A stretch of DNA of 64,000 bases from Gemmatimonadota bacterium (GTDB taxonomy: Bacteria; Gemmatimonadota; Gemmatimonadetes; Longimicrobiales; RSA9), in contig JADGQX010000001.1 of the NCBI GenBank assembly GCA_017881445.1, positions 1,942 to 65,941 of the forward strand. Direction: 5' to 3'. A program made the translations under genes and the position numbers. This document shows positions 1-64,000 of the stretch, piece after piece. The notes beneath the pieces were generated by a model, which did not search any database, was not told where the DNA came from, and worked only from the letters and a program-made list of their open reading frames with translations. Positions within the stretch are counted from its first letter, which is position 1; each line of letters opens with the position of its first letter.

Positions 1-1503
1 CGGCAGCCGCACCTGCAGGTCCAGGTAGGCCATCCACTCGAACGGGTCGCGTGGCCGCGGCGCCCGCTCGAGGAAGCGCTCGCGCACCGGCGCGAGCGCG
101 CTCCACGAGCCCTCGGGCCCGCGCGCGTCCCGCAGCCGCTTCACCAGGATGCGCCGCTTGGCACGGTCGGGCAGCCCCTCGGCGCCGCCCCAGAACACCG
201 GCAGCGACGCCGCGTCCCGGCGCAGCCACTCGTAGGGGAACGCCTCGTCCCGGCCCACCACCCGCAGCGCGGCCAGCCCCGCGCGCTTCAGTGCGCGGGG
301 GACCGGCCAGGCGGCGGCCCGCTGCAGGCGCAGCTTCAGCTTCCACTCGGGGTAGCCGCAGAACAGCTCGTCGCTGCCCTCGCCCACCTGGCACACGATG
401 ACGCCGGCGTCGCGCGCGAGCTTCGAGATGTAGTAGACGGGCACGCAGACCGGATCGGCGATCGGCTCGTCCTGGTGCGCGACCACGAGCGGCATCGCGC
501 CGAGCACATCCTCGAGCGTCAGCCGCCGCTCGTGGTGGAGCGCGCCGATGCCGCGCGCCACCTCGCTGGCGAAGTCGAATTCGTTCCTGTAGCTGGCGTA
601 GTCCCGCTCGTAGCCGATGGAGAAGGTCCGCACGGGCTCGGCAGAGTGCTCGGCGAAGAGCACGGCGTTGGTGGTCGAGTCGATGCCGCCCGAGAGGAAG
701 ATGCCGACCGGGACATCGGCCATCTTCCGGAGCTCGACGGCAGCGCGCAGCTCGTCCAGGATCAGGCGCGAGAGCTCGTGCTCGTCCGCGCCCTCCAGCG
801 ACCGGGTCTCGTCCCAGACGTCCCACCAGCGTTCCTGGCGCACGTCACCGTCACGATGTACCCGGGCCCGACAGCCGCCGGGCAGCTTGTAGATGCCCTG
901 GAAGAGCGTGCGCGGCGCCGGGACGACGAGGAACGACAGGTAGTCGACGAGCGCATCCTCGTCCAGCGCGGCACGCACGCGATCGCCCGCCAGCAACGCC
1001 TTGATCTCCGAGGCGAAGAGGAGGCGCCCGCCGGCCACCGTCCAGTAGAGCGGCTTGATGCCGATGCGGTCCCGCACGAGCCACAGGTCTCCGGCTTCGT
1101 CGTCCCAGAGAGCGAACGCGAACATCCCGCGGAATCTGTGGATGCAGTCGATTCCCCACTCCTCGTATGCGTGGAGAATGACCTCCGTGTCCGAGTGATC
1201 GGTGCGGAAGCGGTGTCCCGCCCGCTCCAGCTCCGGACGCAGCTGGGCGTGGTTGTAGATCTCGCCGTTGAAGACGACGCGGACCGAGCCGGTCTCGTTT
1301 TCCATCGGCTGCGCCGCGGCCTCCGAGAGATCCACGATGGCCAGGCGACGATGGGCGAGACCCACGCTCCCGTCCGCGGCGGCCCAGACACCGGCGCCGT
1401 CGGGACCGCGGTGAACCATCCGGTCCCGCATGCGCACGAGCTCCTCCGGGCAGATCGGAGGGGCCGCATGGTCGAGGCGCACAGCGCCGGCGATGCCGCA
1501 CAC
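1..1503 (-). CDS. asnB: Asparagine synthase (glutamine-hydrolysing), AsnB-like amidotransferase. The C-terminus runs off the window start.
   Basis: It is absent from the ORF track because no stop codon lies inside the window. Reverse translation from GTG at 1503-1501 gives (M)CGIAGAV...HRRLAIVDLSE...VPVGIFLSGGIDSTTNAV. That is a class-II amidotransferase Cys2 N-terminus plus an SGGxDS PP-loop. The frame stays open to position 1. Confidence 0.9.
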   Translation of the reverse strand, partial: MCGIAGAVRLDHAAPPICPEELVRMRDRMVHRGPDGAGVWAAADGSVGLAHRRLAIVDLSEAAAQPMENETGSVRVVFNGEIYNHAQLRPELERAGHRFRTDHSDTEVILHAYEEWGIDCIHRFRGMFAFALWDDEAGDLWLVRDRIGIKPLYWTVAGGRLLFASEIKALLAGDRVRAALDEDALVDYLSFLVVPAPRTLFQGIYKLPGGCRARVHRDGDVRQERWWDVWDETRSLEGADEHELSRLILDELRAAVELRKMADVPVGIFLSGGIDSTTNAVLFAEHSAEPVRTFSIGYERDYASYRNEFDFASEVARGIGALHHERRLTLEDVLGAMPLVVAHQDEPIADPVCVPVYYISKLARDAGVIVCQVGEGSDELFCGYPEWKLKLRLQRAAAWPVPRALKRAGLAALRVVGRDEAFPYEWLRRDAASLPVFWGGAEGLPDRAKRRILVKRLRDARGPEGSWSALAPVRERFLERAPRPRDPFEWMAYLDLQVRLP

Positions 1504-1506
1504 CGC

Positions 1507-3687
1507 TCAGCTCCCGGCTTCCGCCGGTGAACGGCCGAGCAGCTGCTCGACACGCAGTGCGATGCGCGTGGCCTGCACCTGCTGCCAGAGCGGTATCGGC
1601 CACTCGCCGCCCTCACGCACGGCCCGGCCGAACGCCTCCAGCTCCGCCAGGTGGCCCTTGTCCTGGCGACGCGTCTTCAGCCCGCCGCCGCGGCCGTGGA
1701 AGCGCAGTCCGCGATAGTCGTCGAGCTCGCCCACGACCCCGTCGCAGAAGACGTCCAGCCGCTCCTTGGGGAAGTCGCGGTTGCCCAGCGCCGTGTAGGT
1801 GAGGGAGGCCAGGGAGCCGTCCCGGAAGCGCAGTGTCGCCACGAAGTTGTCGTTGCGGGCCAGGTGACCCGTGCCCGGGCGAATGGAGAGCGCCTGCACG
1901 GTCTCAACCGGCTCGCCCACCAGGTAGCCCAGCAGGTCGTACACGTGGCAGGCCTCGCCGATGTTGCGGCCGCCGCCCTGCGGGCCGTGCACCCAGTGGT
2001 CGAGCGGGATGTGGCCGGCGTTCATGCGGTAGTCGAGCATGGCCGGCGCGCCGCGCCCCTGCAGCAGCTCCCGCAGCCGGCGCGCGTGGGGCGAGAAGCG
2101 GCGGTTGAAGCCCGTCAGCAGCACGGGCGGGGCGCGGCGCGCCTCCGCCTCGTCCGCGAAGAACCGCTCCAGCTCCTCCAGCTCCTCCGGCGTGAGCGCC
2201 AGCGGCTTCTCCAGCAGCACGTGCTTCCCCGCCCGCAGCGCGGCCAGCGCCATGGCGGCATGGCTGTCGTGGCGGGTGCAGATGATCACGGCGTCCACCG
2301 CATCGTCGGCGAGGACGGCGTCGTAGTCGGTGGTGGCGTAGGCGGCGCCGAACTGCTCCGCCGCCCGCAGGGCGCCCGGTCCGCTCCGGCTCATGACGGC
2401 GCGCAGCTCGAAGGCGGAAGAGAGCTTCTGCAGGTTGGGCAGGTGCACGCCCCGCGCGAAGTCGCCCGCGCCCACCAGGGCGATGCGCGTGCGCCCGCTG
2501 CCCGTCCGGGCGGGAGCGGGGCGCAGATCCACGCGCCGCCGCGGCGGCGCCGCGGCATCGGCGGCATCCAGCACACCGGGATAGGAGAGCAGCACGATCG
2601 GCTGGGCCGCGCCGGCCGCCGCCGCGGCGAAGGCCTCCGGGGCGCGCTCCACGGGGAACGTGCCCTGGAGCAGCGGGCCGAGCCGCACGCGCCCCTCGGC
2701 CAGCAGGCGCAGGTACTCCACCATGTTCCGGTTCTCGGTCCAGCGCACGTAGCCGATCGGGTAGTCGTGACCCTCCCGCTCGTACTGCGGGTCGTAGCGA
2801 CCGGGACCGTAGGAGGTGGAGATGAAGAACTCGATCTCGCGCGGGTAGATGTCCTCGCGGCGCATGCCCAGCCCCACGTCCCCCACGACCACCACCCGGC
2901 CCTTGCGGCGACACATGCGAAAGGCGCTCGCGAGCAGATCGTCGGAGGACGTGGCGGCGGTGAGGATCACGCCATCGGCGCCCTGGCCGTCGGTCAGGCG
3001 CTTAACGGCCGCCGCGGGATCCGCCTCGTCCGCCGCCAGGGCCGCGTCCATCCCCAGCGCGAGCGCCAGCGCCACCCGCTCCCGGCTCAGGTCCAGCCCC
3101 GCCACGCGGCAGCCATGGGCGCGCAGGAGCTGCACCGTGAGCTGGCCCAGCAGTCCCAGGCCGACCACCACGAACCACTCCCCCAGCGTGGGCGCGGCGC
3201 GCCGCACCCCGTGCAGGGCGATGGCACCAAGTGTAACGGTGGAGGCCTCGTCGAAACTGAGGCCGCCGGGCACGCGCGCGACCAGGTTGCGCGGAACCGC
3301 CACCAGCTCGGCGTGGCTGGCCAGGCCGGCGCCGGCGCAGGCGACGCGGTCGCCCACGGCCAGGTCCGCCACGCCCGCGCCCACTTCCACGACGGTGCCG
3401 GCCACGCTGTAGCCGGTGGGGGCGCCTGCGTTCAGCTCGCCGCGCACGGCCGAGATGGCGCCGGCCACGCCGCGCTGCAGCGCCAGGTCGACGACCGCCT
3501 TCACCCGCTCGGGGTGCTCCAGGGCGCGACGGACCAGTGGCTGCCGCTGGGCGTCGATGCCGGCGTGCTCGGTGCCCGCCGAGATGCACGAGGCGGCCAC
3601 GCCCACCAGGACGGTGCCCGGAGCCGCGCGGGGGGCCGGCACATCCGCCACGACGACCTTGCCCGCCCGGATCAGGACCTGCTTCAT
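1507..3687 (-). CDS. Bi-domain oxidoreductase. The N-terminal half is a zinc-type alcohol-dehydrogenase-like (MDR) domain. It is fused to a C-terminal Gfo/Idh/MocA-type NAD(P) oxidoreductase.
   Basis: ORF track 1507..4359, trimmed to ATG 3687 (MKQVLIRAGKVVV...). The 224 upstream codons are Arg/Ala/Gly-rich and overlap the GT2 gene in another frame. The N-half shows GTVVEVG and GLGLLG. The C-half shows IALVGAGDFARGVHLPNL and EKPLALT. There is an ATGA start/stop overlap with the upstream gene. Confidence 0.85.
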   Translation of the reverse strand: MKQVLIRAGKVVVADVPAPRAAPGTVLVGVAASCISAGTEHAGIDAQRQPLVRRALEHPERVKAVVDLALQRGVAGAISAVRGELNAGAPTGYSVAGTVVEVGAGVADLAVGDRVACAGAGLASHAELVAVPRNLVARVPGGLSFDEASTVTLGAIALHGVRRAAPTLGEWFVVVGLGLLGQLTVQLLRAHGCRVAGLDLSRERVALALALGMDAALAADEADPAAAVKRLTDGQGADGVILTAATSSDDLLASAFRMCRRKGRVVVVGDVGLGMRREDIYPREIEFFISTSYGPGRYDPQYEREGHDYPIGYVRWTENRNMVEYLRLLAEGRVRLGPLLQGTFPVERAPEAFAAAAAGAAQPIVLLSYPGVLDAADAAAPPRRRVDLRPAPARTGSGRTRIALVGAGDFARGVHLPNLQKLSSAFELRAVMSRSGPGALRAAEQFGAAYATTDYDAVLADDAVDAVIICTRHDSHAAMALAALRAGKHVLLEKPLALTPEELEELERFFADEAEARRAPPVLLTGFNRRFSPHARRLRELLQGRGAPAMLDYRMNAGHIPLDHWVHGPQGGGRNIGEACHVYDLLGYLVGEPVETVQALSIRPGTGHLARNDNFVATLRFRDGSLASLTYTALGNRDFPKERLDVFCDGVVGELDDYRGLRFHGRGGGLKTRRQDKGHLAELEAFGRAVREGGEWPIPLWQQVQATRIALRVEQLLGRSPAEAGS

Positions 3688-4613
3688 GGCAACGGCCTTT
3701 CCTTCGCGGCGGCGGCGGCCGCGCCCCGCGCCACCCTCCAGTCGGGTCCCAGCCGCCGGTCGGAACTGCGCCGCCCCAGCTGGAAGCCGAGCCAGCGCGT
3801 GAACTCGTAGACGAGCAGCTGCGGCAGGCGATGCACGTGCCCCTGCCGGACGATGTAGGCCAGCTCGGAGCCGAGGAAGCGCGCCGATTCCCGCAGGCTG
3901 GCGCCGCCATCGATCCCCGTCTCCGCCAGCGCCTGCCCCACCAGGAACGTCCGGCGGAACAGCCCGCGGAAACCGTAGACGTGGGCGTGCAGTGCCTCCG
4001 CCGCCGGCTCGTAACGCAGCGAGTAGCCGGCGGCCAGCACCGTGTGCGCCCAGATCAGGTCCTCGCTGTACGACGCCCGCTCGGGGAACGGGATGCGCAG
4101 CGCCAGGTCGCGGCGCACGGCGCTGAACGCATTGGAGAAGAGCACCCGCCCGGGACGCGGATGGTGCCCGCCCGGCCGCGGATCGAAGCGCAGGGGCGTC
4201 TCGGGGTAGTTCAGGGCGACGAAGAACATCTCCATCGTGCTGGCATCGTGCGGCACCTGGCGCCCGTAGACGCCCGCCACCGTGGGATCGCGCAGCGCCT
4301 CGGCGAAGCGGAGCGGCCAATCGAAGGTGCAGGGCAGCACGTCGTGCGTGAGGAAGCACACCACGTCCCCGGTCGCCAGGCGCAGGCCCAGGTTGCGCGT
4401 GCGCCCGTGCCCGAACTCCGCCGGCGGAATGCGATGCACCCGGAAGCCGGCGCGCTCCGCGTCCTCGGCCGTGCCGTCGCTGGACCCCGAGTCGATGACC
4501 ACCACCTCCACGCCGTGGCGGTCGCGCACGAGCTGCAGGTGACGGCTCAGGTGAGCGAACAGCTCGCCGCCGTCGCGGACCGGCAGCACTACCGAGATGC
4601 GCTCCGCCTCCAT
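3684..4613 (-). CDS. Family 2 glycosyltransferase (soluble, rhamnosyltransferase-like)
   Basis: ORF track 3684..5294, trimmed to ATG 4613 (MEAERISVVLPVRDGG...VVVIDSGSSDGT...). This is a GT-A/GT2 N-terminal signature. The start overlaps the upstream stop (TGATG), and the stop overlaps the next start (ATGA). Confidence 0.85.
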   Translation of the reverse strand: MEAERISVVLPVRDGGELFAHLSRHLQLVRDRHGVEVVVIDSGSSDGTAEDAERAGFRVHRIPPAEFGHGRTRNLGLRLATGDVVCFLTHDVLPCTFDWPLRFAEALRDPTVAGVYGRQVPHDASTMEMFFVALNYPETPLRFDPRPGGHHPRPGRVLFSNAFSAVRRDLALRIPFPERASYSEDLIWAHTVLAAGYSLRYEPAAEALHAHVYGFRGLFRRTFLVGQALAETGIDGGASLRESARFLGSELAYIVRQGHVHRLPQLLVYEFTRWLGFQLGRRSSDRRLGPDWRVARGAAAAAAKERPLP

Positions 4614-5806
4614 CAGACCCGCCCGAAACCGGAGCCGCGCAGCAGGCTGAGGAAGAACGATGCGAAGACGATCTCTCCGCCCAGCACCATGAGCGTCATG
4701 GCCAGCAGCGCCGGGCGCACGGCGAACAGCATCCCCGCGCCCGCCGCCAGCCAGCTCGCCAGAATCCAGACGTTCACCACCAGGCCGGCGAAGAACGACA
4801 GGCCGCCCACGAAGACGCCCCGCTCCAGCGTGTAATGCAGGTGGAACCAGCGCACCCACGCCTCGGCGGGACCGGTGTCGTTCACCAGCGCGTACGTCTT
4901 GGCGTAGATGCCCAGCAGCAGGAGCTGGAAGCCGAACATCGCCAGCGCGCCGCCCACGAACATGAAGTGGTAGTCGAAATGCAGGCGCCCGACGCGGATC
5001 GGTCCGGGCACCAGTACGCCCTCCAGCACCAGCCCCGCCACCAGCAGGAGCATGCCGGGGACCAGGAACAGCTTCGCGGGGCTGAGCAACAGGAGCTGGC
5101 GAGCCACGCGCCAGCCATCGCCCACCCGGCGGCGCGAGGCGCCGCCGTCGCGGGGACGGAAGCGCACGGGCACCTCCATGACGCTCAGCTCCGCCCGGGC
5201 CGCCTGCAGCAGCATCTCGCTGGCGAACTCCATCCCCACCGCACCCATCTCCATGCGCCCCAGCGCCTCGCGTGTGACGGAGCGCATGCCGCAACGCACG
5301 TCGGAAACGGTGAAGGGGAAGAACCGGCGGGCGAGCCAGTTCTGCAGCGGCTCCAGGAAATGACGGTGGCGCTTGCGCATGGCGCGCGGCAGGATCTCGC
5401 CGTTGCGCCGCGTGCCGATCACCAGGTCATAGCCCGCCCGCAACGGCTCCACGAAGCGGTTCAGCTCGGAGAAGTCGTAGGTGCCGTCGGCATCGGCCAG
5501 CACCATGAAGCGGCCGCTCGCCGCCTCGAGGCCACGCAGGCAGGCGGCGCCGTAGCCGCGAATCGGCTGCCTGACCACGTGCGCCCCGGCCGCGGCCGCG
5601 CGTTCGGCGGAGCCGTCGGTGGAACCATTGTCGCAGACCACGATCTCCGCTTCGTACCCGGCCGCTCCCAGCGCCGCGCGGGCCGCGTCGATGCAGCCCA
5701 CGATCGTCTCCGCCTCGTTCATGCAGGGCATGACCAGCGACACATCCACGGTCGCGGATGCGGCGCGGGAGTCGTCGGCGTCGAGGAGCCAGGTTGTGGT
5801 CGACAT
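4613..5806 (-). CDS. Family 2 glycosyltransferase with a C-terminal multi-helix membrane domain (polyprenyl-phosphate glycosyltransferase-like)
   Basis: ORF 4613..5806. It carries VSLVMPCMNEAETI, VVCDNGSTDGS and LADADGTYD. Several hydrophobic helices follow (LLLLSPAKLFLVPGMLLLVAGLVL, FMFVGGALAMFGFQLLLLGIY, GGLSFFAGLVVNVWILASWL). Confidence 0.85.
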   Translation of the reverse strand: MSTTTWLLDADDSRAASATVDVSLVMPCMNEAETIVGCIDAARAALGAAGYEAEIVVCDNGSTDGSAERAAAAGAHVVRQPIRGYGAACLRGLEAASGRFMVLADADGTYDFSELNRFVEPLRAGYDLVIGTRRNGEILPRAMRKRHRHFLEPLQNWLARRFFPFTVSDVRCGMRSVTREALGRMEMGAVGMEFASEMLLQAARAELSVMEVPVRFRPRDGGASRRRVGDGWRVARQLLLLSPAKLFLVPGMLLLVAGLVLEGVLVPGPIRVGRLHFDYHFMFVGGALAMFGFQLLLLGIYAKTYALVNDTGPAEAWVRWFHLHYTLERGVFVGGLSFFAGLVVNVWILASWLAAGAGMLFAVRPALLAMTLMVLGGEIVFASFFLSLLRGSGFGRV

Positions 5807-5809
5807 GCG

Positions 5810-6676
5810 TCAGCCCGGATCCGGCGCGCTCGCCCGCGGCGTGGGCCGCGGCGCCGTCGCGCCATTCGGCCGCTCGACCGCCTCGGGGGTGTCGGTGGCC
5901 GGCGACGCGGATCGGGGAGGCGCCGCGGCCCGCAGCGGCCTGGCCTCGCCCCCCGTCCGGAATACCGGCGGTCGCGGCCCCGCCAGGTTGCACTTCAGGA
6001 TGTGCCAGAGCGCCGAGAAGCCGTCCTTCCAGTTGATCTTCTTGCCCTCGGCATAGGTGCGGCCGGCATAGCTGATGGGCAGCTCGTAGATGATGGCCCG
6101 GGACTGCGCCAGCCGCGCGGTCAGCTCGGGCTCGATGCCGAACCGTTCCGCGGTGAGGGGCAGGCTCTTCATCAGGTCCGCCCGCACCATCTTGTAGCAC
6201 GTCTCCATGTCCGTCAGGTTCAGGTCCGTGAACATGTTGGACAGGAGCGTGAGCAGACCGTTGCCCACGCTGTGCCAGAAGTAGAGCACGCGGTGGGCGC
6301 CGCAGGAGAAGCGGCTGCCGAAAACCGCGTCCGCGCGCCCGTCGGCGATCGGCTCCAGCAGCCGTGGCAGCTCGCCGGGGTCGTACTCCAGGTCCGCGTC
6401 CTGGATCACGATCACTTCGCCCGTGGCGTGGGCGATCCCGCTGCGGACCGCGGCGCCCTTGCCGCGGTTCTGCGGGTGCGAGACCAGCACGTCCACCAGC
6501 CCCTCCGACCGCAGCCGCTCCAGCACCACCAGCGTGCCGTCGGCCGAGGCGTCGTTCACGCAGACCAGCTCGATGCCCAGGGGTACGCCCCGCAAACGCG
6601 CAATGGAGCGTTCCACGGTGGCCGCCTCGTTGTACACGGGCATGACCACGCTCAGCCGAATGCCGGTTTCCATCAT
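5810..6676 (-). CDS. Family 2 glycosyltransferase (DPM1/polyprenol-phosphate type) with a Pro/Ala-rich tail
   Basis: ORF 5810..6676. It carries [25 protein letters not shown] and [10 protein letters not shown]. The start overlaps the regulator stop (ATGA at 6673-6676). Confidence 0.85.
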
Positions 6677-8043
6677 TCGCCCAGTCCGTAGCGATTGATC
6701 TTGCGGTACAGCGTCGAGGGGTCGATGCCCAGGATCTCCGCCGCCCGCGCCTTGTTGCCGCTCTCCGCCCGTAACACCCAGGCAATGTACGCCCGCTCGA
6801 TCACCTCGAGCGTGGGATTCGAGGGCGCTGCCTCGCCCACCAGGGGCGTCGCGCCCGGCTCCCGGATGCTCTTCGGCAGTGACGCCAGCCCCACCACGCC
6901 ATCCCGCGCCAGGATGAGCGCGCGCTCCAGTGCGTTCTCCAGCTCCCGCACGTTGCCAGGCCAGTCATAGGCGCGCAGCGCATCCAGTGCCTCCCCGGTG
7001 AGCGCCGGCTGCTCGATGTCCCGGGCGTGGGAGAGCTTGGCGACGAAATGCTCCGCCAGCAACTGTACGTCGTCGCGGCGATCGCGCAGCGGGGGCATGT
7101 GCAGCGAGATCACGTTCAACCGGTAGTACAGGTCGCTGCGGAACCCGCCTCGCCGCATCTCCTCCTCCAGGTCGCGGTTGGTGGCCGCGATGATGCGGAC
7201 GTCGATGTCCTGCGTCTGCGTCGAGCCGACGGGCACGATCTCCCGCTCCTGGATGGCCCGCAGCAGCTTCACCTGCAGCGCCGCCGACATCTCGGCCACC
7301 TCGTCCAGGAAGAAGGTGCCGCCGCGAGCCGCCGTCAGCAGCCCGTCCTTGTCCCGGACCGCCCCGGTGAAGCTGCCCCGCACGTGACCGAACAGCTCCG
7401 ATTCCAGCAGGTTCTCGGGGAGTGCGCCGCAGTTGATGGAGATGAACGGGCCGTCGGCGCGCTCGGAGAGCTGATGGATGTAGCGGGCGATGATCTCCTT
7501 GCCCGTGCCGCTCTCCCCCGTGATCAGCACCGTGGAGTCCGTGGGGGCCACCGTCTCGCCCAGCCGCACGACGTCCAGGAACGCCCGGTTCTTGCCCACC
7601 GGCCGGGCCGAGCCCGACGTGTCCCGGCGGCGGATCTCCTTCTTGAGCTGCCGGTTCTCCCGCGTCAGTGCCCGCGTCTCCGCCGCCCGGTGGCAGAGCG
7701 CCGCCATGTCGTCGTTGCGGAACGGCTTCTGGACGTAGTAGAACGCGCCCTGGTTCACGGCCTGCACCGCCGACTGCAGCGACGCCTGCGCCGTCATCAG
7801 GATCACGGGCAGGTCGGGGTCCGACTCCCGCACCGCCGCGAGCACGTCGATGCCGGACACCCCGGGCATGCGGATGTCCGTGAGCACCACGTCCGGCTCG
7901 ATCTCCGGCAGACGCAACAGGCCATCCCGGCCGCTGTCCGCCACCGATACCTCGAAGCCTTCCCCCCGCAAGAGGATACGGAGCGTGTCCAGGATCGACC
8001 GCTCGTCGTCGATGATCAGGACCTTCGGCATCGTCGCCGTCAC
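6673..8043 (-). CDS. Sigma-54-dependent response regulator (NtrC/PilR family enhancer-binding protein)
   Basis: ORF 6673..8043. The receiver domain shows [15 protein letters not shown] and VQKPF. The AAA+ domain shows GESGTGKE, the GSFTGA sigma-54 contact loop and FFLDEV. A Fis-type HTH follows ([21 protein letters not shown]). GTG 8043 overlaps the kinase stop (GTGA). ATG 8031 (MPKVLIIDD) is an alternative start. Confidence 0.92.
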
Positions 8044-9665
8044 GCGCGGCTCTCCGACTGCGAGGGCAGGAAGACCTGGAAGCTGGCACCTTCGCCCGTC
8101 CCAGGCTCAACGAAAATCGCGCCGTTGTGCGCCTCCACGGCGCGATGTACCAGGGCCAGCCCCAGCCCGGTGCCACCCCGCCGCGTGCTGAAGAAGGGAT
8201 CGAACAGCCGCGGCAGGTCCTCCGCCGCGATGCCGGGCCCCGTGTCCGCCACCGCGATCCGTACCGGTGCCGGAAGGCGCACCCCCGCCGGGAGCTGCGA
8301 CTCCAGCACCCGGCCCACCTCCACCCGCACCGAGCCGTCCACCCCCGCGTGCTGCACCGCGTTCAGGATCAGGTTGAACAGCGCCCGATGCAGCAGGTCC
8401 GCGTCACCCTCCACCGACACGCCGTCGGTGGGCGGCTCGAAATCGATGCGGCACCCCTGGGAATCCGGATGCTGACTCACCAGCCCCACCGCGTTCATCG
8501 CCAGGCCCGCCAGGTCCACCTGCTCCCGCCGCCGCACCTCCACCCGGCTGAACTCCATGAACTCCGTCAGCAGCCGGCTCAGCCGGTCCGACTCGCTCAG
8601 CACCAGCGACCGCAGCACGTCCCGGTCTTCCACCTGGATCTTTCCCCCCGTCAGCTGCTCCGTGGCACTGCGGATCGACGCCAGCGGGTTCTTGATCTCG
8701 TGCGCCAGCGACGCGCCCAGCTCCGCCACCGCCTCCAGCCGCTCCGCCCGCCGCTTCAGCTCCTCCACCCGCTTCGACTGCGTGATGTCCTGGAAGACCG
8801 CCGTCACCCAGGGCGCCCCCTTCCGCTCCAGCACCGTCGTCCGGGCACCCAGCATCCCGCTCCCACGCGACCGCGGCAGCCGGATCTCGTACCGCTCGCG
8901 CGCCACCCCGCTCGACAACGTCGCCATGATCAGCCGGCCCAGCCCCGGCGCCCGACGGTCCAGCTCCTCCACGATCGGCAGCCCCCGCCACTCCCGCTCC
9001 ACCAGCCCCAACAGCCGCTCGCCCGCGCCGTTCAGGTACACCAGCCGCCCACCACCATCTGTCGTCACCAGCCCCGAGTCGATCCCCCGCAGGATCTCCC
9101 CCAGGTCCAGCCGCATCTGGTGCAGCTCCGACTCCGCCAGCCCCAGCGCCGTCCCCGTCCGCCGCAGACGATCCCCCAATGCGCCGGTCACTACCGCCAT
9201 CACCACGAACAGCACGATCTGCAGCAGCGCCGCCCTGGGCGCCGCATCCGGCTGCAGCAACAGCGCGTCCGCCACGTACAGGGCGCTCGCCAGGGCGCCG
9301 ATCAGCGCGCCCCCCGGCATCGGCAGCAGCAACGCCCCGGTCGCGATGACCAGGATGTAGAGCGGAGGGAACTCGCTGCGTGCGCCACCGGTAACGTGCA
9401 CCACGGCCGTCACCAGCAGCGCGTCGAATACCACCTGCGCGTACATGAACCCGTGCCCGGGCTGGCGCTCGAGCATGTACGTGTACCACAGCGAGCCTAC
9501 GGTGAACGCTACCGACAGCAGCAGGATCAACGTCGCGGTCAGCGACGTCGACGGCGTGATCCGTGGCCAGACCAGCAGGGCGCCGGCAAATACTCCGGCC
9601 GCCACCGTCAGGCGGCCGAAATACAGCCATCGCAGCGTGCGCAGCGGATGCATCATCGCGTCCAC
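8040..9665 (-). CDS. Membrane sensor histidine kinase (PilS/NtrB-like)
   Basis: ORF 8040..9665. It has about six N-terminal hydrophobic helices and a PAS-like middle segment. The H-box is SLAHEIKNPLASI. The ATPase boxes are LILNAVQH, DTGPGI and GGTGLGLA. The start is GTG 9665, or ATG 9656/9653. Confidence 0.9.
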   Translation of the reverse strand: MDAMMHPLRTLRWLYFGRLTVAAGVFAGALLVWPRITPSTSLTATLILLLSVAFTVGSLWYTYMLERQPGHGFMYAQVVFDALLVTAVVHVTGGARSEFPPLYILVIATGALLLPMPGGALIGALASALYVADALLLQPDAAPRAALLQIVLFVVMAVVTGALGDRLRRTGTALGLAESELHQMRLDLGEILRGIDSGLVTTDGGGRLVYLNGAGERLLGLVEREWRGLPIVEELDRRAPGLGRLIMATLSSGVARERYEIRLPRSRGSGMLGARTTVLERKGAPWVTAVFQDITQSKRVEELKRRAERLEAVAELGASLAHEIKNPLASIRSATEQLTGGKIQVEDRDVLRSLVLSESDRLSRLLTEFMEFSRVEVRRREQVDLAGLAMNAVGLVSQHPDSQGCRIDFEPPTDGVSVEGDADLLHRALFNLILNAVQHAGVDGSVRVEVGRVLESQLPAGVRLPAPVRIAVADTGPGIAAEDLPRLFDPFFSTRRGGTGLGLALVHRAVEAHNGAIFVEPGTGEGASFQVFLPSQSESRA

Positions 9666-9737
9666 ATCTGTCCGGGCATTCGGCTCCGGCCGCGGCAGCG
9701 GCCGGGTTCGGCGGGTTGCTCCAAGCTACGCGCGGTC

Positions 9738-9752
9738 CTTGCAAGTTGCAAG
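9738..9752. promoter_or_regulatory. Palindromic doublet CTTGCAAGTTGCAAG, a candidate enhancer/operator site
   Basis: Two abutting copies of the self-complementary hexamer TTGCAA lie in the divergent intergenic region. They sit about 130 bp upstream of the -24/-12-like element at 9869-9885. Function is inferred only. Confidence 0.3.
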
Positions 9753-9868
9753 CGCCTCTGTTCGCGAAATGCCGCTGGGCCCGCTTCGGCACCCGGCATG
9801 GGGGAAGCGAGGGGGCAAGGTGTCCATCCAGTTGGAGAGGCGCGGGGAACGCGGGCGGCGGCCCGGAA

Positions 9869-9885
9869 CTGGTATGCCGCTTGCG
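9869..9885 (+). promoter_or_regulatory. Candidate sigma-54 (-24/-12) promoter for the 9986..13120 gene
   Basis: In CTGGTAT-GCCGC-TTGCG the GG and GC are exactly 10 nt apart, as in TGGCAC-N5-TTGC. It lies 101 nt upstream of ATG 9986. The -24 box deviates from consensus (TGGTAT). A chance match is possible in GC-rich DNA. Confidence 0.4.
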
Positions 9886-9985
9886 CGCTGGGACTGGAGC
9901 GCCGAACGTGGCGGGACGCCAGCAGGCCGGTGACGGCGGCGTGTTCCGCGCGAGGCGCGGACGATCATTACGCGAGGGGGTCGGC

Positions 9986-12900
9986 ATGCGGTCGCGGATC
10001 CGAGGTCAGGGGTGGGCGGGGACGCTGTCACTGGTCCTGGGGCTGTTGGCCTCGGCGTCGGGGGCTGCCGGGCAGGAGTTCGGGCGGAACAAGGTGGCGT
10101 GGGAGAACTACGATTGGCGGGTGCTGCACACGCCGCACTACAACATCCACTACTACCCGATCGAGGCGGAGCACGTCGCGGACGCGTCGCGCATGGCGGA
10201 GCGCTGGAACGCGCGGCTGGGCAGGGAGTTCCAGCACACGCTGACGGAACTGAAGCCGATCATCTTCTACGCGGACGCACCGGCGTTCTACGGCAACAAC
10301 GTGACGCCGGGGCTGGGTCAGGGGGTAGGCGGCGTGACGGAGCCGATCCACACGCGACTGATCATGCCGTTCACCGGTGTCTACAAGGACGACGACCACG
10401 TGCTGGGGCACGAGATGGTGCACGTGTATCAGTACGACATCGCGGAGGGTCGGGCGGGAGCGGCACAGACGACGGGCGGCGGACTGGCGGCCATGGGTCG
10501 TCTGCCGTCGTGGATGATCGAGGGGATGGCGGAGTACCTGTCGCTGGGGCGGGAGGACCCGCTGACGGCGATGTGGATGCGGGACGCGGCGCTGACGGGG
10601 CATCTGCCGACGGTGGCGCAGCTGAACTCGGACGATCCGCGCTACTTCCCCTATCGGTACGGCGAGGCGCTGTGGGCGTACATCGGGGGCAAGTGGGGGG
10701 ACCGGGCGGTGACGGAGATCTACCGCTTCTCGCTGCGGGAAGGCCCTGAGGCGGCACTGCGGCGGGTGTTGGGCGAGTCGCCACAGCAGCTGGGGCAGGA
10801 ATGGCTGACGGCGGTGCGCACGACGTACCTGCCGCTGGTGGAGGGACGGACGCGGCCGGGTGACGTGGGTCACCTGATCACGGGCAAGAACAAGCCGCAG
10901 GACATGAACGTGGGGCCGGAGCTGAGCCCGGACGGCAAGTACGTCGCGTTCTTCAGCGCGCGGGGGCTGTTCTCCATCGACCTGTTCCTGGCGGACGTGG
11001 AAACGGGGAAGGTGGTGAAGAAGCTGGCCAGTCCGATCGGCAACTCGCACATCGAGGACATTTCCTTCGTGTACTCGTCCGGGACGTGGTCGCCGGACGC
11101 GAAGAAGTTCGCCTACATCGTGTACGCCAAGGGGGGCAACCAGCTCGCGATCCTGGACGCCGCCTCGGGCAAGACCCAGCGCTACATCGGCGTGCAGAAC
11201 GTGGGCGAGATGACGAACCCGGCCTGGTCGCCGGATGGCAGCCAGATCGCCTTCAGCGGGAACAAGGGCGGTAACTCGGATCTGTACCTGGTGGACGTGG
11301 CGACGGGGACGACGCGCCAGATCACGAACGACCGCTACGCGGACCTGCATCCGGCCTGGTCGCCGGATGGGCGCACGCTGGCCTGGGCCACCGACCGGGA
11401 GCAGGGCACCGACTTCCAGAAGCTGACGTACGCGCCGCTCAAGATCGCGCTCATGGATGTGGCCAGCGGGCAGATCCGGCTGCTGCCCGGGAATGGCAAC
11501 GCGCAGCAGATCAACCCGCAGTTCTCGGCGGACGGACGCAGCGTCTACTTCGTCTCGAATGCGGGCGGCTACTCGGACATCTACCGCCAGGACCTGTCCA
11601 CGAACCAGCTCTACCAGGTCACGCACCTGGCCACGGGCGTGAGCGGCATCACGGCGCTGTCGCCGTCGCTGTCCGTGGCGCGGCAGACGGGGCGGCTGGG
11701 GTTCTCCGTGTTCCAGAACGGCGGCTACAACCTGTACTCGCTCGAGGCGGGCCAGGCGCAGGGGACGGCGCTGCCGGCGAACCCGGAGCAGGTGGCCTCG
11801 GCGGGCATCCTGCCGCCGGTCACCGCCCTGACCACGAGCATCGTCGTGCAGTACCTGCAGGACCCGGCCATGGGGCTGCCGGATGGGGACACGCGCTACG
11901 CCAGCACCGACTACAAGCCCACGCTGCGCCTGGACTACGTCGGGCAGCCGACCATCGGGGTGGGCACGACCGGGTACGGCACGGCGGTGGGCGGCGGCGC
12001 TTCCGCCTACTTCAGCGACCTCCTGGGGAACCGTACGCTGGGCGTGGCGGTGCAGGCCAACGGCACGATCCAGGACATCGGCGGTCAGGCGTTCTACCTG
12101 AACACGGGCCACCGCTGGAATTGGGCGGCCATGATCGCGCACATCCCCTACCTCACCGGGGGCACCGACGTTACGTCCAACAGCGACGGGACCTACTTCA
12201 TCAACCAGCACCTGATCCGCGTCTTCGTGGACCAGGCGATGATGGCGGTGCAGTACCCCTTCAACCAGACGCACCGCGTCGAGTTCAACGCCGGGTACAC
12301 GCATTACGGCTACAGCACGCAGTTGTTCCAGTTCCTGACCGACGCTGCGGGCAACATCATCGGGGAGCAGCAGAGCAACAACGACCCGCTCTTCGCCGGC
12401 CAGCTGAACGGGTTCCACACCGTCCAGGCCGCCGCGGCGGTCGTGGGGGACTGGGCCATGTTCGGCTTCACCTCCCCCATCGCCGGCGGCCGCTACCGGC
12501 TGGAGGTGAGCCCCACCGTCGGCAGCATGAAGTTCAATTCGGTGCTGGCCGACTACCGGCAGTACCTGTGGGCGAACCCGTTCACCTTCGCGGTGCGGGC
12601 CATGACGTACGGCCGCTGGGGCAACGACGCCGGGGATCAGCGGCTCTCGCCGCTCTTCCTGGGCTATCCGACGTTCATCCGCGGCTACGAGGCCAGCAAC
12701 TTCGGTGGCGCCGAATGCTCCTCCACTGTGGCGACCCAGAGTTGCCCCGAGTTCAACCGCCTGATCGGCAGCAAGATCGCCGTGGCCAACGCGGAGATCC
12801 GGGTCCCGCTTTTCGGCGTGCCGGGTTACGGGCTGCTGAACTTCCCCTTCCTGCCCACCGAGATCGCGCCCTTCGTGGACGCGGGCATGGCCTGGGGACC

Positions 12901-13120
12901 CGTGTCACCCTACACCAACGCCGACTACCAGTCGCCGCGGCTGGTGTTCGACCGGAACCCCGACTGCGCCGTCGGCTGCCGCGTGCCCGTCTTCAGCACG
13001 GGCGTGAGCGCCCGCATCAACGTGCTCGGCTACCTGGTGGCCGAGATCTACTACGCCTACCCGTTCCAGCGCCCGCTGAAGGGCGCCCACTTCGGGTTCA
13101 ACCTCTCGCCGGGGTGGTGA
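9986..13120 (+). CDS. Secreted fusion protein: peptidase-MA-like zinc domain, TolB/PD40-like beta-propeller and C-terminal Omp85 (bacterial surface antigen) type beta-barrel
   Basis: ORF track 9563..13120, trimmed to ATG 9986. A GAGGGGG SD lies 6 nt upstream, and the signal peptide is MRSRIRGQGWAGTLSLVLGLLASASGAAG. HEMVH and MIEGMAEY suggest a zinc site. Repeated SPDG/WSPDG blades follow. The C-terminal third carries FIRGYE, ANAEIRVPLF and PFVDAGMAW, and ends ...FGFNLSPGW. Confidence 0.85.
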   Translation: MRSRIRGQGWAGTLSLVLGLLASASGAAGQEFGRNKVAWENYDWRVLHTPHYNIHYYPIEAEHVADASRMAERWNARLGREFQHTLTELKPIIFYADAPAFYGNNVTPGLGQGVGGVTEPIHTRLIMPFTGVYKDDDHVLGHEMVHVYQYDIAEGRAGAAQTTGGGLAAMGRLPSWMIEGMAEYLSLGREDPLTAMWMRDAALTGHLPTVAQLNSDDPRYFPYRYGEALWAYIGGKWGDRAVTEIYRFSLREGPEAALRRVLGESPQQLGQEWLTAVRTTYLPLVEGRTRPGDVGHLITGKNKPQDMNVGPELSPDGKYVAFFSARGLFSIDLFLADVETGKVVKKLASPIGNSHIEDISFVYSSGTWSPDAKKFAYIVYAKGGNQLAILDAASGKTQRYIGVQNVGEMTNPAWSPDGSQIAFSGNKGGNSDLYLVDVATGTTRQITNDRYADLHPAWSPDGRTLAWATDREQGTDFQKLTYAPLKIALMDVASGQIRLLPGNGNAQQINPQFSADGRSVYFVSNAGGYSDIYRQDLSTNQLYQVTHLATGVSGITALSPSLSVARQTGRLGFSVFQNGGYNLYSLEAGQAQGTALPANPEQVASAGILPPVTALTTSIVVQYLQDPAMGLPDGDTRYASTDYKPTLRLDYVGQPTIGVGTTGYGTAVGGGASAYFSDLLGNRTLGVAVQANGTIQDIGGQAFYLNTGHRWNWAAMIAHIPYLTGGTDVTSNSDGTYFINQHLIRVFVDQAMMAVQYPFNQTHRVEFNAGYTHYGYSTQLFQFLTDAAGNIIGEQQSNNDPLFAGQLNGFHTVQAAAAVVGDWAMFGFTSPIAGGRYRLEVSPTVGSMKFNSVLADYRQYLWANPFTFAVRAMTYGRWGNDAGDQRLSPLFLGYPTFIRGYEASNFGGAECSSTVATQSCPEFNRLIGSKIAVANAEIRVPLFGVPGYGLLNFPFLPTEIAPFVDAGMAWGPVSPYTNADYQSPRLVFDRNPDCAVGCRVPVFSTGVSARINVLGYLVAEIYYAYPFQRPLKGAHFGFNLSPGW

Positions 13121-13139
13121 GGACTGGACGCCCGCCAGG

Positions 13140-13170
13140 GCGCCGACCGGGGCCGTTGCCTGGTCGGCGC
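13140..13170 (+). terminator. GC hairpin 20 nt after the stop of the OMP fusion gene
   Basis: GCGCCGACC (13140-13148) pairs with GGTCGGCGC (13162-13170). There is no T-run afterwards. Confidence 0.4.
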
Positions 13171-13187
13171 TCTCGCCCCGGACGGCC

Positions 13188-13355
13188 GATGGGACGATGG
13201 GGTGATGGGGCGAACAAAGAGCCCGGGCGGCGGCAGCCACCCGGGCTCTTCCCTTTTCGGCGCGGCCGACGAAAGAAGACGCCGGTCGGTCTCGGCCGCC
13301 CGGCGTCTCGACATCCCCCCATCCCCCCATCCCCCCATCCCCCCATCGCCCCATC
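13188..13355. repeat. Octamer-array inverted doublet, copy A: (GATGGGRN)x3 on the left and (NCCCCATC)x5 on the right
   Basis: The left arm (13188-13211) reads GATGGGAC GATGGGGT GATGGGGC. The right arm (13316-13355) reads CCCCCATC x4 then GCCCCATC. The arms are reverse complements of each other and enclose two unrelated hairpins. The element is intergenic, between convergent genes. Confidence 0.8.
13217..13250. terminator. Bidirectional intrinsic-terminator-like hairpin inside copy A
   Basis: AAGAGCCCGGG (13217-13227) pairs with CCCGGGCTCTT (13240-13250), with a 12-nt loop. CCCTTTT follows on the + strand, and TTTGTT follows on the - strand. Confidence 0.5.
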
Positions 13356-13390
13356 GCGCCGTCAGCGTCCGGGCGCGTCCGAGTCCGCGC

Positions 13391-13957
13391 TCAGGCCTTC
13401 CGGCGATAGTCCACCTTGTAGACGATGGGCGCCGGCAGCTGGGACGAGCGGATCGTCACCTGCATGGTCAGGATGGTCCCGTCGGCGGAAACCGAGAACA
13501 GGTTCTCGCGCGAGCCATCCTCGGCGACGAACATCTCCTTCAGCTTCCCCTGCTCCCACACGGTGTTCACATCGAAAACCTCGCCGTCCTCCCGCGTCCA
13601 CTTGATGGACTTGCCATCCGCGGGCGTCAGGATCGGCTTACGGTTGTCCGTCTGGATGGAGACCTGCGCCGACGTGTGCTCGATCGTCAGGGACTGGTAG
13701 GGCTGATTGGTCTTCTTCAGCCGGGAGCGGGCGATCGGGCGCTTGATGAAGTTCATCCTGGCCGTGCCGGCCTTGATGACCTCCTCCACGTTGTCGCTGC
13801 CCTGGGCGGTAAAGACGAAGGTCCCATTCATCGACGGAGCCTGGGTGACGGCGGCTTGCTGCGGCCCGCTGCGGAACGCCGAGTCCGGGTGTCGTCCCGC
13901 GGCCACGAACACCAGCAGAGCCGCAGGTAGGATAGCCAGCAGTCGAGCGCGCTTCAT
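13391..13957 (-). CDS. Hypothetical secreted protein (188 aa)
   Basis: ORF 13391..13957. The signal peptide is MKRARLLAILPAALLVFVAAG, and a GGAG SD lies 7 nt upstream. The amino-acid composition (K, N, F, I, T rich) is unlike the shadow ORFs. I recognise no family. Confidence 0.75.
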   Translation of the reverse strand: MKRARLLAILPAALLVFVAAGRHPDSAFRSGPQQAAVTQAPSMNGTFVFTAQGSDNVEEVIKAGTARMNFIKRPIARSRLKKTNQPYQSLTIEHTSAQVSIQTDNRKPILTPADGKSIKWTREDGEVFDVNTVWEQGKLKEMFVAEDGSRENLFSVSADGTILTMQVTIRSSQLPAPIVYKVDYRRKA

Positions 13958-14044
13958 TACGGCTCCGGATTGTCGGTGAGACGAGAGATCGTCCCCTCCT
14001 ACACGTTGCGGCGCCGAAGGTTGTGCGCCGCCTCGCCCGAGAGG

Positions 14045-14083
14045 GCGGCCGTCCGGGCGCGCCAGGCGCGCCCGGACGGCCGC
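14045..14083 (-). terminator. Perfect 19+19-nt GC palindrome 7 nt after the SGNH lipase stop
   Basis: GCGGCCGTCCGGGCGCGCC-A-GGCGCGCCCGGACGGCCGC. The two arms are exact reverse complements. There is no U-tract. Confidence 0.6.
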
Positions 14084-14090
14084 GGAGCAG

Positions 14091-15374
14091 CTAGCGCGCC
14101 GCCACCGACGCCGTGACCGGCGTCAGCGGGATGCTAATGTTGTACTTGGCGTTGATGGCCTGAGCCAGCGCCACGGCGAACGCCTGGTGGAAGGCGAAGG
14201 ACGGGTGCGTGGCGTCGAGGCTGATGAAGGTGCCGAAGTAATTCGGCGCCGTCGGCCCCGGGCATGTGGCCGCAACGGCTGCGGCGAAGGTCGCCAGGGT
14301 CGCGGTCGCCAGGCCCTGGCACTTGCGATCCTTGTTGGGATCGGCCACCACGCTCGCCATGGCCGTATTCGGGTCGATGAAGGCCCAACCGTTGGCGTCG
14401 GCCGCCGCCTTGACCGCGGCGTTGATCTGCGCGATGCGCGTCTCGAAGACGACGATCGAGGGCGCGCCGCCCGCGGCGCCCGCCACCGACGTCGTCGTCA
14501 CCCATTTCCCGGGCGTGCACTTGATCACGGTGACCGATGGATCCGCCGCGACCTGGAGGGAGACCAGGTTCGCGCCGAAGGGGTTCGGCTGTCCCAGCTG
14601 GTTCACCGGGGCGCAGCTCGGGTCCACAGGCTTGCCGAACTGGTTGGGATTGGCCGTGTACGCCGCGTAGAAGAACGCGCCCGGCTGCACGATCGGAGCG
14701 ACCTGCGGGACATCGATGACGCCGATCAGCACGGCGCCCTGCACGCCGGCCGCCTTGATGGCGGTCACGGCGGCGTTCAGAGATGCCGTGTAGGTGGCCA
14801 GAGGCGTGAGCACGGCGGCGGTGGTGTCGCCCAGGTTCACGGCGTTGAGGATGTCGTTGTTCGGCGCCGCGAAGCTCACGAAGGTCGGATGCTGCGCCGC
14901 CATCGCCTGCGCCTCGGTGAGCCCGCCGTTGATGAACGTGCTCAGCGCGTTGGCCGCGCCCGGACTCAGCGGGTTCGTGATGTCGCCCACGTACTCGCCC
15001 GGGACCGCCACGTTGTTGACCAGCCCCCGGAACGCCGCGCGGAAGGCACAGCCGCCGGGCGGATTCGCCGTGCGCGTCGGGCCCAGCGGGACGTTGAACG
15101 GCGCCGGGCAGCCGACGCCCAGTGAGGGGTAAGTGAAGGGCACGTTGGCCATGCGCGCCAGCAGCACCGGATACGCCTGCTTCTGCGTGCTGTCGCTGAT
15201 GCCGGCCGACTGCATGCCCGCCGTGATGGAGTTGCCCATCGAAACGTAGACCGCCAGCAGCGGCGTCCCTACAATGGGCGCGTTGGCAGTGATCAGCTTA
15301 TCGCCGCTCACGCAGCCGGCGGCGAGCGCCGCGGCCCCGAGAACGACGGCCATGCTGCGAATCGAAGCTCTCAT
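14091..15374 (-). CDS. SGNH/GDSL-family hydrolase lipoprotein (lipase/esterase-like)
   Basis: ORF 14091..15374. The signal peptide has a lipobox (VVLGAAALAAGC). Block I is GNSITAG and block V is DATHPS (DxxH). A GGAGAG SD lies upstream. Confidence 0.85.
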   Translation of the reverse strand: MRASIRSMAVVLGAAALAAGCVSGDKLITANAPIVGTPLLAVYVSMGNSITAGMQSAGISDSTQKQAYPVLLARMANVPFTYPSLGVGCPAPFNVPLGPTRTANPPGGCAFRAAFRGLVNNVAVPGEYVGDITNPLSPGAANALSTFINGGLTEAQAMAAQHPTFVSFAAPNNDILNAVNLGDTTAAVLTPLATYTASLNAAVTAIKAAGVQGAVLIGVIDVPQVAPIVQPGAFFYAAYTANPNQFGKPVDPSCAPVNQLGQPNPFGANLVSLQVAADPSVTVIKCTPGKWVTTTSVAGAAGGAPSIVVFETRIAQINAAVKAAADANGWAFIDPNTAMASVVADPNKDRKCQGLATATLATFAAAVAATCPGPTAPNYFGTFISLDATHPSFAFHQAFAVALAQAINAKYNISIPLTPVTASVAAR

Positions 15375-15414
15375 GAGCTAGCTCTCCGGACTCGTGGTTG
15401 TCCGCTCGGCCGCC

Positions 15415-16839
15415 TCAGCGGGCAGGCCCGAAGGTGTAGCGCAGGTTCGCGCCGAAGATGTTGGCATCCGCCGTGTACAGCCCGACGTTGACCGTGCTCG
15501 CGGTCACGTTGCGCGTGGTCAGCGGGTACACCCGCCCGCGCCGGTCCGCCTGCACCACGTGCTGGACGAACAGGTCCGCCGCCAGATCCTTGGTCAGGTG
15601 GTACGACAACCCGCCGGAGTAGTAGTCCCGCTGGGCCTCGGGCAGCAGCGGCGACACGGCTACGTCCGTCTCCGCCGCCTGGCTGTAGGACCAGCCCGTG
15701 CGCAGGTCCAGCGACGGCATGACGGCCCACTGCGCGCCCAGCCGGAAGGTGTTGGTGTTCTGGTTCAACACGAAGAGCGAGTCCGTGGACGGATGGTTCG
15801 CGAACTTGAGCGCGAACACGTCCCACTTCGACCACTGCGTCCACTGCCAGTCGCCGGTCAGCTCGAAGGCCGGCGTCGGCTTGAACGCCACGCCCACCAG
15901 CGCCATGGCCGGGAACGGGATCGCCGTCACGACCTTCTGGTTCGCCAGCGCGCCGGTTCCCGTGAACTGCGACGTGAACAGCGCGTCGAGCGGCGTGCCC
16001 GCCGGCGCGCTGAACGGATTGCCGGTGGCCAGCACGCGATTGGTCGGGACCTGCGTGAAGGTCGCCGAGCCGTTGTTGAACTTCACCTTCGCGTTCATCA
16101 TGTAGCGCGCGCCGATCGAGAGCTGGTCCGACAGCTTCAGCAGCGCCGCGAAGTGCCCGGTCACGGCCGTAGCGTTGCCCTTCAGCTCCGCGTTCGCGAA
16201 GTCCGTCCCGAACGGGATACCGAAGTTGTTGAAGGTGGCGCCCCCGGCTCCCGGCACCGCCTGCGTCGCCAGGTCCACGCGCTGGAAGATGTCCACCGTC
16301 CCCATGACCACGTCCAGCCCCGCCCCCAGCGACAGGCGCTTGGGCACGACCTGGTACGCGACCGTCGGCTGGATGTAGATCGCCTTCACGGTGTTGTTGT
16401 AGCCGGTGAACCGGCCGGGGAACGGGTTGGTCGCGTCCAGAGGCCAGGTCAGCGTGAAGCCGAACGGCGCCCAGACGCCAATCCCCGCCGCCCACTTCTC
16501 GCCACCGCGGTAGTTGATCCACGCCTGCGGCACCAACGGGTTCTCGGGTCCGCGCTTGAACGTCACGGACGGATTCGCGTCGAACTGGAACGTGTGCGAG
16601 TTCCGGATGACGCTGGCCCCCACGCTGATCACGCTGGGCTGGAAGGCGAGCGCCGCGGGGTTGTAGAAGACGGCGGACCCGTCGGCGCATGGGTCGGCCG
16701 TGACTGCCTCGTTGCGCCCGCTATTGCACGCGCTGTGCGTGTTCACGCCGATGCCCTGTGCGCCCAAACGCGAGGCGAAGGGGACCGACATTGCGAGAAC
16801 CGACGCCGCCAGCACCGCGGCGCGCCTGCCGTGCCTCAT
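15415..16839 (-). CDS. fadL: Outer-membrane long-chain fatty acid/hydrophobic compound channel (OMPP1/FadL/TodX family)
   Basis: ORF track 15415..16983, trimmed to ATG 16839 (AGGAGG SD 8 nt upstream). The signal peptide is MRHGRRAAVLAASVLAMSVPFASRLGAQG. It carries a FadL-like N-terminal AVFYNPAALAF motif, shows alternating beta-strand character throughout, and ends ...NLRYTFGPAR. Confidence 0.85.
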   Translation of the reverse strand: MRHGRRAAVLAASVLAMSVPFASRLGAQGIGVNTHSACNSGRNEAVTADPCADGSAVFYNPAALAFQPSVISVGASVIRNSHTFQFDANPSVTFKRGPENPLVPQAWINYRGGEKWAAGIGVWAPFGFTLTWPLDATNPFPGRFTGYNNTVKAIYIQPTVAYQVVPKRLSLGAGLDVVMGTVDIFQRVDLATQAVPGAGGATFNNFGIPFGTDFANAELKGNATAVTGHFAALLKLSDQLSIGARYMMNAKVKFNNGSATFTQVPTNRVLATGNPFSAPAGTPLDALFTSQFTGTGALANQKVVTAIPFPAMALVGVAFKPTPAFELTGDWQWTQWSKWDVFALKFANHPSTDSLFVLNQNTNTFRLGAQWAVMPSLDLRTGWSYSQAAETDVAVSPLLPEAQRDYYSGGLSYHLTKDLAADLFVQHVVQADRRGRVYPLTTRNVTASTVNVGLYTADANIFGANLRYTFGPAR

Positions 16840-16885
16840 GGAGAACGCCTCCTGACCAGGTGAGCTGCGGAACGAATGGCCGCGA

Positions 16886-16914
16886 ATAATGCGGCAGTTC
16901 AGCGAGAAAGGCAA
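16886..16914 (-). promoter_or_regulatory. Weak sigma-70-like promoter candidate for fadL
   Basis: The minus strand reads TTGCCT, a 17-nt spacer, then CATTAT. It sits in a locally AT-richer patch about 45 nt upstream of ATG 16839. The consensus match is only moderate. Confidence 0.25.
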
Positions 16915-17050
16915 ACCTCCTCCGCGTCGGACCGCCCTCCGCCGGCCCGTCGTTCGGCGGCCCGAACAGGAAGACTTGGCCATTTTTCACGCCGGGATGG
17001 AGGATTCCTGGACGTTGCGCCCTCCACCGCGCCGGATATAAGGTCAAGAC

Positions 17051-19165
17051 ATGAGCAAGTCCCTCAATGCTGTTTTCAGCCCCGCCTCCATCGCCGTGGT
17101 GGGCGCGAGCCGTTCACCCGGGACGATCGGGTTCCAGATCGTCTCCAACCTCCTCCTCCACGGTTTCCAGGGGCCGGTCTACCCGGTGAATCCGAAGGCG
17201 TCGGCGATCCATTCGATCCCGGCCTATCCGTCCGTGCGGGATATCCCGGGGCCGGTGGACATGGCCGTCATCACCGTACCGAAGGAAATGGCCCTGGCGG
17301 TCGCCGAGGAATGCGGTCAGAAGGGCGTGAAGGCGCTGATCGTGATCACGGCGGGATTCCGCGAGGTGGGGGGCGAGGGCGTCGAGCGGGAGCGGCAGCT
17401 GGTGGAGATCGTGCGCCGCTACGGCATGCGCCTGGTCGGGCCCAACTGCATGGGCGTGATGAACACCGACCCCGCGGTCTCCATGAACGCCACCTTCGCG
17501 CCCACCATGCCGCCGCCCGGCGCGATCTCGTTCATGAGCCAGTCCGGCGCCATGGGCGTGACGATCCTCGATTACGCCGCGGAATACGGCATCGGCGTGC
17601 ACAACTTCATTTCCGTGGGCAACAAGCCGGACGTGAGCGGCAACGACCTGCTGGAGGCGTGGGCCGCGGACGAGAAGACCCGGGTCGTCCTCATGTACCT
17701 GGAGTCGTTCGGCAACCCGCGTCGCTTCACGCAGCTGGCGCGGCGCATCACCAAGACCAAGCCGGTGGTGGTGGTGAAATCGGGGCGCTCCGCGGCCGGC
17801 GCCCGCGCGGCTTCCTCCCACACGGGCGCGCTGGCCGGCACCGATGCCGCCATCGACGCCATGCTGGCGCAGTGCGGCGTGATCCGGGTGGAGACCGTGG
17901 AGACGCTCTTCGACCTGGCCATGGCCTTCGAGGGGCTGCCCGTGCCCGCGGGCAACCGCGTGGCCATCGTGACCAACTCCGGCGGCCCGGGCATCATCAT
18001 CGCGGACACCTGCGACGCCGGCGGCCTGGAGGTACCGGAGCTCTCGGCGGAGACGCAGGCGCGCCTGCGGGAGGTGCTGGCCGCCGAGGCCAGCGTGCGC
18101 AATCCCATCGACATGATCGCCTCCGCCAATCCGACCACGTACCGGCTCGCGCTCGAGGCGGTGCTGAAGGACCCCAACATCGACGCTGCCATCGCCGCCT
18201 TCGTCCCGCCCCTCGGGATCAAGCAGGCCGAGGTCGCTGAAGCCATCGTGGAGGTCCACCGCGCCCTCCCCGAAAAGCCCATCCTGGCGGTGCTCATGGG
18301 GCGGGAAGGGCTGCCCCAGGGACGCGCGGAGCTCAAGGAAGCGGGGATCCCGGCCTACATCTTCCCCGAGTCGGCCGCCCGCTCGCTCAGCTCCATGGTG
18401 CGCTATCGCCGCTGGATCGAGCGACCGGAGGGAAGCGTCCGCACCTTCGACGACGTCAACCGCTCCTGCGTCGCCGACATCCTGGCGGAGCACGCCGAGC
18501 GTGGCGAGGCCATGCTGTCGGGCGTTGCCGCCCTCGAGGTCGTGGCCGCGTACGGCATCCCGACCGTCGGCTACCGCCCGGTCGGGACCGCCGATGAGGC
18601 CGCCGCCGAGGCCGCGCGCCAGGGCTTCCCGGTCGTCCTCAAGATCCACTCCCCGGACATCGTCCATAAGACCGACGTCGGCGGAGTGCTCGTGGACCTG
18701 CGCTCGCCCGCGGAGGTGCACGAGGGGTTCAATGCCATGATGAAGCGCGTGCGCCACGCCCGTCCGGACGCCGAGATCCAGGGCGTCCTGGTCCAACGGT
18801 ACGCCAAGGGCGGGCGCGAGACCATCGTGGGCATGACCCACGACCCCAAGTTCGGTCCCGTGCTCATGTTCGGCCTGGGTGGGATATACGTGGAGGCGCT
18901 GCAGGATGTGGTCTTCCGCGTCCAGCCCGTCACCGACATCGACGCCGCAGACATGGTCCGCAGCATCCGCGGCCACAAGCTGCTCGAGGGGCTGCGCGGC
19001 GAGCCGCCCGCCGATGTCGCCACCATCGCCGAGACCATCGAGCGCGTCTCCCAGCTCGTGGGCGAGCACGACCGCATCCGCGAGCTGGACATCAACCCGC
19101 TGCTCGCCACGGAAAAGGGCGTCCTGGCGGTGGACGCCCGCGTCCGCATCGCACTGGAGCCCTAG
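17051..19165 (+). CDS. ADP-forming acetate/acyl-CoA ligase (NDP-forming acyl-CoA synthetase, fused alpha and beta domains)
   Basis: ORF 17051..19165. The CoA-binding N-terminus reads PASIAVVGASRSPGTIGFQIV, followed by VGPNCMGVMN. The C-terminal half is ATP-grasp-like (FPVVLKIHSPDIVHKTDVGGV). Confidence 0.9.
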   Translation: MSKSLNAVFSPASIAVVGASRSPGTIGFQIVSNLLLHGFQGPVYPVNPKASAIHSIPAYPSVRDIPGPVDMAVITVPKEMALAVAEECGQKGVKALIVITAGFREVGGEGVERERQLVEIVRRYGMRLVGPNCMGVMNTDPAVSMNATFAPTMPPPGAISFMSQSGAMGVTILDYAAEYGIGVHNFISVGNKPDVSGNDLLEAWAADEKTRVVLMYLESFGNPRRFTQLARRITKTKPVVVVKSGRSAAGARAASSHTGALAGTDAAIDAMLAQCGVIRVETVETLFDLAMAFEGLPVPAGNRVAIVTNSGGPGIIIADTCDAGGLEVPELSAETQARLREVLAAEASVRNPIDMIASANPTTYRLALEAVLKDPNIDAAIAAFVPPLGIKQAEVAEAIVEVHRALPEKPILAVLMGREGLPQGRAELKEAGIPAYIFPESAARSLSSMVRYRRWIERPEGSVRTFDDVNRSCVADILAEHAERGEAMLSGVAALEVVAAYGIPTVGYRPVGTADEAAAEAARQGFPVVLKIHSPDIVHKTDVGGVLVDLRSPAEVHEGFNAMMKRVRHARPDAEIQGVLVQRYAKGGRETIVGMTHDPKFGPVLMFGLGGIYVEALQDVVFRVQPVTDIDAADMVRSIRGHKLLEGLRGEPPADVATIAETIERVSQLVGEHDRIRELDINPLLATEKGVLAVDARVRIALEP

Positions 19166-19180
19166 GCGACGTCGCCACCC

Positions 19181-20014
19181 ATGGAGCGCGTCTCCCTTCC
19201 CGGCCTGCTGGGCGTCCCCAAGCCCATCATCGGCATGGTCCACCTGCTGCCACTCCCCGGCGCTCCCGGCTGGGGCGGCTCCATGGACCAGGTTCTCGAC
19301 CGGGCCGGCGAGGACGCCCGAGCCCTCGCCCGGGGCGGCGTGCACGCCCTCCTGGTCGAGAACTTCCTCGATGTGCCCTTCCATCCCGACCACGTCCCGC
19401 CCGAGACCGTCGCCGCCATGGCCCTGGCCGTCGCGCAGGTCGCGCGCGCCGTGGACATACCCGTGGGAGTGAACGTCCTGCGCAACGACGCCGCCGCGGC
19501 CCTCGCCATCGCCGCCGCCACCGGCGCGCGCTTCATCCGCGTCAACGTGCACACCGGCGTCATGCTCGCGGATCAGGGCCTCATCCAGGGGCGCGCTCAC
19601 GAGACCCTCCGCCTGCGGGAGCGCCTGGCCACGCCAGCCGCACCCATCGCCATCCTGGCCGACGTGCTGGTGAAGCATGCCGTGCCCCCCGCCGGCACGG
19701 ACCTCGCCCGCACCGCCCTCGATACCTGGCACCGCGGACTCGCCGACGCTCTCGTCGTCTCCGGCACCGGCACGGGCGAGCCGACCGACCTCGACCGCAT
19801 CCGCACCGTACGGGCCGCCGTGCCCGAGGCGCCGCTCTTCGTCGGGAGCGGCCTCACACCGGAAAACGCCCCCACCCTGCTGCAGCTCGCCGACGGCGCC
19901 ATCGTCGGCAGCGCCCTGGCCCGCGGCGGCCGCGCCGGCGCCGGCATCGAGCCGGAGCGCGTGCGCCGGCTCATGGATGCCCTGCGGGGCCACGAAGACA
20001 ACGGAGGACACTGA
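19181..20014 (+). CDS. BtpA/SgcQ-family TIM-barrel protein
   Basis: ORF 19181..20014. IIGMVHLLPLPGAPGW and LLVENFLDVPF are typical of the BtpA family. The gene starts 15 nt after the synthetase stop, so they probably form an operon. Confidence 0.85.
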   Translation: MERVSLPGLLGVPKPIIGMVHLLPLPGAPGWGGSMDQVLDRAGEDARALARGGVHALLVENFLDVPFHPDHVPPETVAAMALAVAQVARAVDIPVGVNVLRNDAAAALAIAAATGARFIRVNVHTGVMLADQGLIQGRAHETLRLRERLATPAAPIAILADVLVKHAVPPAGTDLARTALDTWHRGLADALVVSGTGTGEPTDLDRIRTVRAAVPEAPLFVGSGLTPENAPTLLQLADGAIVGSALARGGRAGAGIEPERVRRLMDALRGHEDNGGH

Positions 20015-20113
20015 GAAGGAGCGGCGGCGCGGTCGTCGTCCCGTTGCACTTGCATCGTCCGCCTGCTCTTTACATCATAAAGTACATTGTGAACACAAAC
20101 GGACGAGGTGGAC

Positions 20114-20482
20114 ATGGCAGGACGGGAACGCGGGGAGGAACGGGAGACGCGGGCGATCCGGTGGCCGGGCGGCGCGGCTCCGGGCGCGGCGGTGCTGGCG
20201 GCGCTGCTGGCGAGCGCGTGCACGCGCTCGAACAATCTGCTGCTGGGCCGTGTGCGGGCGGAGGTAGGTGGTCACGCGGTGGTGGTCACCGACTGCTACC
20301 GGCTGCGTGCGCCCGGGCCGGAGTCGGACGGGCCGGCTGGATACCGCTACGCGCCCTGCAAGGACGCGGTGGTGAGCATCCGGGCGGACACGCTGACGGT
20401 CAACGGCCGGTCGTACGGCCGGCTGGCGCCGGGCGCGGGTGTGCTGGTGGACCACGGAGAGGTGTCGGTGGGGACGCCGTAA
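20114..20482 (+). CDS. Small hypothetical lipoprotein
   Basis: ORF track 20108..20482. ATG 20114 has a GACGAGG SD 5 nt upstream. A lipobox-like AALLASAC is present. I recognise no family. Confidence 0.5.
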   Translation: MAGRERGEERETRAIRWPGGAAPGAAVLAALLASACTRSNNLLLGRVRAEVGGHAVVVTDCYRLRAPGPESDGPAGYRYAPCKDAVVSIRADTLTVNGRSYGRLAPGAGVLVDHGEVSVGTP

Positions 20483-20542
20483 CGCGCGGCCAACGACCGC
20501 CCGGGCCATGCGGACAGCCGGGCAGGGAGCGGCGGATCCGCC

Positions 20543-21769
20543 TCAGGCGACGACGGTGGCGTCGCTGATAGAGGGCAGCTTGCGCCGCATCTTCTCCTGG
20601 TACATGGCCCGGTCGGCCTTGGCGATGGCCGGCTCCATTGCGTCCGTGCTCTCGTAGTCGGCCGCGCCGCCACTGACGAGGAGGGGCGGGTCGCCGGCGG
20701 CGTGCAGGATGATCGCGACGCGGCGCATCAGGTCGGCGGCCGAAGCACCGGGCATGACCAGCAGGAACTCGTCGCCGCCCCAGCGATAGAGCTTGTCGGA
20801 GGGGCGGAGTCCCGCCCTCATCTCGTCGGCCAGACGGCGGAGCAGCATGTCGCCGGTGGCGTGGCCCAGATTGTCGTTGACGGCCTTGAGGTCGTCCAGG
20901 TCCAGCATGCCGACGGCACCGAAGCTCGCCCATCCCGCCTCCAGCCCCAGGCTGTGCTCGAAGGCCCGCCGGTTGAGGGCTCCGGTCAGCGGATCGAACA
21001 TGGCGGCGCCGCGCAGCTCCTGGTGAGCCAGCGAGAGCTCCGCGTGGGCCGCATCGACCTCGCGCTTGGCGTCCTCGAGCAGCACCACCACCATGCCGTA
21101 GCCGAGCGCCATCGCCAGGATCTGGTCGAGGAAGGAGTTGGCGGACACGATGAAATCGAGCAGTGGCGGCCGAACGGCGGGTTGGCCCAGGGTGAAGTAG
21201 AACGCCGGCCCGTACGTCGCCCAGAGCAGGGCATTGGCGGCGAAGGCGGCGCCGGTGAACCGGCTGCCGAGCGTTCTGCGCGCCGGCGGCAGCCCCAGCA
21301 TGAGGACCGCGCAGGACGCGAGCGCCGCCGCCGCTATGGGGCTCTGCCAGATCATCACTTCCCGGATGCTGCTCGAGCGGGCCGCCGTGATCAGGGAGTA
21401 GACCGCGGCGACGGCGACGAGCAGGGCCAGCACCCAGGGGCGGCGCACGCGGTGCGCGTATTGCGCCGTTCCGGCCAGCAGCAGGGCACACCAGAGCAGC
21501 TTCCCGAGCTGGTAAACGCCGAAGATCGTGAGGTGGACCAGGGGCCCATCGGCAAGGGGCGCGTGCACCTCGGGCAGGATCTGGTAGCGGAGCACGAGCA
21601 CGCCCAGCGTCAGCATCAGGACGAGCCAGGCCCGGCCCCACAGCCGGAAGAACCCGCGGCCGCGGCGCTCGCGACCGAGCAGCGCGTAGAGGATGACGAG
21701 CAGTACGGATGCGGCAAACTGCGACGCGAGTCCGATGACGCTCACGAGTGTGCGGTTGAACTCGGGCAT
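20543..21769 (-). CDS. Membrane-anchored diguanylate cyclase (GGDEF domain)
   Basis: ORF track 20543..21847, trimmed to ATG 21769 (MPEFNRTLVSVIGL...). The N-terminal half has multiple TM helices. The C-terminus carries FDPLTGALNRRAF and RPSDKLYRWGGDEFLLV, which gives an RxxD I-site plus GGDEF. Confidence 0.85.
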   Translation of the reverse strand: MPEFNRTLVSVIGLASQFAASVLLVILYALLGRERRGRGFFRLWGRAWLVLMLTLGVLVLRYQILPEVHAPLADGPLVHLTIFGVYQLGKLLWCALLLAGTAQYAHRVRRPWVLALLVAVAAVYSLITAARSSSIREVMIWQSPIAAAALASCAVLMLGLPPARRTLGSRFTGAAFAANALLWATYGPAFYFTLGQPAVRPPLLDFIVSANSFLDQILAMALGYGMVVVLLEDAKREVDAAHAELSLAHQELRGAAMFDPLTGALNRRAFEHSLGLEAGWASFGAVGMLDLDDLKAVNDNLGHATGDMLLRRLADEMRAGLRPSDKLYRWGGDEFLLVMPGASAADLMRRVAIILHAAGDPPLLVSGGAADYESTDAMEPAIAKADRAMYQEKMRRKLPSISDATVVA

Positions 21770-21909
21770 GTTTTTTGGGAAGTTTCGCCAAAGGGAATAT
21801 GTTCCAGGGATGGACCCGCCGGCAACGCCCCGGGTCCCGGCGCCCACCGGCCGGTCCCCCGGGCGGCGGCGCCCGACGTCGGCGGGTACCGGAGCGAGGA
21901 AGAAGCGGC

Positions 21910-23340
21910 ATGGGCAAACGGCACTACCACCTGATCGGAATCGGCGGCACGGCCATGGGATCGCTGGCCGGTCTGCTCAAGGCGGCCGGGCACGAGGTAA
22001 CGGGCTCGGACGAGGGCGTCTACCCGCCCATGTCCACCCAGCTGCAGCAGCTGGGTATCCCCTACCGCGAAGGGTACTCCCCGGCCAACCTGGAGCCGGC
22101 GCCGGACGTGGTCGTGGTCGGAAACGCCATCTCCCGCGGGAATCCTGAGCTGGAGGCGGTGCTCAACCGCAAGCTGCTCTACACCTCCGCCGCGCAGACC
22201 ATCAAGGAGGAGTTCATCCGCGGCCGCCACTGCGTCGCCATCGCGGGCACCCACGGCAAGACCACGACCACGTCCATCCTGGCCTGGGTGCTGGAGACCG
22301 CGGGGCTGAACCCGTGCTTCCTGATCGGCGGCGTCGCGGAGAATTTCGGCACCTCCTTCCGGCTGACGGACTCGAAGTACTTCGTCATCGAGGCGGACGA
22401 ATACGACACGGCCTACTTCGACAAGGGCCCGAAGATGTGGCATTACCTCCCGGACACGGCCGTCGTCAACAACATCGAGTTCGACCACGCCGACATCTAC
22501 CGGGACGAGGAGGCCTACCGCTTCGCCTTCGCCCGCTTCATCAACCTCGTGCCCCAGAACGGGACGCTGGTCGCGGGCTGGGACTCGCCCATCGTGCGCG
22601 AGCTTTCCGGCCGCTCCCCGGCTCCCGTCGAGGGATTCGCCTACGACGCCACACCACAGACCGACACCGGGGCCCAGCCGCGCTGGACCGCGGGCGTGGT
22701 GGAGTTCCACGCCGACGGCATGCGCTTCCCCGCGCTGCACGACGGCATCCACTGGGGCGACGTGGAAACGCCGCTCGCCGGCGCATTCAACGTGCGCAAC
22801 TGCCTCGCCGCCATAGCGGCAGCAGTCAGCGTGGGGGCTGGACGGGACGGCATCCTCGAGGGCCTGCGCAGCTTCCGCAGCGTGCGGCGTCGCATGGAGG
22901 TGCGAGGCGAGGTGGGCGGCGTGACCGTGATCGACGACTTCGCGCACCATCCCACCGCCGTGCGGGAGACCATCGCCGCGGTGCGCCAGCGCTACCCGGA
23001 CCGGCGCCTGGTGGCCGTATTCGAGCCACGCAGCTACACGGCGCAGCGCCGCGAGTCCCAGGATGCGTACGAGCAGGCGCTGGCGGCCGCGGACGAGGTG
23101 GTGATCGCGGGGCTGTTCCACCCCGAGCGCTACACCCAGCAGTCCGCCCTCGACCCGCACGAGCTGGTGAGCGCGTGGCAGCGGGCGGGCAAGCGGGCGG
23201 CCTACATCCCGGCACCCGACGACATCGTGACGGATCTCGCGCCCCGCCTGGGCCCGGGCGACGTCGTGCTGATCATGAGCAATGGCGGTTTCGGCGGCAT
23301 CCACGAGAAGCTCCTCGCCTCCCTGCGCCGGAGCGGGTAG
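21910..23340 (+). CDS. mpl: UDP-N-acetylmuramate:L-alanyl-gamma-D-glutamyl-meso-diaminopimelate ligase (murein peptide ligase)
   Basis: ORF track 21775..23340, trimmed to ATG 21910 (MGKRHYHLIGIGGTAMGSLA). It carries the Mur-ligase P-loop IAGTHGKTTTTS, and VIEADEYDTAYFDKGPK, which is typical of Mpl. Confidence 0.9.
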   Translation: MGKRHYHLIGIGGTAMGSLAGLLKAAGHEVTGSDEGVYPPMSTQLQQLGIPYREGYSPANLEPAPDVVVVGNAISRGNPELEAVLNRKLLYTSAAQTIKEEFIRGRHCVAIAGTHGKTTTTSILAWVLETAGLNPCFLIGGVAENFGTSFRLTDSKYFVIEADEYDTAYFDKGPKMWHYLPDTAVVNNIEFDHADIYRDEEAYRFAFARFINLVPQNGTLVAGWDSPIVRELSGRSPAPVEGFAYDATPQTDTGAQPRWTAGVVEFHADGMRFPALHDGIHWGDVETPLAGAFNVRNCLAAIAAAVSVGAGRDGILEGLRSFRSVRRRMEVRGEVGGVTVIDDFAHHPTAVRETIAAVRQRYPDRRLVAVFEPRSYTAQRRESQDAYEQALAAADEVVIAGLFHPERYTQQSALDPHELVSAWQRAGKRAAYIPAPDDIVTDLAPRLGPGDVVLIMSNGGFGGIHEKLLASLRRSG

Positions 23341-23457
23341 GCTGCGGGCGGATGCGCGCCGGGTCGTCATGGTCCACGCCGGGGTCTGGGCCCCGGAGGT
23401 GGGCTCGCGGAGCATCTGAGGGAACTCCGATCTCACGCGGAGACGCCGAGCACGCGG

Positions 23458-23623
23458 AGCCGGCCTCCGCGCGCTCCAGGAAGGCGCGGGTCTCGGCCGC
23501 GTCGTTCGGGCCCCAGGACATGAAGCGGGTCACCTCGGGGTCGGCGGCGTAGCGGTGCACATCCTCGAAATCGGCGGCGGCGAACTCGCGCAGCTCGAGT
23601 CGTCCGGTCGTGGCCAGCGACAT
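23458..23623 (-). pseudogene. N-terminal remnant of a GNAT (RimJ/RimL-type) N-acetyltransferase
   Basis: ATG 23623 opens MSLATTGRLELREFAAADFEDVHRYAADPEVTRFMSWGPNDAAETRAFLERAE. This matches the first ~55 residues of RimJ-like GNATs. The frame then becomes Arg/Pro/Gly-rich and runs into the mpl 3' end. Only ~94 codons of space exist where ~180 are needed. Confidence 0.45.
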
Positions 23624-23625
23624 GG

Positions 23626-26259
23626 CTACTCCGCCTCCCGCAGCACGGCGAGCGGCGAGCGCCGCAGCACGTCGCGGCTGTTCAGCAGTCCCACGGCGAC
23701 CGTGAGGGCGGCCACGCCGGCCCAGGTGAGCAGGATGGGCAGCACGGGCGGCCGGAAGGGGATCTTGAAGAAGAAGTGGACCACGGCCCAGCCGCCGGCG
23801 AGGGCCAGGACCGTACCGGCGAGGCCGGCGAAGAGGCCGAGGGCGGCGTACTCCGTGAACAGCACCTGCAGCACCTGCCGCCGGGTGGCGCCCAGCGTCT
23901 TGAGCAGGGCGCTCTCGCGCATGCGCTGGAAGCGCGAGGTGGCCAGCGCGCCCACCAGCACGATGATCCCGGCGCCGAGCGAGAAGAGCGCCAGGAAGCG
24001 GACGGCCATGGTGACCTTCCCCACGATCGAGTCCAGCGTGCGCTGCACCAGGGAGAGGTCGAGGGAGGAGATGTTCGGGTAGCTGCGCACCAGGTCGCCC
24101 TGGACGCGGGCGAGGACCGCATCGCTGCCTGGCACCCGCGCCAGCGCCACCAGCGTCTGGGGGGCGGCGTCGATGGCGCCCGGCTGGAAGACCACGAAGA
24201 AGTTGGGGCTGAAGCGTGCCCACTCGACCTTGCGCAGGCTGGCGACTACGCTGCGCACGGGGATGCCGTGGAAGTCCCAGGTGAGGGAGTCGCCGATGCC
24301 CACACCCAGGTCGCCGGCCAGCCCCTCGTCCACCGAGACGAGCGCGGGCGGTCCCTCCGCCGACCCGGGTGCGGCGGAGGCGGAGCCCGCCGCGGCCGCG
24401 CCGACCGGGCGCGCAGGCCACCACTTCCCCGCCACCAGCGTCTCCGTGGCCACCAGCGTGTCGCGATAGGTGTTGCGGTACTCGCGCCGGAGCGCCCAGG
24501 AATGCGGCTGGCCCGGCGCCCGCGAGCGCCCGCGCTGGCCGCGTTCGCCCGGCGGCGTGCGAGGCATCGTCGCCAGGATGTCCCGCACGTCCCGTCCCTT
24601 GATGGACGAGATGCGGGCGGAGACGATGGGCGTCATCTCCGAGCGAGCAACGCCACGCGCCGCCAGCATCCGGCGCACCCCATCCGCCTGCGTCGGCTGG
24701 ATGTCGAACAGCAGCAGGTTGGCCCGGGCATCTTCGCCGCCGAAGCTGATGCGATCGAGGATGGCGCCGTGCACGAGGTACAGCGTGGCCACCAGGAAGA
24801 TGCCGAAGCCGAGGGAGAGCGTCACCGCCACGGTCTGGTTGTGGGGCCGGAAAAGGTTGGAGAACCCCTGCCGGACCACGTAGCGGGCGCGCACCGGGAA
24901 GAACCGGCGGGTGCCGCGGATCATCCCGAGCGCCACCAGCCAGAGCACCAGCGCCACGAAGGCCAGTCCCGTGGCGAAGGCAATGCCCGTCCCGGTATTG
25001 GGCGCCTGCCAGATGCTGAGCGCCACCATGCTGGCGGCCAGCAGCAGGTAGGCCACACCCCGGCGCCAGTCGAAATGGCGGCGCGGAGGCTCGTAATCGT
25101 GGCGCAGCGCCTGCAGCGGGGCGACGTCGCGCACCGAGAGCAGCGGGATCAGCGCGAAGATCGCGGCCACCCAGACCCCCGTCCCCAGCCCGGCCAGGAT
25201 GGCCAGCGGGCTGAGTGCGAAGGGCACGTGCACCGACAGGAAGGGCCCGAGCACGGTGGGCAGCACCGCCTGCACGCCAATGCCGAGCAACGCGCCCGCC
25301 GCCGCGCCGGCGAAGCCGAGGAATGCGGACTGCAGCAGGTAGGCCGCGAACACGGAGCGCTGCGTCGCCCCCAGGCAGCGCAGCACCGCGACCGTGTCGA
25401 GCCGCCCCTTGATGAAGACGTGGATGGCACTGGCCACGCCCACACCGCCCAACAGCAGCGCGGCCAGCCCGACCAGGCCCAGGAACTTGGAGAGGATGCC
25501 CAGCGCCTCCGTGACCTCCTCCGCCAGGTGGTCGGCCGTCTCCAGATTGACCGAGGCGGCGCGGAACGCCTCCCGGTGCCCATCGACGAAGCGCTGGCGG
25601 TCCCGGGCGAAGGGCACCTTCAGGTAGGCCTCGTAGCGGGCGAGGGAGCCGAACGTCAGCAGGCCGGTGGAGGTCATGGAGGTCAGCGGCACGAACACGC
25701 GCGGGCCGATGGCGGTCTGCAGCGAGACGTCGCCGGCGGCGCTCTGGACCGTGCCCACGACCGGGAATCGGGCATAGCCCACGGAGATCGTGTCGCCGAT
25801 GCCGATCCCGAGCTGGACCAGCACCGCGGGATCGACCACCGCTGCCGCGCCCCGGCTCAGGCGCGCCCAGGCGTCCGCGGGCGTGGTCTCGTAGCGGCCG
25901 TAGAGCGGCATGGCCGCGTCCATCCCGCGCACCTGTACCAGGCGCGTGAGTCCCGTGCGCCCGGCCAGCGCCATGGAGACGAGGTTGATGGCGCGGGCCA
26001 CGGGGTGCCCCGCGGCGACCATGGAGTCGAGGGTCTGCTGCACGGGCCGTGGGAAGGGCACGTCCGAGCGCACGCGCACGTCGGCGCCGAGCAGGTCCCG
26101 GGCCGACGCGCCCACCGAATCCTCGACGTTGCTGCGAAACGAGTTGATCGCCACCAGCGCCGCCACGCCCAGCGTGATCGAGCCCATGTAGAGCCCGACG
26201 CGGCGCCAGGAGGCGCGCGTCTCCCGTGCGGCGTGGGCCAGCGCGAAGGAGCGGCTCAT
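23626..26259 (-). CDS. ybbP: ABC transporter permease, double FtsX/MacB-type (YbbP-like)
   Basis: ORF 23626..26259 (877 aa). It contains two FtsX-type four-helix modules, each preceded by a large extracytoplasmic loop. The start overlaps the stop of the ATPase gene (26256-26259). Confidence 0.9.
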   Translation of the reverse strand: MSRSFALAHAARETRASWRRVGLYMGSITLGVAALVAINSFRSNVEDSVGASARDLLGADVRVRSDVPFPRPVQQTLDSMVAAGHPVARAINLVSMALAGRTGLTRLVQVRGMDAAMPLYGRYETTPADAWARLSRGAAAVVDPAVLVQLGIGIGDTISVGYARFPVVGTVQSAAGDVSLQTAIGPRVFVPLTSMTSTGLLTFGSLARYEAYLKVPFARDRQRFVDGHREAFRAASVNLETADHLAEEVTEALGILSKFLGLVGLAALLLGGVGVASAIHVFIKGRLDTVAVLRCLGATQRSVFAAYLLQSAFLGFAGAAAGALLGIGVQAVLPTVLGPFLSVHVPFALSPLAILAGLGTGVWVAAIFALIPLLSVRDVAPLQALRHDYEPPRRHFDWRRGVAYLLLAASMVALSIWQAPNTGTGIAFATGLAFVALVLWLVALGMIRGTRRFFPVRARYVVRQGFSNLFRPHNQTVAVTLSLGFGIFLVATLYLVHGAILDRISFGGEDARANLLLFDIQPTQADGVRRMLAARGVARSEMTPIVSARISSIKGRDVRDILATMPRTPPGERGQRGRSRAPGQPHSWALRREYRNTYRDTLVATETLVAGKWWPARPVGAAAAGSASAAPGSAEGPPALVSVDEGLAGDLGVGIGDSLTWDFHGIPVRSVVASLRKVEWARFSPNFFVVFQPGAIDAAPQTLVALARVPGSDAVLARVQGDLVRSYPNISSLDLSLVQRTLDSIVGKVTMAVRFLALFSLGAGIIVLVGALATSRFQRMRESALLKTLGATRRQVLQVLFTEYAALGLFAGLAGTVLALAGGWAVVHFFFKIPFRPPVLPILLTWAGVAALTVAVGLLNSRDVLRRSPLAVLREAE

Positions 26260-26948
26260 GGCGCGACCCCGGCGGGCCGGTCCTCCACGATGCGCCCGCC
26301 CGCCAGCCGCACGATGCGGCGGGCCCGGCCGGCCAGATCCGGGTCGTGGGTCACCAGCACCAGGGTGGTGCGCGCCTCGCGGTTCAGCTCCACCAGCAGG
26401 TCCACCACGCGCGCGCCGGTCTCCGCGTCCAGGTTGCCCGTGGGCTCATCCGCGAACAGTATCCTCGGACGGTTGGCGAAAGCGCGCGCCAGGGCGACGC
26501 GCTGCTGCTCGCCGCCGGAGAGCTGCGCCGGGTAGTGGTGCTCGCGGCCCTCCAGGCCGACCCGCTGCAGCAGATCCTGGGCCCGCGCCTGCGCGCCGTC
26601 CCCGGCGCGCCCGGCCAGCTCCAGCGGCACCAGCACATTCTCGAACGCCGTGAGGGTGGGGATGAGATGGAAGGTCTGGAAAACGAAGCCCACGTTCTCC
26701 GCCCGGAACCGCGCCCGCGCGTCCTCCGACAACCCCGTGAGCTGCACCCCGCCCACCGTGACGTTGCCGGCGCTGGGCCGGTCCAGTCCGGCGAGCAGCC
26801 CGAGCAGCGTCGTCTTGCCGCTGCCCGACGGACCCACGATGGCGACGAACCCCTCCGACTCCACGGTCAGGTCCAGCGCGTGCAGCACCACCAGCGGGCG
26901 ACCCCCGCTCAGGTACGTTTGCTCCAGACCCCTGGCGACGATTTCCAT
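26256..26948 (-). CDS. ybbA: ABC transporter ATP-binding protein (YbbA/LolD-like)
   Basis: ORF track 26256..27032, trimmed to ATG 26948 (MEIVARGLEQTYLSGG). Walker A is GPSGSGKTT, the signature is LSGGEQQR, and Walker B is ILFADEPT. Confidence 0.92.
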   Translation of the reverse strand: MEIVARGLEQTYLSGGRPLVVLHALDLTVESEGFVAIVGPSGSGKTTLLGLLAGLDRPSAGNVTVGGVQLTGLSEDARARFRAENVGFVFQTFHLIPTLTAFENVLVPLELAGRAGDGAQARAQDLLQRVGLEGREHHYPAQLSGGEQQRVALARAFANRPRILFADEPTGNLDAETGARVVDLLVELNREARTTLVLVTHDPDLAGRARRIVRLAGGRIVEDRPAGVAP

Positions 26949-27690
26949 GAGACTACCGGTCTTTCTCTCGTTGCTCGCCGCACTGGCGGCGTGTGGTGGC
27001 GGCGCGCAGAACCGTGCCTCCGCGGATTCCACCGGCGCGCGCGCGACGCCGGAGTCGCGTCAAGCTACCGCGGCGCTCCCCGATTCTCCACAGCCGGCCC
27101 CCCGGCGCGAGGACACCCGCCCCGTCGTGCTCTTCCTCGGCAACTCGCTCTCGGCCGGGCTGGGCGTGCCCGAGGACTCCGCGTTTCCCGCCGTCATACA
27201 GCAGAAGATCGACTCGGCCGGCCTACGGTTCCGGGTCAAGAACGCCGGCGTGAGCGGCGCCACCTCCGCCGATGGCCTGCAGCAGGCGGACTGGCTGCTG
27301 CGCCAGCCGGTGGACGTGCTCGTGCTCGAGCTGGGTGGCAATGACGCGCTCCGCGGCCTGCCACCCCAGGCGCTGCAGGACAACCTGCGCGGCATCATCC
27401 GCACCTTCAGGGCCCGCCACCCCGGGCTGCCCGTCGTCCTCGCCGGCATGGAAGCACCACCCAACATGGGGCCCGCCTACGCGACCGCCTTCCGCCAGGT
27501 GTACCGCACGCTCGCGCGCGAGGAGCCCGCCGCCCTGATCCCCTTCCTGCTGCAGGACGTCGGCGGCATCCCCCGTCTCAATCAGGCCGACCACATCCAT
27601 CCCACCAGCGCGGGACACCGCATCGTGGCGGCCAACGTCTGGCGGGTGCTGGAGCCCGTGCTGCGACGCTTGGGCGGCAGCGCGCGGTAG
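26947..27690 (+). CDS. tesA: SGNH arylesterase / acyl-CoA thioesterase I-like lipoprotein (TesA-like)
   Basis: ORF track 26650..27690, trimmed to ATG 26947 (MRLPVFLSLLAALAACGG, with a lipobox). The SGNH blocks are FLGNSLSAG, GVSG, LGGNDAL and DHIHPT. It is divergent from ybbA-ybbP, as in E. coli. Confidence 0.88.
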   Translation: MRLPVFLSLLAALAACGGGAQNRASADSTGARATPESRQATAALPDSPQPAPRREDTRPVVLFLGNSLSAGLGVPEDSAFPAVIQQKIDSAGLRFRVKNAGVSGATSADGLQQADWLLRQPVDVLVLELGGNDALRGLPPQALQDNLRGIIRTFRARHPGLPVVLAGMEAPPNMGPAYATAFRQVYRTLAREEPAALIPFLLQDVGGIPRLNQADHIHPTSAGHRIVAANVWRVLEPVLRRLGGSAR

Positions 27691-27846
27691 CCCGCGCCAA
27701 CGGACCCTCGGGCCCGTGCTAGCTCCCGCCGAGCGGTCGGGACGGCCTCTCGACCCTTCCGCTCCCGATTCCGGCGCTGCCGCTCCGCCACGGCACAGGG
27801 GGTGCAAGGCGCATGGGCGTGCGTACCACCCTGGAGGCGTAAGCCC

Positions 27847-28734
27847 ATGCGCAGACTAGCATTCCTTGTACTCCCCCTTACGCTTGTGACGGCGCCGCTG
27901 GCGCCGGTGCTGGCGCAGGGCAGCGACAGCACCAACGCCCGGCCGGTGGCGTTCTTCACGTATCGCGACGCAGTGCTCCTCGGCATCTTCGCCGCGGGCA
28001 CCCTCGCCATGGACCCGCTGGACCGCCACTTCGCCAGTCAGCTGCAGGATTCCACCACGCAGAACAACCGGTTCCTGCGGCAGGGCTCCACCTTCTTCCG
28101 GCTCATGGGCCAGCCTGCGCCGCAGATCATCGGGCTGGGGCTGTACGGCGTGGGGCGCCTGACGCACAGCAAGCGCCTCACCCGGCTGGCGGTGGACGGC
28201 TCGGAGGCCATGCTGCTGAGTACCCTGGCGACGACCACGATCAAGGTCCTGGCCGGCCGGGCGCGGCCCGTCGTGGACACGACCAAGGCCCTGGGATTCA
28301 AGTTCGGGCGGGGCCTGCCGCATTTCCTGGGAGGGAAAGGCACGCTGTACCAGTCGTTCCCCTCCGGGCACGCCACCACCGCCTTCGCGGTGGCCTCCGC
28401 CTCCACCGCCGAGTTCAGCCGCTGGGTGGACCAGTGGCACGCGTCTCCGGCCTGGAAGTACGGTGTGGGCACCGTGCTGTACGGCGGGGCCACCCTGGTC
28501 GGTCTCTCGCGCATGTACAACAACGCCCATTGGGCCAGCGACGTGCTGGCCGGTGCCGCCATCGGCACGTTTGCCGGCATCAAGACCGTGCGCTACAACT
28601 ACCGCAACCCGACCAACAAGCTGGAGCGCTGGCTAGTGGCGGTCCAGGTCGTGCCGGCGCAGGGCGACTCGCCCAGCTACCTGGGTGTCTCCCTCACCCC
28701 GTCGCTGGAGCCGAGACCGATCGTCGGACACTGA
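27847..28734 (+). CDS. Secreted PAP2-family phosphatase
   Basis: ORF track 27802..28734, trimmed to ATG 27847 (GGAGG SD 9 nt upstream; signal peptide MRRLAFLVLPLTLVTAPLAPVLAQG). All three PAP2 motifs are canonical: KVLAGRARP, PSGH and SRMYNNAHWASD. Confidence 0.85.
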   Translation: MRRLAFLVLPLTLVTAPLAPVLAQGSDSTNARPVAFFTYRDAVLLGIFAAGTLAMDPLDRHFASQLQDSTTQNNRFLRQGSTFFRLMGQPAPQIIGLGLYGVGRLTHSKRLTRLAVDGSEAMLLSTLATTTIKVLAGRARPVVDTTKALGFKFGRGLPHFLGGKGTLYQSFPSGHATTAFAVASASTAEFSRWVDQWHASPAWKYGVGTVLYGGATLVGLSRMYNNAHWASDVLAGAAIGTFAGIKTVRYNYRNPTNKLERWLVAVQVVPAQGDSPSYLGVSLTPSLEPRPIVGH

Positions 28735-28749
28735 CCGGGGTGGAGCGAT

Positions 28750-28789
28750 GCGAACGCGCCGCCGGGCAGGAGCCCGGCGGCGCGTTCGC
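28750..28789. terminator. Perfect 18-bp-stem hairpin between convergent PAP2 and helicase genes
   Basis: GCGAACGCGCCGCCGGGC-AGGA-GCCCGGCGGCGCGTTCGC. The arms are exact reverse complements with a 4-nt loop. Confidence 0.65.
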
Positions 28790-28815
28790 GCGTCCAGCTT
28801 CGACGGGCCGGCGTT

Positions 28816-30435
28816 CTAGGCGCGCCGGCGGCCGTTGCCCCCGCCCCGGCGGAAGCCCAACCCCGGGCGTCCAGGCTGCTGCTTGGGGTCGTGGCGCTCG
28901 TGGTGCGAGAGCGGGATATAGCCCGCCACCGGCTCCACGATCTGCGGCTGCTTCTCGTCGTAATCCTCCTGCGACTGAGGCGGTTGGGCCGCCGTCGCGC
29001 CCGCCGGGCGTGCCGTCCGCTGCCAGCCACCCTGGCCGCGCTCCGGACGCGGCCCGCGGGCGGGCCGCTCCGGCCGGGCCGGCCGATCGTCCCGCACGAG
29101 GTGCGGACCGGGGTCGGATTCGGCACGCCTGGCATCGCCGCGCTGGCCGTTGCCGCCGGCCTGGCGCCGATTGCGTCGCTCGAGCTCGTCGGCCTCGCGG
29201 CGCGTGCGCTCGCCCACCTTCGTGGCCGAGCGGGCGCGCTCCTCCGCCTTGCGGGCACGGATCGCCGCGATGCGGTCCTTGAGCGGGACCTCGAGCTGCT
29301 CCTGCACGCGGGCGTCGTAGTCGAAGCCCTCGGCCTTCTTGCGGGGAATCGTCTTGCCGATCGCCCGCTCGATGCTCCGGACGTCCTGCTCCTCGTCCTG
29401 CGACATGAAGGTGTACGCTTCGCCCGTCAGCTCCGCCCGGGCCGTCCGGCCCACGCGGTGGATGTAGTCGTCGGGAACGTTGGGCACGTCGTAGTTGATG
29501 ACATGGCCCAGCGCCTCGACGTCGATGCCCCGCGCCACGATGTCCGTGGCGATCAGCACCCGGATCGAGCCGTCCTTGAACCCCGCCAGCGTCTGCGTGC
29601 GCTGGTTCTGCGAGCGGTTGCCGTGAATGCGCTCGCAGGAGAAGCCGCGCTTCACGAGCTGCTCCGCCAGCCGGTTGGCCCGGTGCTTGGTCCGGGTGAA
29701 CACCAGCACCTGCTCGATGTCGTGATGGTCCAGCAGGTGGGCCAGCAGGTCCGTCTTGAGCTCGCGGCGCACGGGATAGAGCGCCTGCGTGACCCCCGTG
29801 GCCGGCAGCGACTTGCGCTCCACGTTCACCCGCACCGGGTCGTGCATGAACTCGCGCGAGAGCGACGCGATCGGCGCCGGCATGGTCGCGGAGAACAGCA
29901 GCGTCTGACGCTGCCGCGGCACCCGTGAGAGGATCCGCTTCACGTCCGGCAGGAACCCCATGTCCAGCATGCGGTCCGCCTCGTCCAGCACCAGGTGCTC
30001 GATGGAGCCGAGACTCGCGTAATCGTACTGCAGGTGGTCCAGCAGCCGGCCCGGTGTCGCGATCAGCACGTCCACGCCGTTCCGGAAGGCCGTCTCCTGC
30101 GGCTTCATGCCCACGCCGCCGAACACCGCCGCCGACTTCACCGGCGTGTACTTCGCCATCTCCCGCAAGTGCTCCTGGATCTGCGCCGCCAGCTCCCGCG
30201 TCGGCGTCAGCACCAGCACACGTGTGGTCCCCCGCGGCAGGCGCAACAGCCGATTCAGGATCGGCAGCATGAACGCCGCTGTTTTGCCGCTGCCCGTCAT
30301 GGCGCACGCCAGCAGGTCCCGCCCCTCCAGCGCCGGCGGAATCGCCTGCACCTGGATCGGCGTCGCCACGTCGAACCCCATCCCCTGGACCCCGCGCAGC
30401 AGCGCGCTGTCCAGCCCGAATTCTTCGAAACGCAT
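28816..30435 (-). CDS. rhlE: DEAD-box ATP-dependent RNA helicase with an Arg/Gly-rich C-terminal tail (RhlE-like)
   Basis: ORF 28816..30435. The Q motif is GFDVATPIQ, motif I is AMTGSGKTAAF, and the DEAD box is VLDEADRMLD. SAT and YIHRVGRTARA are also present. The basic C-terminal extension is about 160 aa. Confidence 0.93.
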   Translation of the reverse strand: MRFEEFGLDSALLRGVQGMGFDVATPIQVQAIPPALEGRDLLACAMTGSGKTAAFMLPILNRLLRLPRGTTRVLVLTPTRELAAQIQEHLREMAKYTPVKSAAVFGGVGMKPQETAFRNGVDVLIATPGRLLDHLQYDYASLGSIEHLVLDEADRMLDMGFLPDVKRILSRVPRQRQTLLFSATMPAPIASLSREFMHDPVRVNVERKSLPATGVTQALYPVRRELKTDLLAHLLDHHDIEQVLVFTRTKHRANRLAEQLVKRGFSCERIHGNRSQNQRTQTLAGFKDGSIRVLIATDIVARGIDVEALGHVINYDVPNVPDDYIHRVGRTARAELTGEAYTFMSQDEEQDVRSIERAIGKTIPRKKAEGFDYDARVQEQLEVPLKDRIAAIRARKAEERARSATKVGERTRREADELERRNRRQAGGNGQRGDARRAESDPGPHLVRDDRPARPERPARGPRPERGQGGWQRTARPAGATAAQPPQSQEDYDEKQPQIVEPVAGYIPLSHHERHDPKQQPGRPGLGFRRGGGNGRRRA

Positions 30436-30660
30436 TACTTGGTCCCCTGTCCGGACGCACGTACATCCCCCTACGGGGACGTCGCGTCCGTTTACGGATG
30501 CTTCTGTAGCGGCTGAGCTTCGGAAGGAAGGGTGGGTCGGGTCGCACGCCCGGGGGCCTCGGAGGCCCTCTTTCCCGGCGCCGCCGACGACGGTCTCTGC
30601 CGTCGTCCGGTCGTGCCGGCACCCCGCAATCGCATGCGACCGCTGGTGAACTGAGATGGC

Positions 30661-30689
30661 AATCTAGCAGTTTCCCGCTTTTTGCACAA
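30661..30689 (-). promoter_or_regulatory. Sigma-70-like promoter candidate for the helicase gene
   Basis: The minus strand reads TTGTGC, a 17-nt spacer, then TAGATT. It lies in the only AT-rich patch of this gap and implies a ~220-nt leader. Confidence 0.35.
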
Positions 30690-30707
30690 CCGGGGGCGGT
30701 AATTCAG

Positions 30708-30832
30708 GATGGGGCGATGGGGCGACCAGGCGTTCTCACGGGATGTGGTCGAACCTGCGGCACCTGGGCGTCCCAGAGAATCCGCGGACGCGCGCGGCCG
30801 CCGGACTCCCCCCATCTCCCCATCTCCCTATC
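30708..30832. repeat. Octamer-array inverted doublet, copy B
   Basis: The left arm (30708-30723) reads GATGGGGC GATGGGGC. The right arm (30809-30832) reads CCCCCATC TCCCCATC TCCCTATC. The 85-bp spacer is unrelated to copies A and C. Confidence 0.7.
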
Positions 30833-30880
30833 AGGTCCGTGGCGCAGTCGAGTCGGTGGGTCTGCGCAAACACGAGGCCT

Positions 30881-33508
30881 TCAGCGCGCGCCGCGCGACC
30901 TCCACGCCTTGAGCGGCTCGACCCAGGCCGTGGCAGCCACGGCGACGGCCAGGGCGAGGGCCCATTCGCGCGGGCCGATGGCCACGATGTGCAGCAGTCG
31001 GGCAAGGGGCGCGAAGTAGACGGCCGCGACCAGCAGGGCCAGGGTGATGGCGCGCGACCACCACACGGTGCGGGTGGTGGGGATGTCGGCCCGCCAGAGC
31101 GGGCGCACCATGTCGCGCTGCATGAAGACCAGGGCGGACTCACCCAGCACGAGAGCGACCAGGGCGAGGGCGCGGGCGCCGTTCTCGGACACGCCGGTGT
31201 GCAGACTCCAGAGGTACAGCCCCAGGATGCCGAGGAAGAGCGCCACCCCTTGCACGGCCGAGAGCCAGAGGTGTCCGCCGGCCAGTAGCCCGCTGCCGGT
31301 CCCGCGTGGCGGTCGGCGCATGATGTCGGGCGCCGCGGGGTCGGCCTCGAACACGATGGACGCCGTCGGATGCATGACCAGCTCGAGCACGATGAGGTGC
31401 ACCGGCAGCAGGAGCAGGGGCACGCCCAGGAGCGGCACGACCAGCGCGGCCAGCACCAGCGGCACGTGGAACGCCACTACGTAGCCGAAGGCCTTGCCCA
31501 GGTTGTCGAAGATACGGCGGCCGTCGCGCACCGCGTTGACGATTGTGGCGAAGTTGTCGTCCAGCAGCACGAGGTCGGCGGCCTCGCGGGCGACGGCGGT
31601 GCCCCGGCGGCCGAGGGCGACGCCGATGTCCGCCTCGCGCAGCGCCGGCGCGTCGTTGATGCCGTCGCCGGTCATGGCGACGACATCGCCCCGAGCTCGC
31701 AACGCCTTGACGAGCTTATACTTCTGTTCCGGCCTGGTGCGTGCGAAGATGTTGACCTGGGCCACCAGGTCGCTCACTCCTGCCTCGGAGGCCGCGTCCA
31801 GCTCCTCGCCCGTGGCCAGCAGGTGGCCATGGTCGTGCGGCAGGCCGAGGCCGTCGGCGACGGCGTGGGCGGTGACCGGGTGGTCGCCGGTGATCATGAC
31901 CACGCGAATCCCGGCGCGGCGGCACTCGTCGAGGGCCTCGGCCACGCCGGGGCGGAGCGGGTCCATGAAGGCGACGAGGCCGACCAGCTGCAGCGCGGTC
32001 TCGTCCTGCTCGCGCTCGCCGGGTCCGGCGGGCAGCTGGCCGGCGGCCACGCCCAGGACGCGCATGCCGGAGGAAGCCAGCTGGTGGTTGGCGGCGAGAA
32101 CCTGGTCGCGCAGCTCGGGCGAGGCCGTGGCCCGCTCCAGGACGCCCTCGAGCGCGCCCTTGGCGTAGATGCCCGCCGACCCGCCGCCGTTGCGCCAGAC
32201 GTGCGAGTTGTAGCGGTGCTCCGGGTCGAAGGGGTAGTCGCGGGCGAGATCCCGGCGGTGCAGGGCGGCCACGTCGATGCCCTCGAGGCCGGCATAGCGC
32301 ACCAGGGCCTGCTCCAGGGGGTCGAAGGGCACGGGCTCGGAAGCGAGCACGGCGGCCTCGAGCACCCGGCGGGCGGCCTCGTTGAGCGCCGTGCCCTGGG
32401 CGAAGCTCTCGCCATCGGCCCAGACGCCGCCGACATCGAGCTGGCCGAGAGTGAGGGTGCCGGTCTTGTCGGCGCAGATGACCGTGGTGGAGCCCAGCGT
32501 CTCGACGCCGGCCAGCCTGCGGATGAGCGCCCTGCCCCGCGCCAGGCGCCAGGCGCCCAGCGAGAGGTAGAGCGTGTACACCATGGGGAACTCTTCCGGG
32601 ATCGCCGCGATGGCGAGGCTGACCCCGGCGATGACCGCGGCGGCCCAGCCGGCGCCGCGCGCGAACTCGATGGCGGCGACCAGGGCGCAGAGCAGGGCGG
32701 CAACCAGGCCCAGGCGGACGACCAGCCGGTGGATGACGCGCTCGAGGGGCGGGGACGCCTGCTTGATCTTCGCGACCAGGGCGCCGATCAGGCCGTAGCG
32801 CGTGGCGCCGCCGGTGGTGGTCAAGAGGACGCGGCCGCGGCCGGCCATCACCGAAGTGCCGGCGTAGATCTCGCGCTCGACGCCCAGGGCATTCTTGTGT
32901 ACGGGCAGTGACTCGCCCGTGAGCGCGGACTCGTCCAGCAGCAGCGGCCCACCCGAGACCAGCAGGCCATCGGCAGGGGCGATGTCGCCCTCGTGCAGCA
33001 CCACCAGATCGCCCGGCACCAGCTCTTCCGCCGGCACGATCAGCGACTCCTCGTCGCGGATCACGGTGGCGGTGGGCGCGGTCATCTTGCCGAGCTGGTC
33101 GAGGGCGCGCTCGCTGCGCGACTCCAGCACGAGCGTCACGGCGGTGATCGGGATGAGCGCGGCCAGCACGACGATGGCGTCCTCGGGGTCGCCCAGCGCC
33201 ATGTACGTGGCACCGGCGACCAGCAGCAGGACCGCCATGGGGTCCGCGAACGCCCGCAGCAGCAGGAAGACGAGCCCGGACCGACGCTTGGGCGGCACGA
33301 GCAGATTGGGGCCGTGCTGCGCGAGGAGCCGGCGGGCTTGCGCACCGGTGAGACCGGCTTCCTCGGACAGCACGGCCCCCTTGGCGCGCGTCTGCCCTGC
33401 GAGCGGCGACGAGGAGTGCGTGGAGTTCACGGGCTTTCCCCCGCTTCTCCCCGGGCGACGCGGCGGCGTCACCCCTCGGCCGGGGTGTGGGTTCTCCGGA
33501 GCGGGCAA
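30881..33508 (-). CDS. Cation-translocating P-type ATPase (HAD-IC family, P2/P3-like)
   Basis: ORF 30881..33508. It carries LTGESLP, the phosphorylation site ICADKTGTLT, MITGDHPVTA and TGDGINDAPAL, with about 10 TM helices. The start is uncertain. GTG 33430 (VNSTHSS...) is an alternative. Confidence 0.92.
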   Translation of the reverse strand: MPAPENPHPGRGVTPPRRPGRSGGKPVNSTHSSSPLAGQTRAKGAVLSEEAGLTGAQARRLLAQHGPNLLVPPKRRSGLVFLLLRAFADPMAVLLLVAGATYMALGDPEDAIVVLAALIPITAVTLVLESRSERALDQLGKMTAPTATVIRDEESLIVPAEELVPGDLVVLHEGDIAPADGLLVSGGPLLLDESALTGESLPVHKNALGVEREIYAGTSVMAGRGRVLLTTTGGATRYGLIGALVAKIKQASPPLERVIHRLVVRLGLVAALLCALVAAIEFARGAGWAAAVIAGVSLAIAAIPEEFPMVYTLYLSLGAWRLARGRALIRRLAGVETLGSTTVICADKTGTLTLGQLDVGGVWADGESFAQGTALNEAARRVLEAAVLASEPVPFDPLEQALVRYAGLEGIDVAALHRRDLARDYPFDPEHRYNSHVWRNGGGSAGIYAKGALEGVLERATASPELRDQVLAANHQLASSGMRVLGVAAGQLPAGPGEREQDETALQLVGLVAFMDPLRPGVAEALDECRRAGIRVVMITGDHPVTAHAVADGLGLPHDHGHLLATGEELDAASEAGVSDLVAQVNIFARTRPEQKYKLVKALRARGDVVAMTGDGINDAPALREADIGVALGRRGTAVAREAADLVLLDDNFATIVNAVRDGRRIFDNLGKAFGYVVAFHVPLVLAALVVPLLGVPLLLLPVHLIVLELVMHPTASIVFEADPAAPDIMRRPPRGTGSGLLAGGHLWLSAVQGVALFLGILGLYLWSLHTGVSENGARALALVALVLGESALVFMQRDMVRPLWRADIPTTRTVWWSRAITLALLVAAVYFAPLARLLHIVAIGPREWALALAVAVAATAWVEPLKAWRSRGAR

Positions 33509-33544
33509 TGCGGGAGACCCGATCCTGCGACCAAGCTACGCACC

Positions 33545-33841
33545 AATCGGGGGGGGGATATCGGGGAAAGCCCGCGCACGCCGTCGGGCGCAGCCCGACG
33601 GCGCGCGCCAGCACGAGCACGGCACACGTGCACGAGCACGTGCATAGCACGACGAGAAGGAGTAAGGGGGCAACACCAGGAGGAGCAGGAGCATGGGCTC
33701 CGAGGCTGCGCGCGGAGCGGCACCGTGGGAGGCCCAGGAGCATGGGCTCCGGGGCTGCGCGCGGAGCGGCACCGTGGGAGGCAGGCGGCCCGCGCGGGGT
33801 CGCCCCATCCCCCCATCCCCCCATCCCCCCATCCCCCGATC
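33545..33841. repeat. Octamer-array inverted doublet, copy C (degenerate left arm, 5-unit right arm)
   Basis: The right arm (33802-33841) reads GCCCCATC, CCCCCATC x3, then CCCCGATC. The left arm (33545-33566) reads AATCGGGGGGGGGATATCGGGG. The interior holds a hairpin, short direct repeats and a tandem duplication. Confidence 0.65.
33686..33782. repeat. Tandem duplication of a 48-nt unit (49-bp period)
   Basis: CAGGAGCATGGGCTCCGAGGCTGCGCGCGGAGCGGCACCGTGGGAGGC (33686-33733) is repeated at 33735-33782 with a single A-to-G difference. Confidence 0.9.
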
Positions 33842-33893
33842 GCCGTCCCGGCGCCCGGGCGCCGGCGCAGTCGCGCCCGGGCCTGGCCGGCGG

Positions 33894-35162
33894 CTAGCGC
33901 GCGGCCGCGGTCTTGGCCACCCGGGTGCGGGCCACGCGGGCGCCCCGGCCCTCGAGCACGTTGGCGTAGGCGACGAGCTCGGGCGTGGGCACGAACTTCT
34001 GGGCGTGCTTCTCGGTCCGGGGCGCGAAGGCGGCCTCGACCAACTCGTACTTCGCGCCGGGATGCCAGAAGATCCAGTCCTCGTAGCCGCTGCGGTAGAC
34101 GGCCTGGATCTGGTCGCTCGCCTGCTCGGGGCCGTAGGTGAAGTTGTGGTCCACCCAGGGGGCGCTGAAGGCCTGCAGCCAGGGGATCACGCGGGCGGTG
34201 CGGGCGACGCCGGCCTGGCGCAGCCGTTCCAGGCGGATGGCGCCGAGGCCGAGCGCCTTGAACACGGTGAGCCCGGGCGCGCGGTTGGGGTGCAGGTCGT
34301 CGGGCAGGTGGGATGGCAGGAAGTGGGATGGATAGACCATGGGCAGCACGTGGTCGACGGTCGCGGCGATCCGCTCCCACTGCTGGCCGATATTGATGTC
34401 GTCGCCGTCGGCGGGCGAGAGTCCGAAGACGTCGGCCGCGACCGGCACGTGCAGCGGGTGCAGGCGCTGCATGGCCTCCGTGAGGAAGGCGACAATGGCA
34501 TCCGTCCGGTCGCCGCGAGCCTCGGGATGCACCTGCGGCGGCAGCGAGGGGAACGGCTCGGGGAAGCGGACGTAGTCGAACTGGATCTCGTCGAACCCGG
34601 CCCTGGCCGCCTCCTCCGCGATCCGGATGTTGTAGTCCCAGACGTCCTTGCTCCACGCGCTCACCCAGGTGTTGCCCTTCTTGTCCGTCCAGAGCCCGCC
34701 GCCCGCGCGGCGGATCGACCAGTCCGGCTTCGCCTTCGAGAGGATCGGGTCCTTGAACACGACGATGCGGGCGATGGCGTAGACGCCGTGGGCGTGCAGC
34801 GTGTCGGTCAGCGTCTTGAGGTTGTGCAGCGTGTTCTGCGCGGGCTGGGTGAGCTCGCGCGCGAGCGGGATCGCGGTGTCGTAGTGCGGTCCGCGCTCGT
34901 CCTTCACATCCACCACGAAGGTGTTGATCTCCGTTCGGTCCGCGATGCCCAGCAGCTCGTGCAGCCGCTTGTGACCGCCCGCGGCGTACGTGTTCAGGTA
35001 GAGGCCCCGGATCACGTCCGGCGTGCGGAGCGCGGCCGGGGGCGGAGCCGGGACGGCGGCGGTGCGCTCCGGCGCGGACCTCGCCCCCGCGTTGCCGCAG
35101 GCGGCGAGAAGCGCCAGCGCGAGGATCGCGGGGGCGGGGCGGAAGAACGTAATCGGCTTCAT
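33894..35162 (-). CDS. Putative glycoside hydrolase lipoprotein (DUF4015-like TIM barrel)
   Basis: ORF track 33894..35441, trimmed to ATG 35162 (MKPITFFRPAPAILALALLAACG, with a lipobox). FVVDVKDERG and GFDEIQFDYVRFP are typical of this family as I recall it. Confidence 0.85.
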   Translation of the reverse strand: MKPITFFRPAPAILALALLAACGNAGARSAPERTAAVPAPPPAALRTPDVIRGLYLNTYAAGGHKRLHELLGIADRTEINTFVVDVKDERGPHYDTAIPLARELTQPAQNTLHNLKTLTDTLHAHGVYAIARIVVFKDPILSKAKPDWSIRRAGGGLWTDKKGNTWVSAWSKDVWDYNIRIAEEAARAGFDEIQFDYVRFPEPFPSLPPQVHPEARGDRTDAIVAFLTEAMQRLHPLHVPVAADVFGLSPADGDDINIGQQWERIAATVDHVLPMVYPSHFLPSHLPDDLHPNRAPGLTVFKALGLGAIRLERLRQAGVARTARVIPWLQAFSAPWVDHNFTYGPEQASDQIQAVYRSGYEDWIFWHPGAKYELVEAAFAPRTEKHAQKFVPTPELVAYANVLEGRGARVARTRVAKTAAAR

Positions 35163-35227
35163 GTCCAGGATCGGCTGGCGAGGGTCGGGCTGCCCGCCGC
35201 GGGCTCTCCGCGACGCGCACGCCGGCA

Positions 35228-35243
35228 TGCAACGCGCGCGCCA
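35228..35243 (-). promoter_or_regulatory. Sigma-54-like -24/-12 element upstream of the hydrolase gene
   Basis: The minus strand reads TGGCGC-GCGCG-TTGCA with correct GG-N10-GC spacing. It lies about 65 nt upstream of ATG 35162. The spacer is low-complexity GC, so this may be a chance match. Confidence 0.25.
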
Positions 35244-35331
35244 TGAAGCTACCATGCGCGGCCGTCGCCGATAAGTGCACGCCTCGAGACGCCGGGCTAT
35301 ATTTCCGCGCCCCGATCCTGGATGAGCGTTC

Positions 35332-36939
35332 ATGCGACCCGTGACTCTCGCGCTGACGGCACTGCTCCCGGTCCTCGCCGCCACGACCGCGCTGGCCCAG
35401 CGACCGGCCCCCGCGCCGCCCCGGCTGGTGGTCTTCATCACCGTGGACCAGATGCGCGCCGACTACATGGACCGCTGGGCCCCCCAGTACACGGGCGGCC
35501 TGGCCCGGCTGCGCCGCGGCGGCGCGGACTTCACCAATGCCTTCCAGGATCACGCCGCCACGGAGACGGCGCCGGGACACGCCACGGTGCTCTCCGGCCG
35601 CGAGCCCTGGAAGACGGGCATTGTCAGGAACTCGGCGGGGGTGAACGACCCCCAGGCCGCCCTGATCGGCGTGAGCGGCGGGGGTGCGTCGCCCTTCCGA
35701 TTCCGGGGCACGACGCTGATCGACTGGATGCGGACGGCGGACCCGGCCAGCCGGGCGCTGTCCGTTTCGCGCAAGGACCGGGGCGCGATCCTGCCCGTCG
35801 GCCGGGCCAAGCAGCAGGCGTACTGGTACGCGCCCAACGGCACCTTCACCACCAGCACCTACTACGCCGACACGCTGCCCGCCTGGGTGCACGATTTCAA
35901 CGCCCGCCGCGAGCCGCAGGGCTACGCCGGGCGGAGCTGGACGCTGCTGCTGCCGGAATCGGCATACGCGGAGAAGGACTCGGTGCCGGTGGAGAGCGGC
36001 GGCGCGGGGGTGACGTTCCCGCACGCGCTGCCCGCCGATCCCGCCGGCGCCGCCGCGCAGCTCGCGGAGTACCCGTTCATGGACGACGTGACAGTGCACC
36101 TGGCGCTGCAGGGACTGCAGACGCTGCGGCTGGGCGCGACCGGCCACACGGACCTGCTCGCGGTCTCACTCTCCACCACCGACGCCATCGGGCATCGGTA
36201 CGGCCCGGACTCGCGGGAGATGCACGACCAGATCCTGCGTCTCGACCGGCTGCTGGGGACGTTCATCGATTCGATCTATCGCCTGCGCGACTCCGCGACG
36301 GTCGTCATCGCGCTCACGGGCGACCACGGCATGACCAGTTACCCCGAGGTCGTCGCCGCCACGCCGGCCGCCGCCGCGGCCATGCACGTGGACCTGACTC
36401 CGCTGGTCAGGACGACGACGGGCGCGCTCGCCGCGCACGGACTGCCCGCCGGCGCCTTCGACTTCGAGGATGGCGTGCTGAGCGTGGACCGGCGCGCCTT
36501 CGTACAGGCGGGTCTGGACGCCGACTCCGTGGTGCGGGCGTTTGCCGCAGCGGTCCGCACCCATCCGGGCGTCGCCCGCGTGGACAGGGTGGCGGACCTG
36601 TCCCGCGCGGACACGTCGAGGGATCCCATCGCCCGCCGCTGGCTGCACCAGATCCCGCCCGACGTGCCCATTCCGCTGGTGGTCACGCTCAGGCGCGGCT
36701 ACGTCTGGGGCACGCGCACCTACGCCGAGCACGGCTCGCCCTCCGACGACGACGCCCACGTGCCCGTGGTGTTCTACGGCCCCGGCTTCGCACCGGGCCG
36801 CTACACCGCCTTCGCCCGGGTGGTGGACATGGCGCCGACGCTGGCGGCGGTCATCGGGGTCCGCCCCACGGAGCCCATCGACGGCCGCGTCCTGACCCGG
36901 GCGCTGCGGCGGCCCGCGACCGTCACTACCCCGCGCTGA
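35332..36939 (+). CDS. Secreted alkaline-phosphatase-superfamily enzyme (type I phosphodiesterase/nucleotide pyrophosphatase-like)
   Basis: ORF 35332..36939. The signal peptide is MRPVTLALTALLPVLAATTALAQ. It carries ITVDQMRADY, TETAPGHATVLSG, TDAIGHRYGPDS and LTGDHGM. Confidence 0.88.
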   Translation: MRPVTLALTALLPVLAATTALAQRPAPAPPRLVVFITVDQMRADYMDRWAPQYTGGLARLRRGGADFTNAFQDHAATETAPGHATVLSGREPWKTGIVRNSAGVNDPQAALIGVSGGGASPFRFRGTTLIDWMRTADPASRALSVSRKDRGAILPVGRAKQQAYWYAPNGTFTTSTYYADTLPAWVHDFNARREPQGYAGRSWTLLLPESAYAEKDSVPVESGGAGVTFPHALPADPAGAAAQLAEYPFMDDVTVHLALQGLQTLRLGATGHTDLLAVSLSTTDAIGHRYGPDSREMHDQILRLDRLLGTFIDSIYRLRDSATVVIALTGDHGMTSYPEVVAATPAAAAAMHVDLTPLVRTTTGALAAHGLPAGAFDFEDGVLSVDRRAFVQAGLDADSVVRAFAAAVRTHPGVARVDRVADLSRADTSRDPIARRWLHQIPPDVPIPLVVTLRRGYVWGTRTYAEHGSPSDDDAHVPVVFYGPGFAPGRYTAFARVVDMAPTLAAVIGVRPTEPIDGRVLTRALRRPATVTTPR

Positions 36940-36948
36940 GGGCCAACC

Positions 36949-37905
36949 ATGGACGACCGGCTGAAGGCGCTGGAGCGCGCGCTACAGGACAGGATCGGCG
37001 CCGGGCGCGTGGAGCACGACGTGCCCCTCGCCCCCTTCACCACCTTCCGCATCGGCGGCCCGGCCGACCTGCTCGTCCGCGCCCGCACGCCCCGCGAGCT
37101 GGCCGATGCGGTGCTGGCCGCCCGCGAGCTGGACGTGCCCTGCTTCCTGCTGGGGCTCGGCGCCAACATCCTGGTGGGCGATGGCGGCTACCGCGGGCTG
37201 GTCGTCCACAACGAGGTCGGCGGGATCGAGCACCTGGGAGACGGCCGCGTCCGCGCGGGCGCCGGCGTCGCCATCTTCCCGGACCTCATCGTGAACACCG
37301 TGGAGCAGGGGCTGGGCGGACTGCACCACTTCGTCGGCATCCCCAGCACCGTCGGCGGCGCCATCTGGCAGAACCTGCACTTCCTCTCCCCCGCCCCCGC
37401 CCGGGAGCGCACCGTGTTCGTGGCGGAGGTGGTCGAGTCCTGCGTCCTGCTGACACAGGAGGGCGAGGTGCGGGAGGTGGGCGTCGAATACCTGCGCTTC
37501 GGCTACGACTACAGCATCCTGCACGAGCGCCGCGACCTGGTACTGTCGGTGACGTTCCGGCTGAGCCCCACCCCCGTGGAGGAGCTGCGCCGCGTCATGC
37601 GCGAGAACCTGCAGTGGCGCGACGAGAAGCACCCGGACCTCTGGCTCTACCCCTGCGCCGGCTCGATCTTCCAGAAGCTCGAGGGCATCGGCGCCGGCCG
37701 TCTCATCGACGAGTGCGGTCTCAAGGGCTACGTCCACCCCCGCGGCACCGCCGAGATCTTCCACCGCCACGCCAACATCATCGTCAACCTCGGTGGCGCC
37801 AGCGCCCGCGACATCCTGGACCTCATCGAGCTGGCCCAGCGCACGGTCCGCGACCGCCTCGGCCACGAGCTGCAGCCGGAAATCGGGATGATCGGGGAAT
37901 TCTGA
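36949..37905 (+). CDS. murB: UDP-N-acetylenolpyruvoylglucosamine reductase
   Basis: ORF 36949..37905. It shows LAPFTTFRIGGPADLLV and FLLGLGANILVGDGGYRGLV in the FAD-binding domain, and a MurB C-terminal domain (AGSIFQKLEG...AGRLIDECGLKG). Confidence 0.93.
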   Translation: MDDRLKALERALQDRIGAGRVEHDVPLAPFTTFRIGGPADLLVRARTPRELADAVLAARELDVPCFLLGLGANILVGDGGYRGLVVHNEVGGIEHLGDGRVRAGAGVAIFPDLIVNTVEQGLGGLHHFVGIPSTVGGAIWQNLHFLSPAPARERTVFVAEVVESCVLLTQEGEVREVGVEYLRFGYDYSILHERRDLVLSVTFRLSPTPVEELRRVMRENLQWRDEKHPDLWLYPCAGSIFQKLEGIGAGRLIDECGLKGYVHPRGTAEIFHRHANIIVNLGGASARDILDLIELAQRTVRDRLGHELQPEIGMIGEF

Positions 37906-38033
37906 GGCTGAGGCTGAGGCAGAGGCAGAAACTGCGAAGGCGCGGGCGGAGGCCGAGGCGTGCGCGAGCGGCCGCGGCACCCGCGTCGCCGTTGCAGTCG
38001 CCGTTATCAGCCTCAGCCCCAGCCTCAGCCTTG
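37903..38033. repeat. Inverted arrays of a hexamer, (TGAGGC)x3-4 against (GCCTCA)x3-4, filling the gap between convergent genes. It is a probable bidirectional terminator.
   Basis: The left arm (37903-37926) reads TGAGGC TGAGGC TGAGGC AGAGGC. The first unit contains the murB stop codon. The right arm (38010-38033) reads GCCTCA GCCCCA GCCTCA GCCTTG. The inner sequences are partly complementary as well. Confidence 0.7.
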
Positions 38034-38036
38034 CCG

Positions 38037-38600
38037 TTACCGAACCGCCCCCACCCTCACGCCTCCCGAGATCATGATCAGGTCGCCGAGGCCTTCGTGC
38101 CGTTCGGCGCGCAGCTCGAAGAGCGGCGAGAAAACGGGTGAGGTCGCCAGAGGCAGGCCGATGATGATGGTGTAGGCGAGCTTCTGGACCCCGGCAGCCG
38201 ACTGGGTGCCGAGGCCGGCACCGAAGTAGGGGCCGCCGCGCGAGCGCGGGTCGCGGCCGCCCGGCTGATAGATGAGGCCGCCCAGGAGCCGCTTCTCGTT
38301 GGCCGGGCAGGTGACGTCCTCACTGCATCCCGACCGGAGGCGGGCCAGGGTGCCGCCGACCCAGGGCTCGATGCCGAAGGTGAGGGGCACGCCCAGGCGG
38401 GCATCCAGGGCGAGCACCTCCGCGAAGTGGGTGCTGAGCGGGTTCTGGTGAATGCTCACGCCGCCCGTGCCGTAGAGGTGGAGGATGGGTGTGGACGCAG
38501 GTGGCGGGGTTTCGGAATCCTGGGCGCGAACAGAAATGGCGCCAAAGGCCAGCAGGATCAGCGCGGCGGTGCCGGCGGTACGAGCGACGTTCTGGGTCAC
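38037..38600 (-). CDS. Hypothetical secreted protein (possible small beta-barrel)
   Basis: ORF track 38037..38678, trimmed to GTG 38600 (AGGAA SD 6 nt upstream). The signal peptide is VTQNVARTAGTAALILLAFGAISVRAQ. I recognise no family. Confidence 0.55.
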   Translation of the reverse strand: MTQNVARTAGTAALILLAFGAISVRAQDSETPPPASTPILHLYGTGGVSIHQNPLSTHFAEVLALDARLGVPLTFGIEPWVGGTLARLRSGCSEDVTCPANEKRLLGGLIYQPGGRDPRSRGGPYFGAGLGTQSAAGVQKLAYTIIIGLPLATSPVFSPLFELRAERHEGLGDLIMISGGVRVGAVR

Positions 38601-38637
38601 GGGCGTTCCTATGCTGGGGATAGGATCGCCAGGGCGA

Positions 38638-39306
38638 TCAGGGCGCCCCGGCGAGCTGCTCGAGGATCTCGGCGTCAATCTGGTGGCCCCCCTCGAAGCC
38701 GACCAGCGCCGGCGGCACGCCGTGGGCGCGCAGCCTCTCGGCCTCGCTCACGGCTCGGGGCTCGTCGAAGAACGCATCCTCGCGGCCGTATACCAGGGTG
38801 ACACGCGAGCGCGCCAGGGCCCTGGCGGCGCCGGGCCATTCCAGGTCGGGCGGCGCGGGCGATCCCCAGAGCACCAGATCGTCCGGGCGCGCCCGACCCA
38901 GCGCCACCCAGCGCGCGGCCGTGGCCGCACCCTGCGAGAAGCCGACTACCACCACGCGCGTGGCGTCGCGGCTCAGCTCGGCGAAGACGTGGCGGTAGAG
39001 CGTGTCCAGGTAGCGGACATAGTCGCCGATCTCCGTCAGCCGGTCCTCGCGCGTCATCCAGGTCGCGCCGACCTTGCTCTCCGGGCCGTGCGCGCCTCCG
39101 GCGTCCTGCAGGTAGTAGTGGTTGAGCGCCTCGGGCGCATAGATCCGGTGCCGGCCGTCGTCCAGCGTCTGGAAGCGGCGAAGGAAGGGCGCGGCGAGCT
39201 GCCCATAGCCGTGCAGGACGAACCACACTTCCGCCGGCGCCGGAATGGCTTCTCCCAGCACCGCGTAGCGGGCACTGCGCGTGACGACCAGGTGGCGCTC
39301 GTGCAC
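38638..39306 (-). CDS. Alpha/beta hydrolase (phospholipase/carboxylesterase-like)
   Basis: ORF track 38638..39699, trimmed to GTG 39306 (GGAGG SD 9 nt upstream). It carries VWFVLHGYGQ and the nucleophile elbow VVVGFSQGAA, with a C-terminal H in FEGGHQI. Confidence 0.8.
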   Translation of the reverse strand: MHERHLVVTRSARYAVLGEAIPAPAEVWFVLHGYGQLAAPFLRRFQTLDDGRHRIYAPEALNHYYLQDAGGAHGPESKVGATWMTREDRLTEIGDYVRYLDTLYRHVFAELSRDATRVVVVGFSQGAATAARWVALGRARPDDLVLWGSPAPPDLEWPGAARALARSRVTLVYGREDAFFDEPRAVSEAERLRAHGVPPALVGFEGGHQIDAEILEQLAGAP

Positions 39307-39335
39307 CGATCCGTGCCTCCGGTGTAGTACCGCGA

Positions 39336-39572
39336 ATGATATGGCCTGACTTCCTCGAAGACGATTTCCCGCTCGGCGATGGCACCGCCGATACCAGCGC
39401 GCAGGCGGAATGCCCACACTGCGGCGAGCCGGTGGAGATTGCCATCGATCCGGGTGGCGGCGCTCGGCAGGAGTATGTGGAGGACTGTCCGGTGTGCTGT
39501 CAACCGTGGCACGTGCGCGTCCGCTACACCCCCGACGGCGTGGCCGAGGTCCAGCTCGACCCCGCGGACTGA
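39336..39572 (+). CDS. CPXCG-motif cysteine-rich small protein (zinc-ribbon-like)
   Basis: ORF 39336..39572 (78 aa). The CPHCG...CPVCC pair is spaced as in the CPXCG family. It is divergent from the hydrolase gene with a gap of only 29 bp. Confidence 0.8.
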   Translation: MIWPDFLEDDFPLGDGTADTSAQAECPHCGEPVEIAIDPGGGARQEYVEDCPVCCQPWHVRVRYTPDGVAEVQLDPAD

Positions 39573-41410
39573 GGCCGTCGCGCCGGCACCGTGAGCGTGA
39601 ACACGCTGCCGACGCCGAGCCGGCTGTCGATGGCGATGTCGCCGCCGAGCAGCCGCGCCAGCTGCCGGCTGACCGTGAGCCCCAGTCCCGTCCCCCCATT
39701 CCGCCGCGTGTTCGACTGGTCGAGCTGCCGGAACGGCTCGAACACCGCCTCGAGGTCCCCCGACGCGATGCCCGGTCCGGTGTCGCGGACCCGGAACTCG
39801 ACCACGTCCGCGCCGTCCACCAGCTCCAGCTCCACCGCTCCCTGCTCCGTGAACTTCACGGCGTTGCCCAGCAAGTTCAGCAGCACCTGCCGGATCTTGC
39901 CGCCATCGGTGATCACCCGCCGCACGCCCTCCAGGCCGCGGGCGCGGAAGACCAGGCCCCGCGCCTGCGCTAGCGGCTCCACCGCATCCACCGCCTCCCG
40001 CGCCAGCTCCACCACGTCCACCGGCTGCAGATCCGCGTGCTCCTTGCCCGCATCCGCCCGCGAGAACGTGAGGATCTCCTCGATGATCGACACCAGCAGC
40101 CAGGCGCTCTTCTTGATCCGCCTCAGCTGCTCCCGCTCACGCCCGCCGAGTACGTCCGATCCGCTCTCGATCAGCATGTCGGCGTAGCCGATGACCGTGG
40201 TCAGCGGCGTGCGCAGCTCGTGGCTGATGACGGCCAGGAACTGGCTCTTGGCCAGGCTGGCGGCCTCCGCCGCCTCCCGCGCAGCTTCCCCCTCCAGCTC
40301 CGCCTGCTTGCGCTCCGTGATGTCCAACACGGCGGCGCCGACGCCCAGGCATTTCCCCGCGGGTGTGCGCACCGGGTAGAGCGTCACCAGCCAGTGCGCC
40401 GGCCGGCCGTCCGGCGCCGCGCCCGCCACCTCGGTCACGACCAGCGGCTCGCGCCCGCTCATCAGCCGCGGCCCCGCCTCGGCTACGAACGCGCCGAAGG
40501 GGGCGTCCGCATCCCGCGCCTGCCGGCCCAGGACCGTGGCCGCCGGGGCGGCCAGCAGCGCGCCCATGGCCTCGTTCACGCGCAGGTAGCGCAGATCCCG
40601 GTCGAGCAGCGCCAGCCCAACGGGCGTGCTGCGGAAGAGCGTGTCCAGCAGCGCCCGCGACTCCTCCGCATCCCGCAGCAGGGATGCGCTGTCCGCCGCC
40701 ACGGCGATTCGTTCCGCCAACTCCCGCGCCTGCTCCAGCTCCACGACGCCATGGTGGCGCCTGGAGCTCGACATCTGCAGAGAGAGCACGCCCAGCGTCC
40801 GCCCCCGCGCCCGCAGAGGCAGCGCCATGGCCGAGCACGGCGCCAGCGGCCGCAGCCTCGCCAGACCCCGAGGGGCGATGGCGCGCTGGAACAGCTCCGG
40901 CGCCATGTCCGGCAGGAACACCACGCCGCCCGTCTCCAGCGCCATGGCGCTCGCGCCGCGGCAGCGACCCGAACCGGGCGCGAACTGCCGGGCCCCTTCC
41001 TCCAGCAGCGCCTGCCGGCTCCCGTCCACGTGGCGGCAGGCCACCACGCGCGCCCGTCCGTGCTCGTCCACCGCGTACACGATGCACGCGTCCGCCAGCG
41101 GCCCCACCAGCATGGCCGCGACTCGGTCGAGTGCCGTGTCGATGTCCCCGGGCCAGGCCAGCGCCTCCGAGACCCGCGTCATCAGGCTCAGCCGCTCGGT
41201 GGCGGCGCGGTGGTCCGCCACCTCCCTGGCGACCGCATCGATGTCCGACAGCAGTTCCAGTGCTTCCGGATGGCTGGCGAGGCGGGCGGCGAGGCGGTGC
41301 AGGCGGGAAAGCGCGTCGGGCGGAAGGGGTGCGGCCCCCGGGCTCGTCCAGTCGTGGACGGCGGAACCGGGCGACGCCGCCAGACCGGTGGGGAGGGCCT
41401 GATCCATCAT
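39524..41410 (-). CDS. Cytoplasmic GAF-PAS sensor histidine kinase (no cognate regulator adjacent)
   Basis: ORF track 39524..41848, trimmed to ATG 41410 (MMDQALPTG...). GAF-like and PAS-like regions are present. The H-box is [13 protein letters not shown], and the ATPase boxes are [15 protein letters not shown] and GGTGLGLT. The 3' end overlaps the CPXCG gene by 49 nt. Confidence 0.88.
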
Positions 41411-41509
41411 TTCGCGACACCCGGTACGGGAGGCCTCCCGGGGACTCCAGGAGAAGCCGGCCCCGAAGCTACTACGCCGCCTTACCGGCGGACAAGAGCG
41501 GAGCCGCGG

Positions 41510-41525
41510 CGGCATGGCCGTTGCC
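41510..41525 (+). promoter_or_regulatory. Sigma-54-like -24/-12 element upstream of the M16 peptidase gene
   Basis: CGGCAT-GGCCG-TTGCC has correct GG-N10-GC spacing and matches GGCA...TTGC. It lies 260 nt upstream of ATG 41785, a long distance. This could be chance. Confidence 0.25.
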
Positions 41526-41784
41526 CGACAATGGGTGGAATTGTCGTAAGCACAACCGCTTATGAGATGAAGGCGGATATGGCTCGAGCCGGAGCCGCGG
41601 CCCGCTCCACCACGGGCCACGACACCCTCCGCGAATGGGTCGAGACCCCGCTGCCACCCCGCCACGGTCGACCGCAGCCGCTGGCGGGTGAGCGCTCCGG
41701 GCCGCACCTTTGCCGCGCCTGGTGTGTAGTAGCCCGCTCGACGGGCGCCCGAGCGCACCGCCGCGACCCCGATCAGCAGGACCC

Positions 41785-44595
41785 ATGCGAACACGTCCGA
41801 TCCTTGCCTTCCTGGCGCTGGCCGCGTGGCCGGCGCTGGCGGCGGCACAGACGCCGCTCCCCGCCGACAGCGGCCGCCTCGGCCTGGACCCGCACGTGCT
41901 GGCCGGCACGCTGCCGAACGGGCTGCGCTACTACGTTCGCTCGAACCCGAAGCCGGCCAGGCGCGCGGAGCTGCGCCTGGTGGTGAATGCCGGGTCGGTG
42001 CTGGAAGACTCCGACCAGCTGGGCCTGGCGCACGTGGTCGAGCACATGGCGTTCAGCGGGACCGAGCACTTCCAGCGGCATGAGCTGGTGGACTACCTCG
42101 AGTCCATCGGCATGCGCTTCGGCGCGGACCTGAACGCGTCCACCGGCTTCGACGAGACGGTCTACATGCTCCAGGTGCCCTCCGACAGCGGCAGCGGGCT
42201 GGCGAAGGGGCTGCAGATCCTGGGTGACTGGGCTCATGGCCTGACCTTCGACACGACCATGATCCACAAGGAGCGCGGCGTGGTGCTGGAGGAATGGCGC
42301 CTGGGCCGGGGCGCCGACGAGCGCATCCGCAACGGGCAGCTCCCCGTGCTCTTCGGTGGCTCCCGCTACGCTGAGCGGCTGCCCATTGGCACCCCGGAGT
42401 CGATTCGTGGCTTCGACCCCCGGGCGCTCGTCCTCTTCTACCACGACTGGTACCGCCCCGACCTGATGGCGGTGGTCGCCGTCGGCGACTTCGACGCGAA
42501 GCGGGTCGAGTCGATGATCCGGGCGAGCTTCGCCGCGATGCCGCAGCCGCCGAACCCTCGCCCGCGCGGGCGCTTTCCCGTGCCGGGGAACGACAGCACG
42601 CGCTACGCCATCGCCACCGACCGCGAGGCCGACGGGACCCGGGTGAGCATGTACTGGAAGCTGCCCGCGGACTCGCTCAGAACCGGAGCGGACTTCCGCC
42701 GGCAACTGGTCGCGCGCCTCTACGACCGCATGTTGTCCGCACGGCTGCAGGAGCTCGCCCAGCGGCCCGACCCGCCCTTCATCGGCGCCGGCACCGGGCG
42801 TGGGCGACTCGTCCGCGCCGACGAGGTCTTCTTCCTGGGCGCATCGGTGCGGGATGGGGGCGCGCCCGCGGCGTTGGACGCCCTGGTCACCGAGGCCGAG
42901 CGGGCGCGCCGCTTCGGCTTCACCGCCGGCGAGCTATCCCGCCAGAAGGCCGTCCTGCTTCGCTACATGGAGCAGGCCTACGCCGAGCGGGAGAAGACCG
43001 AGTCGGCCTCCTATGCCGGTGAGTATGCCGACGCCTTTCTCACGGGCGACCCGGCGCCGGGCGTGGCCACCGAGTACGCGCTCTACCGCGACCTGCTTCC
43101 CGGCATAACCCTGGACGAGACCAACGCGGCCGCGCGCCGCTGGGCCGGCGAAACCGACCGGGTCGTGCTGGTCAGCGCGCCGGACAAGCCCGCCTTGGCG
43201 CCCCCCACGCGGGAGCAGCTCGCGGCCGCCTTCGATTCCGCCCGCTCCCGGGACATCGTCCCCTACCGCGACGACGTGGCCGACGCGCCGCTGGTGCCGG
43301 CACTGCCACCGCCGGCGCGCATCGTCTCGGAACGCGTGCTGGCCGAGGTCGGCGCCCGCGAGCTGCGCCTGGGCAACGGCATCCGGGTCATCCTCCGGCC
43401 CACCGACTTCAAGGCGGACGAGGTGCTGCTGGACGCCTGGTCGCCTGGCGGCGCCTCCCTGCTGGGGGAGCGCGACGCCGCGCTGGCCAACCTGATCCCG
43501 GGCGCGGTGCGCGCCGGCGGCCTGGGCACCTTCTCGCAGATCGAGCTGACCAAGGCGCTGGCCGGGAAGGCCGCCCGCATCTTCCCCTCCATCGACGCCA
43601 CCAGCCAGGGCCTCATGGGCAGCGCCTCGCCCAGGGACCTGGAGACGCTGTTCCAGCTCGTCTATCTCACCCTCACCGCCCCCCGGGCGGACACCGCCGC
43701 GTTCCTGGCGCTCAAGCAGCGGCTGCGCGCCGCCATCGAGAACCGGGGCGCGGACCCCGAGGGCGTGTACTCCGATTCCCTCGAGGCCGTGCTGACCCGG
43801 CGCTCGCCCCGCGCCCGGCCGCTCACGCCCACGCTCCTCGATTCCCTCGAGCTCGGCGCCGCCATGGGCGTCTACCGCGAGAGGTTCGGCGACGCCGGCG
43901 CCATGACCTTCGTCGTCGTGGGCAGCTTCGATGCCGACTCCATCCGCCCGCTGGTCGTGAAGTACCTGGGCGCGCTGCCGTCACTGGCCCGGCGCGACAG
44001 CGTCCGGGACGTCATGCCGGGACCGCCGGCGGGGGTGGTGCGGCTGGTGGTGCGCAAGGGAGTCGAGCCGAAGAGCCGGGTAGACCTGGTGTTCTCGGGC
44101 CCGTTCGAGTTCACGCCCGCGAACCGCCACACCCTGGACGCCCTCGCCGCCGTGCTCGACCTGCGGCTGCGCGACGTGCTGCGGGAGCAGCTGGGCGGCA
44201 CCTACGACATCGGCGCGGGCGCCTCCAGCAGCCGCGAGCCCCGGCCACGCTACTCGCTGGAGATCTCCTTCGGCTGCGCGCCGGACCGGGTGGACGCGCT
44301 CACGGCGCGCGTGCTCCGCGAGATCGCGCGCATGCGCTCCGACGGTCCCCGCCCGGCGGATCTGGCCAAGGTGAAGGAGCAGGAGCGCCGCGCCCGCGAG
44401 GTCGCGCTCCAGCAGAACGGCTGGTGGCTGCAGCAGCTCGCTTTCGCCGCCGCCCACGCCCCGGACTTCTCCGGCGTGCTGGGGGAAGCCGCGCTGACCG
44501 AGCGCCTGGACGGCGCGGCCGTCCGGCGCGCAGCTCGCGCATGGCTGCGCCCCGACCGCTACGTCCAGGGCGTGCTCCTGCCGGAGCACCCCTAG
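41785..44595 (+). CDS. Secreted M16-family zinc peptidase (pitrilysin/insulinase type, active and inactive halves in one chain)
   Basis: ORF track 41710..44595, trimmed to ATG 41785. The signal peptide is MRTRPILAFLALAAWPALAAAQ. The inverted zinc motif is HVVEHMAFSGT, followed by LNASTGFDETVY. At 936 aa it fits four M16 domains. Confidence 0.92.
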   Translation: MRTRPILAFLALAAWPALAAAQTPLPADSGRLGLDPHVLAGTLPNGLRYYVRSNPKPARRAELRLVVNAGSVLEDSDQLGLAHVVEHMAFSGTEHFQRHELVDYLESIGMRFGADLNASTGFDETVYMLQVPSDSGSGLAKGLQILGDWAHGLTFDTTMIHKERGVVLEEWRLGRGADERIRNGQLPVLFGGSRYAERLPIGTPESIRGFDPRALVLFYHDWYRPDLMAVVAVGDFDAKRVESMIRASFAAMPQPPNPRPRGRFPVPGNDSTRYAIATDREADGTRVSMYWKLPADSLRTGADFRRQLVARLYDRMLSARLQELAQRPDPPFIGAGTGRGRLVRADEVFFLGASVRDGGAPAALDALVTEAERARRFGFTAGELSRQKAVLLRYMEQAYAEREKTESASYAGEYADAFLTGDPAPGVATEYALYRDLLPGITLDETNAAARRWAGETDRVVLVSAPDKPALAPPTREQLAAAFDSARSRDIVPYRDDVADAPLVPALPPPARIVSERVLAEVGARELRLGNGIRVILRPTDFKADEVLLDAWSPGGASLLGERDAALANLIPGAVRAGGLGTFSQIELTKALAGKAARIFPSIDATSQGLMGSASPRDLETLFQLVYLTLTAPRADTAAFLALKQRLRAAIENRGADPEGVYSDSLEAVLTRRSPRARPLTPTLLDSLELGAAMGVYRERFGDAGAMTFVVVGSFDADSIRPLVVKYLGALPSLARRDSVRDVMPGPPAGVVRLVVRKGVEPKSRVDLVFSGPFEFTPANRHTLDALAAVLDLRLRDVLREQLGGTYDIGAGASSSREPRPRYSLEISFGCAPDRVDALTARVLREIARMRSDGPRPADLAKVKEQERRAREVALQQNGWWLQQLAFAAAHAPDFSGVLGEAALTERLDGAAVRRAARAWLRPDRYVQGVLLPEHP

Positions 44596-44639
44596 GACGG
44601 CCGTGCCGCGAAACGGGCTGTTCGGGAGAGTAGGGGAAG

Positions 44640-44680
44640 CACGAGCCGGACCCCGGGGATTCCCGGGGCCGGAGCTCGTG
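44640..44680. terminator. Imperfect GC hairpin after the M16 gene
   Basis: CACGAGCCGGACCCCGGG pairs with CCCGGGGCCGGAGCTCGTG with single-nt bulges. It begins 45 nt after the stop at 44595. Confidence 0.4.
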
Positions 44681-44687
44681 AACGGGA

Positions 44688-44707
44688 GGGCGGCGCAGGC
44701 GCCGCCC
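44688..44707. terminator. Short GC palindrome 3 nt after the H1-like gene stop
   Basis: GGGCGGCGC-AG-GCGCCGCCC. Confidence 0.35.
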
Positions 44708-44710
44708 CGG

Positions 44711-45115
44711 TCACTTCTTGGCGGCGGGCTTCTTCGCCGCGGGCTTCGCGGCCGCCTTCTTGGCCACGGGCTTCTTGGCCACGGGCTTCTTGGCCACGGG
44801 CTTCTTGGCCACGGGCTTCTTCGCCGCGACCTTCTTCGCCGCCGGCTTGCCGTTCTTCTTGGCGACGGCCTTCGCCGCCTTCTTCGCCACCGGTTTCTTG
44901 CCGACGGCCTTCTTCGCCACGGGCTTCTTCGCCGCGGGCTTTGCGACCAGCTTCTTCGCCGCCGCCTTGGGGGCGGGCTTCGACGCAGCGGACTTGGGCG
45001 TGGCGGCCTTCGTCTTCGCCGCGGCCTTGGCCGCGGGCTTTGCCGTCTTGGCCGCGGTCGCCGCCTGCGTCGGCTTCGAACCGATGGTCTTGTTCGCCTT
45101 CGTCGGTGCCGGCAT
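44711..45115 (-). CDS. Histone H1-like Lys/Ala/Pro-rich protein (probable nucleoid-associated DNA binder)
   Basis: ORF track 44711..45184, trimmed to ATG 45115 (GGAGG SD 8 nt upstream). The sequence runs MPAPTKANKTIGSKP...AAKKPVAKKPVAKKPVAKKPVAKKAAAKPAAKKPAAKK and is almost pure A/K/P. Confidence 0.8.
   Translation of the reverse strand: MPAPTKANKTIGSKPTQAATAAKTAKPAAKAAAKTKAATPKSAASKPAPKAAAKKLVAKPAAKKPVAKKAVGKKPVAKKAAKAVAKKNGKPAAKKVAAKKPVAKKPVAKKPVAKKPVAKKAAAKPAAKKPAAKK
44756..44815. repeat. Four perfect 15-bp tandem repeats inside the H1-like gene
   Basis: CTTCTTGGCCACGGG occurs four times on the + strand. This encodes (KKPVA)x4 on the coding strand. A fifth, diverged unit follows. Confidence 0.95.
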
Positions 45116-45230
45116 CGAGCAACCTCCAATGAAAAGGGATAAGCTCGTACAGCGTGCTATCATGTAGGGCCTCACCGACACCAAAGCGCAAGGGTTTCAT
45201 TCAGAAACGTCTCGAATCGACCGGAGGAGC

Positions 45231-45515
45231 ATGTCCGCCGACCCCACCGAACGCGCCGCGCTCGACGCGTTCACGCTCGCGATCCGCGTTCTCTGCCATG
45301 CCTGGGACATCGACCTCCCCGCCACCGAGTTCGAGCGGCCCTGGTCCCTGCTGCGGGAGATCGCCGACGGCACCATCACGCTGAGCAGCCCGGCGGAAAT
45401 GGCGGCGCGCTTCCCCGGCATGAGCGACTTCCTCTACGATTCGGCCGGCCGGGTCATCGAGCACGACCGCGAGACCGCGCGACGCGTGCTGAAGGGGCTG
45501 GCGGGCGCGTTCTGA
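45231..45515 (+). CDS. Hypothetical protein (94 aa)
   Basis: ORF 45231..45515. A GGAGGAG SD lies 5 nt upstream. The composition is balanced (W, F, I, E, D present). I recognise no family. Confidence 0.6.
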   Translation: MSADPTERAALDAFTLAIRVLCHAWDIDLPATEFERPWSLLREIADGTITLSSPAEMAARFPGMSDFLYDSAGRVIEHDRETARRVLKGLAGAF

Positions 45516-45529
45516 CCGGGGCCGGGCAA

Positions 45530-45573
45530 GATTCCTGACAGATTCCTGACACAATCCTGACATGGCCCTGACG
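45530..45573 (+). promoter_or_regulatory. Four head-to-tail 11-bp direct repeats with core CCTGAC(A/G)
   Basis: The units are GATTCCTGACA, GATTCCTGACA, CAATCCTGACA and TGGCCCTGACG, in exact 11-bp register. The array ends 55 nt upstream of the receiver gene ATG at 45629. The repeats are certain. Their function is inferred. Confidence 0.5.
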
Positions 45574-45628
45574 CGGCGACGTTGCCGACACGTTATGTTA
45601 TGGCGGCGTCCAATACCGGGGGGGATCG

Positions 45629-46015
45629 ATGGCTGGCGAGAGGCACGTGACGGTGCTCGTGGTCGAGGACGACGACACGGTACGCCGTCTGGCGACCCGG
45701 GTCCTTGAGCGGGGAGGCTTCAGCGTGCTGGCGGCCGCGACGGGCGATGAAGCCCTGAAGGCGTGCCGGGAGGCCCGGGGCGGCATCGCGGTGGTGCTGG
45801 CCGATGTCGGCCTGCCGGACCTGAGGGGCCCGGAGCTGGGCAGGCTCATCCAGAACGTGGAGCCGTCGGCGCGCATCGTGTTCATGTCCGGGCACTCGCC
45901 CGACGACCTGGCGGACGTGGCCCGGCTCGCGAACGCCCGCTTCCTGGCCAAGCCGTTCGATCCGGACCAGCTGCTCAAGGCCGTGGACGACGCCATGGAA
46001 GAGCCCGGAAGCTAG
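45629..46015 (+). CDS. Stand-alone response-regulator receiver protein (CheY-like)
   Basis: ORF 45629..46015. It carries VLVVEDDD, VLADVGLPDLRG (phospho-acceptor Asp) and FLAKPF. There is no output domain. Confidence 0.9.
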   Translation: MAGERHVTVLVVEDDDTVRRLATRVLERGGFSVLAAATGDEALKACREARGGIAVVLADVGLPDLRGPELGRLIQNVEPSARIVFMSGHSPDDLADVARLANARFLAKPFDPDQLLKAVDDAMEEPGS

Positions 46016-46044
46016 CGCGGAGCTTCCACGCCCGACGTGGCAGG

Positions 46045-46974
46045 CTAGCGCCGACCCAGCTGCACCAGCTCGGGCGGCGGGTCGTCGTCTTCCTCGTCGT
46101 CCCAGAGCGCGAACAGCGCCTGGGTCCCCGCGTTACCCAGGCCCATCTCCTCCACCTGCTGGTAGAGCATGCGGGCGAGCTCGAGCCCCGGCAGGTCCAG
46201 CTCCATCTCCTCCGCCGACTCCAGCGCGATGCCCATGTCTTTCAGGAAGTGCTTCACGTAGAAGCCGGCCTCGAAATCGCCAGCCAGCATGCGGGGGCCG
46301 TGATGGGACAGCGCCCAGCTGGCCGCGGCCCCCGCTTCCATGCTCTGCAGCACGCGGGCCGGTTCCAGCCCCGTCCTGCGGGCGTAGGCCAGCGCCTCGC
46401 ACACGCCCACCATGGCACTGGCCAGGGCGATCTGGTTGCACAGCTTGGCGTGCTGCCCCGCACCCGGCCCCCCCTGCAGCACGACGCGCGGTCCCAGCCG
46501 TTCCAGCAGGGGGCGCACCACCTCGAAATCCGCCGGCTCCCCACCCACCATGATCGACAGCCGCGCCTCGCGCGCGCCGCTGGCGCCACCCGAGACGGGC
46601 GCATCCAGCGCGTGCAGCCCGCGCCCGTGCGCGTCCCGCCAGATGCGCTCGGCCAGCGACGGCTTCGACGTGGTCATGTCCACCAGGTAGGTCCCGGGTC
46701 GCGCGCTCTCGAGCAGTCCGCCCGTCCCGGCATAGACCTCCGCTACGTCCTGCGGATAGCCGAGCATGGTCAGGACGATGTCGCTCTCCGCGGCAACCGC
46801 TCCGGGGTCCTCGCGCCAACCGGCGCCCGCGGCCAGCAGCGGCTGTGCGCGCCCGGGTGTCCGGTTGTGCACGAGCAGCCGGAAACCTGCCCGCAGGAGC
46901 CGCTCCGCCATGCTGCCGCCCATGACGCCCGTGCCGATGAAGCCGACGACCGTGCTCTCCGGTTCCAGTCCCAT
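46045..46974 (-). CDS. NAD(P)-dependent oxidoreductase of the 3-hydroxyisobutyrate/6-phosphogluconate dehydrogenase family, with an acidic C-terminal tail
   Basis: ORF track 46045..47031, trimmed to ATG 46974. It carries VGFIGTGVMGGSMA (Rossmann fold), DAPVSGG and GAGQHAKLCNQ. Confidence 0.88.
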   Translation of the reverse strand: MGLEPESTVVGFIGTGVMGGSMAERLLRAGFRLLVHNRTPGRAQPLLAAGAGWREDPGAVAAESDIVLTMLGYPQDVAEVYAGTGGLLESARPGTYLVDMTTSKPSLAERIWRDAHGRGLHALDAPVSGGASGAREARLSIMVGGEPADFEVVRPLLERLGPRVVLQGGPGAGQHAKLCNQIALASAMVGVCEALAYARRTGLEPARVLQSMEAGAAASWALSHHGPRMLAGDFEAGFYVKHFLKDMGIALESAEEMELDLPGLELARMLYQQVEEMGLGNAGTQALFALWDDEEDDDPPPELVQLGRR

Positions 46975-47114
46975 GCGCGTCTCCCGCCTCCCGCGGCCCG
47001 GTTCGGTTCCGCCGTTCCATCCGCCCGGCAATCTCGGCGGGTCCGCGCGATCCGGCCAGCGCCGGCCGGCCCGCTTCCTGCCATCAGGCCGCAGGAACCC
47101 CGACGGGAACGGCC

Positions 47115-48011
47115 ATGCTCGCCAGCGACGGTCCGCTCACCATCCTCGTGAACCGCTCCGCCGGCAGCGCAGGCGGCGCGGCGGATGCCATCTCGGCCGC
47201 CATGGCGCGGGAGGGGCTGAGCGCGGACGTCCGTGAGATCGACTCCGCCGGACTGGCCGATGCCCTGACGGCGGCGGTCGCGGCGGGGGCTCGCGCCGTG
47301 GGCGTCGCCGGCGGGGACGGCACGCTCTCCGCGGCCGCGGGGCTGCTGGCCGGGGGGAAGGTGGTGCTGGTCCCCTTCCCCATGGGGACACTGAACCACT
47401 TCGCGCGCCGACTCGGCCTCGACGACGTCGATGCCGCCGCGCGGGCGCTGCGCGGGGGCCGGACCGTGCGAGTTCCGCTCGGCTGGGTGAACGGGCGGCG
47501 CTTCGTCAACAACGCCTCCTGCGGCTTCTACCCTCACGTCGTCCGGCACCGGGAGCAGCTGCGGCCATGGATCGGCAGATGGCCCGCCGCGGCCATCGCG
47601 GCGCTGCAGGTGTTCGCCGGACTCAGGCGCATGCACCTGACGCTGGAAACCCCCGGAGCCACCAGAGCCCGGCGGGTGGCCGGACTCTGGATCGGCCTCG
47701 GGCGGGGCAGCTTCCGCCTGCCGGGTGAGGATCGACTGGAGGAGCGGGCCGGTGAGCTGGAGATCGTGCTGCCCCCCGCCAGCACCCGCTGGCAGCTCCT
47801 GGCCCTGGCCGCCCGCGTGCTCTGGCGCCTGGTCCGCCACGAGCGGCGGCCCACCGCCGGCCTCGAGATCCTGCATGCGCCCGCCCTGGTGCTCGAGTCG
47901 CGGCGGCCCGTGGACGTGGCGCTCGACGGCGAGCCATTCCATCTCGCCGCGCCCGTACGTTTCCGCCTCGAGCCGGAGGCGCTCGAGGTGGTGGCCGGGC
48001 CGGACCCCTAG
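47115..48011 (+). CDS. Diacylglycerol-kinase-catalytic-domain lipid kinase (YegS/BmrU-like)
   Basis: ORF 47115..48011. It carries LTILVNRSAGS, VGVAGGDGTL and PMGTLNHFAR. Confidence 0.85.
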   Translation: MLASDGPLTILVNRSAGSAGGAADAISAAMAREGLSADVREIDSAGLADALTAAVAAGARAVGVAGGDGTLSAAAGLLAGGKVVLVPFPMGTLNHFARRLGLDDVDAAARALRGGRTVRVPLGWVNGRRFVNNASCGFYPHVVRHREQLRPWIGRWPAAAIAALQVFAGLRRMHLTLETPGATRARRVAGLWIGLGRGSFRLPGEDRLEERAGELEIVLPPASTRWQLLALAARVLWRLVRHERRPTAGLEILHAPALVLESRRPVDVALDGEPFHLAAPVRFRLEPEALEVVAGPDP

Positions 48012-49048
48012 TGCAGATGCGCGTTCACCAGCGGCAGGTAGCGGAAGGTGCGGTTGTTGTCGGCGCGGTTGAGCAGGCCGAGCTGCCAACCGTGCAGCTC
48101 ACGGGCGCGGTTGTAGATCCCGATGGCGACCCCCACCTGGACGCCCACCTGGTTGTAGCCGGCCACGCTGAAGCCGTGCAGCTGGTCCGCCTGGAGTCGC
48201 AGCACGCTGGCGCTTATGCCGCTGACGCGGGGTGCCTTCACCCGGTAGCCGCCGGCCGTGAAGCCACGGATCTCGTCGCCCGCCTCCACCGCGCCCAGCG
48301 TGGCGCTGATGCCCGAGACCGAGCCGCCGGACACCACGGCCAGCCCGCCGAGGTTGAGGCCGCGCATCCCGCCGTTGGAGACCGTGGCAATGCCCGCCAG
48401 GTTCAGACCGCGCATGCCGCCGTTGGAGACCGTAGCGATGCCGGAGACGTTGATCCCCTCGACGTCGCCGTTCCCCACGGTGGCCAGGCCGGAGAGATTG
48501 AGTCCGCGCAGGTTCCGATTGGCCACGGTGGCCAGGCCGGCGAGATTGATCCCGACGGCATCCTCGTTGGACACCGTCGCCAGGCCGCCGATGTTGATCC
48601 CGTGCAGGGCGCCGTTGGTGACGAGCGCCAGACCGCCGAAGTTCAGGCCCCTGGCGTTGCCATTGGACACCACGGCAATTGGCGACGCGCTGATGCCGGC
48701 CAGGTCCCGCCGGGCGACCACCGCGGCGATGCCGACGGTGAGGCCGTGCAGGCGGTCGCCCGCGGGGGCGAGGCCCAGGTTGATGCCCGAGAAATCGCCC
48801 GTAACCGCGTCCTCCTCGGTCGGTGGCTTCCAGAGGGTGATGTTCAGGCCGGAGACCCGCTGGACGTCGCGGTCCTGCCAGTTGAGCCGGATGCCCTTCC
48901 AGCGGTGCGAGTTGCCGATGCTGATGCCCGTGCATTCCGCGCCCAGGTTCAGGGCGGCGCCGCCGCACTCGCGCTGGGCATGGACGGAGGACGGAACGGC
49001 CAGGATCGCGAGCAGGAGGGCCGCCGTCGGCCCGGACACGTTGCGCAT
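48008..49048 (-). CDS. Secreted tandem-repeat protein with a ~20-aa G(L/I)N(L/I)xG(L/I)ATV(S/A)NGxxxG unit (beta-helix-like)
   Basis: ORF 48008..49048. The signal peptide is MRNVSGPTAALLLAILAVPSSVHAQ. At least 10 consecutive ~20-aa units follow (60-bp period in the DNA). The C-terminus reads GWQLGLLNRADNNRTFRYLPLVN. Confidence 0.8.
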   Translation of the reverse strand: MRNVSGPTAALLLAILAVPSSVHAQRECGGAALNLGAECTGISIGNSHRWKGIRLNWQDRDVQRVSGLNITLWKPPTEEDAVTGDFSGINLGLAPAGDRLHGLTVGIAAVVARRDLAGISASPIAVVSNGNARGLNFGGLALVTNGALHGINIGGLATVSNEDAVGINLAGLATVANRNLRGLNLSGLATVGNGDVEGINVSGIATVSNGGMRGLNLAGIATVSNGGMRGLNLGGLAVVSGGSVSGISATLGAVEAGDEIRGFTAGGYRVKAPRVSGISASVLRLQADQLHGFSVAGYNQVGVQVGVAIGIYNRARELHGWQLGLLNRADNNRTFRYLPLVNAHLH

Positions 49049-49120
49049 TGGAGCACCATGGTGGAATGAAAAGCAGGGGCCGGCCGCACCCGGGTGCGCG
49101 CCCGCCGCCGCGTCCGTTCC

Positions 49121-50404
49121 CTACGGCGGTCCCCCGGGCCCGGTTTCGGCCGGCCGGTCGGTGAGCGAGCCGAAGCGCCGGACCTCGGGCCAGACCGCCG
49201 CCACCAGCAGCACGATGCCGATGCTGCCCACGCCTCCGGCGACGACCGACGCGACCGGCCCCACCAGGGCGGCCAGTGCCCCGGACTCGAAGCCGCCCAG
49301 CTCGTTGGACGTGCCGATGAAGAGCGCGTTGATGGCGGCGACCCGGCCGCGCAGCTCGTCCGGCGTGAGCACCTGCACCAGGGTGCTGCGAATGATCACG
49401 GAGATCATGTCGAAGCCGCCCACCAGGGCCAGCGCCGCCAGGGAGAGCCAGAATGAGCGCGACACCCCGAAGACGACGGTCGCCGCGCCAAAGCCCGCCA
49501 CGGCCCAGAGCAGCGCGCGCCCGGCGCGGCGCATGGGGGCGTAGGCGACGGCCAGCGCGACCAGCACCGCGCCCAGCGAGGGCGCCGCCATGAGCCAGCC
49601 CAGCCCCCCCGGTCCGACGTGCAGGATGTCCTTGGCGTACACCGGCAGCAGCATGGTGGCGCCGCCCAGCAGCATGGCGAAGAGGTCGAGGGTAATGGTG
49701 GCGATGAGGATGCGCGTGTGCCAGACGAAGCGCGCCCCCGCCACCAGCCGCTCCAGCGGCCGCTCGCCCGAGGAGGGCGCGAAGCGCCGCGGCCGCACGC
49801 GCGCCATGAGCGCGGCGAACACGCCCGCCGAGAGGCCCGCCAGCACGAAGGCCGGCGCGGCACTGTGCCGCAGCGCGATGATGAAGCCGCCCAGCGCCGG
49901 CCCCAGGACGGCGGCGAGCTGGAAGGAGCCGCTGCGCCAGGTGGCGCCGTTGGCCAGCAGGCCCACGGGCAGGAGCTGGGGCGCGAGGGAGTCCCGCGCC
50001 GGCGCGGCAAAGGCCCGGCCGCAGCCATTCAGGAAGAGCAGCGCGTAGAGCAGCAGCACCGGTCCGCTGGTGGCCGCTAGCAGCGCCAGCCCCAGCGAGG
50101 CGAGGACCATCACCGCCTGCGAGACCACCAGCACGCGCCGGCGGTCGTAGCGGTCGGACAGGTGGCCGGAGGGCAGCGTGAGCAGGAAGATGGGCAGCAC
50201 CTGCGCCAGGCCGACGACGCCCAGCGCCAGCGCCGAGCCGGTCCGCTCGTACAGGTACCAGCCCACCGCCACCGTCTGCAGCTGCGTGCCCGTGCTCGCC
50301 AGGAAGTGCCCGGCCAGGAATCGCCGGAAGTCGGGCAGGCGCAGGGCGGCGAAGGCGTCGCCGGGAAGTGGGCTCGGCTCGGCGGCGCTCCCGGCTGTGA
50401 CCAT
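49121..50404 (-). CDS. MFS transporter (EntS/DUF894-like)
   Basis: ORF 49121..50404. It has 12 predicted TM helices. FRRFLAGHFLASTGTQLQTVAVGW and GHLSDRYDRRRV are typical of MFS loop 2-3. Confidence 0.88.
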   Translation of the reverse strand: MVTAGSAAEPSPLPGDAFAALRLPDFRRFLAGHFLASTGTQLQTVAVGWYLYERTGSALALGVVGLAQVLPIFLLTLPSGHLSDRYDRRRVLVVSQAVMVLASLGLALLAATSGPVLLLYALLFLNGCGRAFAAPARDSLAPQLLPVGLLANGATWRSGSFQLAAVLGPALGGFIIALRHSAAPAFVLAGLSAGVFAALMARVRPRRFAPSSGERPLERLVAGARFVWHTRILIATITLDLFAMLLGGATMLLPVYAKDILHVGPGGLGWLMAAPSLGAVLVALAVAYAPMRRAGRALLWAVAGFGAATVVFGVSRSFWLSLAALALVGGFDMISVIIRSTLVQVLTPDELRGRVAAINALFIGTSNELGGFESGALAALVGPVASVVAGGVGSIGIVLLVAAVWPEVRRFGSLTDRPAETGPGGPP

Positions 50405-50518
50405 GATCCTCGCAACGTGGGCGGTCGGCGCGCCCGCTCCGGTGGCGGCGGAGACGCGAGCGGACTATTCTAGGTCCCGGCTGGTCCGCACGCCCCCCTG
50501 CGACAGACCGGATGGCCC

Positions 50519-52138
50519 ATGACGTGGCTCCAGCGGTACGATCCGCTCGGCAGCGCCGTGTTCTCGACCTGCGCCGCGGCGCTGCCCATCGTCGTCCTCC
50601 TGGGGGCGCTCGCCTCCCGGAAGGTGCGCGCCCACAACGCCGCGCTGCTGGGGATCGCCACGGCGCTGGTCGTGGCCATCGGCGTCATCCGCATGCCGGC
50701 GGGGCTCGCCCTCACTTCGGCGGCGTACGGCGCCGCCTACGGGCTCTTCCCCATCGGCTGGATCGTCCTCAACGTCATCTTCCTCTACCGCCTCACGCAG
50801 GAAGCCGGACGCTTCGACACCCTGCGACGCAGCCTGGGCGGGCTCACCACCGACCGCCGGCTCCAACTCGTGCTCGTCGCCTTCTGCCTGGGCGCCTTCT
50901 TCGAGGGCGCCGCCGGCTTCGGCACGCCCGTGGCCGTCTCCGCCGCGCTGCTCATCGGCCTGGGCTTTCCGCCCCTGGAGGCGTCGGCCTTCTCGCTCAT
51001 CGCCAACACCGCGCCCGTGGCCTTCGGCGCGCTGGGCACCCCGCTGGTCGCGCTGGCGGGCGTCACCGGCCTGGACCTGCGCGACCTCTCGGCCATGGTC
51101 GGCCGCCAGCTCGCGCCCTTCGGCATGATCATCCCCTTCTGGCTCGTCTGGGCCTACGCCGGCTGGCGCGGCGTCCGCGACCTCTGGCCCGCGCTGCTGG
51201 TGGCGGCCGTCAGCTTCACGCTGCCGCAGCTGCTGGTGTCCAACCTGCACGGCCCCTGGCTCGCCGCCATCGCCGGCTCGGTCCTCAGCCTGGTCTCCCT
51301 CGCCCTCTTCCTGCGCTGGTGGCGGCCGAAGCGGCCGTCGGGCGACGTCGCCAACGCCGAGCCCCTGCCGGCCCGCGGCGAGATCGTCCGGGCCTGGCTC
51401 CCCTGGGCGATCCTCAGCCTCATCGTGTTCGTCTGGGGGCTGCCCCAGATGCGCAAGGCACTGGACGGCTTCTCGGCGCTCAAGCTGCACGTGCCGCTGC
51501 TCGACGGCGCCAGCGTGCGCCTGCCGCCGGTCGTGCTCCACGCCACGCCGGAGCCGGCCATCTTCTCGCTCAACTGGCTCTCGGCCACCGGCTCCGGCAT
51601 CTTTCTGGCCGCCCTCGCCGCCGGCCTGCTCATGGGCGCCTCGCCCCTGCGCCTGGCCCGCACCTACCTGGCCACCATCCGGGGCGTGGCCAAGTCGCTC
51701 CTCACCATCTCGGCCATGATGGCCATCGGCTTCACCACGCGCTACTCCGGCATGGACGGCACCCTGGGCCTGGCCTTCGCCCACACCGGGCCGCTCTACC
51801 CCTTCTTCGGCACCCTGCTGGGCTGGCTGGGCGTGGCCATCACCGGGTCCGACACCTCGTCCAACGTCCTGTTCGGCTCGCTCCAGACCGTCACCGCGCA
51901 GCAGACCCACATCTCGCCCACCCTCATGGCCGCCGCCAACTCCGCCGGCGGCGTCATGGGCAAGATGATCGACGCCCAGAGCATCGTGGTGGCCAGCACC
52001 GCCACCGGCTGGCACGGCCACGAGGGCTCGATCCTGCGCTACGTCTTCAAGCACTCACTGGCGCTTGCGGTGCTCGTGGCGCTCTGGATCCTGCTCATGG
52101 CGTACGTCTGGCCCTTCAGCGCACTGGTGGTGCGCTGA
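50519..52138 (+). CDS. lctP: L-lactate permease (LctP family)
   Basis: ORF 50519..52138 (539 aa). It is polytopic. The N-terminus YDPLGSAVFSTCAAALPIVVLL, the motifs FFEGAAGFGTPVA and GSDTSSNVLFG resemble LctP/LldP. Confidence 0.9.
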   Translation: MTWLQRYDPLGSAVFSTCAAALPIVVLLGALASRKVRAHNAALLGIATALVVAIGVIRMPAGLALTSAAYGAAYGLFPIGWIVLNVIFLYRLTQEAGRFDTLRRSLGGLTTDRRLQLVLVAFCLGAFFEGAAGFGTPVAVSAALLIGLGFPPLEASAFSLIANTAPVAFGALGTPLVALAGVTGLDLRDLSAMVGRQLAPFGMIIPFWLVWAYAGWRGVRDLWPALLVAAVSFTLPQLLVSNLHGPWLAAIAGSVLSLVSLALFLRWWRPKRPSGDVANAEPLPARGEIVRAWLPWAILSLIVFVWGLPQMRKALDGFSALKLHVPLLDGASVRLPPVVLHATPEPAIFSLNWLSATGSGIFLAALAAGLLMGASPLRLARTYLATIRGVAKSLLTISAMMAIGFTTRYSGMDGTLGLAFAHTGPLYPFFGTLLGWLGVAITGSDTSSNVLFGSLQTVTAQQTHISPTLMAAANSAGGVMGKMIDAQSIVVASTATGWHGHEGSILRYVFKHSLALAVLVALWILLMAYVWPFSALVVR

Positions 52139-52196
52139 GGCAAGAGCCCGGCGATGCTGGGGGTGGTGCAGAGCTTCAGTGCCCTGGCGGCTTCTA

Positions 52197-53114
52197 TCAG
52201 GGGGCGCAGAGCGAGCGGATGCTGCGCGCGCTGTCCGCGGCCACACCGTCGAGCCGGGCCAGGTCGTCGCAGAGGTGGGAGAGCCGCGCGGCGGTGCGCT
52301 CGACGTACCCCTTGGTCTGGATCCGGACCACCGCTGCGGCAGGGGTTCCGCTCGAAAACACCTCGACGCGCGCCAGGTCCCACGCGCGGTGCGCGTTCAG
52401 CTCGGACCACGGGTAGTACTGGCGGATGCCATCCACGTACACGATCACCGGAACGGCCCACGTCCGGTACACCATTCGACCTTCGACCCTGGCGAACGCG
52501 TGACCGACGAGGCAGTCCTCCCCCATCAACAGCTCTGGAGGAGCAACCTCGCCATATCGCCCCAGGGACTGCCGCGGCGAGTCGTAGCTCGCGATCGAGG
52601 AGCAGGGCACGGTGGGGAGGTGCGCCTTCTCGCGTACGAAGGCGGCGGCGGAGGCGTCATCGAACGCGAGCAGCTGGTCGAGGCCGAAGACTCGCACTCG
52701 CATCCCGCCAGGCGTCGTGCGCTGCTTCGGCCGCGCGAGTGCCTCCACCGCCGCGAGCGGAACCGGCTTCGGCTGCATGCGGATGATCGGTTCGGCGCCG
52801 GATCCGGGCTCGACCGCCTGGGTTGCGTCCTCATAGCCAAGGGCCTGGACGAACGCGCTGGCCGGGTAGGAGGTGACACGCGCGAAGACGAAGCGACCGG
52901 CCGCATCGGTGAGGACGCGCTGCGGAGCGCCGCCGACCTGCACGACTGCGGCGCGGATCGGATCGCCGGTGAGCGCGTCCAGCACCCGTCCGCGTAGCAC
53001 GCGGGGCTCCGTCTGGGAGGCAGCGACTGAAGGGAGCGTGAGCAACAAACCGATGGTCGCCCGGAATACACCGGGCCTCAACCTGGCGATCGCGGCGCCG
53101 CGCTTCAACTGCAT
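52197..53114 (-). CDS. Secreted protein with an N-terminal carboxypeptidase-regulatory-like (CarboxypepD_reg) domain
   Basis: ORF 52197..53114. It has a signal peptide followed by LRGRVLDALTGDPIRAAVVQVGGAPQRVLTDAAGRFVF. The start lies 10 nt after the upstream OMP gene stop. Confidence 0.7.
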   Translation of the reverse strand: MQLKRGAAIARLRPGVFRATIGLLLTLPSVAASQTEPRVLRGRVLDALTGDPIRAAVVQVGGAPQRVLTDAAGRFVFARVTSYPASAFVQALGYEDATQAVEPGSGAEPIIRMQPKPVPLAAVEALARPKQRTTPGGMRVRVFGLDQLLAFDDASAAAFVREKAHLPTVPCSSIASYDSPRQSLGRYGEVAPPELLMGEDCLVGHAFARVEGRMVYRTWAVPVIVYVDGIRQYYPWSELNAHRAWDLARVEVFSSGTPAAAVVRIQTKGYVERTAARLSHLCDDLARLDGVAADSARSIRSLCAP

Positions 53115-53124
53115 GGTTGCGCCT

Positions 53125-53805
53125 CTACTGGAGCGAAGATGGCAACGCGCGCGTCGTCGTACCCTTCCCGTGCGAACCGATCGGGATCGAAAGCCCCGCG
53201 AACAGGATGAACGACCGGTTCTTGTTGTCGGACGGGGGCGTCGTGGCGCTAAGGCTCTTCAGCCCCAGGTCGTATCTCGCTTCGACCAGGCCGTCCAGCC
53301 TGGACGTCAACGGAAGCCCGACGCCGCCTCCGAACGTCAGGCCCACGTCGGTGTTGCTCACGTCCACCAGATCGCCGCAGCTCAGCGACGAGTTGAGCGC
53401 TCCGGCGTTTTCGACCTTGCAGCTCCCTTTGACCGCCAGGTACGGACCGGCGAAGACGTTCGGCTTGATGGGGGAGCTCCGGAGCGGGACCCTCACCTTC
53501 GCCAGCAGGGGGAACTCGGTGTAGGTCACCGCGAAGGTGCTCTGCACGCCATTGAGCGAATCGCCGGTGCCTTTCCGCACCCGCAGCACCTCGGCCTGAA
53601 GCGAGAGGATGCGGCTCACCGGCACCTCGAGGAAGGCACCGGTCGCGAAGCTGTTCAGGCCGGGAGCGCCCGCGTCGATCGGCCCGGCGACCGTGGAGTG
53701 GGACCAGCCGCCCTTCACGCCAACCGACTGGGCGCGTCCGGCGAACGGGATGGCCAGCGCCAGGGCAACCGCGACAAGCATCGGCAACCGCGAAGGCATC
53801 TTCAC
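53125..53805 (-). CDS. Outer-membrane beta-barrel protein (porin-family / OmpA-like barrel)
   Basis: ORF 53125..53805. The start is GTG with a GGAG SD. The signal peptide is (M)KMPSRLPMLVAVALALAIPFAGRAQS. The chain shows alternating strand patterns and GLTFGGGVGLPL. Confidence 0.8.
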   Translation of the reverse strand: MKMPSRLPMLVAVALALAIPFAGRAQSVGVKGGWSHSTVAGPIDAGAPGLNSFATGAFLEVPVSRILSLQAEVLRVRKGTGDSLNGVQSTFAVTYTEFPLLAKVRVPLRSSPIKPNVFAGPYLAVKGSCKVENAGALNSSLSCGDLVDVSNTDVGLTFGGGVGLPLTSRLDGLVEARYDLGLKSLSATTPPSDNKNRSFILFAGLSIPIGSHGKGTTTRALPSSLQ

Positions 53806-54226
53806 CTCTCCGCCTACTGTCGGGGGGCGACGCGACAGAGACCGTCAGCCGGTACTCAGCCACGTGAGCGAATGTTCCGCAGCCCGCGGGCAGTCGAGGC
53901 AGGAGAGGCCAGATGGCGGGACACGCGGAGCCGCTCATCGCGCGGAGGGCGGTCGAGCTGGCCCAGCGGTGCGAATCCGCCAATCGCGCGCCCCGTCCGA
54001 TCGATTGGCGACCTGGGTGCGCCAGGCGCACCCAATCCGCCAGCGGCCCGGGCGTCGTCACAACGCGTGGCGGTTTGAGTGCACCAGGCGCGCTCAAACC
54101 GCCAGCGCCGGTCGCCGCCGCGTCGCGTGGCGGATTCCGTTCGCGCCCGCCACGGGCCGGCGCACCCCGGGCCGGCGTCGGGGCTTCCATGCGCGCGCTC
54201 CCATCCCTGGCGGGCAGGAGGCAGCG

Positions 54227-54874
54227 CTAGTCCTGCCCGTCCCACTCCCGCAGGAAGCGCTCGACGAATGCGGCCATGTAGTCGTGCCTGACGGCCGCGA
54301 TGCGGCGTGCGGACTCCGTGTTCATGCGGTCGCGCAGCAGCAGCAGCTTCTCGTGGAAGTGGGCGAGCGTGGCGCCGCTCGACGTGCGGTAGGCTTCGAA
54401 GCTCTCGTGCAGGGCCGGCGCCTCCGCCGGCTCGTGCAGCGGCCGCCCGCGGCTGCCGCCGTAGGCGAAGGCGCGGGCGATGCCGATGGCGCCCAGGGCG
54501 TCCAGCCGGTCCGCGTCCTGGACGACGCGGCCCTCGACGGTGCGCATGGGCGTGGGCACGCCTGCGCCCTTGAAGGAGAGCGTGCCCACGATCTCGGCGA
54601 CGTGCTCGACCACCGGCGGCTCGACCCCGAGGGAACCGAGCCACTCCCGGGCGAAGCGCGGCGACGCTTCGGGGTCGCCGGAGAGCTTCCAGTCCTCCAC
54701 GTCGTGGAGCAGCGCCGCCAGCTCGACCACCAGGGGGTCGGCGCCCTCCTCCGCCGCCAGGCGGAGCGCGAGCCGGCGCACCCGCTCAACGTGCCACGCG
54801 TCGTGGCCGGAGGCGTCGCCGGCCAGGAGCTGGCGCACGCGGGCTTCCGTGCGGGCGACGACGTCGCCGGTCAT
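54227..54874 (-). CDS. HD-domain metal-dependent phosphohydrolase (YedJ-like)
   Basis: ORF 54227..54874. It carries GHDAWHVERV, ALLHDVED and QDADRLDALGAIG. There is an ATGA overlap with the ABC-F gene. Confidence 0.88.
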   Translation of the reverse strand: MTGDVVARTEARVRQLLAGDASGHDAWHVERVRRLALRLAAEEGADPLVVELAALLHDVEDWKLSGDPEASPRFAREWLGSLGVEPPVVEHVAEIVGTLSFKGAGVPTPMRTVEGRVVQDADRLDALGAIGIARAFAYGGSRGRPLHEPAEAPALHESFEAYRTSSGATLAHFHEKLLLLRDRMNTESARRIAAVRHDYMAAFVERFLREWDGQD

Positions 54875-56787
54875 GCGCCCCTCTTCTCCTCGAGCTCGGC
54901 CCAGCGGCCGTAGAGCGCATCCACGCGGGCCACAGCCGCGTCGTATTCCGCCCGCAGCCGGACCACGGTCGTGGCGTCGCTGTAGACGGCCGGATCGCCC
55001 AGCGCCTGGGCCAGCCGGTCGCGCTCCGCCTCGGCGCCGGGGATGAGCGACTCCACGTCCTCCAGCTCGCGCCCCTCCTTCCAGGACAGCTTCTTCCGGG
55101 GCACGGCCTCCGGCGGCGGGCGACGGGACTCAGGCGCCGGCCGCGCCGGCGCCGCGGCGGCGCGGGCGGCCTCACGCTCGTCGCGCAGCTTCCGGTACAG
55201 GTCGTAGCCGCCCTCGTGACGGTGGACGACGCCATCGCCCTCGAACACGAAGAGCGCCGTCGCCACCTTGTCCAGGAAGTAGCGGTCGTGGGTCACGGCG
55301 AGCACGCAGCCGGCGTAGTCGGCGAGCACCGCCTCGAGCACGCGCAGGGTGACCAGGTCCAGGTCGTTGGTGGGCTCGTCCAGGATCAGCAGGTTCGATT
55401 CCTGGAGCAGCAGCCTGGCCAGGAGCAGGCGGTTGCGCTCCCCGCCCGAGAGCGACCGCACCAGCTGGTCCTGCACGTCCGGCGGGAAGAGGAACTCGTC
55501 CAGGTAGGTGCGCAGGTGCACCTTGCGCTCGCCACCGCCCGGGTGGACCCATTCGGGCGCGTCCAGCGCCTCGTAGATGCTGCGGTCGGGGTCGAGGTCG
55601 CTGCGCGCCTGGTCGAAGTAGGCGATGCGCGTATTCAGCCCCAGCTCCACCTCGCCCGCGTCCGGCGGCTCCTCCCCCAGGATCAGCCGCAGCAGCGTGG
55701 TCTTGCCCACGCCGTTCGGACCGATGATGCCGATGCGCTCCCGGGCTTTCAGGATGGCGGAGAAATCGCGGATCAGGACGCGGGAGCCGTAGCCCTTGGC
55801 AATGTGGTGCAGGTTGACGATGGTGCGGCCGAGGCGCGGCGGCTCCGGCGCTGTGAGCGCCAGCTCGCGGCGGCGCGCCGCGCGCCGCTCCCGCTGGGCG
55901 GAGCGCAGCGCATCCAGGCGCTGCAACCGGCCCCGGCTCTTGCCCGTGCGGGCGGGCGGCGCGCGCCGCGCCCAGTCCAGCTCCTTCTCGATGAGCTTCG
56001 CCCGCTTCTGGTCCGCCGCCGCGTCGCGCTCCAGCTCCTGCGCCTTGGCCTCGAGGTATTCGGTGTAGCCGCCGTCGTAGCCGGCCAGGGCGTCACGGGA
56101 GACCTCGAGCATGCGGTCCACGACCCGGTCGAGGAAGTAGCGGTCGTGGGTGATGAGCATGACCGCGCCCGGGAAGTCCTCGAGGTACTCCTCCAGCCAG
56201 GCGACGGTGTCCGCGTCCAGGTGGTTGGTGGGCTCGTCCAGCAGCAGCAGGTCGGGCTCGGCCAGCAGCACCCGGGCCAGCGCCGCGCGCTTGCGCTCGC
56301 CGCCCGAGAGGTCGTCCACGGTGCGGTCCCAGCCCTCCAGGCCCAGGCGGGTGAGCACCGCTTCGATGCGGTGCTCGTAGTCCCAGCCGCCCAGCCGCTC
56401 GATCTCGGCCGCGAGATGCGCCTGCCGCTGCACCAGCCGGTCGTGGTCCGCCGCCGGGTCGGCAAGGCGGCCGGTCACCTCGTGCCAGGCGGTCACGGCG
56501 TCGCCCAGCTCGGGCCGCCCCGCGGCCACGGTCTCGAAGATGGTGCGCCCGCCCTCCAGCTCCGGCTCCTGGGCCAGGTAGCCGACGCGGGCGCCCCGGC
56601 GCAGCGCCAGCACCCCACTCTCCAGCCCCTCCGCTCCGCCCACGATGGCGAAGAGCGTGGACTTGCCGCTGCCGTTCGCCCCGATGAAGCCCACGCGCTC
56701 GCCCTCGTCCACGGCGAAGGAGACGCCGTCGAAGACGATGCGCGTGCCGTAGCTCTTACGGAGCTCCTGCACGTTCAGGATGTTCAT
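54871..56787 (-). CDS. ABC-F family ATPase (Uup-like, two NBDs, no TMD)
   Basis: ORF track 54871..57528, trimmed to ATG 56787 (MNILNVQELRKSYG). The first NBD shows GANGSGKST, LSGGERKR and LLLLDEPTNHLD. The second shows GPNGVGKTT, LSGGERNR and LLILDEPTNDLD. The tail is a C-terminal coiled-coil. Confidence 0.93.
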   Translation of the reverse strand: MNILNVQELRKSYGTRIVFDGVSFAVDEGERVGFIGANGSGKSTLFAIVGGAEGLESGVLALRRGARVGYLAQEPELEGGRTIFETVAAGRPELGDAVTAWHEVTGRLADPAADHDRLVQRQAHLAAEIERLGGWDYEHRIEAVLTRLGLEGWDRTVDDLSGGERKRAALARVLLAEPDLLLLDEPTNHLDADTVAWLEEYLEDFPGAVMLITHDRYFLDRVVDRMLEVSRDALAGYDGGYTEYLEAKAQELERDAAADQKRAKLIEKELDWARRAPPARTGKSRGRLQRLDALRSAQRERRAARRRELALTAPEPPRLGRTIVNLHHIAKGYGSRVLIRDFSAILKARERIGIIGPNGVGKTTLLRLILGEEPPDAGEVELGLNTRIAYFDQARSDLDPDRSIYEALDAPEWVHPGGGERKVHLRTYLDEFLFPPDVQDQLVRSLSGGERNRLLLARLLLQESNLLILDEPTNDLDLVTLRVLEAVLADYAGCVLAVTHDRYFLDKVATALFVFEGDGVVHRHEGGYDLYRKLRDEREAARAAAAPARPAPESRRPPPEAVPRKKLSWKEGRELEDVESLIPGAEAERDRLAQALGDPAVYSDATTVVRLRAEYDAAVARVDALYGRWAELEEKRGA

Positions 56788-58127
56788 GTCTCGGTCGGCG
56801 TGAACGCGCGCCAGGTCAGCTCCACGCCGGAGATGCAGGCACCCAGCCAGACGGCGCCCGCCGCGTACCCGCCCATCACGTCGCTGAAGTACTCGAGCCC
56901 CAGGTACAGGCGGCTGGCGCCGATGGCCAGCACGACGATGCCCGCCGCCACCACCAGCGCCACACGGCTCCAGACCCGCTCCAGCCGCAGCGTGGCCATG
57001 AGGTAGGTCAGCATGCCGTACGCCACCAGGCCGCCCAGGGCGTGCGGGCTGGGGAAGCTGAACTCGGCGCCTGTCGCGAACGGCTCCGGGAAGGGCGGCG
57101 CCGGCCGCCGCACCACGTGCTCCAGCGCCACCGCCAGGATGGCCCCGCCGGCCAGGCTCGCGATCCAGCCGAAGGCCGGGATCCGCTGCCGCCGGAAGAG
57201 CAGCCGCGACGTCACCGACAGGCCCAGCGCGATCAGCACGACGGGCGAGCCCAGGAAGGAGATGGCGCGCCCGGCGGCGATGCCCGCGGGCGTGGACACC
57301 GAGTTCAGCCAGCCGGCCAGGGCGAAGTCGAAGCGCACCAGCGGGGTCCCGCCCACCGCGTCCTCCAGCAGGGCGCCGAAGATCCAGAGCGCGATCAGGC
57401 TGAGGACGAGGCCCGCCGCCGCGTAGGCCGCCAGGAATCCCGTGGGCGAGAAGCGCCCCGACACCACCCGCCACGGCCGCGCAAGCGGTGGTTCCGCCGG
57501 CCGGGGGCCAGCCCTCAGCCGGTCCCACGCCCGCTCCATCACCGCTCCCGCCTCCGCCCGCCGCGGCCAGGCGAAGCGCACCAGGAACGCCACCAGCGCG
57601 AAGACCGCCACCAGCACCGCCAGCGTCAGCCCCGCCGCGGCCAGCCCCCGCTCCAGCCGAGGCAGGTTGCGGCCGAACAGGTAGCCCAGCCCGGAGAAAG
57701 ACCCCGCCCAGACCGTCGCGCCCACCGCGTTCCAGACCACGAACGAGCGGAACGGCATCCCCGCCATCCCGGCGGCGATGCCCAGGAACGATCGCACGAA
57801 GGCCACGAAACGCCCGCCCACCACCGCCTTGGCACCGTGGCGCGCGAAGAACGCGGTGGTGCGCTGCATCGCCGGTCCCCGGGCCCGCGCCGCCAGGCGC
57901 GCCCCGCTCCGGCCCATCCAGTACCCGCCCATCCCGCCGACCACACCCCCCAGCACGGACACGATCAGCACGGCCACCATCGACATGCGGCCGCCGGCGG
58001 CGAAGGCCGCCGCCGCCAGCACGATGGTCTCACCCGGCACGGGTATGCCCATGCTCTCCACGCAGATCAGCGCGAAGAGCAGGACCGGCCCGTACGCAGG
58101 GAGTGCCTGGATCAGGAAGCGGAACAC
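56784..58127 (-). CDS. DedA-family membrane protein fused to a PAP2-like domain
   Basis: ORF 56784..58127, starting at GTG 58127. The DedA half shows ESMGIPVPGE and GRFVAFVRSF. The PAP2-like half shows LEHVVRRP, PSPH and SRLYLGLEYFSD, with the motif residues K, G and H substituted. Confidence 0.88.
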   Translation of the reverse strand: MFRFLIQALPAYGPVLLFALICVESMGIPVPGETIVLAAAAFAAGGRMSMVAVLIVSVLGGVVGGMGGYWMGRSGARLAARARGPAMQRTTAFFARHGAKAVVGGRFVAFVRSFLGIAAGMAGMPFRSFVVWNAVGATVWAGSFSGLGYLFGRNLPRLERGLAAAGLTLAVLVAVFALVAFLVRFAWPRRAEAGAVMERAWDRLRAGPRPAEPPLARPWRVVSGRFSPTGFLAAYAAAGLVLSLIALWIFGALLEDAVGGTPLVRFDFALAGWLNSVSTPAGIAAGRAISFLGSPVVLIALGLSVTSRLLFRRQRIPAFGWIASLAGGAILAVALEHVVRRPAPPFPEPFATGAEFSFPSPHALGGLVAYGMLTYLMATLRLERVWSRVALVVAAGIVVLAIGASRLYLGLEYFSDVMGGYAAGAVWLGACISGVELTWRAFTPTET

Positions 58128-58268
58128 CTGGAGACCCGAAACAAGTTGGGCGAGCGTTTTCCTCGAGCCATCACGGGTTCGAGCGCCGCGAAACGTACGG
58201 TGCCGTGCCCCGCCTGCACAGCCCCCGCCCCCACGACCGTCGTCGTACGGCCGCGCCGGGGCGGGCGC

Positions 58269-60146
<1,878 letters not shown>

Positions 60147-60235
60147 TGAGGTTCGTCCTGCGCCAGACTAACCGCAGGCCGGACGCGACCGCAACGCCCG
60201 AGGGGCCGTGGACGCGGCTGCAGCGGATGTGAACG

Positions 60236-60265
60236 GCGCCCGGACGCGTGTTCGCGCCCGGGCGC
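60236..60265 (-). terminator. GC hairpin downstream of trxA
   Basis: GCGCCCGG (60236-60243) pairs with CCGGGCGC (60258-60265), with a 14-nt loop. It lies about 20 nt after the trxA stop. There is no clear U-tract on the minus strand. Confidence 0.3.
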
Positions 60266-60286
60266 TGTTTCGCTGCCGCGCCGGCC

Positions 60287-60625
60287 TCAGGCCACCGCCA
60301 GCTGCGCCTCGATCACCTTGCTCAGCTGCTGCTTCGGCACCGCCCCGATCACGCCGTCCACCGCCTCGCCGTCGCGGAAGATCCCGATCGTCGGGATGGA
60401 CCGGATGCCATAGCGCGCCGCCACCTCCGGGTTGTCGTCCACGTTCAGCTTGCCGAACGTCACCCGGCCGTCGTACTCCGTGGCCAGCTGCTCGATCACC
60501 GGACCCACCATCCGGCACGGCCCGCACCACGGCGCCCAGAAGTCCACCACCACCACGCCTTCCGCCTTCTCCACATCGCCCTCGAAGCTCCCGTCCGTGA
60601 GCTCCTTCACGTTCTTCGCGCTCAT
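60287..60625 (-). CDS. trxA: Thioredoxin
   Basis: ORF track 60287..60649, trimmed to ATG 60625 (GGGAGA SD 6 nt upstream). The sequence is MSAKNVKELTDGSF...VDFWAPWCGPCRM. Confidence 0.93.
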   Translation of the reverse strand: MSAKNVKELTDGSFEGDVEKAEGVVVVDFWAPWCGPCRMVGPVIEQLATEYDGRVTFGKLNVDDNPEVAARYGIRSIPTIGIFRDGEAVDGVIGAVPKQQLSKVIEAQLAVA

Positions 60626-60657
60626 CTCATTCTCCCGGTAGTGTTTCACCCTGCATA

Positions 60658-60686
60658 ACTATATAGTGATGTATGCCGGACGTCAA
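60658..60686 (-). promoter_or_regulatory. Near-consensus sigma-70 promoter of trxA
   Basis: The minus strand reads TTGACG (60686-60681), a 17-nt spacer, then TATAGT (60663-60658). It sits in a sharp AT-rich dip. The predicted TSS near 60651 gives a ~25-nt leader carrying the SD. Confidence 0.6.
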
Positions 60687-60914
60687 GGGGTCAAGGGGCA
60701 CACGCCGGGTACGGCAACGGCAGGATCACGCGGAGGCGCCAAGATCGCGGAGGACTGCCCGGTCAGGCCGTACGACGGGACAACCGTGGGATCAGGGGTC
60801 GGCACGGATTCAGCTTGATGTTCAACAACAACAGACTCCCGGCCGTGTCGGCTGCCGGCGGTCCGCCGGCATCGTGCTGACCCCGCTCAGCGGCCTCGGC
60901 GCCTCGGCGTGAGA

Positions 60915-61691
60915 TCAGCTCTTTCGGTCGATGACGTACACGTTTCTCTGCGCGGTCGGATAGACGACGACGTCGAGGATGTTCACGTGCTCGGGAGTGC
61001 CGGCGACGTAGGCGACGATGTCGGCCACGTCGTCGGGGGTGAGCGGCTGGAATCCCTTGTAGACGCCGGCGGCGCGTTCCTGGTCGCCGTGGAAGCGCAC
61101 GCTGGAGAATTCCGTCTCGACCATCCCCGGGTCCACGCTGGATACGCGGATGGGCGTTCCGGCCAGGTCGAGGCTGATGCCTTCGGTCAGTGCCCGCACG
61201 GCGAACTTCGTGGCGCCGTACACGTTGCCCTTGGGATAGGCGAGGTGCCCGGCGGTGCTGCCGATATTGATCACGTGGCCGCGCCCCTCCTCGATCATCC
61301 GGGGCAGCAGGGCGCGCGTGACGTTGAGCAGCCCCTTGATGTTGGTGTCGATCATCCGGTCCCAGTCGTCCGGATCACCGGCCTGGATCGGGTCGAGGCC
61401 GGCGGCGAGGCCGGCGTTGTTGAGGAGGACGTGGGGGACGCCCCATTCGGCGACGAGGTGCTCCACGGCCTGGAAGACCGGCTCGCGCTGGCGCACGTCC
61501 ACCTCGCCCGTGACGTGCTCAGCTTCGGGAGCGGCAGCGCGCAACTCGTCCACCAGCTCGCGCAGCCGGTCCCCGCGGCGCGCCCAGGCCGCCACGGACG
61601 CGCCCTCGGCGGCGAAGCGCAGCGCGCAGGCCCGTCCGATACCGGAGCTGGCCCCGGTCACCAGCACCCTCTTCCCTTGCAGCCGCCCCAT
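60915..61691 (-). CDS. SDR-family NAD(P)-dependent oxidoreductase (YdfG-like)
   Basis: ORF track 60915..61775, trimmed to ATG 61691 (GGAGAAGG SD). It carries VTGASSGIG, NNAG and YGATKFA (YxxxK). Confidence 0.9.
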   Translation of the reverse strand: MGRLQGKRVLVTGASSGIGRACALRFAAEGASVAAWARRGDRLRELVDELRAAAPEAEHVTGEVDVRQREPVFQAVEHLVAEWGVPHVLLNNAGLAAGLDPIQAGDPDDWDRMIDTNIKGLLNVTRALLPRMIEEGRGHVINIGSTAGHLAYPKGNVYGATKFAVRALTEGISLDLAGTPIRVSSVDPGMVETEFSSVRFHGDQERAAGVYKGFQPLTPDDVADIVAYVAGTPEHVNILDVVVYPTAQRNVYVIDRKS

Positions 61692-61710
61692 TCCGCCTTC
61701 TCCTGGAAAG

Positions 61711-62190
61711 CTAGCCCGCGATCGCCGGGACAACGCTGACCTTCGCGATGCGCACCTCGTCGCGGGGCCGGTCACTCGAGCCCGTGGGCAGCTTGCCGAT
61801 GGCCCTCACCGAGTCCATGCCCTTCGAGACCCGCCCGAAGATGGCGTGCTTGCCATCCAGCCAGGGCGTCGCGGCCAGGGTGATGAAGAACTGGGAGCCG
61901 CCGGTGTTGGGCCCGGCGTTGGCCATGGACAGGATTCCGTCGAAGGAGTGGTGCAGGGAGGGAGCGAACTCATCCTTGATGCTGTAACCGGGTCCGCCGC
62001 GGCCGGTGCCCGTGGGATCGCCGCCCTGGATCATGAAGCCGTCGATGATCCGGTGGAAGATGGTGCCGTCGTAGAAGCCCTTGGCGACGAGGTCGAGGAA
62101 GTTCCTGGCCGTCTTCGGTGCCTTGTCCTCGAAGACCTCGACATCGAAGCTGCCCTTGTTGGTATCGAAGCGGACCGTCGGATTCGCCAT
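61711..62190 (-). CDS. Cyclophilin-type peptidyl-prolyl cis-trans isomerase (cytoplasmic)
   Basis: ORF track 61711..62421, trimmed to ATG 62190 ([15 protein letters not shown]). It carries [15 protein letters not shown] and [16 protein letters not shown]. Confidence 0.93.
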
Positions 62191-62260
62191 GCGCCTCTCC
62201 GGGATTCGGGTGGGCCGCCAACGTACGGCTTCCGCCCCCTCCCGGCCAGCCCGCGCACCC

Positions 62261-63376
62261 TCAGGCGGGAGCGATGACGACGCGGTCCTTGCCGGAGCCC
62301 TTGGCCGTGTACATGGCGTCGTCGGCGCGGCGCAGCAGCGCGTTCTTGCGCATCTCGGCGGTTCCCGTGCCGTGGCGCGGCTGGTAGAGCGCCACGCCCA
62401 CGGAAGCCGAGATCGCGCCACGGAGGTGCAGCGGAGGGTACCCCTCGTCGTAGGGCTGGTCCACGAAGGTGGTCTCGAGGACCATGCGGCGGATCTGCTC
62501 GGCCATCTGGCGTCCCTGCTCCAGCGTGCTCTGGGGCAGGACCACCACGAACTCGTCGCCGCCGTAGCGAGCGACGATGGCGTCGTCGCGGTCCACGACG
62601 CGTTTCAGCAGGAAGCCGAAATCGCGCAGCACCTGGCTGCCGGCAAAGTGCCCGTAGTGGTCGTTGACGGACTTGAAGTTGTCGAGATCCAGGAAGATGG
62701 CAACGCACTCGCGGCCGGTGGCGTCGGCCTCGTCCAGCATCTCCATGAGGCGGGCGTGCAGCCAGCGGCCGTTCGACAGGCCGGTCAGGTCGTCGCGCTT
62801 GGCCAGCTCGCTGGCCCGCTTGGCATCCAGCGCGTTCTGCAGCGTGGAGGCGGTGTAATCCGCGAAGATCTCGAGCAGGCGCACATCCCGCTGGCTGTAC
62901 GGCTGCCCATCCCGCGGATTGGCCATCTCCAGCACGCCGCAGATCGTCTGCTGGATCACGATGGGCAGCGCGATGATCGAGCTCGGCCGCCCGGCCGTGA
63001 AGAGGCGCGCCTCGTCGCTCACCACGGGGTCGGAGCCGGCGTCCGCCGATAGGTACGGCTGACCCGTGCGGTAGACGATGCCCGGAATCCCCACCCGGGC
63101 CGAGATCCGACGGCCGAGGATGGCAGCCGACGCCGGACCGAAGACGGCCACGTAGTGCAGCTCGTTCTCCTCCCGGGCGGGCACCTTGCACGTGGGGTCG
63201 TCCAGCAGGACGGCGCCGGACTCCGATGGCAGGAACTCGGCGGACTTCTGGAGCACCTCCCGCAGGTAGGGCTCGATGTCCACCTGCGGCACCGTCGTGG
63301 GCAGCTTGCGCCGCTCCAGGAAGCGCTCGAGCTCCCCGGCCGGCAGCGAGTGCGTCGCCACGGGTCCCCGGGTCAT
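62261..63376 (-). CDS. GAF-domain diguanylate cyclase (GAF-GGDEF)
   Basis: ORF track 62261..63499, trimmed to ATG 63376 ([10 protein letters not shown]...). The N-terminal half is GAF-like. The C-terminal half carries [11 protein letters not shown] and [12 protein letters not shown]. Confidence 0.9.
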
Positions 63377-64000
63377 GGGCGCCTCGCCGGCCAGGGTCCC
63401 CGCCAGCGCGCAATGCGCCCGTCCGGACCTGCAGCCCAGCCCGCCGACGCCGTGGCGAACGAGACCGTGTTGTACGCGACCGTGTCCGCCACCGTCCAAC
63501 TCCCCCCGTCATCTGTGGAGTAGCCCGAGCCTGATGGCCCCACCGCCATCAGGGTCGGCGTCCCGGTGCCCGGAACGTATGCGACGCCGTAACGCACGCC
63601 CGCGGGCGCCGCCGGTCCGGCGGGCGTCCACGTGCCACCACCATCGCCGGTGCGCAATGCGAGGGCGCCCGGCACGCGCGGGCGGGAATAGTCGCCCCCG
63701 ACGGCAATGCCGTGCCGCTCATCGCGGAACGCCACACCGAAGATCCCGGCCGTCGCCCCCGCCGGCATGGACGTGGCCGCGACCGACCAGCTGCGCCCGC
63801 CATCCCGTGTGCGGTAGACGCGTGCGTGCCCGCCCCCGCCCGTGCCGATCCAGGCGAGCAGGCGCTCGCCCAGCCCGCCTCTCGCGCCCACCCGGGAGAC
63901 TGCAAGCGCCGTCCCACTGGCGGCGAAGCCCGCCTCCCCCGGCAGCGCCGGCGGAACCGAGGCGCTGTCCGCCCGGGTCCAGCTTGCGCCGGCGTCGCTC
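63373..64000 (-). CDS. BNR/Asp-box repeat beta-propeller protein (Ycf48/sialidase-like). The N-terminus lies beyond the window end.
   Basis: ORF track 63373..63891. The same frame stays open to 64000 and reads ...SDAGASWTRAD, an Asp-box, upstream of the listed start. Further Asp-boxes are TRDGGRSW, TGDGGGTW and STDDGGSW. Confidence 0.75.
   Translation of the reverse strand, partial: SDAGASWTRADSASVPPALPGEAGFAASGTALAVSRVGARGGLGERLLAWIGTGGGGHARVYRTRDGGRSWSVAATSMPAGATAGIFGVAFRDERHGIAVGGDYSRPRVPGALALRTGDGGGTWTPAGPAAPAGVRYGVAYVPGTGTPTLMAVGPSGSGYSTDDGGSWTVADTVAYNTVSFATASAGWAAGPDGRIARWRGPWPARRP

What the first reader, a model, noticed from the sequence alone, without database searches (positions are those of the whole stretch)
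9738..9985. Candidate sigma-54 promoter and palindromic TTGCAA doublet ahead of the giant OMP gene, back-to-back with an operon encoding a sigma-54 activator
Seen in sequence:
- CTGGTATGCCGCTTGCG (9869-9885, + strand) places GG and GC exactly 10 nt apart, as in the TGGCAC-N5-TTGC consensus. It lies 101 nt upstream of ATG 9986.
- About 130 bp further upstream lies CTTGCAAGTTGCAAG (9738-9752). This is two abutting copies of the self-complementary hexamer TTGCAA.
- The divergent operon (6673-9665) encodes an NtrC-family activator with a GSFTGA loop, plus its sensor kinase.

Established knowledge: bacterial enhancer-binding proteins bind inverted repeats roughly 80-150 bp upstream of -24/-12 promoters.

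Inference: the neighbouring two-component system may directly switch on the peptidase/propeller/Omp85 gene.

Caveats: the -24 box is TGGTAT, not TGGCAC. GG-N10-GC plus TTGC should also occur a few times by chance in this amount of GC-rich intergenic DNA.
Basis: partly seen in the sequence, partly recalled or inferred. Interest (0 to 1): 0.6.

Follow-up and report, generated by a model that had tools for sequence, protein, structure and literature searches.

The report
Conserved sigma-54 promoter plus regulator site
A promoter of the sigma-54 type, kept across many related uncultured soil bacteria, sits in front of a large outer-membrane protein gene. The nearby palindrome looks like the docking site and own-gene promoter of the neighbouring activator, so this is an ordinary kind of switch in a phylum where none has been studied.

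Summary

**Sigma-54 promoter (9870-9884): real, P about 0.9.**
- The core pattern alone is not enriched in the window (6 found, 5.3 expected).
- The same -24/-12 element lies upstream of the orthologous outer-membrane gene in 28/81 genome loci and 24/76 metagenome loci (0.45 and 0.35 expected). It never occurs on the opposite strand.
- A matrix built from other genomes ranks 9866-9891 first in the 64 kb.
- The + strand of the intergenic region has no TAnnnT hexamer.

**Doublet (9739-9751): conserved, but tied to the kinase operon, not to the outer-membrane gene.**
- It reads as a 13-bp palindrome, TTGCA-AGT-TGCAA, equal to the Vibrio LuxO consensus TTGCAW3TGCAA.
- It lies 25-90 nt upstream of the kinase start in every locus with that kinase start in the first (genome) set.
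- It overlaps a conserved sigma-70-type promoter, TTGCAA-N17-TAnnnT.
- Its distance to the sigma-54 site ranges from about 70 bp to 2.4 kb. Sigma-54-bearing loci without the neighbouring two-component system lack it.

**Best reading (about 0.45-0.5).** The NtrC-type regulator binds the palindrome, limits its own operon and activates the divergent sigma-54 promoter, as at luxO-qrr1. This is a new member of a known kind. rpoN and binding were not testable.

The parts
9870..9884 (+). Sigma-54 type -24/-12 promoter core, TGGTAT-GCCGC-TTGC (GG 9871-9872, GC 9883-9884). The extended scored site is 9866-9891.
   Evidence: Sequence. Conserved at orthologous loci. Top hit of the orthologue-derived matrix in the window, 20.4 bits. 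None of 200 simulated 64-kb sequences reached that score.
9896..9896 (+). Predicted transcription start, 12 nt after the C of the -12 GC.
   Evidence: Inference from the fixed geometry of sigma-54 promoters. Not mapped.
9896..9985 (+). Predicted 90-nt leader, with Shine-Dalgarno GAGGGGG at 9974-9980.
   Evidence: Sequence. The ACGCGAGGGGG block is conserved. No Rfam family matched. Folding is no better than shuffles, z = 0.07.
9986..13120 (+). Target gene: 1044-aa protein with a signal peptide, a BSP-peptidase-like region, PD40/Tricorn beta-propellers and a C-terminal Omp85 barrel.
   Evidence: Pfam. More than 7000 homologues, mostly Gemmatimonadota.
9739..9751 (.). Site A: 13-bp palindrome TTGCA-AGT-TGCAA (the doublet), centred about -151 from the predicted start. 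Candidate operator and enhancer of the neighbouring regulator.
   Evidence: Found 25-90 nt upstream of the kinase start in all 15 set-1 loci that hold that start, and again in L164-L170. L084 and L087 carry variants; the rest of set 2 was not scanned. Equals the LuxO consensus TTGCAW3TGCAA.
9762..9774 (.). Site B: weaker half-palindrome TCGCG-AAA-TGCCG, centred 23 bp from site A at about -128. The block TT(T/C)GCGAAAT is conserved in close relatives.
9746..9751 (-). -35 hexamer TTGCAA of the sigma-70-type promoter of the kinase operon. It is the right half of site A.
   Evidence: TTGCAN-N-YTGCMA-N10-TAnnnT is found in 10 of 12 close-clade loci. It is the only TTGnnn-N16-18-TAnnnT in the intergenic region on either strand.
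9723..9728 (-). -10 hexamer TAGCTT of the kinase-operon promoter, 17 nt after the -35 hexamer.
9823..9827 (+). Conserved GTGTC block between site B and the sigma-54 promoter. Role unknown.
   Evidence: Kept at -62 to -90 from the predicted start in the five closest relatives. Only weakly enriched across all loci.
8040..9656 (-). Sensor histidine kinase: 6-TM PilS-like domain, PAS, HisKA, HATPase.
   Evidence: Pfam. Homologues are named PilS or NtrB by their sources.
6673..8043 (-). NtrC-type response regulator and enhancer-binding protein: REC, AAA+ sigma-54 interaction domain with GSFTGA, Fis-type HTH.
4613..6676 (-). Two family-2 glycosyltransferase genes that continue the kinase-regulator operon. 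The stop and start codons overlap at 6673-6676.
   Evidence: The same gene order is seen in L081, L083 and L164-L168.

Best explanation
The outer-membrane protein gene (9986-13120) is transcribed from a genuine sigma-54 promoter, TGGTAT-N5-TTGC at 9870-9884, with a start near 9896.

The TTGCAA doublet is a LuxO-like 13-bp palindrome (site A, 9739-9751). A weaker partner (site B, 9762-9774) lies two helical turns away. Both sit on the promoter of the divergent operon. Site A covers the -35 hexamer and spacer of a sigma-70-type promoter: TTGCAA at 9751-9746, 17 nt, then TAGCTT at 9728-9723, on the minus strand. That promoter drives the kinase, regulator and glycosyltransferase genes.

**Proposed mechanism.**
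1. The 6-TM PilS-like kinase phosphorylates the NtrC-type regulator.
2. The regulator assembles on sites A and B.
3. Bound there, it occludes its own operon's promoter (negative autoregulation).
4. By looping about 130-150 bp of DNA, it contacts sigma-54 holoenzyme at the divergent promoter and opens it by ATP hydrolysis.

This is the logic of luxO-qrr1 in Vibrio and of NtrC at glnAp1/glnAp2.

**Shown:** the motifs, their conservation, their fixed or variable spacings, the domain content, and the conserved gene neighbourhood.
**Inferred:** sigma-54 dependence (P about 0.9), binding of this regulator to the palindrome (about 0.6), and activation of the outer-membrane gene by it (about 0.45).
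For: **Sigma-54 promoter.**
- The pattern NGG[TC][AC][TC]-N5-TTGC occurs within 300 nt upstream of the orthologous gene in 28 of 81 genome loci, against 0.45 expected.
- With the pattern fixed beforehand, it occurs in 24 of 76 independent metagenome loci, against 0.35 expected.
- Together that is 52 hits on the coding strand and 0 on the other strand of the same regions.
- The canonical GGCAC-N5-TTGC occurs 20 times against 0.11 expected.
- A matrix built from 48 orthologous sites, with the window left out, scores 9866-9891 highest in the window at 20.4 bits. None of 200 simulated sequences reached that.
- The block TGGTAY-N5-TTGCGCGC stands out in otherwise poorly alignable intergenic DNA of relatives.
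- The + strand of the intergenic region holds no TAnnnT hexamer and no consensus -35/-10 promoter.

**Activator.**
- The regulator has REC, Sigma54_activat and HTH_8 domains.
- GSFTGA or GAFTGA is kept in 16 of 16 orthologues.
- Sigma-54 and 12 enhancer-binding proteins are listed for Gemmatimonas aurantiaca (PMC3162934, supplementary file 1).

**Palindrome.**
- It is present upstream of the kinase start in every locus examined for it that holds that start.
- It equals the LuxO consensus TTGCAW3TGCAA, whose sites lie upstream of sigma-54 qrr promoters next to luxO (PMC11443567). LuxO represses its own transcription (PMC3130561).
- Among response-regulator models, the HTH alone scores best against the LuxO model. 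The HTH is nearly invariant across the clades.
- In the four closest relatives the palindrome lies at -151 to -176 from the predicted start.

**Linkage.**
- The sigma-54 motif and a kinase start within 2.5 kb are associated: [[15,20],[4,70]], Fisher p = 5e-6.
Against: - The palindrome follows the kinase operon, not the sigma-54 promoter. Its distance to the predicted start ranges from -71 (L164) through -255, -449, -667 and -800, to 2.4 kb with two genes in between (L167).
- Sigma-54-bearing loci without an adjacent two-component system have no TTGCA-N3-TGCAA within 400 nt: 0 hits at up to 1 mismatch against 0.38 expected, and 2 hits at up to 2 mismatches against 3.1 expected. No motif shared by all upstream regions was found.
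- Four loci with the two-component system nearby lack a good sigma-54 site: L006, L023, L034 and L087.
- rpoN was not found in the window or in any locus. Its presence in this genome is inferred.
- The association statistics are not corrected for shared ancestry.
- The -24 box is TGGTAT rather than TGGCAC, and the base after TTGC is G rather than A/T.
- Nothing here measures binding or transcription.
Confidence: 0.5

Rival explanations
1. The sigma-54 promoter is real, but it is served by a different enhancer-binding protein or upstream site. The palindrome belongs only to the kinase operon, as its sigma-70-type promoter plus an autoregulatory operator. On this view the adjacency to the outer-membrane gene reflects shared envelope function or ancestry, not direct control.
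For: - The palindrome keeps a fixed position relative to the kinase start and its -10 hexamer, but a highly variable position relative to the sigma-54 site.
- At least 20 sigma-54-bearing loci have neither the two-component system nor the palindrome nearby.
- In L165 the two-component system, with its palindrome, has no outer-membrane gene next to it.
Against: - An enhancer-binding protein needs a sigma-54 promoter to act on. The only one near its operon is that of the outer-membrane gene.
- The divergent pairing persists down to 42% kinase identity.
- In the closest relatives the geometry is canonical, at -151 to -176.
- The luxO-qrr1 precedent uses exactly such shared sites.
Confidence: 0.3
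2. The doublet is only a promoter element of the kinase operon (a -35 hexamer plus a fortuitously similar spacer), or it is the site of some unrelated transcription factor. It is not bound by the neighbouring regulator.
For: - The 17-nt spacing to TAnnnT is exact in 10 of 12 close loci.
- The proximal hexamer varies more (CTGCCA, CTGCAA, GTGCAA) than the distal one.
Against: - Promoter spacers are not normally conserved, yet the second half-site is.
- A second related site lies 21-23 bp away in most loci.
- In the distant clade the palindrome persists without a -10 hexamer at the right spacing.
- It matches the binding consensus of an NtrC-family protein.
Confidence: 0.12
3. The conserved GG-N10-GC element is not a sigma-54 promoter. 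It would instead be another conserved signal, such as another factor's site or an RNA element.
For: - The -24 box deviates from TGGCAC.
- rpoN was not seen.
- Some related loci lack the element.
Against: - The invariant GG and TTGC with a variable 5-nt spacer, strict strand specificity and a position 20-250 nt before the start codon all fit sigma-54.
- Many orthologues carry the canonical GGCAC-N5-TTGC.
- There is no Rfam match and no unusual fold.
- An enhancer-binding protein is conserved next door.
Confidence: 0.07

Closest known systems
luxO-qrr1 locus of Vibrio: the NtrC-family regulator LuxO, its TTGCAW3TGCAA sites, the sigma-54-dependent qrr promoters, and LuxO autorepression
   Same: - The 13-bp palindrome is identical in its outer positions (TTGCA-N3-TGCAA).
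- One or two sites lie upstream of a -24/-12 promoter.
- The target sits next to the regulator's own gene.
- The regulator represses its own transcription (PMC11443567 and PMC3130561).
- Among response-regulator-type models, the HTH of the window's regulator scores best against LuxO.
   Different: - The regulator is not a LuxO orthologue: 367 bits against a cut-off of 800.
- Its partner is a membrane kinase encoded in the same operon, not a LuxU phosphorelay.
- The candidate target is a protein-coding outer-membrane gene, not a small RNA.
- The sites lie at -151 and -128 here, against about -90 to -120 in Vibrio. The distance is not conserved in relatives.
- The centre is AGT, not W3.
NtrB/NtrC with glnAp1 (sigma-70) and glnAp2 (sigma-54) of enteric bacteria. 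Cited from established knowledge, not checked here.
   Same: - Tandem dimer sites about 110-140 bp upstream of a sigma-54 promoter double as a repressing operator over a sigma-70 promoter.
- The regulator has the same REC, AAA+ and Fis-type HTH architecture.
   Different: - The recognition sequence differs (NtrC: TGCACC-N5-GGTGCA).
- The two promoters here are divergent rather than tandem.
- The NtrC equivalog model is not reached: 414 bits against a cut-off of 559.
- There are no nitrogen-assimilation genes nearby.
PilS/PilR two-component control of sigma-54-dependent pilin genes
   Same: - The kinase has the 6-TM PilS-like membrane domain (Pfam PF25323, E = 1.3e-10).
- Source databases name its homologues PilS.
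- The partner is an NtrC-type enhancer-binding protein.
   Different: - There is no pilin or pilus gene in the neighbourhood.
- The operon continues with glycosyltransferases, an oxidoreductase fusion and an AsnB-type amidotransferase.
- The candidate target is a peptidase-like/propeller/Omp85 protein.
Sigma-54 as controller of the bacterial exterior (Francke et al. 2011, PMC3162934)
   Same: A sigma-54 promoter in front of an outer-membrane protein, next to polysaccharide-type genes, fits the theme. The paper lists sigma-54 and 12 enhancer-binding proteins in Gemmatimonas aurantiaca.
   Different: That paper is a general survey. This gene family, this promoter and the lineage-typical TGGTAY -24 box were not found described in the papers searched here.

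Membership tests
sigma-54-dependent (-24/-12) promoter | GG and GC dinucleotides exactly 10 nt apart within a TGGCAC-N5-TTGCW-like sequence | tested here: met
   TGGTAT-GCCGC-TTGC-G at 9870-9885. The spacing is exact. Deviations are T for C at -23 and at -21, and G for W at -11.
sigma-54-dependent (-24/-12) promoter | Intergenic, correctly oriented, and within a few hundred nt of a start codon | tested here: met
   The motif ends 101 nt before ATG 9986, inside the 329-bp intergenic region.
sigma-54-dependent (-24/-12) promoter | Conserved at orthologous loci beyond chance | tested here: met
   28 of 81 and 24 of 76 loci against 0.45 and 0.35 expected. 52 hits on the coding strand and 0 on the opposite strand. 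Best matrix hit in the window.
sigma-54-dependent (-24/-12) promoter | rpoN present in the genome | not testable with these tools
   No RpoN box in the window or in any locus held at that point (L001-L163). Sigma-54 is listed for Gemmatimonas aurantiaca T-27 in PMC3162934, supplementary file 1.
sigma-54-dependent (-24/-12) promoter | A cognate enhancer-binding protein is available | tested here: met
   A regulator with a Sigma54_activat domain (E = 3.7e-69) and a GSFTGA loop is encoded 1.8 kb away.
sigma-54-dependent (-24/-12) promoter | Start mapped 12 nt downstream of the GC, and transcription dependent on rpoN | not testable with these tools
   Needs 5'-RACE or dRNA-seq and genetics.
sigma-54-dependent (-24/-12) promoter | No competing sigma-70-type promoter for the same gene | tested here: met
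   No consensus -35/-10 in 9400-10300. No TAnnnT hexamer at all on the + strand of 9657-9985. Caveat: promoter rules for this phylum are unknown.
NtrC-type (response-regulator) bacterial enhancer-binding protein | REC, AAA+ sigma-54 interaction domain and Fis-type HTH | tested here: met
   Pfam PF00072, PF00158, PF25601 and PF02954. The best solved relatives are NtrC4, ZraR, NtrC1 and LuxO.
NtrC-type (response-regulator) bacterial enhancer-binding protein | Intact GAFTGA loop, with F and T retained | tested here: met
   GSFTGA in the window. Orthologues carry GSFTGA (13) or GAFTGA (3). That Ser at position 2 is tolerated is inferred from this conservation, not tested.
Named regulator orthologue groups (AtoC, NtrC, ZraR, PEP-CTERM PrsR, GlrR, LuxO) | Score above the NCBIfam equivalog cut-off | tested here: not met
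   AtoC 454 against 714. NtrC 414 against 559. ZraR 385 against 760. PrsR 381 against 503. LuxO 367 against 800.
LuxO-type operator (luxO-qrr1 architecture) | 13-bp palindrome TTGCA-W3-TGCAA | tested here: met
   TTGCA-AGT-TGCAA matches 10 of 10 outer positions; the centre has 2 of 3 W. Orthologues carry AAT, ACT, AAG, GAT and GGT centres.
LuxO-type operator (luxO-qrr1 architecture) | Sites at a roughly constant, enhancer-like distance upstream of the sigma-54 start | tested here: inconclusive
   -151 and -128 in the window, and -171 to -176 in three close relatives. Elsewhere -71 to -800 and 2.4 kb.
LuxO-type operator (luxO-qrr1 architecture) | The site overlaps the regulator gene's own promoter (a basis for autorepression) | tested here: met
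   The palindrome covers the -35 hexamer and spacer of TTGCAA-N17-TAnnnT in 10 of 12 close loci. Repression itself is not testable.
LuxO-type operator (luxO-qrr1 architecture) | Physical binding of the regulator to the site | not testable with these tools
   Needs EMSA, DAP-seq or ChIP.
PilS/PilR system | Kinase with a 6-TM PilS-type sensor domain and an NtrC-type partner | tested here: met
   PF25323, E = 1.3e-10.
PilS/PilR system | The target is a type IV pilin gene | tested here: not met
   No pilin gene among the neighbours. The divergent gene is the Omp85-type protein.

The most novel reading that the evidence does not exclude
One clade of a peptidase-like/beta-propeller/Omp85 fusion protein family is a sigma-54 regulon member across Gemmatimonadota and some Acidobacteriota. 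Where it sits next to the PilS-like two-component operon, a single LuxO-like palindrome pair would act as a two-way switch. It would shut the sigma-70 promoter of the regulator and glycosyltransferase operon while firing the sigma-54 promoter of the outer-membrane gene, coupling outer-membrane remodelling to an envelope signal. This would be the first defined regulatory circuit in the phylum, and it would carry a lineage-typical TGGTAY -24 box.
Probability: 0.4. Interest if true: 0.5.

Novelty: new member of a known kind. Interest (0 to 1): 0.38.

Why it matters
- As far as the literature searched here shows, Gemmatimonadota have no experimentally defined promoters or regulons.
- A sigma-54 promoter conserved in about 50 independent loci gives a concrete element to test. 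It also gives a usable matrix for the phylum: TGGTAY or GGGCAC, then N5, then TTGC.
- A candidate operator identical to the LuxO consensus gives a second element to test.
- The finding ties an uncharacterised but very widespread outer-membrane protein family (more than 7000 homologues) to sigma-54 control. This fits the proposal that sigma-54 governs the cell exterior.
- The mechanism itself is textbook, so the value is annotation and a test bed, not a new principle.

Tried and rejected
- **Wrong spacing.** My first pattern search used N9 instead of N8 and missed the site. It was corrected.
- **Window statistics.** The core motif alone gives no enrichment within the window.
- **RNA element.** There is no Rfam family in 9400-10300 at E up to 1. 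The 105-nt stretch from the predicted start (leader plus the first codons) folds no better than shuffles. An RNA-element reading was dropped.
- **rpoN.** RpoN-box and GAFTGA regex scans of all six frames of the window and loci found no rpoN and only the one enhancer-binding protein in the window.
- **Shared upstream site.** A search for a 7-mer common to all regions upstream of sigma-54 sites found nothing general. The top hits were clade-specific.
- **Palindrome in non-adjacent loci.** TTGCA-N3-TGCAA is not enriched upstream of sigma-54 sites that lack an adjacent two-component system.
- **GTGTC.** As a general upstream element it is only 2-fold enriched, mostly from one clade.
- **Sigma-54 promoter for the kinase operon.** None was seen by eye in the upstream sequences (TGGCAC-T-TTGC in the distant clade has the wrong spacing); this was not scanned with a matrix.
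- **Closer relatives.** It was used as an independent replication set instead. Closer relatives came from the kinase search.
- **Literature.** Nothing was found on the outer-membrane protein family. A text search for the LuxO recognition-helix peptide found nothing, so the comparison with the LuxO HTH rests only on the NCBIfam model score.
Full report
**What is in the sequence.**
The window is 71% G+C. Its proteins have their closest relatives in Gemmatimonadota, mostly Longimicrobiales.

- CTGGTATGCCGCTTGCG lies at 9869-9885. GG is at 9871-9872 and GC at 9883-9884, with ten bases between them. The motif ends 101 nt before ATG 9986.
- CTTGCAAGTTGCAAG lies at 9738-9752.

ATG 9986 has a GAGGGGG ribosome-binding site and opens a 1044-aa protein. 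That protein has a signal peptide, a BSP-peptidase-like region, PD40/Tricorn propellers and a C-terminal Omp85 domain.

On the other strand an operon starts at ATG 9656. It encodes:
- a kinase with a 6-TM PilS-like domain, PAS, HisKA and HATPase;
- an NtrC-type regulator with REC, a sigma-54 interaction domain carrying GSFTGA, and a Fis-type HTH;
- two GT2 glycosyltransferases;
- further on, an ADH/GFO oxidoreductase fusion and an AsnB-type amidotransferase.

**Chance within the window.**
TGG-N8-TTGC occurs 6 times in the window against 5.3 expected, so the motif alone proves nothing.

The doublet is rarer. TTGCAA occurs only at these two positions in the 64 kb. The 13-mer has 0.27 chance matches expected.

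**The sigma-54 promoter is conserved.**
I collected 80 loci encoding relatives of the outer-membrane protein from species-representative genomes. I added three close metagenomic loci.

In the alignment of the closest ones, TGGTAY-N5-TTGCGCGC is an island of identity in otherwise unalignable DNA.

Counts of the pattern NGG[TC][AC][TC]-N5-TTGC in the 300 nt upstream of the gene:
- Genome set: 28 of 81 loci against 0.45 expected from the rest of the same loci.
- Second, independent set of 76 metagenome loci, with the pattern already fixed: 24 against 0.35 expected.
- Both sets together: 52 hits on the coding strand and none on the opposite strand of the same regions.
- Textbook core GGCAC-N5-TTGC: 20 against 0.11 expected.

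The median distance from the motif to the start codon is 73 nt.

A matrix made from the 48 distinct orthologous sites, with the window left out, gives 9866-9891 the best score in the whole window, 20.4 bits. Of 200 simulated 64-kb sequences, none reached this score; their mean maximum was 13.9.

The + strand of the intergenic region contains no TAnnnT hexamer at all, and the consensus scan found no -35/-10 promoter. There is no Rfam match, and the leader has no unusual fold.

I put the probability that this is a working sigma-54 promoter at about 0.9. The predicted start is near 9896.

**Where the motif occurs in the family.**
The outer-membrane protein family has paralogues within single genomes: L001 and L164 come from one assembly, and L009 and L024 from another.

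On a neighbour-joining tree, the sigma-54 motif and the linkage to the two-component system are both confined to one clade, plus L006 and L009.
- Close relatives use TGGTAY as the -24 box.
- A sister group uses GGGCAC.
- A few Acidobacteriota use AGGCAC or AGGTAC.
- Some members of the clade lack a convincing site: L001, L006, L023 and L034.

**The doublet belongs to the kinase operon.**
A doublet-like palindrome lies 25-90 nt upstream of the kinase start in every locus I examined for it that holds that start. This includes loci where other genes separate the kinase from the outer-membrane gene. L084 and L087 carry variants; the rest of the metagenome set was not scanned.

In the close clade it has a fixed partner. 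Reading the kinase strand, the pattern is TTGCAN-N-YTGCMA-N10-TAnnnT. That is a -35 hexamer TTGCAA, a 17-nt spacer and a -10 hexamer.
- The -10 hexamers seen are TAGCTT, TACCTT, TAAGTT, TATTTT, TACGTT, TAGCAT and TATCTT.
- The pattern matches 10 of 12 loci. L084 also matches by eye, with TTGCAT.
- With A and T near 14% each, TAnnnT at a fixed place has probability about 0.003.

In the window the -35 hexamer is 9751-9746 and the -10 hexamer is 9728-9723. This is the only such pair in the intergenic region on either strand.

The doublet therefore overlaps a conserved sigma-70-type promoter of the kinase, regulator and glycosyltransferase operon.

**The doublet still looks like a regulator site.**
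- Read as TTGCA-AGT-TGCAA, it is a 13-bp palindrome identical in all ten outer positions to the LuxO consensus TTGCAW3TGCAA. LuxO is an NtrC-family activator whose sites lie upstream of sigma-54 qrr promoters. One of these, qrr1, is next to luxO (PMC11443567). LuxO also represses its own transcription (PMC3130561).
- The half-site inside the promoter spacer is conserved, which spacers usually are not.
- A second, weaker site lies 21-23 bp away. In the window it is TCGCG-AAA-TGCCG at 9762-9774, and TT(T/C)GCGAAAT is conserved in relatives.
- In the more distant clade the palindrome persists as TSGCAC-T-TTGCRA without a -10 hexamer at the right spacing.
- The regulator's HTH is almost invariant across clades. 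Scanned alone, it scores best against the LuxO model among response-regulator-type activators: 24.7 bits, against 18.3 for NtrC and 11.3 for ZraR.

The protein is nevertheless not a LuxO, AtoC, NtrC, ZraR or PrsR orthologue by NCBIfam cut-offs.

**Does this regulator switch on the outer-membrane gene?**

*For:*
- An enhancer-binding protein must have a sigma-54 promoter to act on. The only one near its operon is this one.
- The divergent pairing is kept from 82% down to 42% kinase identity.
- The sigma-54 motif and a kinase start within 2.5 kb are associated: 15/35 against 4/74, Fisher p = 5e-6, uncorrected for ancestry.
- In the four closest relatives the palindrome centre lies at -151 to -176 from the predicted start.

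*Against:*
- Over the wider set the distance runs from -71 to -800 bp, and to 2.4 kb with two genes in between.
- Loci with the sigma-54 motif but no adjacent two-component system show no TTGCA-N3-TGCAA within 400 nt: 0 against 0.38 expected at up to 1 mismatch, and 2 against 3.1 at up to 2 mismatches.
- No upstream motif is shared by all loci.

I therefore rate binding of this regulator to the palindrome at about 0.6. I rate direct activation of the outer-membrane gene by it at about 0.45.

**Mechanism proposed.**
1. A signal is sensed in the membrane by the PilS-like kinase.
2. The regulator is phosphorylated and assembles on sites A and B.
3. Occupancy of the -35 hexamer and spacer limits its own operon.
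4. A DNA loop of about 130-150 bp lets the AAA+ ring contact sigma-54 holoenzyme at 9870-9884.
5. Transcription starts near 9896.
6. The transcript is translated into the peptidase-like/propeller/Omp85 protein.

Steps 1-5 are inferred from family knowledge and anatomy. Only the sequence features and their conservation are shown.

**What could not be settled.**
rpoN is not in the window or in any locus, and whole genomes were out of reach. Its presence is inferred from the conserved activator (GSFTGA or GAFTGA in 16 of 16 orthologues) and from Gemmatimonas aurantiaca, for which sigma-54 and 12 activators are listed (PMC3162934, supplementary file 1).

**Verdict.**
- The promoter interpretation is well supported.
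- The doublet is a real, conserved element, but its first allegiance is to the regulator's own operon.
- The regulatory link is plausible and unproven.
- In kind this is a standard sigma-54, enhancer-binding-protein and two-component arrangement, closest in layout to luxO-qrr1. It is a new member of a known kind, of moderate interest as a first handle on transcription control in Gemmatimonadota.

Noticed in passing
window 41510-41524 (+), in the 41410-41785 intergenic region: GGCATGGCCGTTGC is the second-best hit of the sigma-54 matrix (15.4 bits). It lies 262 nt upstream of a signal-peptide M16-type peptidase gene (ATG 41786-44595) and divergent from a histidine kinase with an N-terminal sensor region (39524 to about 41409, minus strand). 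It is not significant alone: 27% of simulated windows have such a hit.
   Followed up: partly
window 9823-9827; L168, L169, L170, L081: A GTGTC block is kept at -62 to -90 from the predicted start in the five closest relatives while its flanks drift. Its role is unknown; it could be a bending-protein site or a second regulator's site. Across all loci it is only 2-fold enriched.
   Followed up: partly
L001 and L164 (assembly DASTKT01); L009 and L024 (assembly CAYMLW01): The peptidase-like/propeller/Omp85 family has at least two paralogues per genome. Only one of them carries the sigma-54 motif and sits next to the two-component operon.
   Followed up: partly
L007, L008, L010, L077, L093 (upstream of the kinase gene): In the more distant clade a small arfB-like gene lies between the kinase and the outer-membrane gene. 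A perfect palindrome, TGGCAGAATGCCA, lies about 35 nt beyond the kinase-side doublet.
   Followed up: no
L007, L008, L010, L014, L026 (about 100-130 nt upstream of their sigma-54 sites): A conserved pair, CTTGTGTC or CTTGTAAC, then about 20 nt, then GGTTACAC or GGTTAGGC. It could be a sigma-70-type promoter or a clade-specific upstream site.
   Followed up: no
L071 and L128 (Vicinamibacterales); L080: Eight to nine tandem copies of GGAGTACGC or GGAATACGC lie directly upstream of the sigma-54-like site. L080 has TTCGAAC-type repeats in the same place.
   Followed up: no
L009 and L002 (kinase start): The -10 hexamer of the kinase-operon promoter ends only 6 and 11 nt before the ATG. This implies a leaderless or nearly leaderless kinase mRNA in these genomes, against a leader of about 60 nt in the window.
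   Followed up: no
window 1-6676 (-): The kinase-regulator operon runs on into two GT2 glycosyltransferases, a 950-aa zinc-ADH/GFO-IDH-MocA fusion and a glutamine-hydrolysing asparagine-synthase homologue. This points to a polysaccharide or glycoconjugate pathway. Relatives have epimerase and PMT-type genes there instead.
   Followed up: partly
L012, L085, L086, L109 (60-75 nt upstream of their sigma-54 sites): A conserved GCATGGTACGA block is found in a clade that has the sigma-54 motif but no adjacent two-component system. It could be that clade's upstream activator site.
   Followed up: no
L053, between the kinase operon and the outer-membrane gene: A small CxxC zinc-ribbon ORF (FmdB-like by eye) is inserted on the kinase strand. 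This pushes the palindrome to -667 from the sigma-54 start.
   Followed up: no

Follow-up and report, generated by a model that had tools for sequence, protein, structure and literature searches.

G-rich tandem repeats that sit at the ends of genes were described by Rehm et al. (2015; PMC4692102), who reported (GGGAATC)n in Xanthomonas and GGGGA(C/T)T in Nostoc. These repeats are 89-93% intergenic, lie at a mean distance of 28 nt from the 5' neighboring ORF, and also occur as convergent inverted pairs, of which there are 70-75 per Xanthomonas genome and few in Nostoc. In vitro, the heptamers form both G-quadruplexes (G4s) and i-motifs, with a preference for four units, and transcripts start or stop more often at the repeats that are G4 capable. 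The repeats vary between close relatives and have no link to mobile elements; no regulatory role was found for them, and no function has been established (PMC4692102).

Other intergenic repeats are relevant to the comparison. The STRR sequences, which were defined in heterocystous cyanobacteria and have units that are classically 7 nt long, have been proposed to act in transcript stability or translational coupling (PMC2670836). REPINs contain a conserved palindromic REP of 20-plus nucleotides, keep both their spacing and their body constant, and are mobilized by the product of a cognate RAYT gene (Bertels and Rainey, 2011; PMC3116915).

The DNA analyzed here is a 64-kb stretch, hereafter the window, in which an earlier sequence-only reading recognized inverted pairs of G-rich octamer arrays that it could assign to no described family. 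That opinion can no longer be held, since the repeats of Rehm et al. (PMC4692102) have the same placement, convergent inverted pairs included. We conclude that the arrays are an octamer variant of these G-rich gene-end repeats in a new phylum; they are a variant, rather than the same repeat as GGGNATC or GGGGAYT, because the unit is the octamer GGGGNGAT. With moderate confidence, we interpret the (GATGGGGN)n arrays as G-rich simple-sequence repeats in gene 3' untranslated regions (UTRs) that form part of a 3'-end or termination module.

Octamer arrays in the window

The window has an overall GC content of approximately 71%, and the closest named homologues of two of its proteins come from Longimicrobiales and Longimicrobium (Gemmatimonadota). 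Its 43 genes, called by a GC3-based method with Pfam annotation, are ordinary housekeeping genes. The repeat unit is arranged head-to-tail as (GATGGGGN)n, with 2.2-5.5 units per array and 84-100% matches. The dimer GATGGGGNGATGGGG, with at most one mismatch, was matched 13 times in the window, compared to 0.07 matches expected from shuffles, and all 13 matches were confined to three intergenic sites. The octamer arrays are genuine, non-random, and far above chance, in agreement with the enrichment that the sequence-only reading had anticipated, and its statement that they are always intergenic also holds: all five arrays lie outside genes according to the same gene calls and Pfam annotation.

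The first site, copy A, is an inverted pair. Its left array, A1 (13188-13211, plus strand), is (GATGGGRN)x3 and had been read correctly as three octamers, GATGGGAC GATGGGGT GATGGGGC. The right array, A2 (13312-13355, minus strand), is, as proposed, the same octamer reversed, (CATCCCCC)5.5, with a sense-strand unit of (GATGGGGS)x5.5, and the two arms are 85-89% complementary over 26-27 nt. At copy B, array B1 (30708-30725, plus strand), which is (GATGGGGC)x2.2, is complementary to B2 (about 30807-30832, minus strand), which reads GATAGGGA GATGGGGA GATGGGGGG; these two arrays make up a genuine inverted pair (18 nt, 89% complementary). The claim that such pairs recur was upheld at copy B but failed at copy C, where the supposed left arm (33545-33570) reads GGGGGGGGGATATCGGGG and the left and right sides match over only 16 nt (75%). 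Because that left arm is not an octamer array, copy C is a single array, C2 (33803-33841, minus strand), consisting of (GATGGGGG)x5 and lacking a partner. The arms are 100 nt apart in copy A and 81-84 nt apart in copy B, and the degenerate counterpart in copy C is about 235 nt off. The DNA between the arms differs in each copy, as had been stated; the interiors are mutually unrelated and unique within the window, and only a 7-nt core is common to the copies.

Four of the five arrays lie on the sense strand, 35-66 nt past a stop codon. A1 is G-rich on the sense strand of a plus-strand gene, 66-67 nt past its stop codon, and A2 is G-rich on the sense strand of a minus-strand gene, 35 nt past the stop codon; B2 is located 48 nt past the stop codon of a P-type ATPase gene (30881-33508, minus strand), and C2 is located 52 nt past that of a DUF4015 gene (33894-35441, minus strand). 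B1 is the exception in orientation, being C-rich on the strand of both flanking genes. A stable hairpin follows three of the four sense-strand arrays (A1, A2, and B2) at a distance of 3-8 nt.

Several units coexist in the window, namely, GATGGGG, CTGAGG, and CACGCGGAG. GATGGGG is used by all five arrays described above, and the orthologous sites in relatives use other units. A second convergent site, site D (37902-38031), has the same architecture as copy A with a different unit, (CTGAGG)4 and (CCTCAG)4. Its left arm, (CTGAGG)x4 (37902-37926, plus strand), overlaps the stop codon of a murB-like gene (36949-37905), and its right arm, (GGCTGA)x4 (38007-38031, minus strand), lies on the sense strand of the convergent gene at 38037-38678. 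As a separate observation, the left array of site D gives an in-frame TGA GGC TGA GGC TGA across the stop codon.

Convergent genes and hairpins in intergenic region A

GC-rich hairpins located between two stop codons can act as bidirectional intrinsic terminators of convergent genes. Copy A lies between convergent genes, a PD40/beta-propeller gene (9563-13120, plus strand) and a gene that encodes a 188-aa protein (13391-13957, minus strand), and it looks paired because each of these two genes carries its own array. A terminator-like hairpin for the plus-strand gene (13217-13231/13236-13250, plus strand; 15-nt arms, 93% complementary) begins 3-5 nt past A1, has a folding energy of -30.5 kcal/mol (z = -4.7), and is followed by CCCTTTTCGG. 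The corresponding hairpin of the minus-strand 188-aa gene (13277-13289/13296-13308, minus strand; 13-nt arms, 92% complementary) begins 3 nt past A2, is followed on the minus strand by CTTCTTTCG, and has orthologous counterparts in relatives. Both of the GC hairpins that the sequence-only reading had placed between the arms are present; however, the T-run that it had assigned to the first amounts to only four T. An additional hairpin (13134-13176, plus strand; 18-nt arms, 83% complementary), which lies between the PD40 stop codon and A1, is paired in the minimum-free-energy fold, and folds of region A pair the two arms with each other (z = -8.6 and -7.3).

The hairpin tails after A1, A2, and B2 contain no more than four T, and it is because these U-tracts are weak that the consensus terminator scan called no canonical terminator in the three array regions. 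The consensus promoter scan called no promoters in the same regions, and a promoter beside B1 that could be read by eye is not claimed. No match to Rfam 15 was obtained at gathering thresholds anywhere in the window.

The likeness to bidirectional intrinsic terminators therefore lies in the GC-rich hairpins between two stop codons, and the difference lies in the weak U-tracts and the lack of a called canonical terminator. In two of the related loci (L147 and L208), such a hairpin is built from the two arrays, which are the only stem between the convergent stop codons (-65.6 and -70.9 kcal/mol). To our knowledge, tandem-repeat arms are an addition that is not found in classical terminators. The position of the arrays and the stability of the hairpins suggest a role in termination; since the hairpins of most convergent gene pairs in the window are not accompanied by arrays, the arrays are dispensable for termination as such.

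Conservation and turnover of the orthologous site

Homologous loci were collected by using the 188-aa protein and the DUF4015 protein. At site A, the layout of stop codon, array, hairpin, hairpin, array, and stop codon was found in nine of nine genomes, over a range of 62-100% protein identity. The unit is GATGGGGN in the window and in L121, GAGCGGGA in L224, GGGACAGT in L226, GAGTGGGN in L128, L129, and L131, GGGAGTGT in L124, and GAGCGGGG in L125. Arms of the same genome differed by 0.88 mismatches, compared to 2.1 mismatches between genomes (permutation p = 0.0012); both arms of one intergenic region carry one unit, and that unit differs between genomes. No covariation between the arms is seen at the variable eighth position of the unit, which fits homogenization of a shared motif as well as it fits selection for pairing.

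A similar replacement was seen at copy B, where the ATPase orthologue in L208 has (AGTGGGGG)n in the position of B2. Site C is not conserved, because no array was found after the DUF4015 orthologue in L208, L209, or L210; L209 and L210 have no arrays at the corresponding gene ends. The layout recurs in more distant relatives, where the units contain no G3 runs (GAAGTGCG, GAAGTACG, GGTTACA, CTGAGTG, and CGAATTA). RNAalifold was applied to the orthologous hairpins, but MAFFT had misaligned the stems and the covariation table was uninformative; for this reason, single-sequence folds were used for the hairpins. In a Longimicrobiaceae metagenome-assembled genome (MAG) with 67% GC (L220, 5598-5761), convergent genes are parted by inverted AT-rich heptamers, (CGAATTA)3 … (ATTCGTA)8, an instance of the same architecture built from a unit without any G-richness.

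Comparison of the window with L121, a near-identical strain, showed that this intergenic region is strongly diverged. There are 73 differences over 6.6 kb, 54 of which fall within the 240 nt of region A (13121-13360), so that region A is approximately 80% identical between the two, compared to 99.6-100% for the flanks. No difference falls in the last 600 nt of the PD40 gene, identity is 99.6% over the 188-aa gene, and the divergent stretch begins at the first base past a stop codon; with flanking genes that are 99.6-100% identical, A2 is two units shorter in L121. Both alleles of region A recur in independent assemblies. We estimate that region A mutates roughly 50 times faster than its flanks, a hot spot that may reflect hairpin-driven template switching together with slippage or, alternatively, a recombination tract whose extent happens to match that of the intergenic region exactly. 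At site D, the window and L121 differ by one base. Separately, 11 of the 19 differences that lie outside the intergenic region are clustered in a 175-nt stretch inside the PD40 gene (11106-11281), in what looks like a small recombination tract.

The sequence-only reading had put forward a REPIN-like element, and the broader possibility is that a RAYT/IS200-type transposase has dispersed a mobile doublet of the REPIN or MITE type. The window arrays resemble REP and REPIN sequences (PMC3116915) in that there are many copies, scattered over several intergenic sites, with inverted arms that surround a variable interior and are able to fold into a hairpin. Of the features that define REPINs, none was seen in the window: no REP palindrome of about 20-40 nt is common to the copies, in which only the 7-nt core recurs, the spacing is not fixed, the interiors are unrelated, and none of the 43 window genes encodes a transposase, including the RAYT/IS200-like gene that had been suggested. 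Arrays without a partner exist and, rather than showing a presence/absence polymorphism, site A is occupied in all nine genomes and has diverged in place. The REPIN reading fails because the copies have neither a conserved body nor a fixed spacing and the window genes include no transposase, and we regard a mobile doublet as extremely improbable. The feature is a set of gene-end simple-sequence repeats and not a mobile element.

Position, orientation, and pairing in related genomes

The survey sample consisted of 34 non-redundant high-GC loci that total 310 kb and are 85% coding. Array periods in these loci peak sharply at 7-8, and 41 of 42 such arrays lie outside genes (28/28 with period 8 and 13/14 with period 7). 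Among strand-skewed arrays, 27 have a gene on the same strand at the 5' side of the G-rich strand and 5 have one on the opposite strand, a count that is inflated by orthologous sites and falls to approximately 11 versus 5 outside the site A series. A complementary partner was found within 400 nt downstream for 20 of 35 arrays and upstream for none; most of the partnered arrays lie where genes converge, and most of those without a partner lie between genes in tandem. A hairpin follows 14 of the 26 sense-oriented arrays at a distance of 0-8 nt (-24 to -35 kcal/mol, z < -2). The arrays are placed after stop codons on the sense strand and adjoin hairpins; in the window and its relatives, about half of them directly adjoin a stable terminator-like hairpin. 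At least six of the short-read metagenome contigs that were collected (L120, L207, L137, L141, L149, and L122) end inside or beside arrays.

Another possibility is that the C-rich complement is the active strand. On antisense or read-through RNA that comes into a gene from the 3' side, it might serve as a Rho loading site and thereby block antisense transcription, as the arrays lie at the 3' borders of genes with the C-rich strand antisense, the complements of nearly all units are pyrimidine-rich and G-poor, and RNA that reads through from the ATPase gene would contain a C-rich tract at B1. However, the arrays measure 24-40 nt, which is short for Rho loading, and in convergent pairs the C-rich arm would be sequestered by the G-rich arm of the same RNA. 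We consider this explanation very unlikely.

Units are shared between intergenic sites more often within a contig (25%) than between contigs (3.9%), a difference that was reached in none of 5,000 permutations. This enrichment, together with the use of GATGGGG by all five window arrays and of other units at the orthologous sites of relatives, would be expected if the arrays were tandem binding sites, on DNA or RNA, for a sequence-specific factor that coevolves with the unit. Such a factor might be a protein that acts as a roadblock or in termination, or the arrays might be Chi-like signals that are directed at a fragile site and recognized by a nuclease of the RecBCD/AddAB type; in the latter case, inward-facing pairs would be read 3' to 5' by a nuclease that enters from a break between the arms. 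Several units coexist per genome, though, both in the window and in L147 and L161, which carry three to four each, and no candidate factor was identified; binding by a coevolving factor seems very unlikely. With several units per contig, a rule of one genome, one unit proved too simple, even though sharing within contigs is enriched.

Two further candidates were rejected. Many of the units resemble GGAGGTGAT, but a Shine-Dalgarno mimic was not supported, as the duplex energies with the 3' tail of 16S rRNA were no better than those of column-permuted arrays (median rank, 0.65); a replichore-polar (KOPS-like) motif was discarded because both orientations occur within 20 kb.

It is also possible that the arrays have no function and are a neutral by-product, in which slippage-prone repeats arise beside terminator palindromes, are copied to the opposite flank by intramolecular template switching (palindrome extension), and persist only because they are tolerated in 3' intergenic DNA. 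The units change rapidly in both sequence and number, mutations are concentrated in region A, the arrays adjoin hairpins, many comparable gene ends have no array, the units range from G-rich to AT-rich, as with (CGAATTA)n in L220, and no regulatory role was found by Rehm et al. (2015; PMC4692102). These observations are balanced by others that neutrality does not readily accommodate: all nine orthologues, with protein identities as low as 62%, have arrays at site A, the arrays are oriented by strand relative to the upstream gene, the periods form a sharp peak at 7-8 rather than a spread of unit sizes, and the units keep their G-tracts as their other positions change. We regard a neutral origin as a serious but rather doubtful possibility.

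Outside these loci, runs of (GATGGGGN) with at least three units were found at a minimum of 119 reference-genome loci; among the matches listed, most are in filamentous cyanobacteria and a few are in Planctomycetota, Streptomyces, Chloroflexota, and Longimicrobium. Like cyanobacterial STRR sequences, the window arrays are short tandem intergenic units that are able to form hairpins; unlike them, they have an 8-nt rather than a 7-nt unit and are found beyond the heterocystous cyanobacteria, and the cyanobacterial arrays that we collected are intergenic and mostly unpaired. Two individual occurrences of the GATGGGGN octamer were recorded: an inverted pair in a Planctomycetaceae MAG (L110, 275-427) and a C-rich array just upstream of a start codon in a Streptomyces chromosome (L083, 6434-6464).

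G-quadruplex capacity

The right arm of copy A, A2, satisfies the four-G-tract rule, as the sequence-only reading had noted; in both A2 and C2, loops of 2 nt separate five runs of G4-6, and the two arrays are G4 capable by prediction. For these two arrays, the quadruplex model of ViennaRNA predicts multilayer RNA G4s, at -117.8 versus -52.6 kcal/mol for A2 and -106.5 versus -73.4 kcal/mol for C2. No G4 was predicted by ViennaRNA for A1, B1, or B2, which have only two to three G-tracts each, so that the G4 potential that had been proposed for the family extends to A2 and C2 and not to the other three arrays. In the nine closest orthologues, a G3-5 tract is kept in every unit while other positions vary; however, four tracts are present in no more than about half of the orthologous arms. 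Since A1, B1, B2, and about half of the orthologous arms fall short, G4 capacity, as modeled here, is a property of part of the family only and not its common denominator.

If the G4 (or the i-motif on the other strand) were itself under selection, the arrays would be G4 switches at gene ends. The very stable RNA G4s predicted for A2 and C2 and the G-tract retained in every unit of the closest orthologues are consistent with this idea, as is the ability of the related heptamers to form G4s in vitro with a preference for four units (PMC4692102). The shortage of tracts in A1, B1, and B2 and in half of the orthologous arms argues against it, as do the units of distant relatives, which have no G3 runs, and the CTGAGG unit of site D; we think a G4 switch unlikely. 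The proposal in the sequence-only reading that the arrays are a punctuation mark with a terminator or stability role fits the position data, but its G4 component applies to only two of the five arrays.

Other repeats in and around the window

A further family of post-stop repeats is built from GATCTCACGC(G/C)GAG, (CGCCGAGG)n, and (CACAGAGKA)n units. It is found in the window at 23420-23460, 60724-60756, and 60890-60916 and, among the collected loci, in L124 (700-1010), L144, and L042 (7500-7545); its sequence is partly common to different genomes, and its copies in L124 are arranged as nested inverted pairs. In the intergenic DNA downstream of C2, a 49-bp tandem duplication (33679-33782; 2.1 copies, 94% identical) holds a small palindrome, GCTGCGCGCGGAGC, in each copy. 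Three direct 11-mers, AGATTCCTGAC, at 45529-45562 lie 66 nt upstream of a stand-alone response-regulator gene (45629-46015) and look like an operator or binding-site array.

Two genes are themselves sources of repeat calls. The minus-strand gene at 44711-45184 encodes a lysine/alanine-rich repeat protein (…AKKPVAKKPVAKKPVAKK…) that resembles a histone H1 tail and has no Pfam match; it causes the dense calls with a 15-nt period at 44714-45040. The minus-strand gene at 48008-49048 encodes a predicted secreted protein with repeats of about 16 residues (GLNLxGLATVSNGxxR), also without a Pfam match, and is the source of the 48-nt-period repeat at 48329-48618.

Discussion

In this study, we have placed the octamer arrays of a Longimicrobiales genome within the class of G-rich gene-end repeats described by Rehm et al. 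(2015; PMC4692102). The likeness extends over several features. In both cases, the repeats are tandem G-tract units in which a G-run is followed by N-AT; they are biased toward noncoding DNA (five of five arrays in the window and 41 of 42 in relatives) and lie near the ORF that is 5' of the G-rich strand (four of five window arrays, with B1 as the exception, and 27 versus 5 in the survey). They form convergent inverted pairs (copies A and B; 20 of 35 survey arrays partnered), which are frequent in the high-GC genus and few in cyanobacteria, a split that our own loci also show, and they vary in length and sequence among close relatives, have no link to mobile elements, and are G4 capable, here by prediction. 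They differ in that the unit is 8 nt instead of 7 nt and the host is a soil bacterium of the Longimicrobiales (Gemmatimonadota), in that the present arrays show no preference for four units and directly adjoin terminator-like hairpins, and in that the unit changes at orthologous sites here while the architecture and the identity of the arms are kept, with some relatives using non-G-tract units in the same architecture.

The interpretation that we favor, that the arrays belong to a 3'-end or termination module, can be outlined as follows. With the exception of B1, each array lies in the 3' UTR of a gene, on the sense strand and tens of nucleotides past the stop codon, and convergent genes each bring their own array, so that the arrays face each other and are complementary. 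The arrays would grow and shrink by replication slippage, and the similarity of the arms might be maintained by template switching across the hairpins or, alternatively, by selection for pairing. In the terminated mRNA, a C-poor G-tract would lie just 5' of the terminator stem; at A2 and C2, this tract is predicted to form a very stable RNA G4, which could protect the 3' end or impede RNA polymerase. For read-through RNA, it can be envisioned that the C-rich partner arm zips onto the G-rich arm, giving a long outer helix that would enclose both terminators and insulate the convergent genes from each other. This outer helix could not act as an intrinsic terminator on its own, because the RNA:DNA hybrid of a C-rich 3' arm is strong. 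The module may thus act in forming 3' ends, in insulation, or in stability.

A stronger version of this interpretation is that the arrays are an actively maintained, clade-wide 3'-end module with a dedicated mechanism that is undescribed for bacterial gene ends. The case for it comes from a position that is kept over 62-100% identity, the concerted replacement of units in both arms and at several loci of one genome, and the approximately 50-fold faster mutation of the intergenic region. Candidate mechanisms are a coevolving sequence-specific factor, template-switch copying driven by hairpins, and an R-loop or G4 fail-safe terminator, the last of which would be analogous to eukaryotic G-rich pause elements. 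We regard this version as quite unlikely.

These results have practical consequences. The arrays break short-read assemblies, with at least six metagenome contigs ending in or beside one, and an intergenic divergence hot spot that is marked by arrays could serve as a strain marker. In conclusion, we have shown that the class of G-rich gene-end repeats extends to a third, unrelated phylum and to an 8-nt unit. The placement of the arrays and the identity of their arms are conserved, whereas the sequence of the unit and its G4 capacity are not, which narrows what the function of these repeats can depend on.
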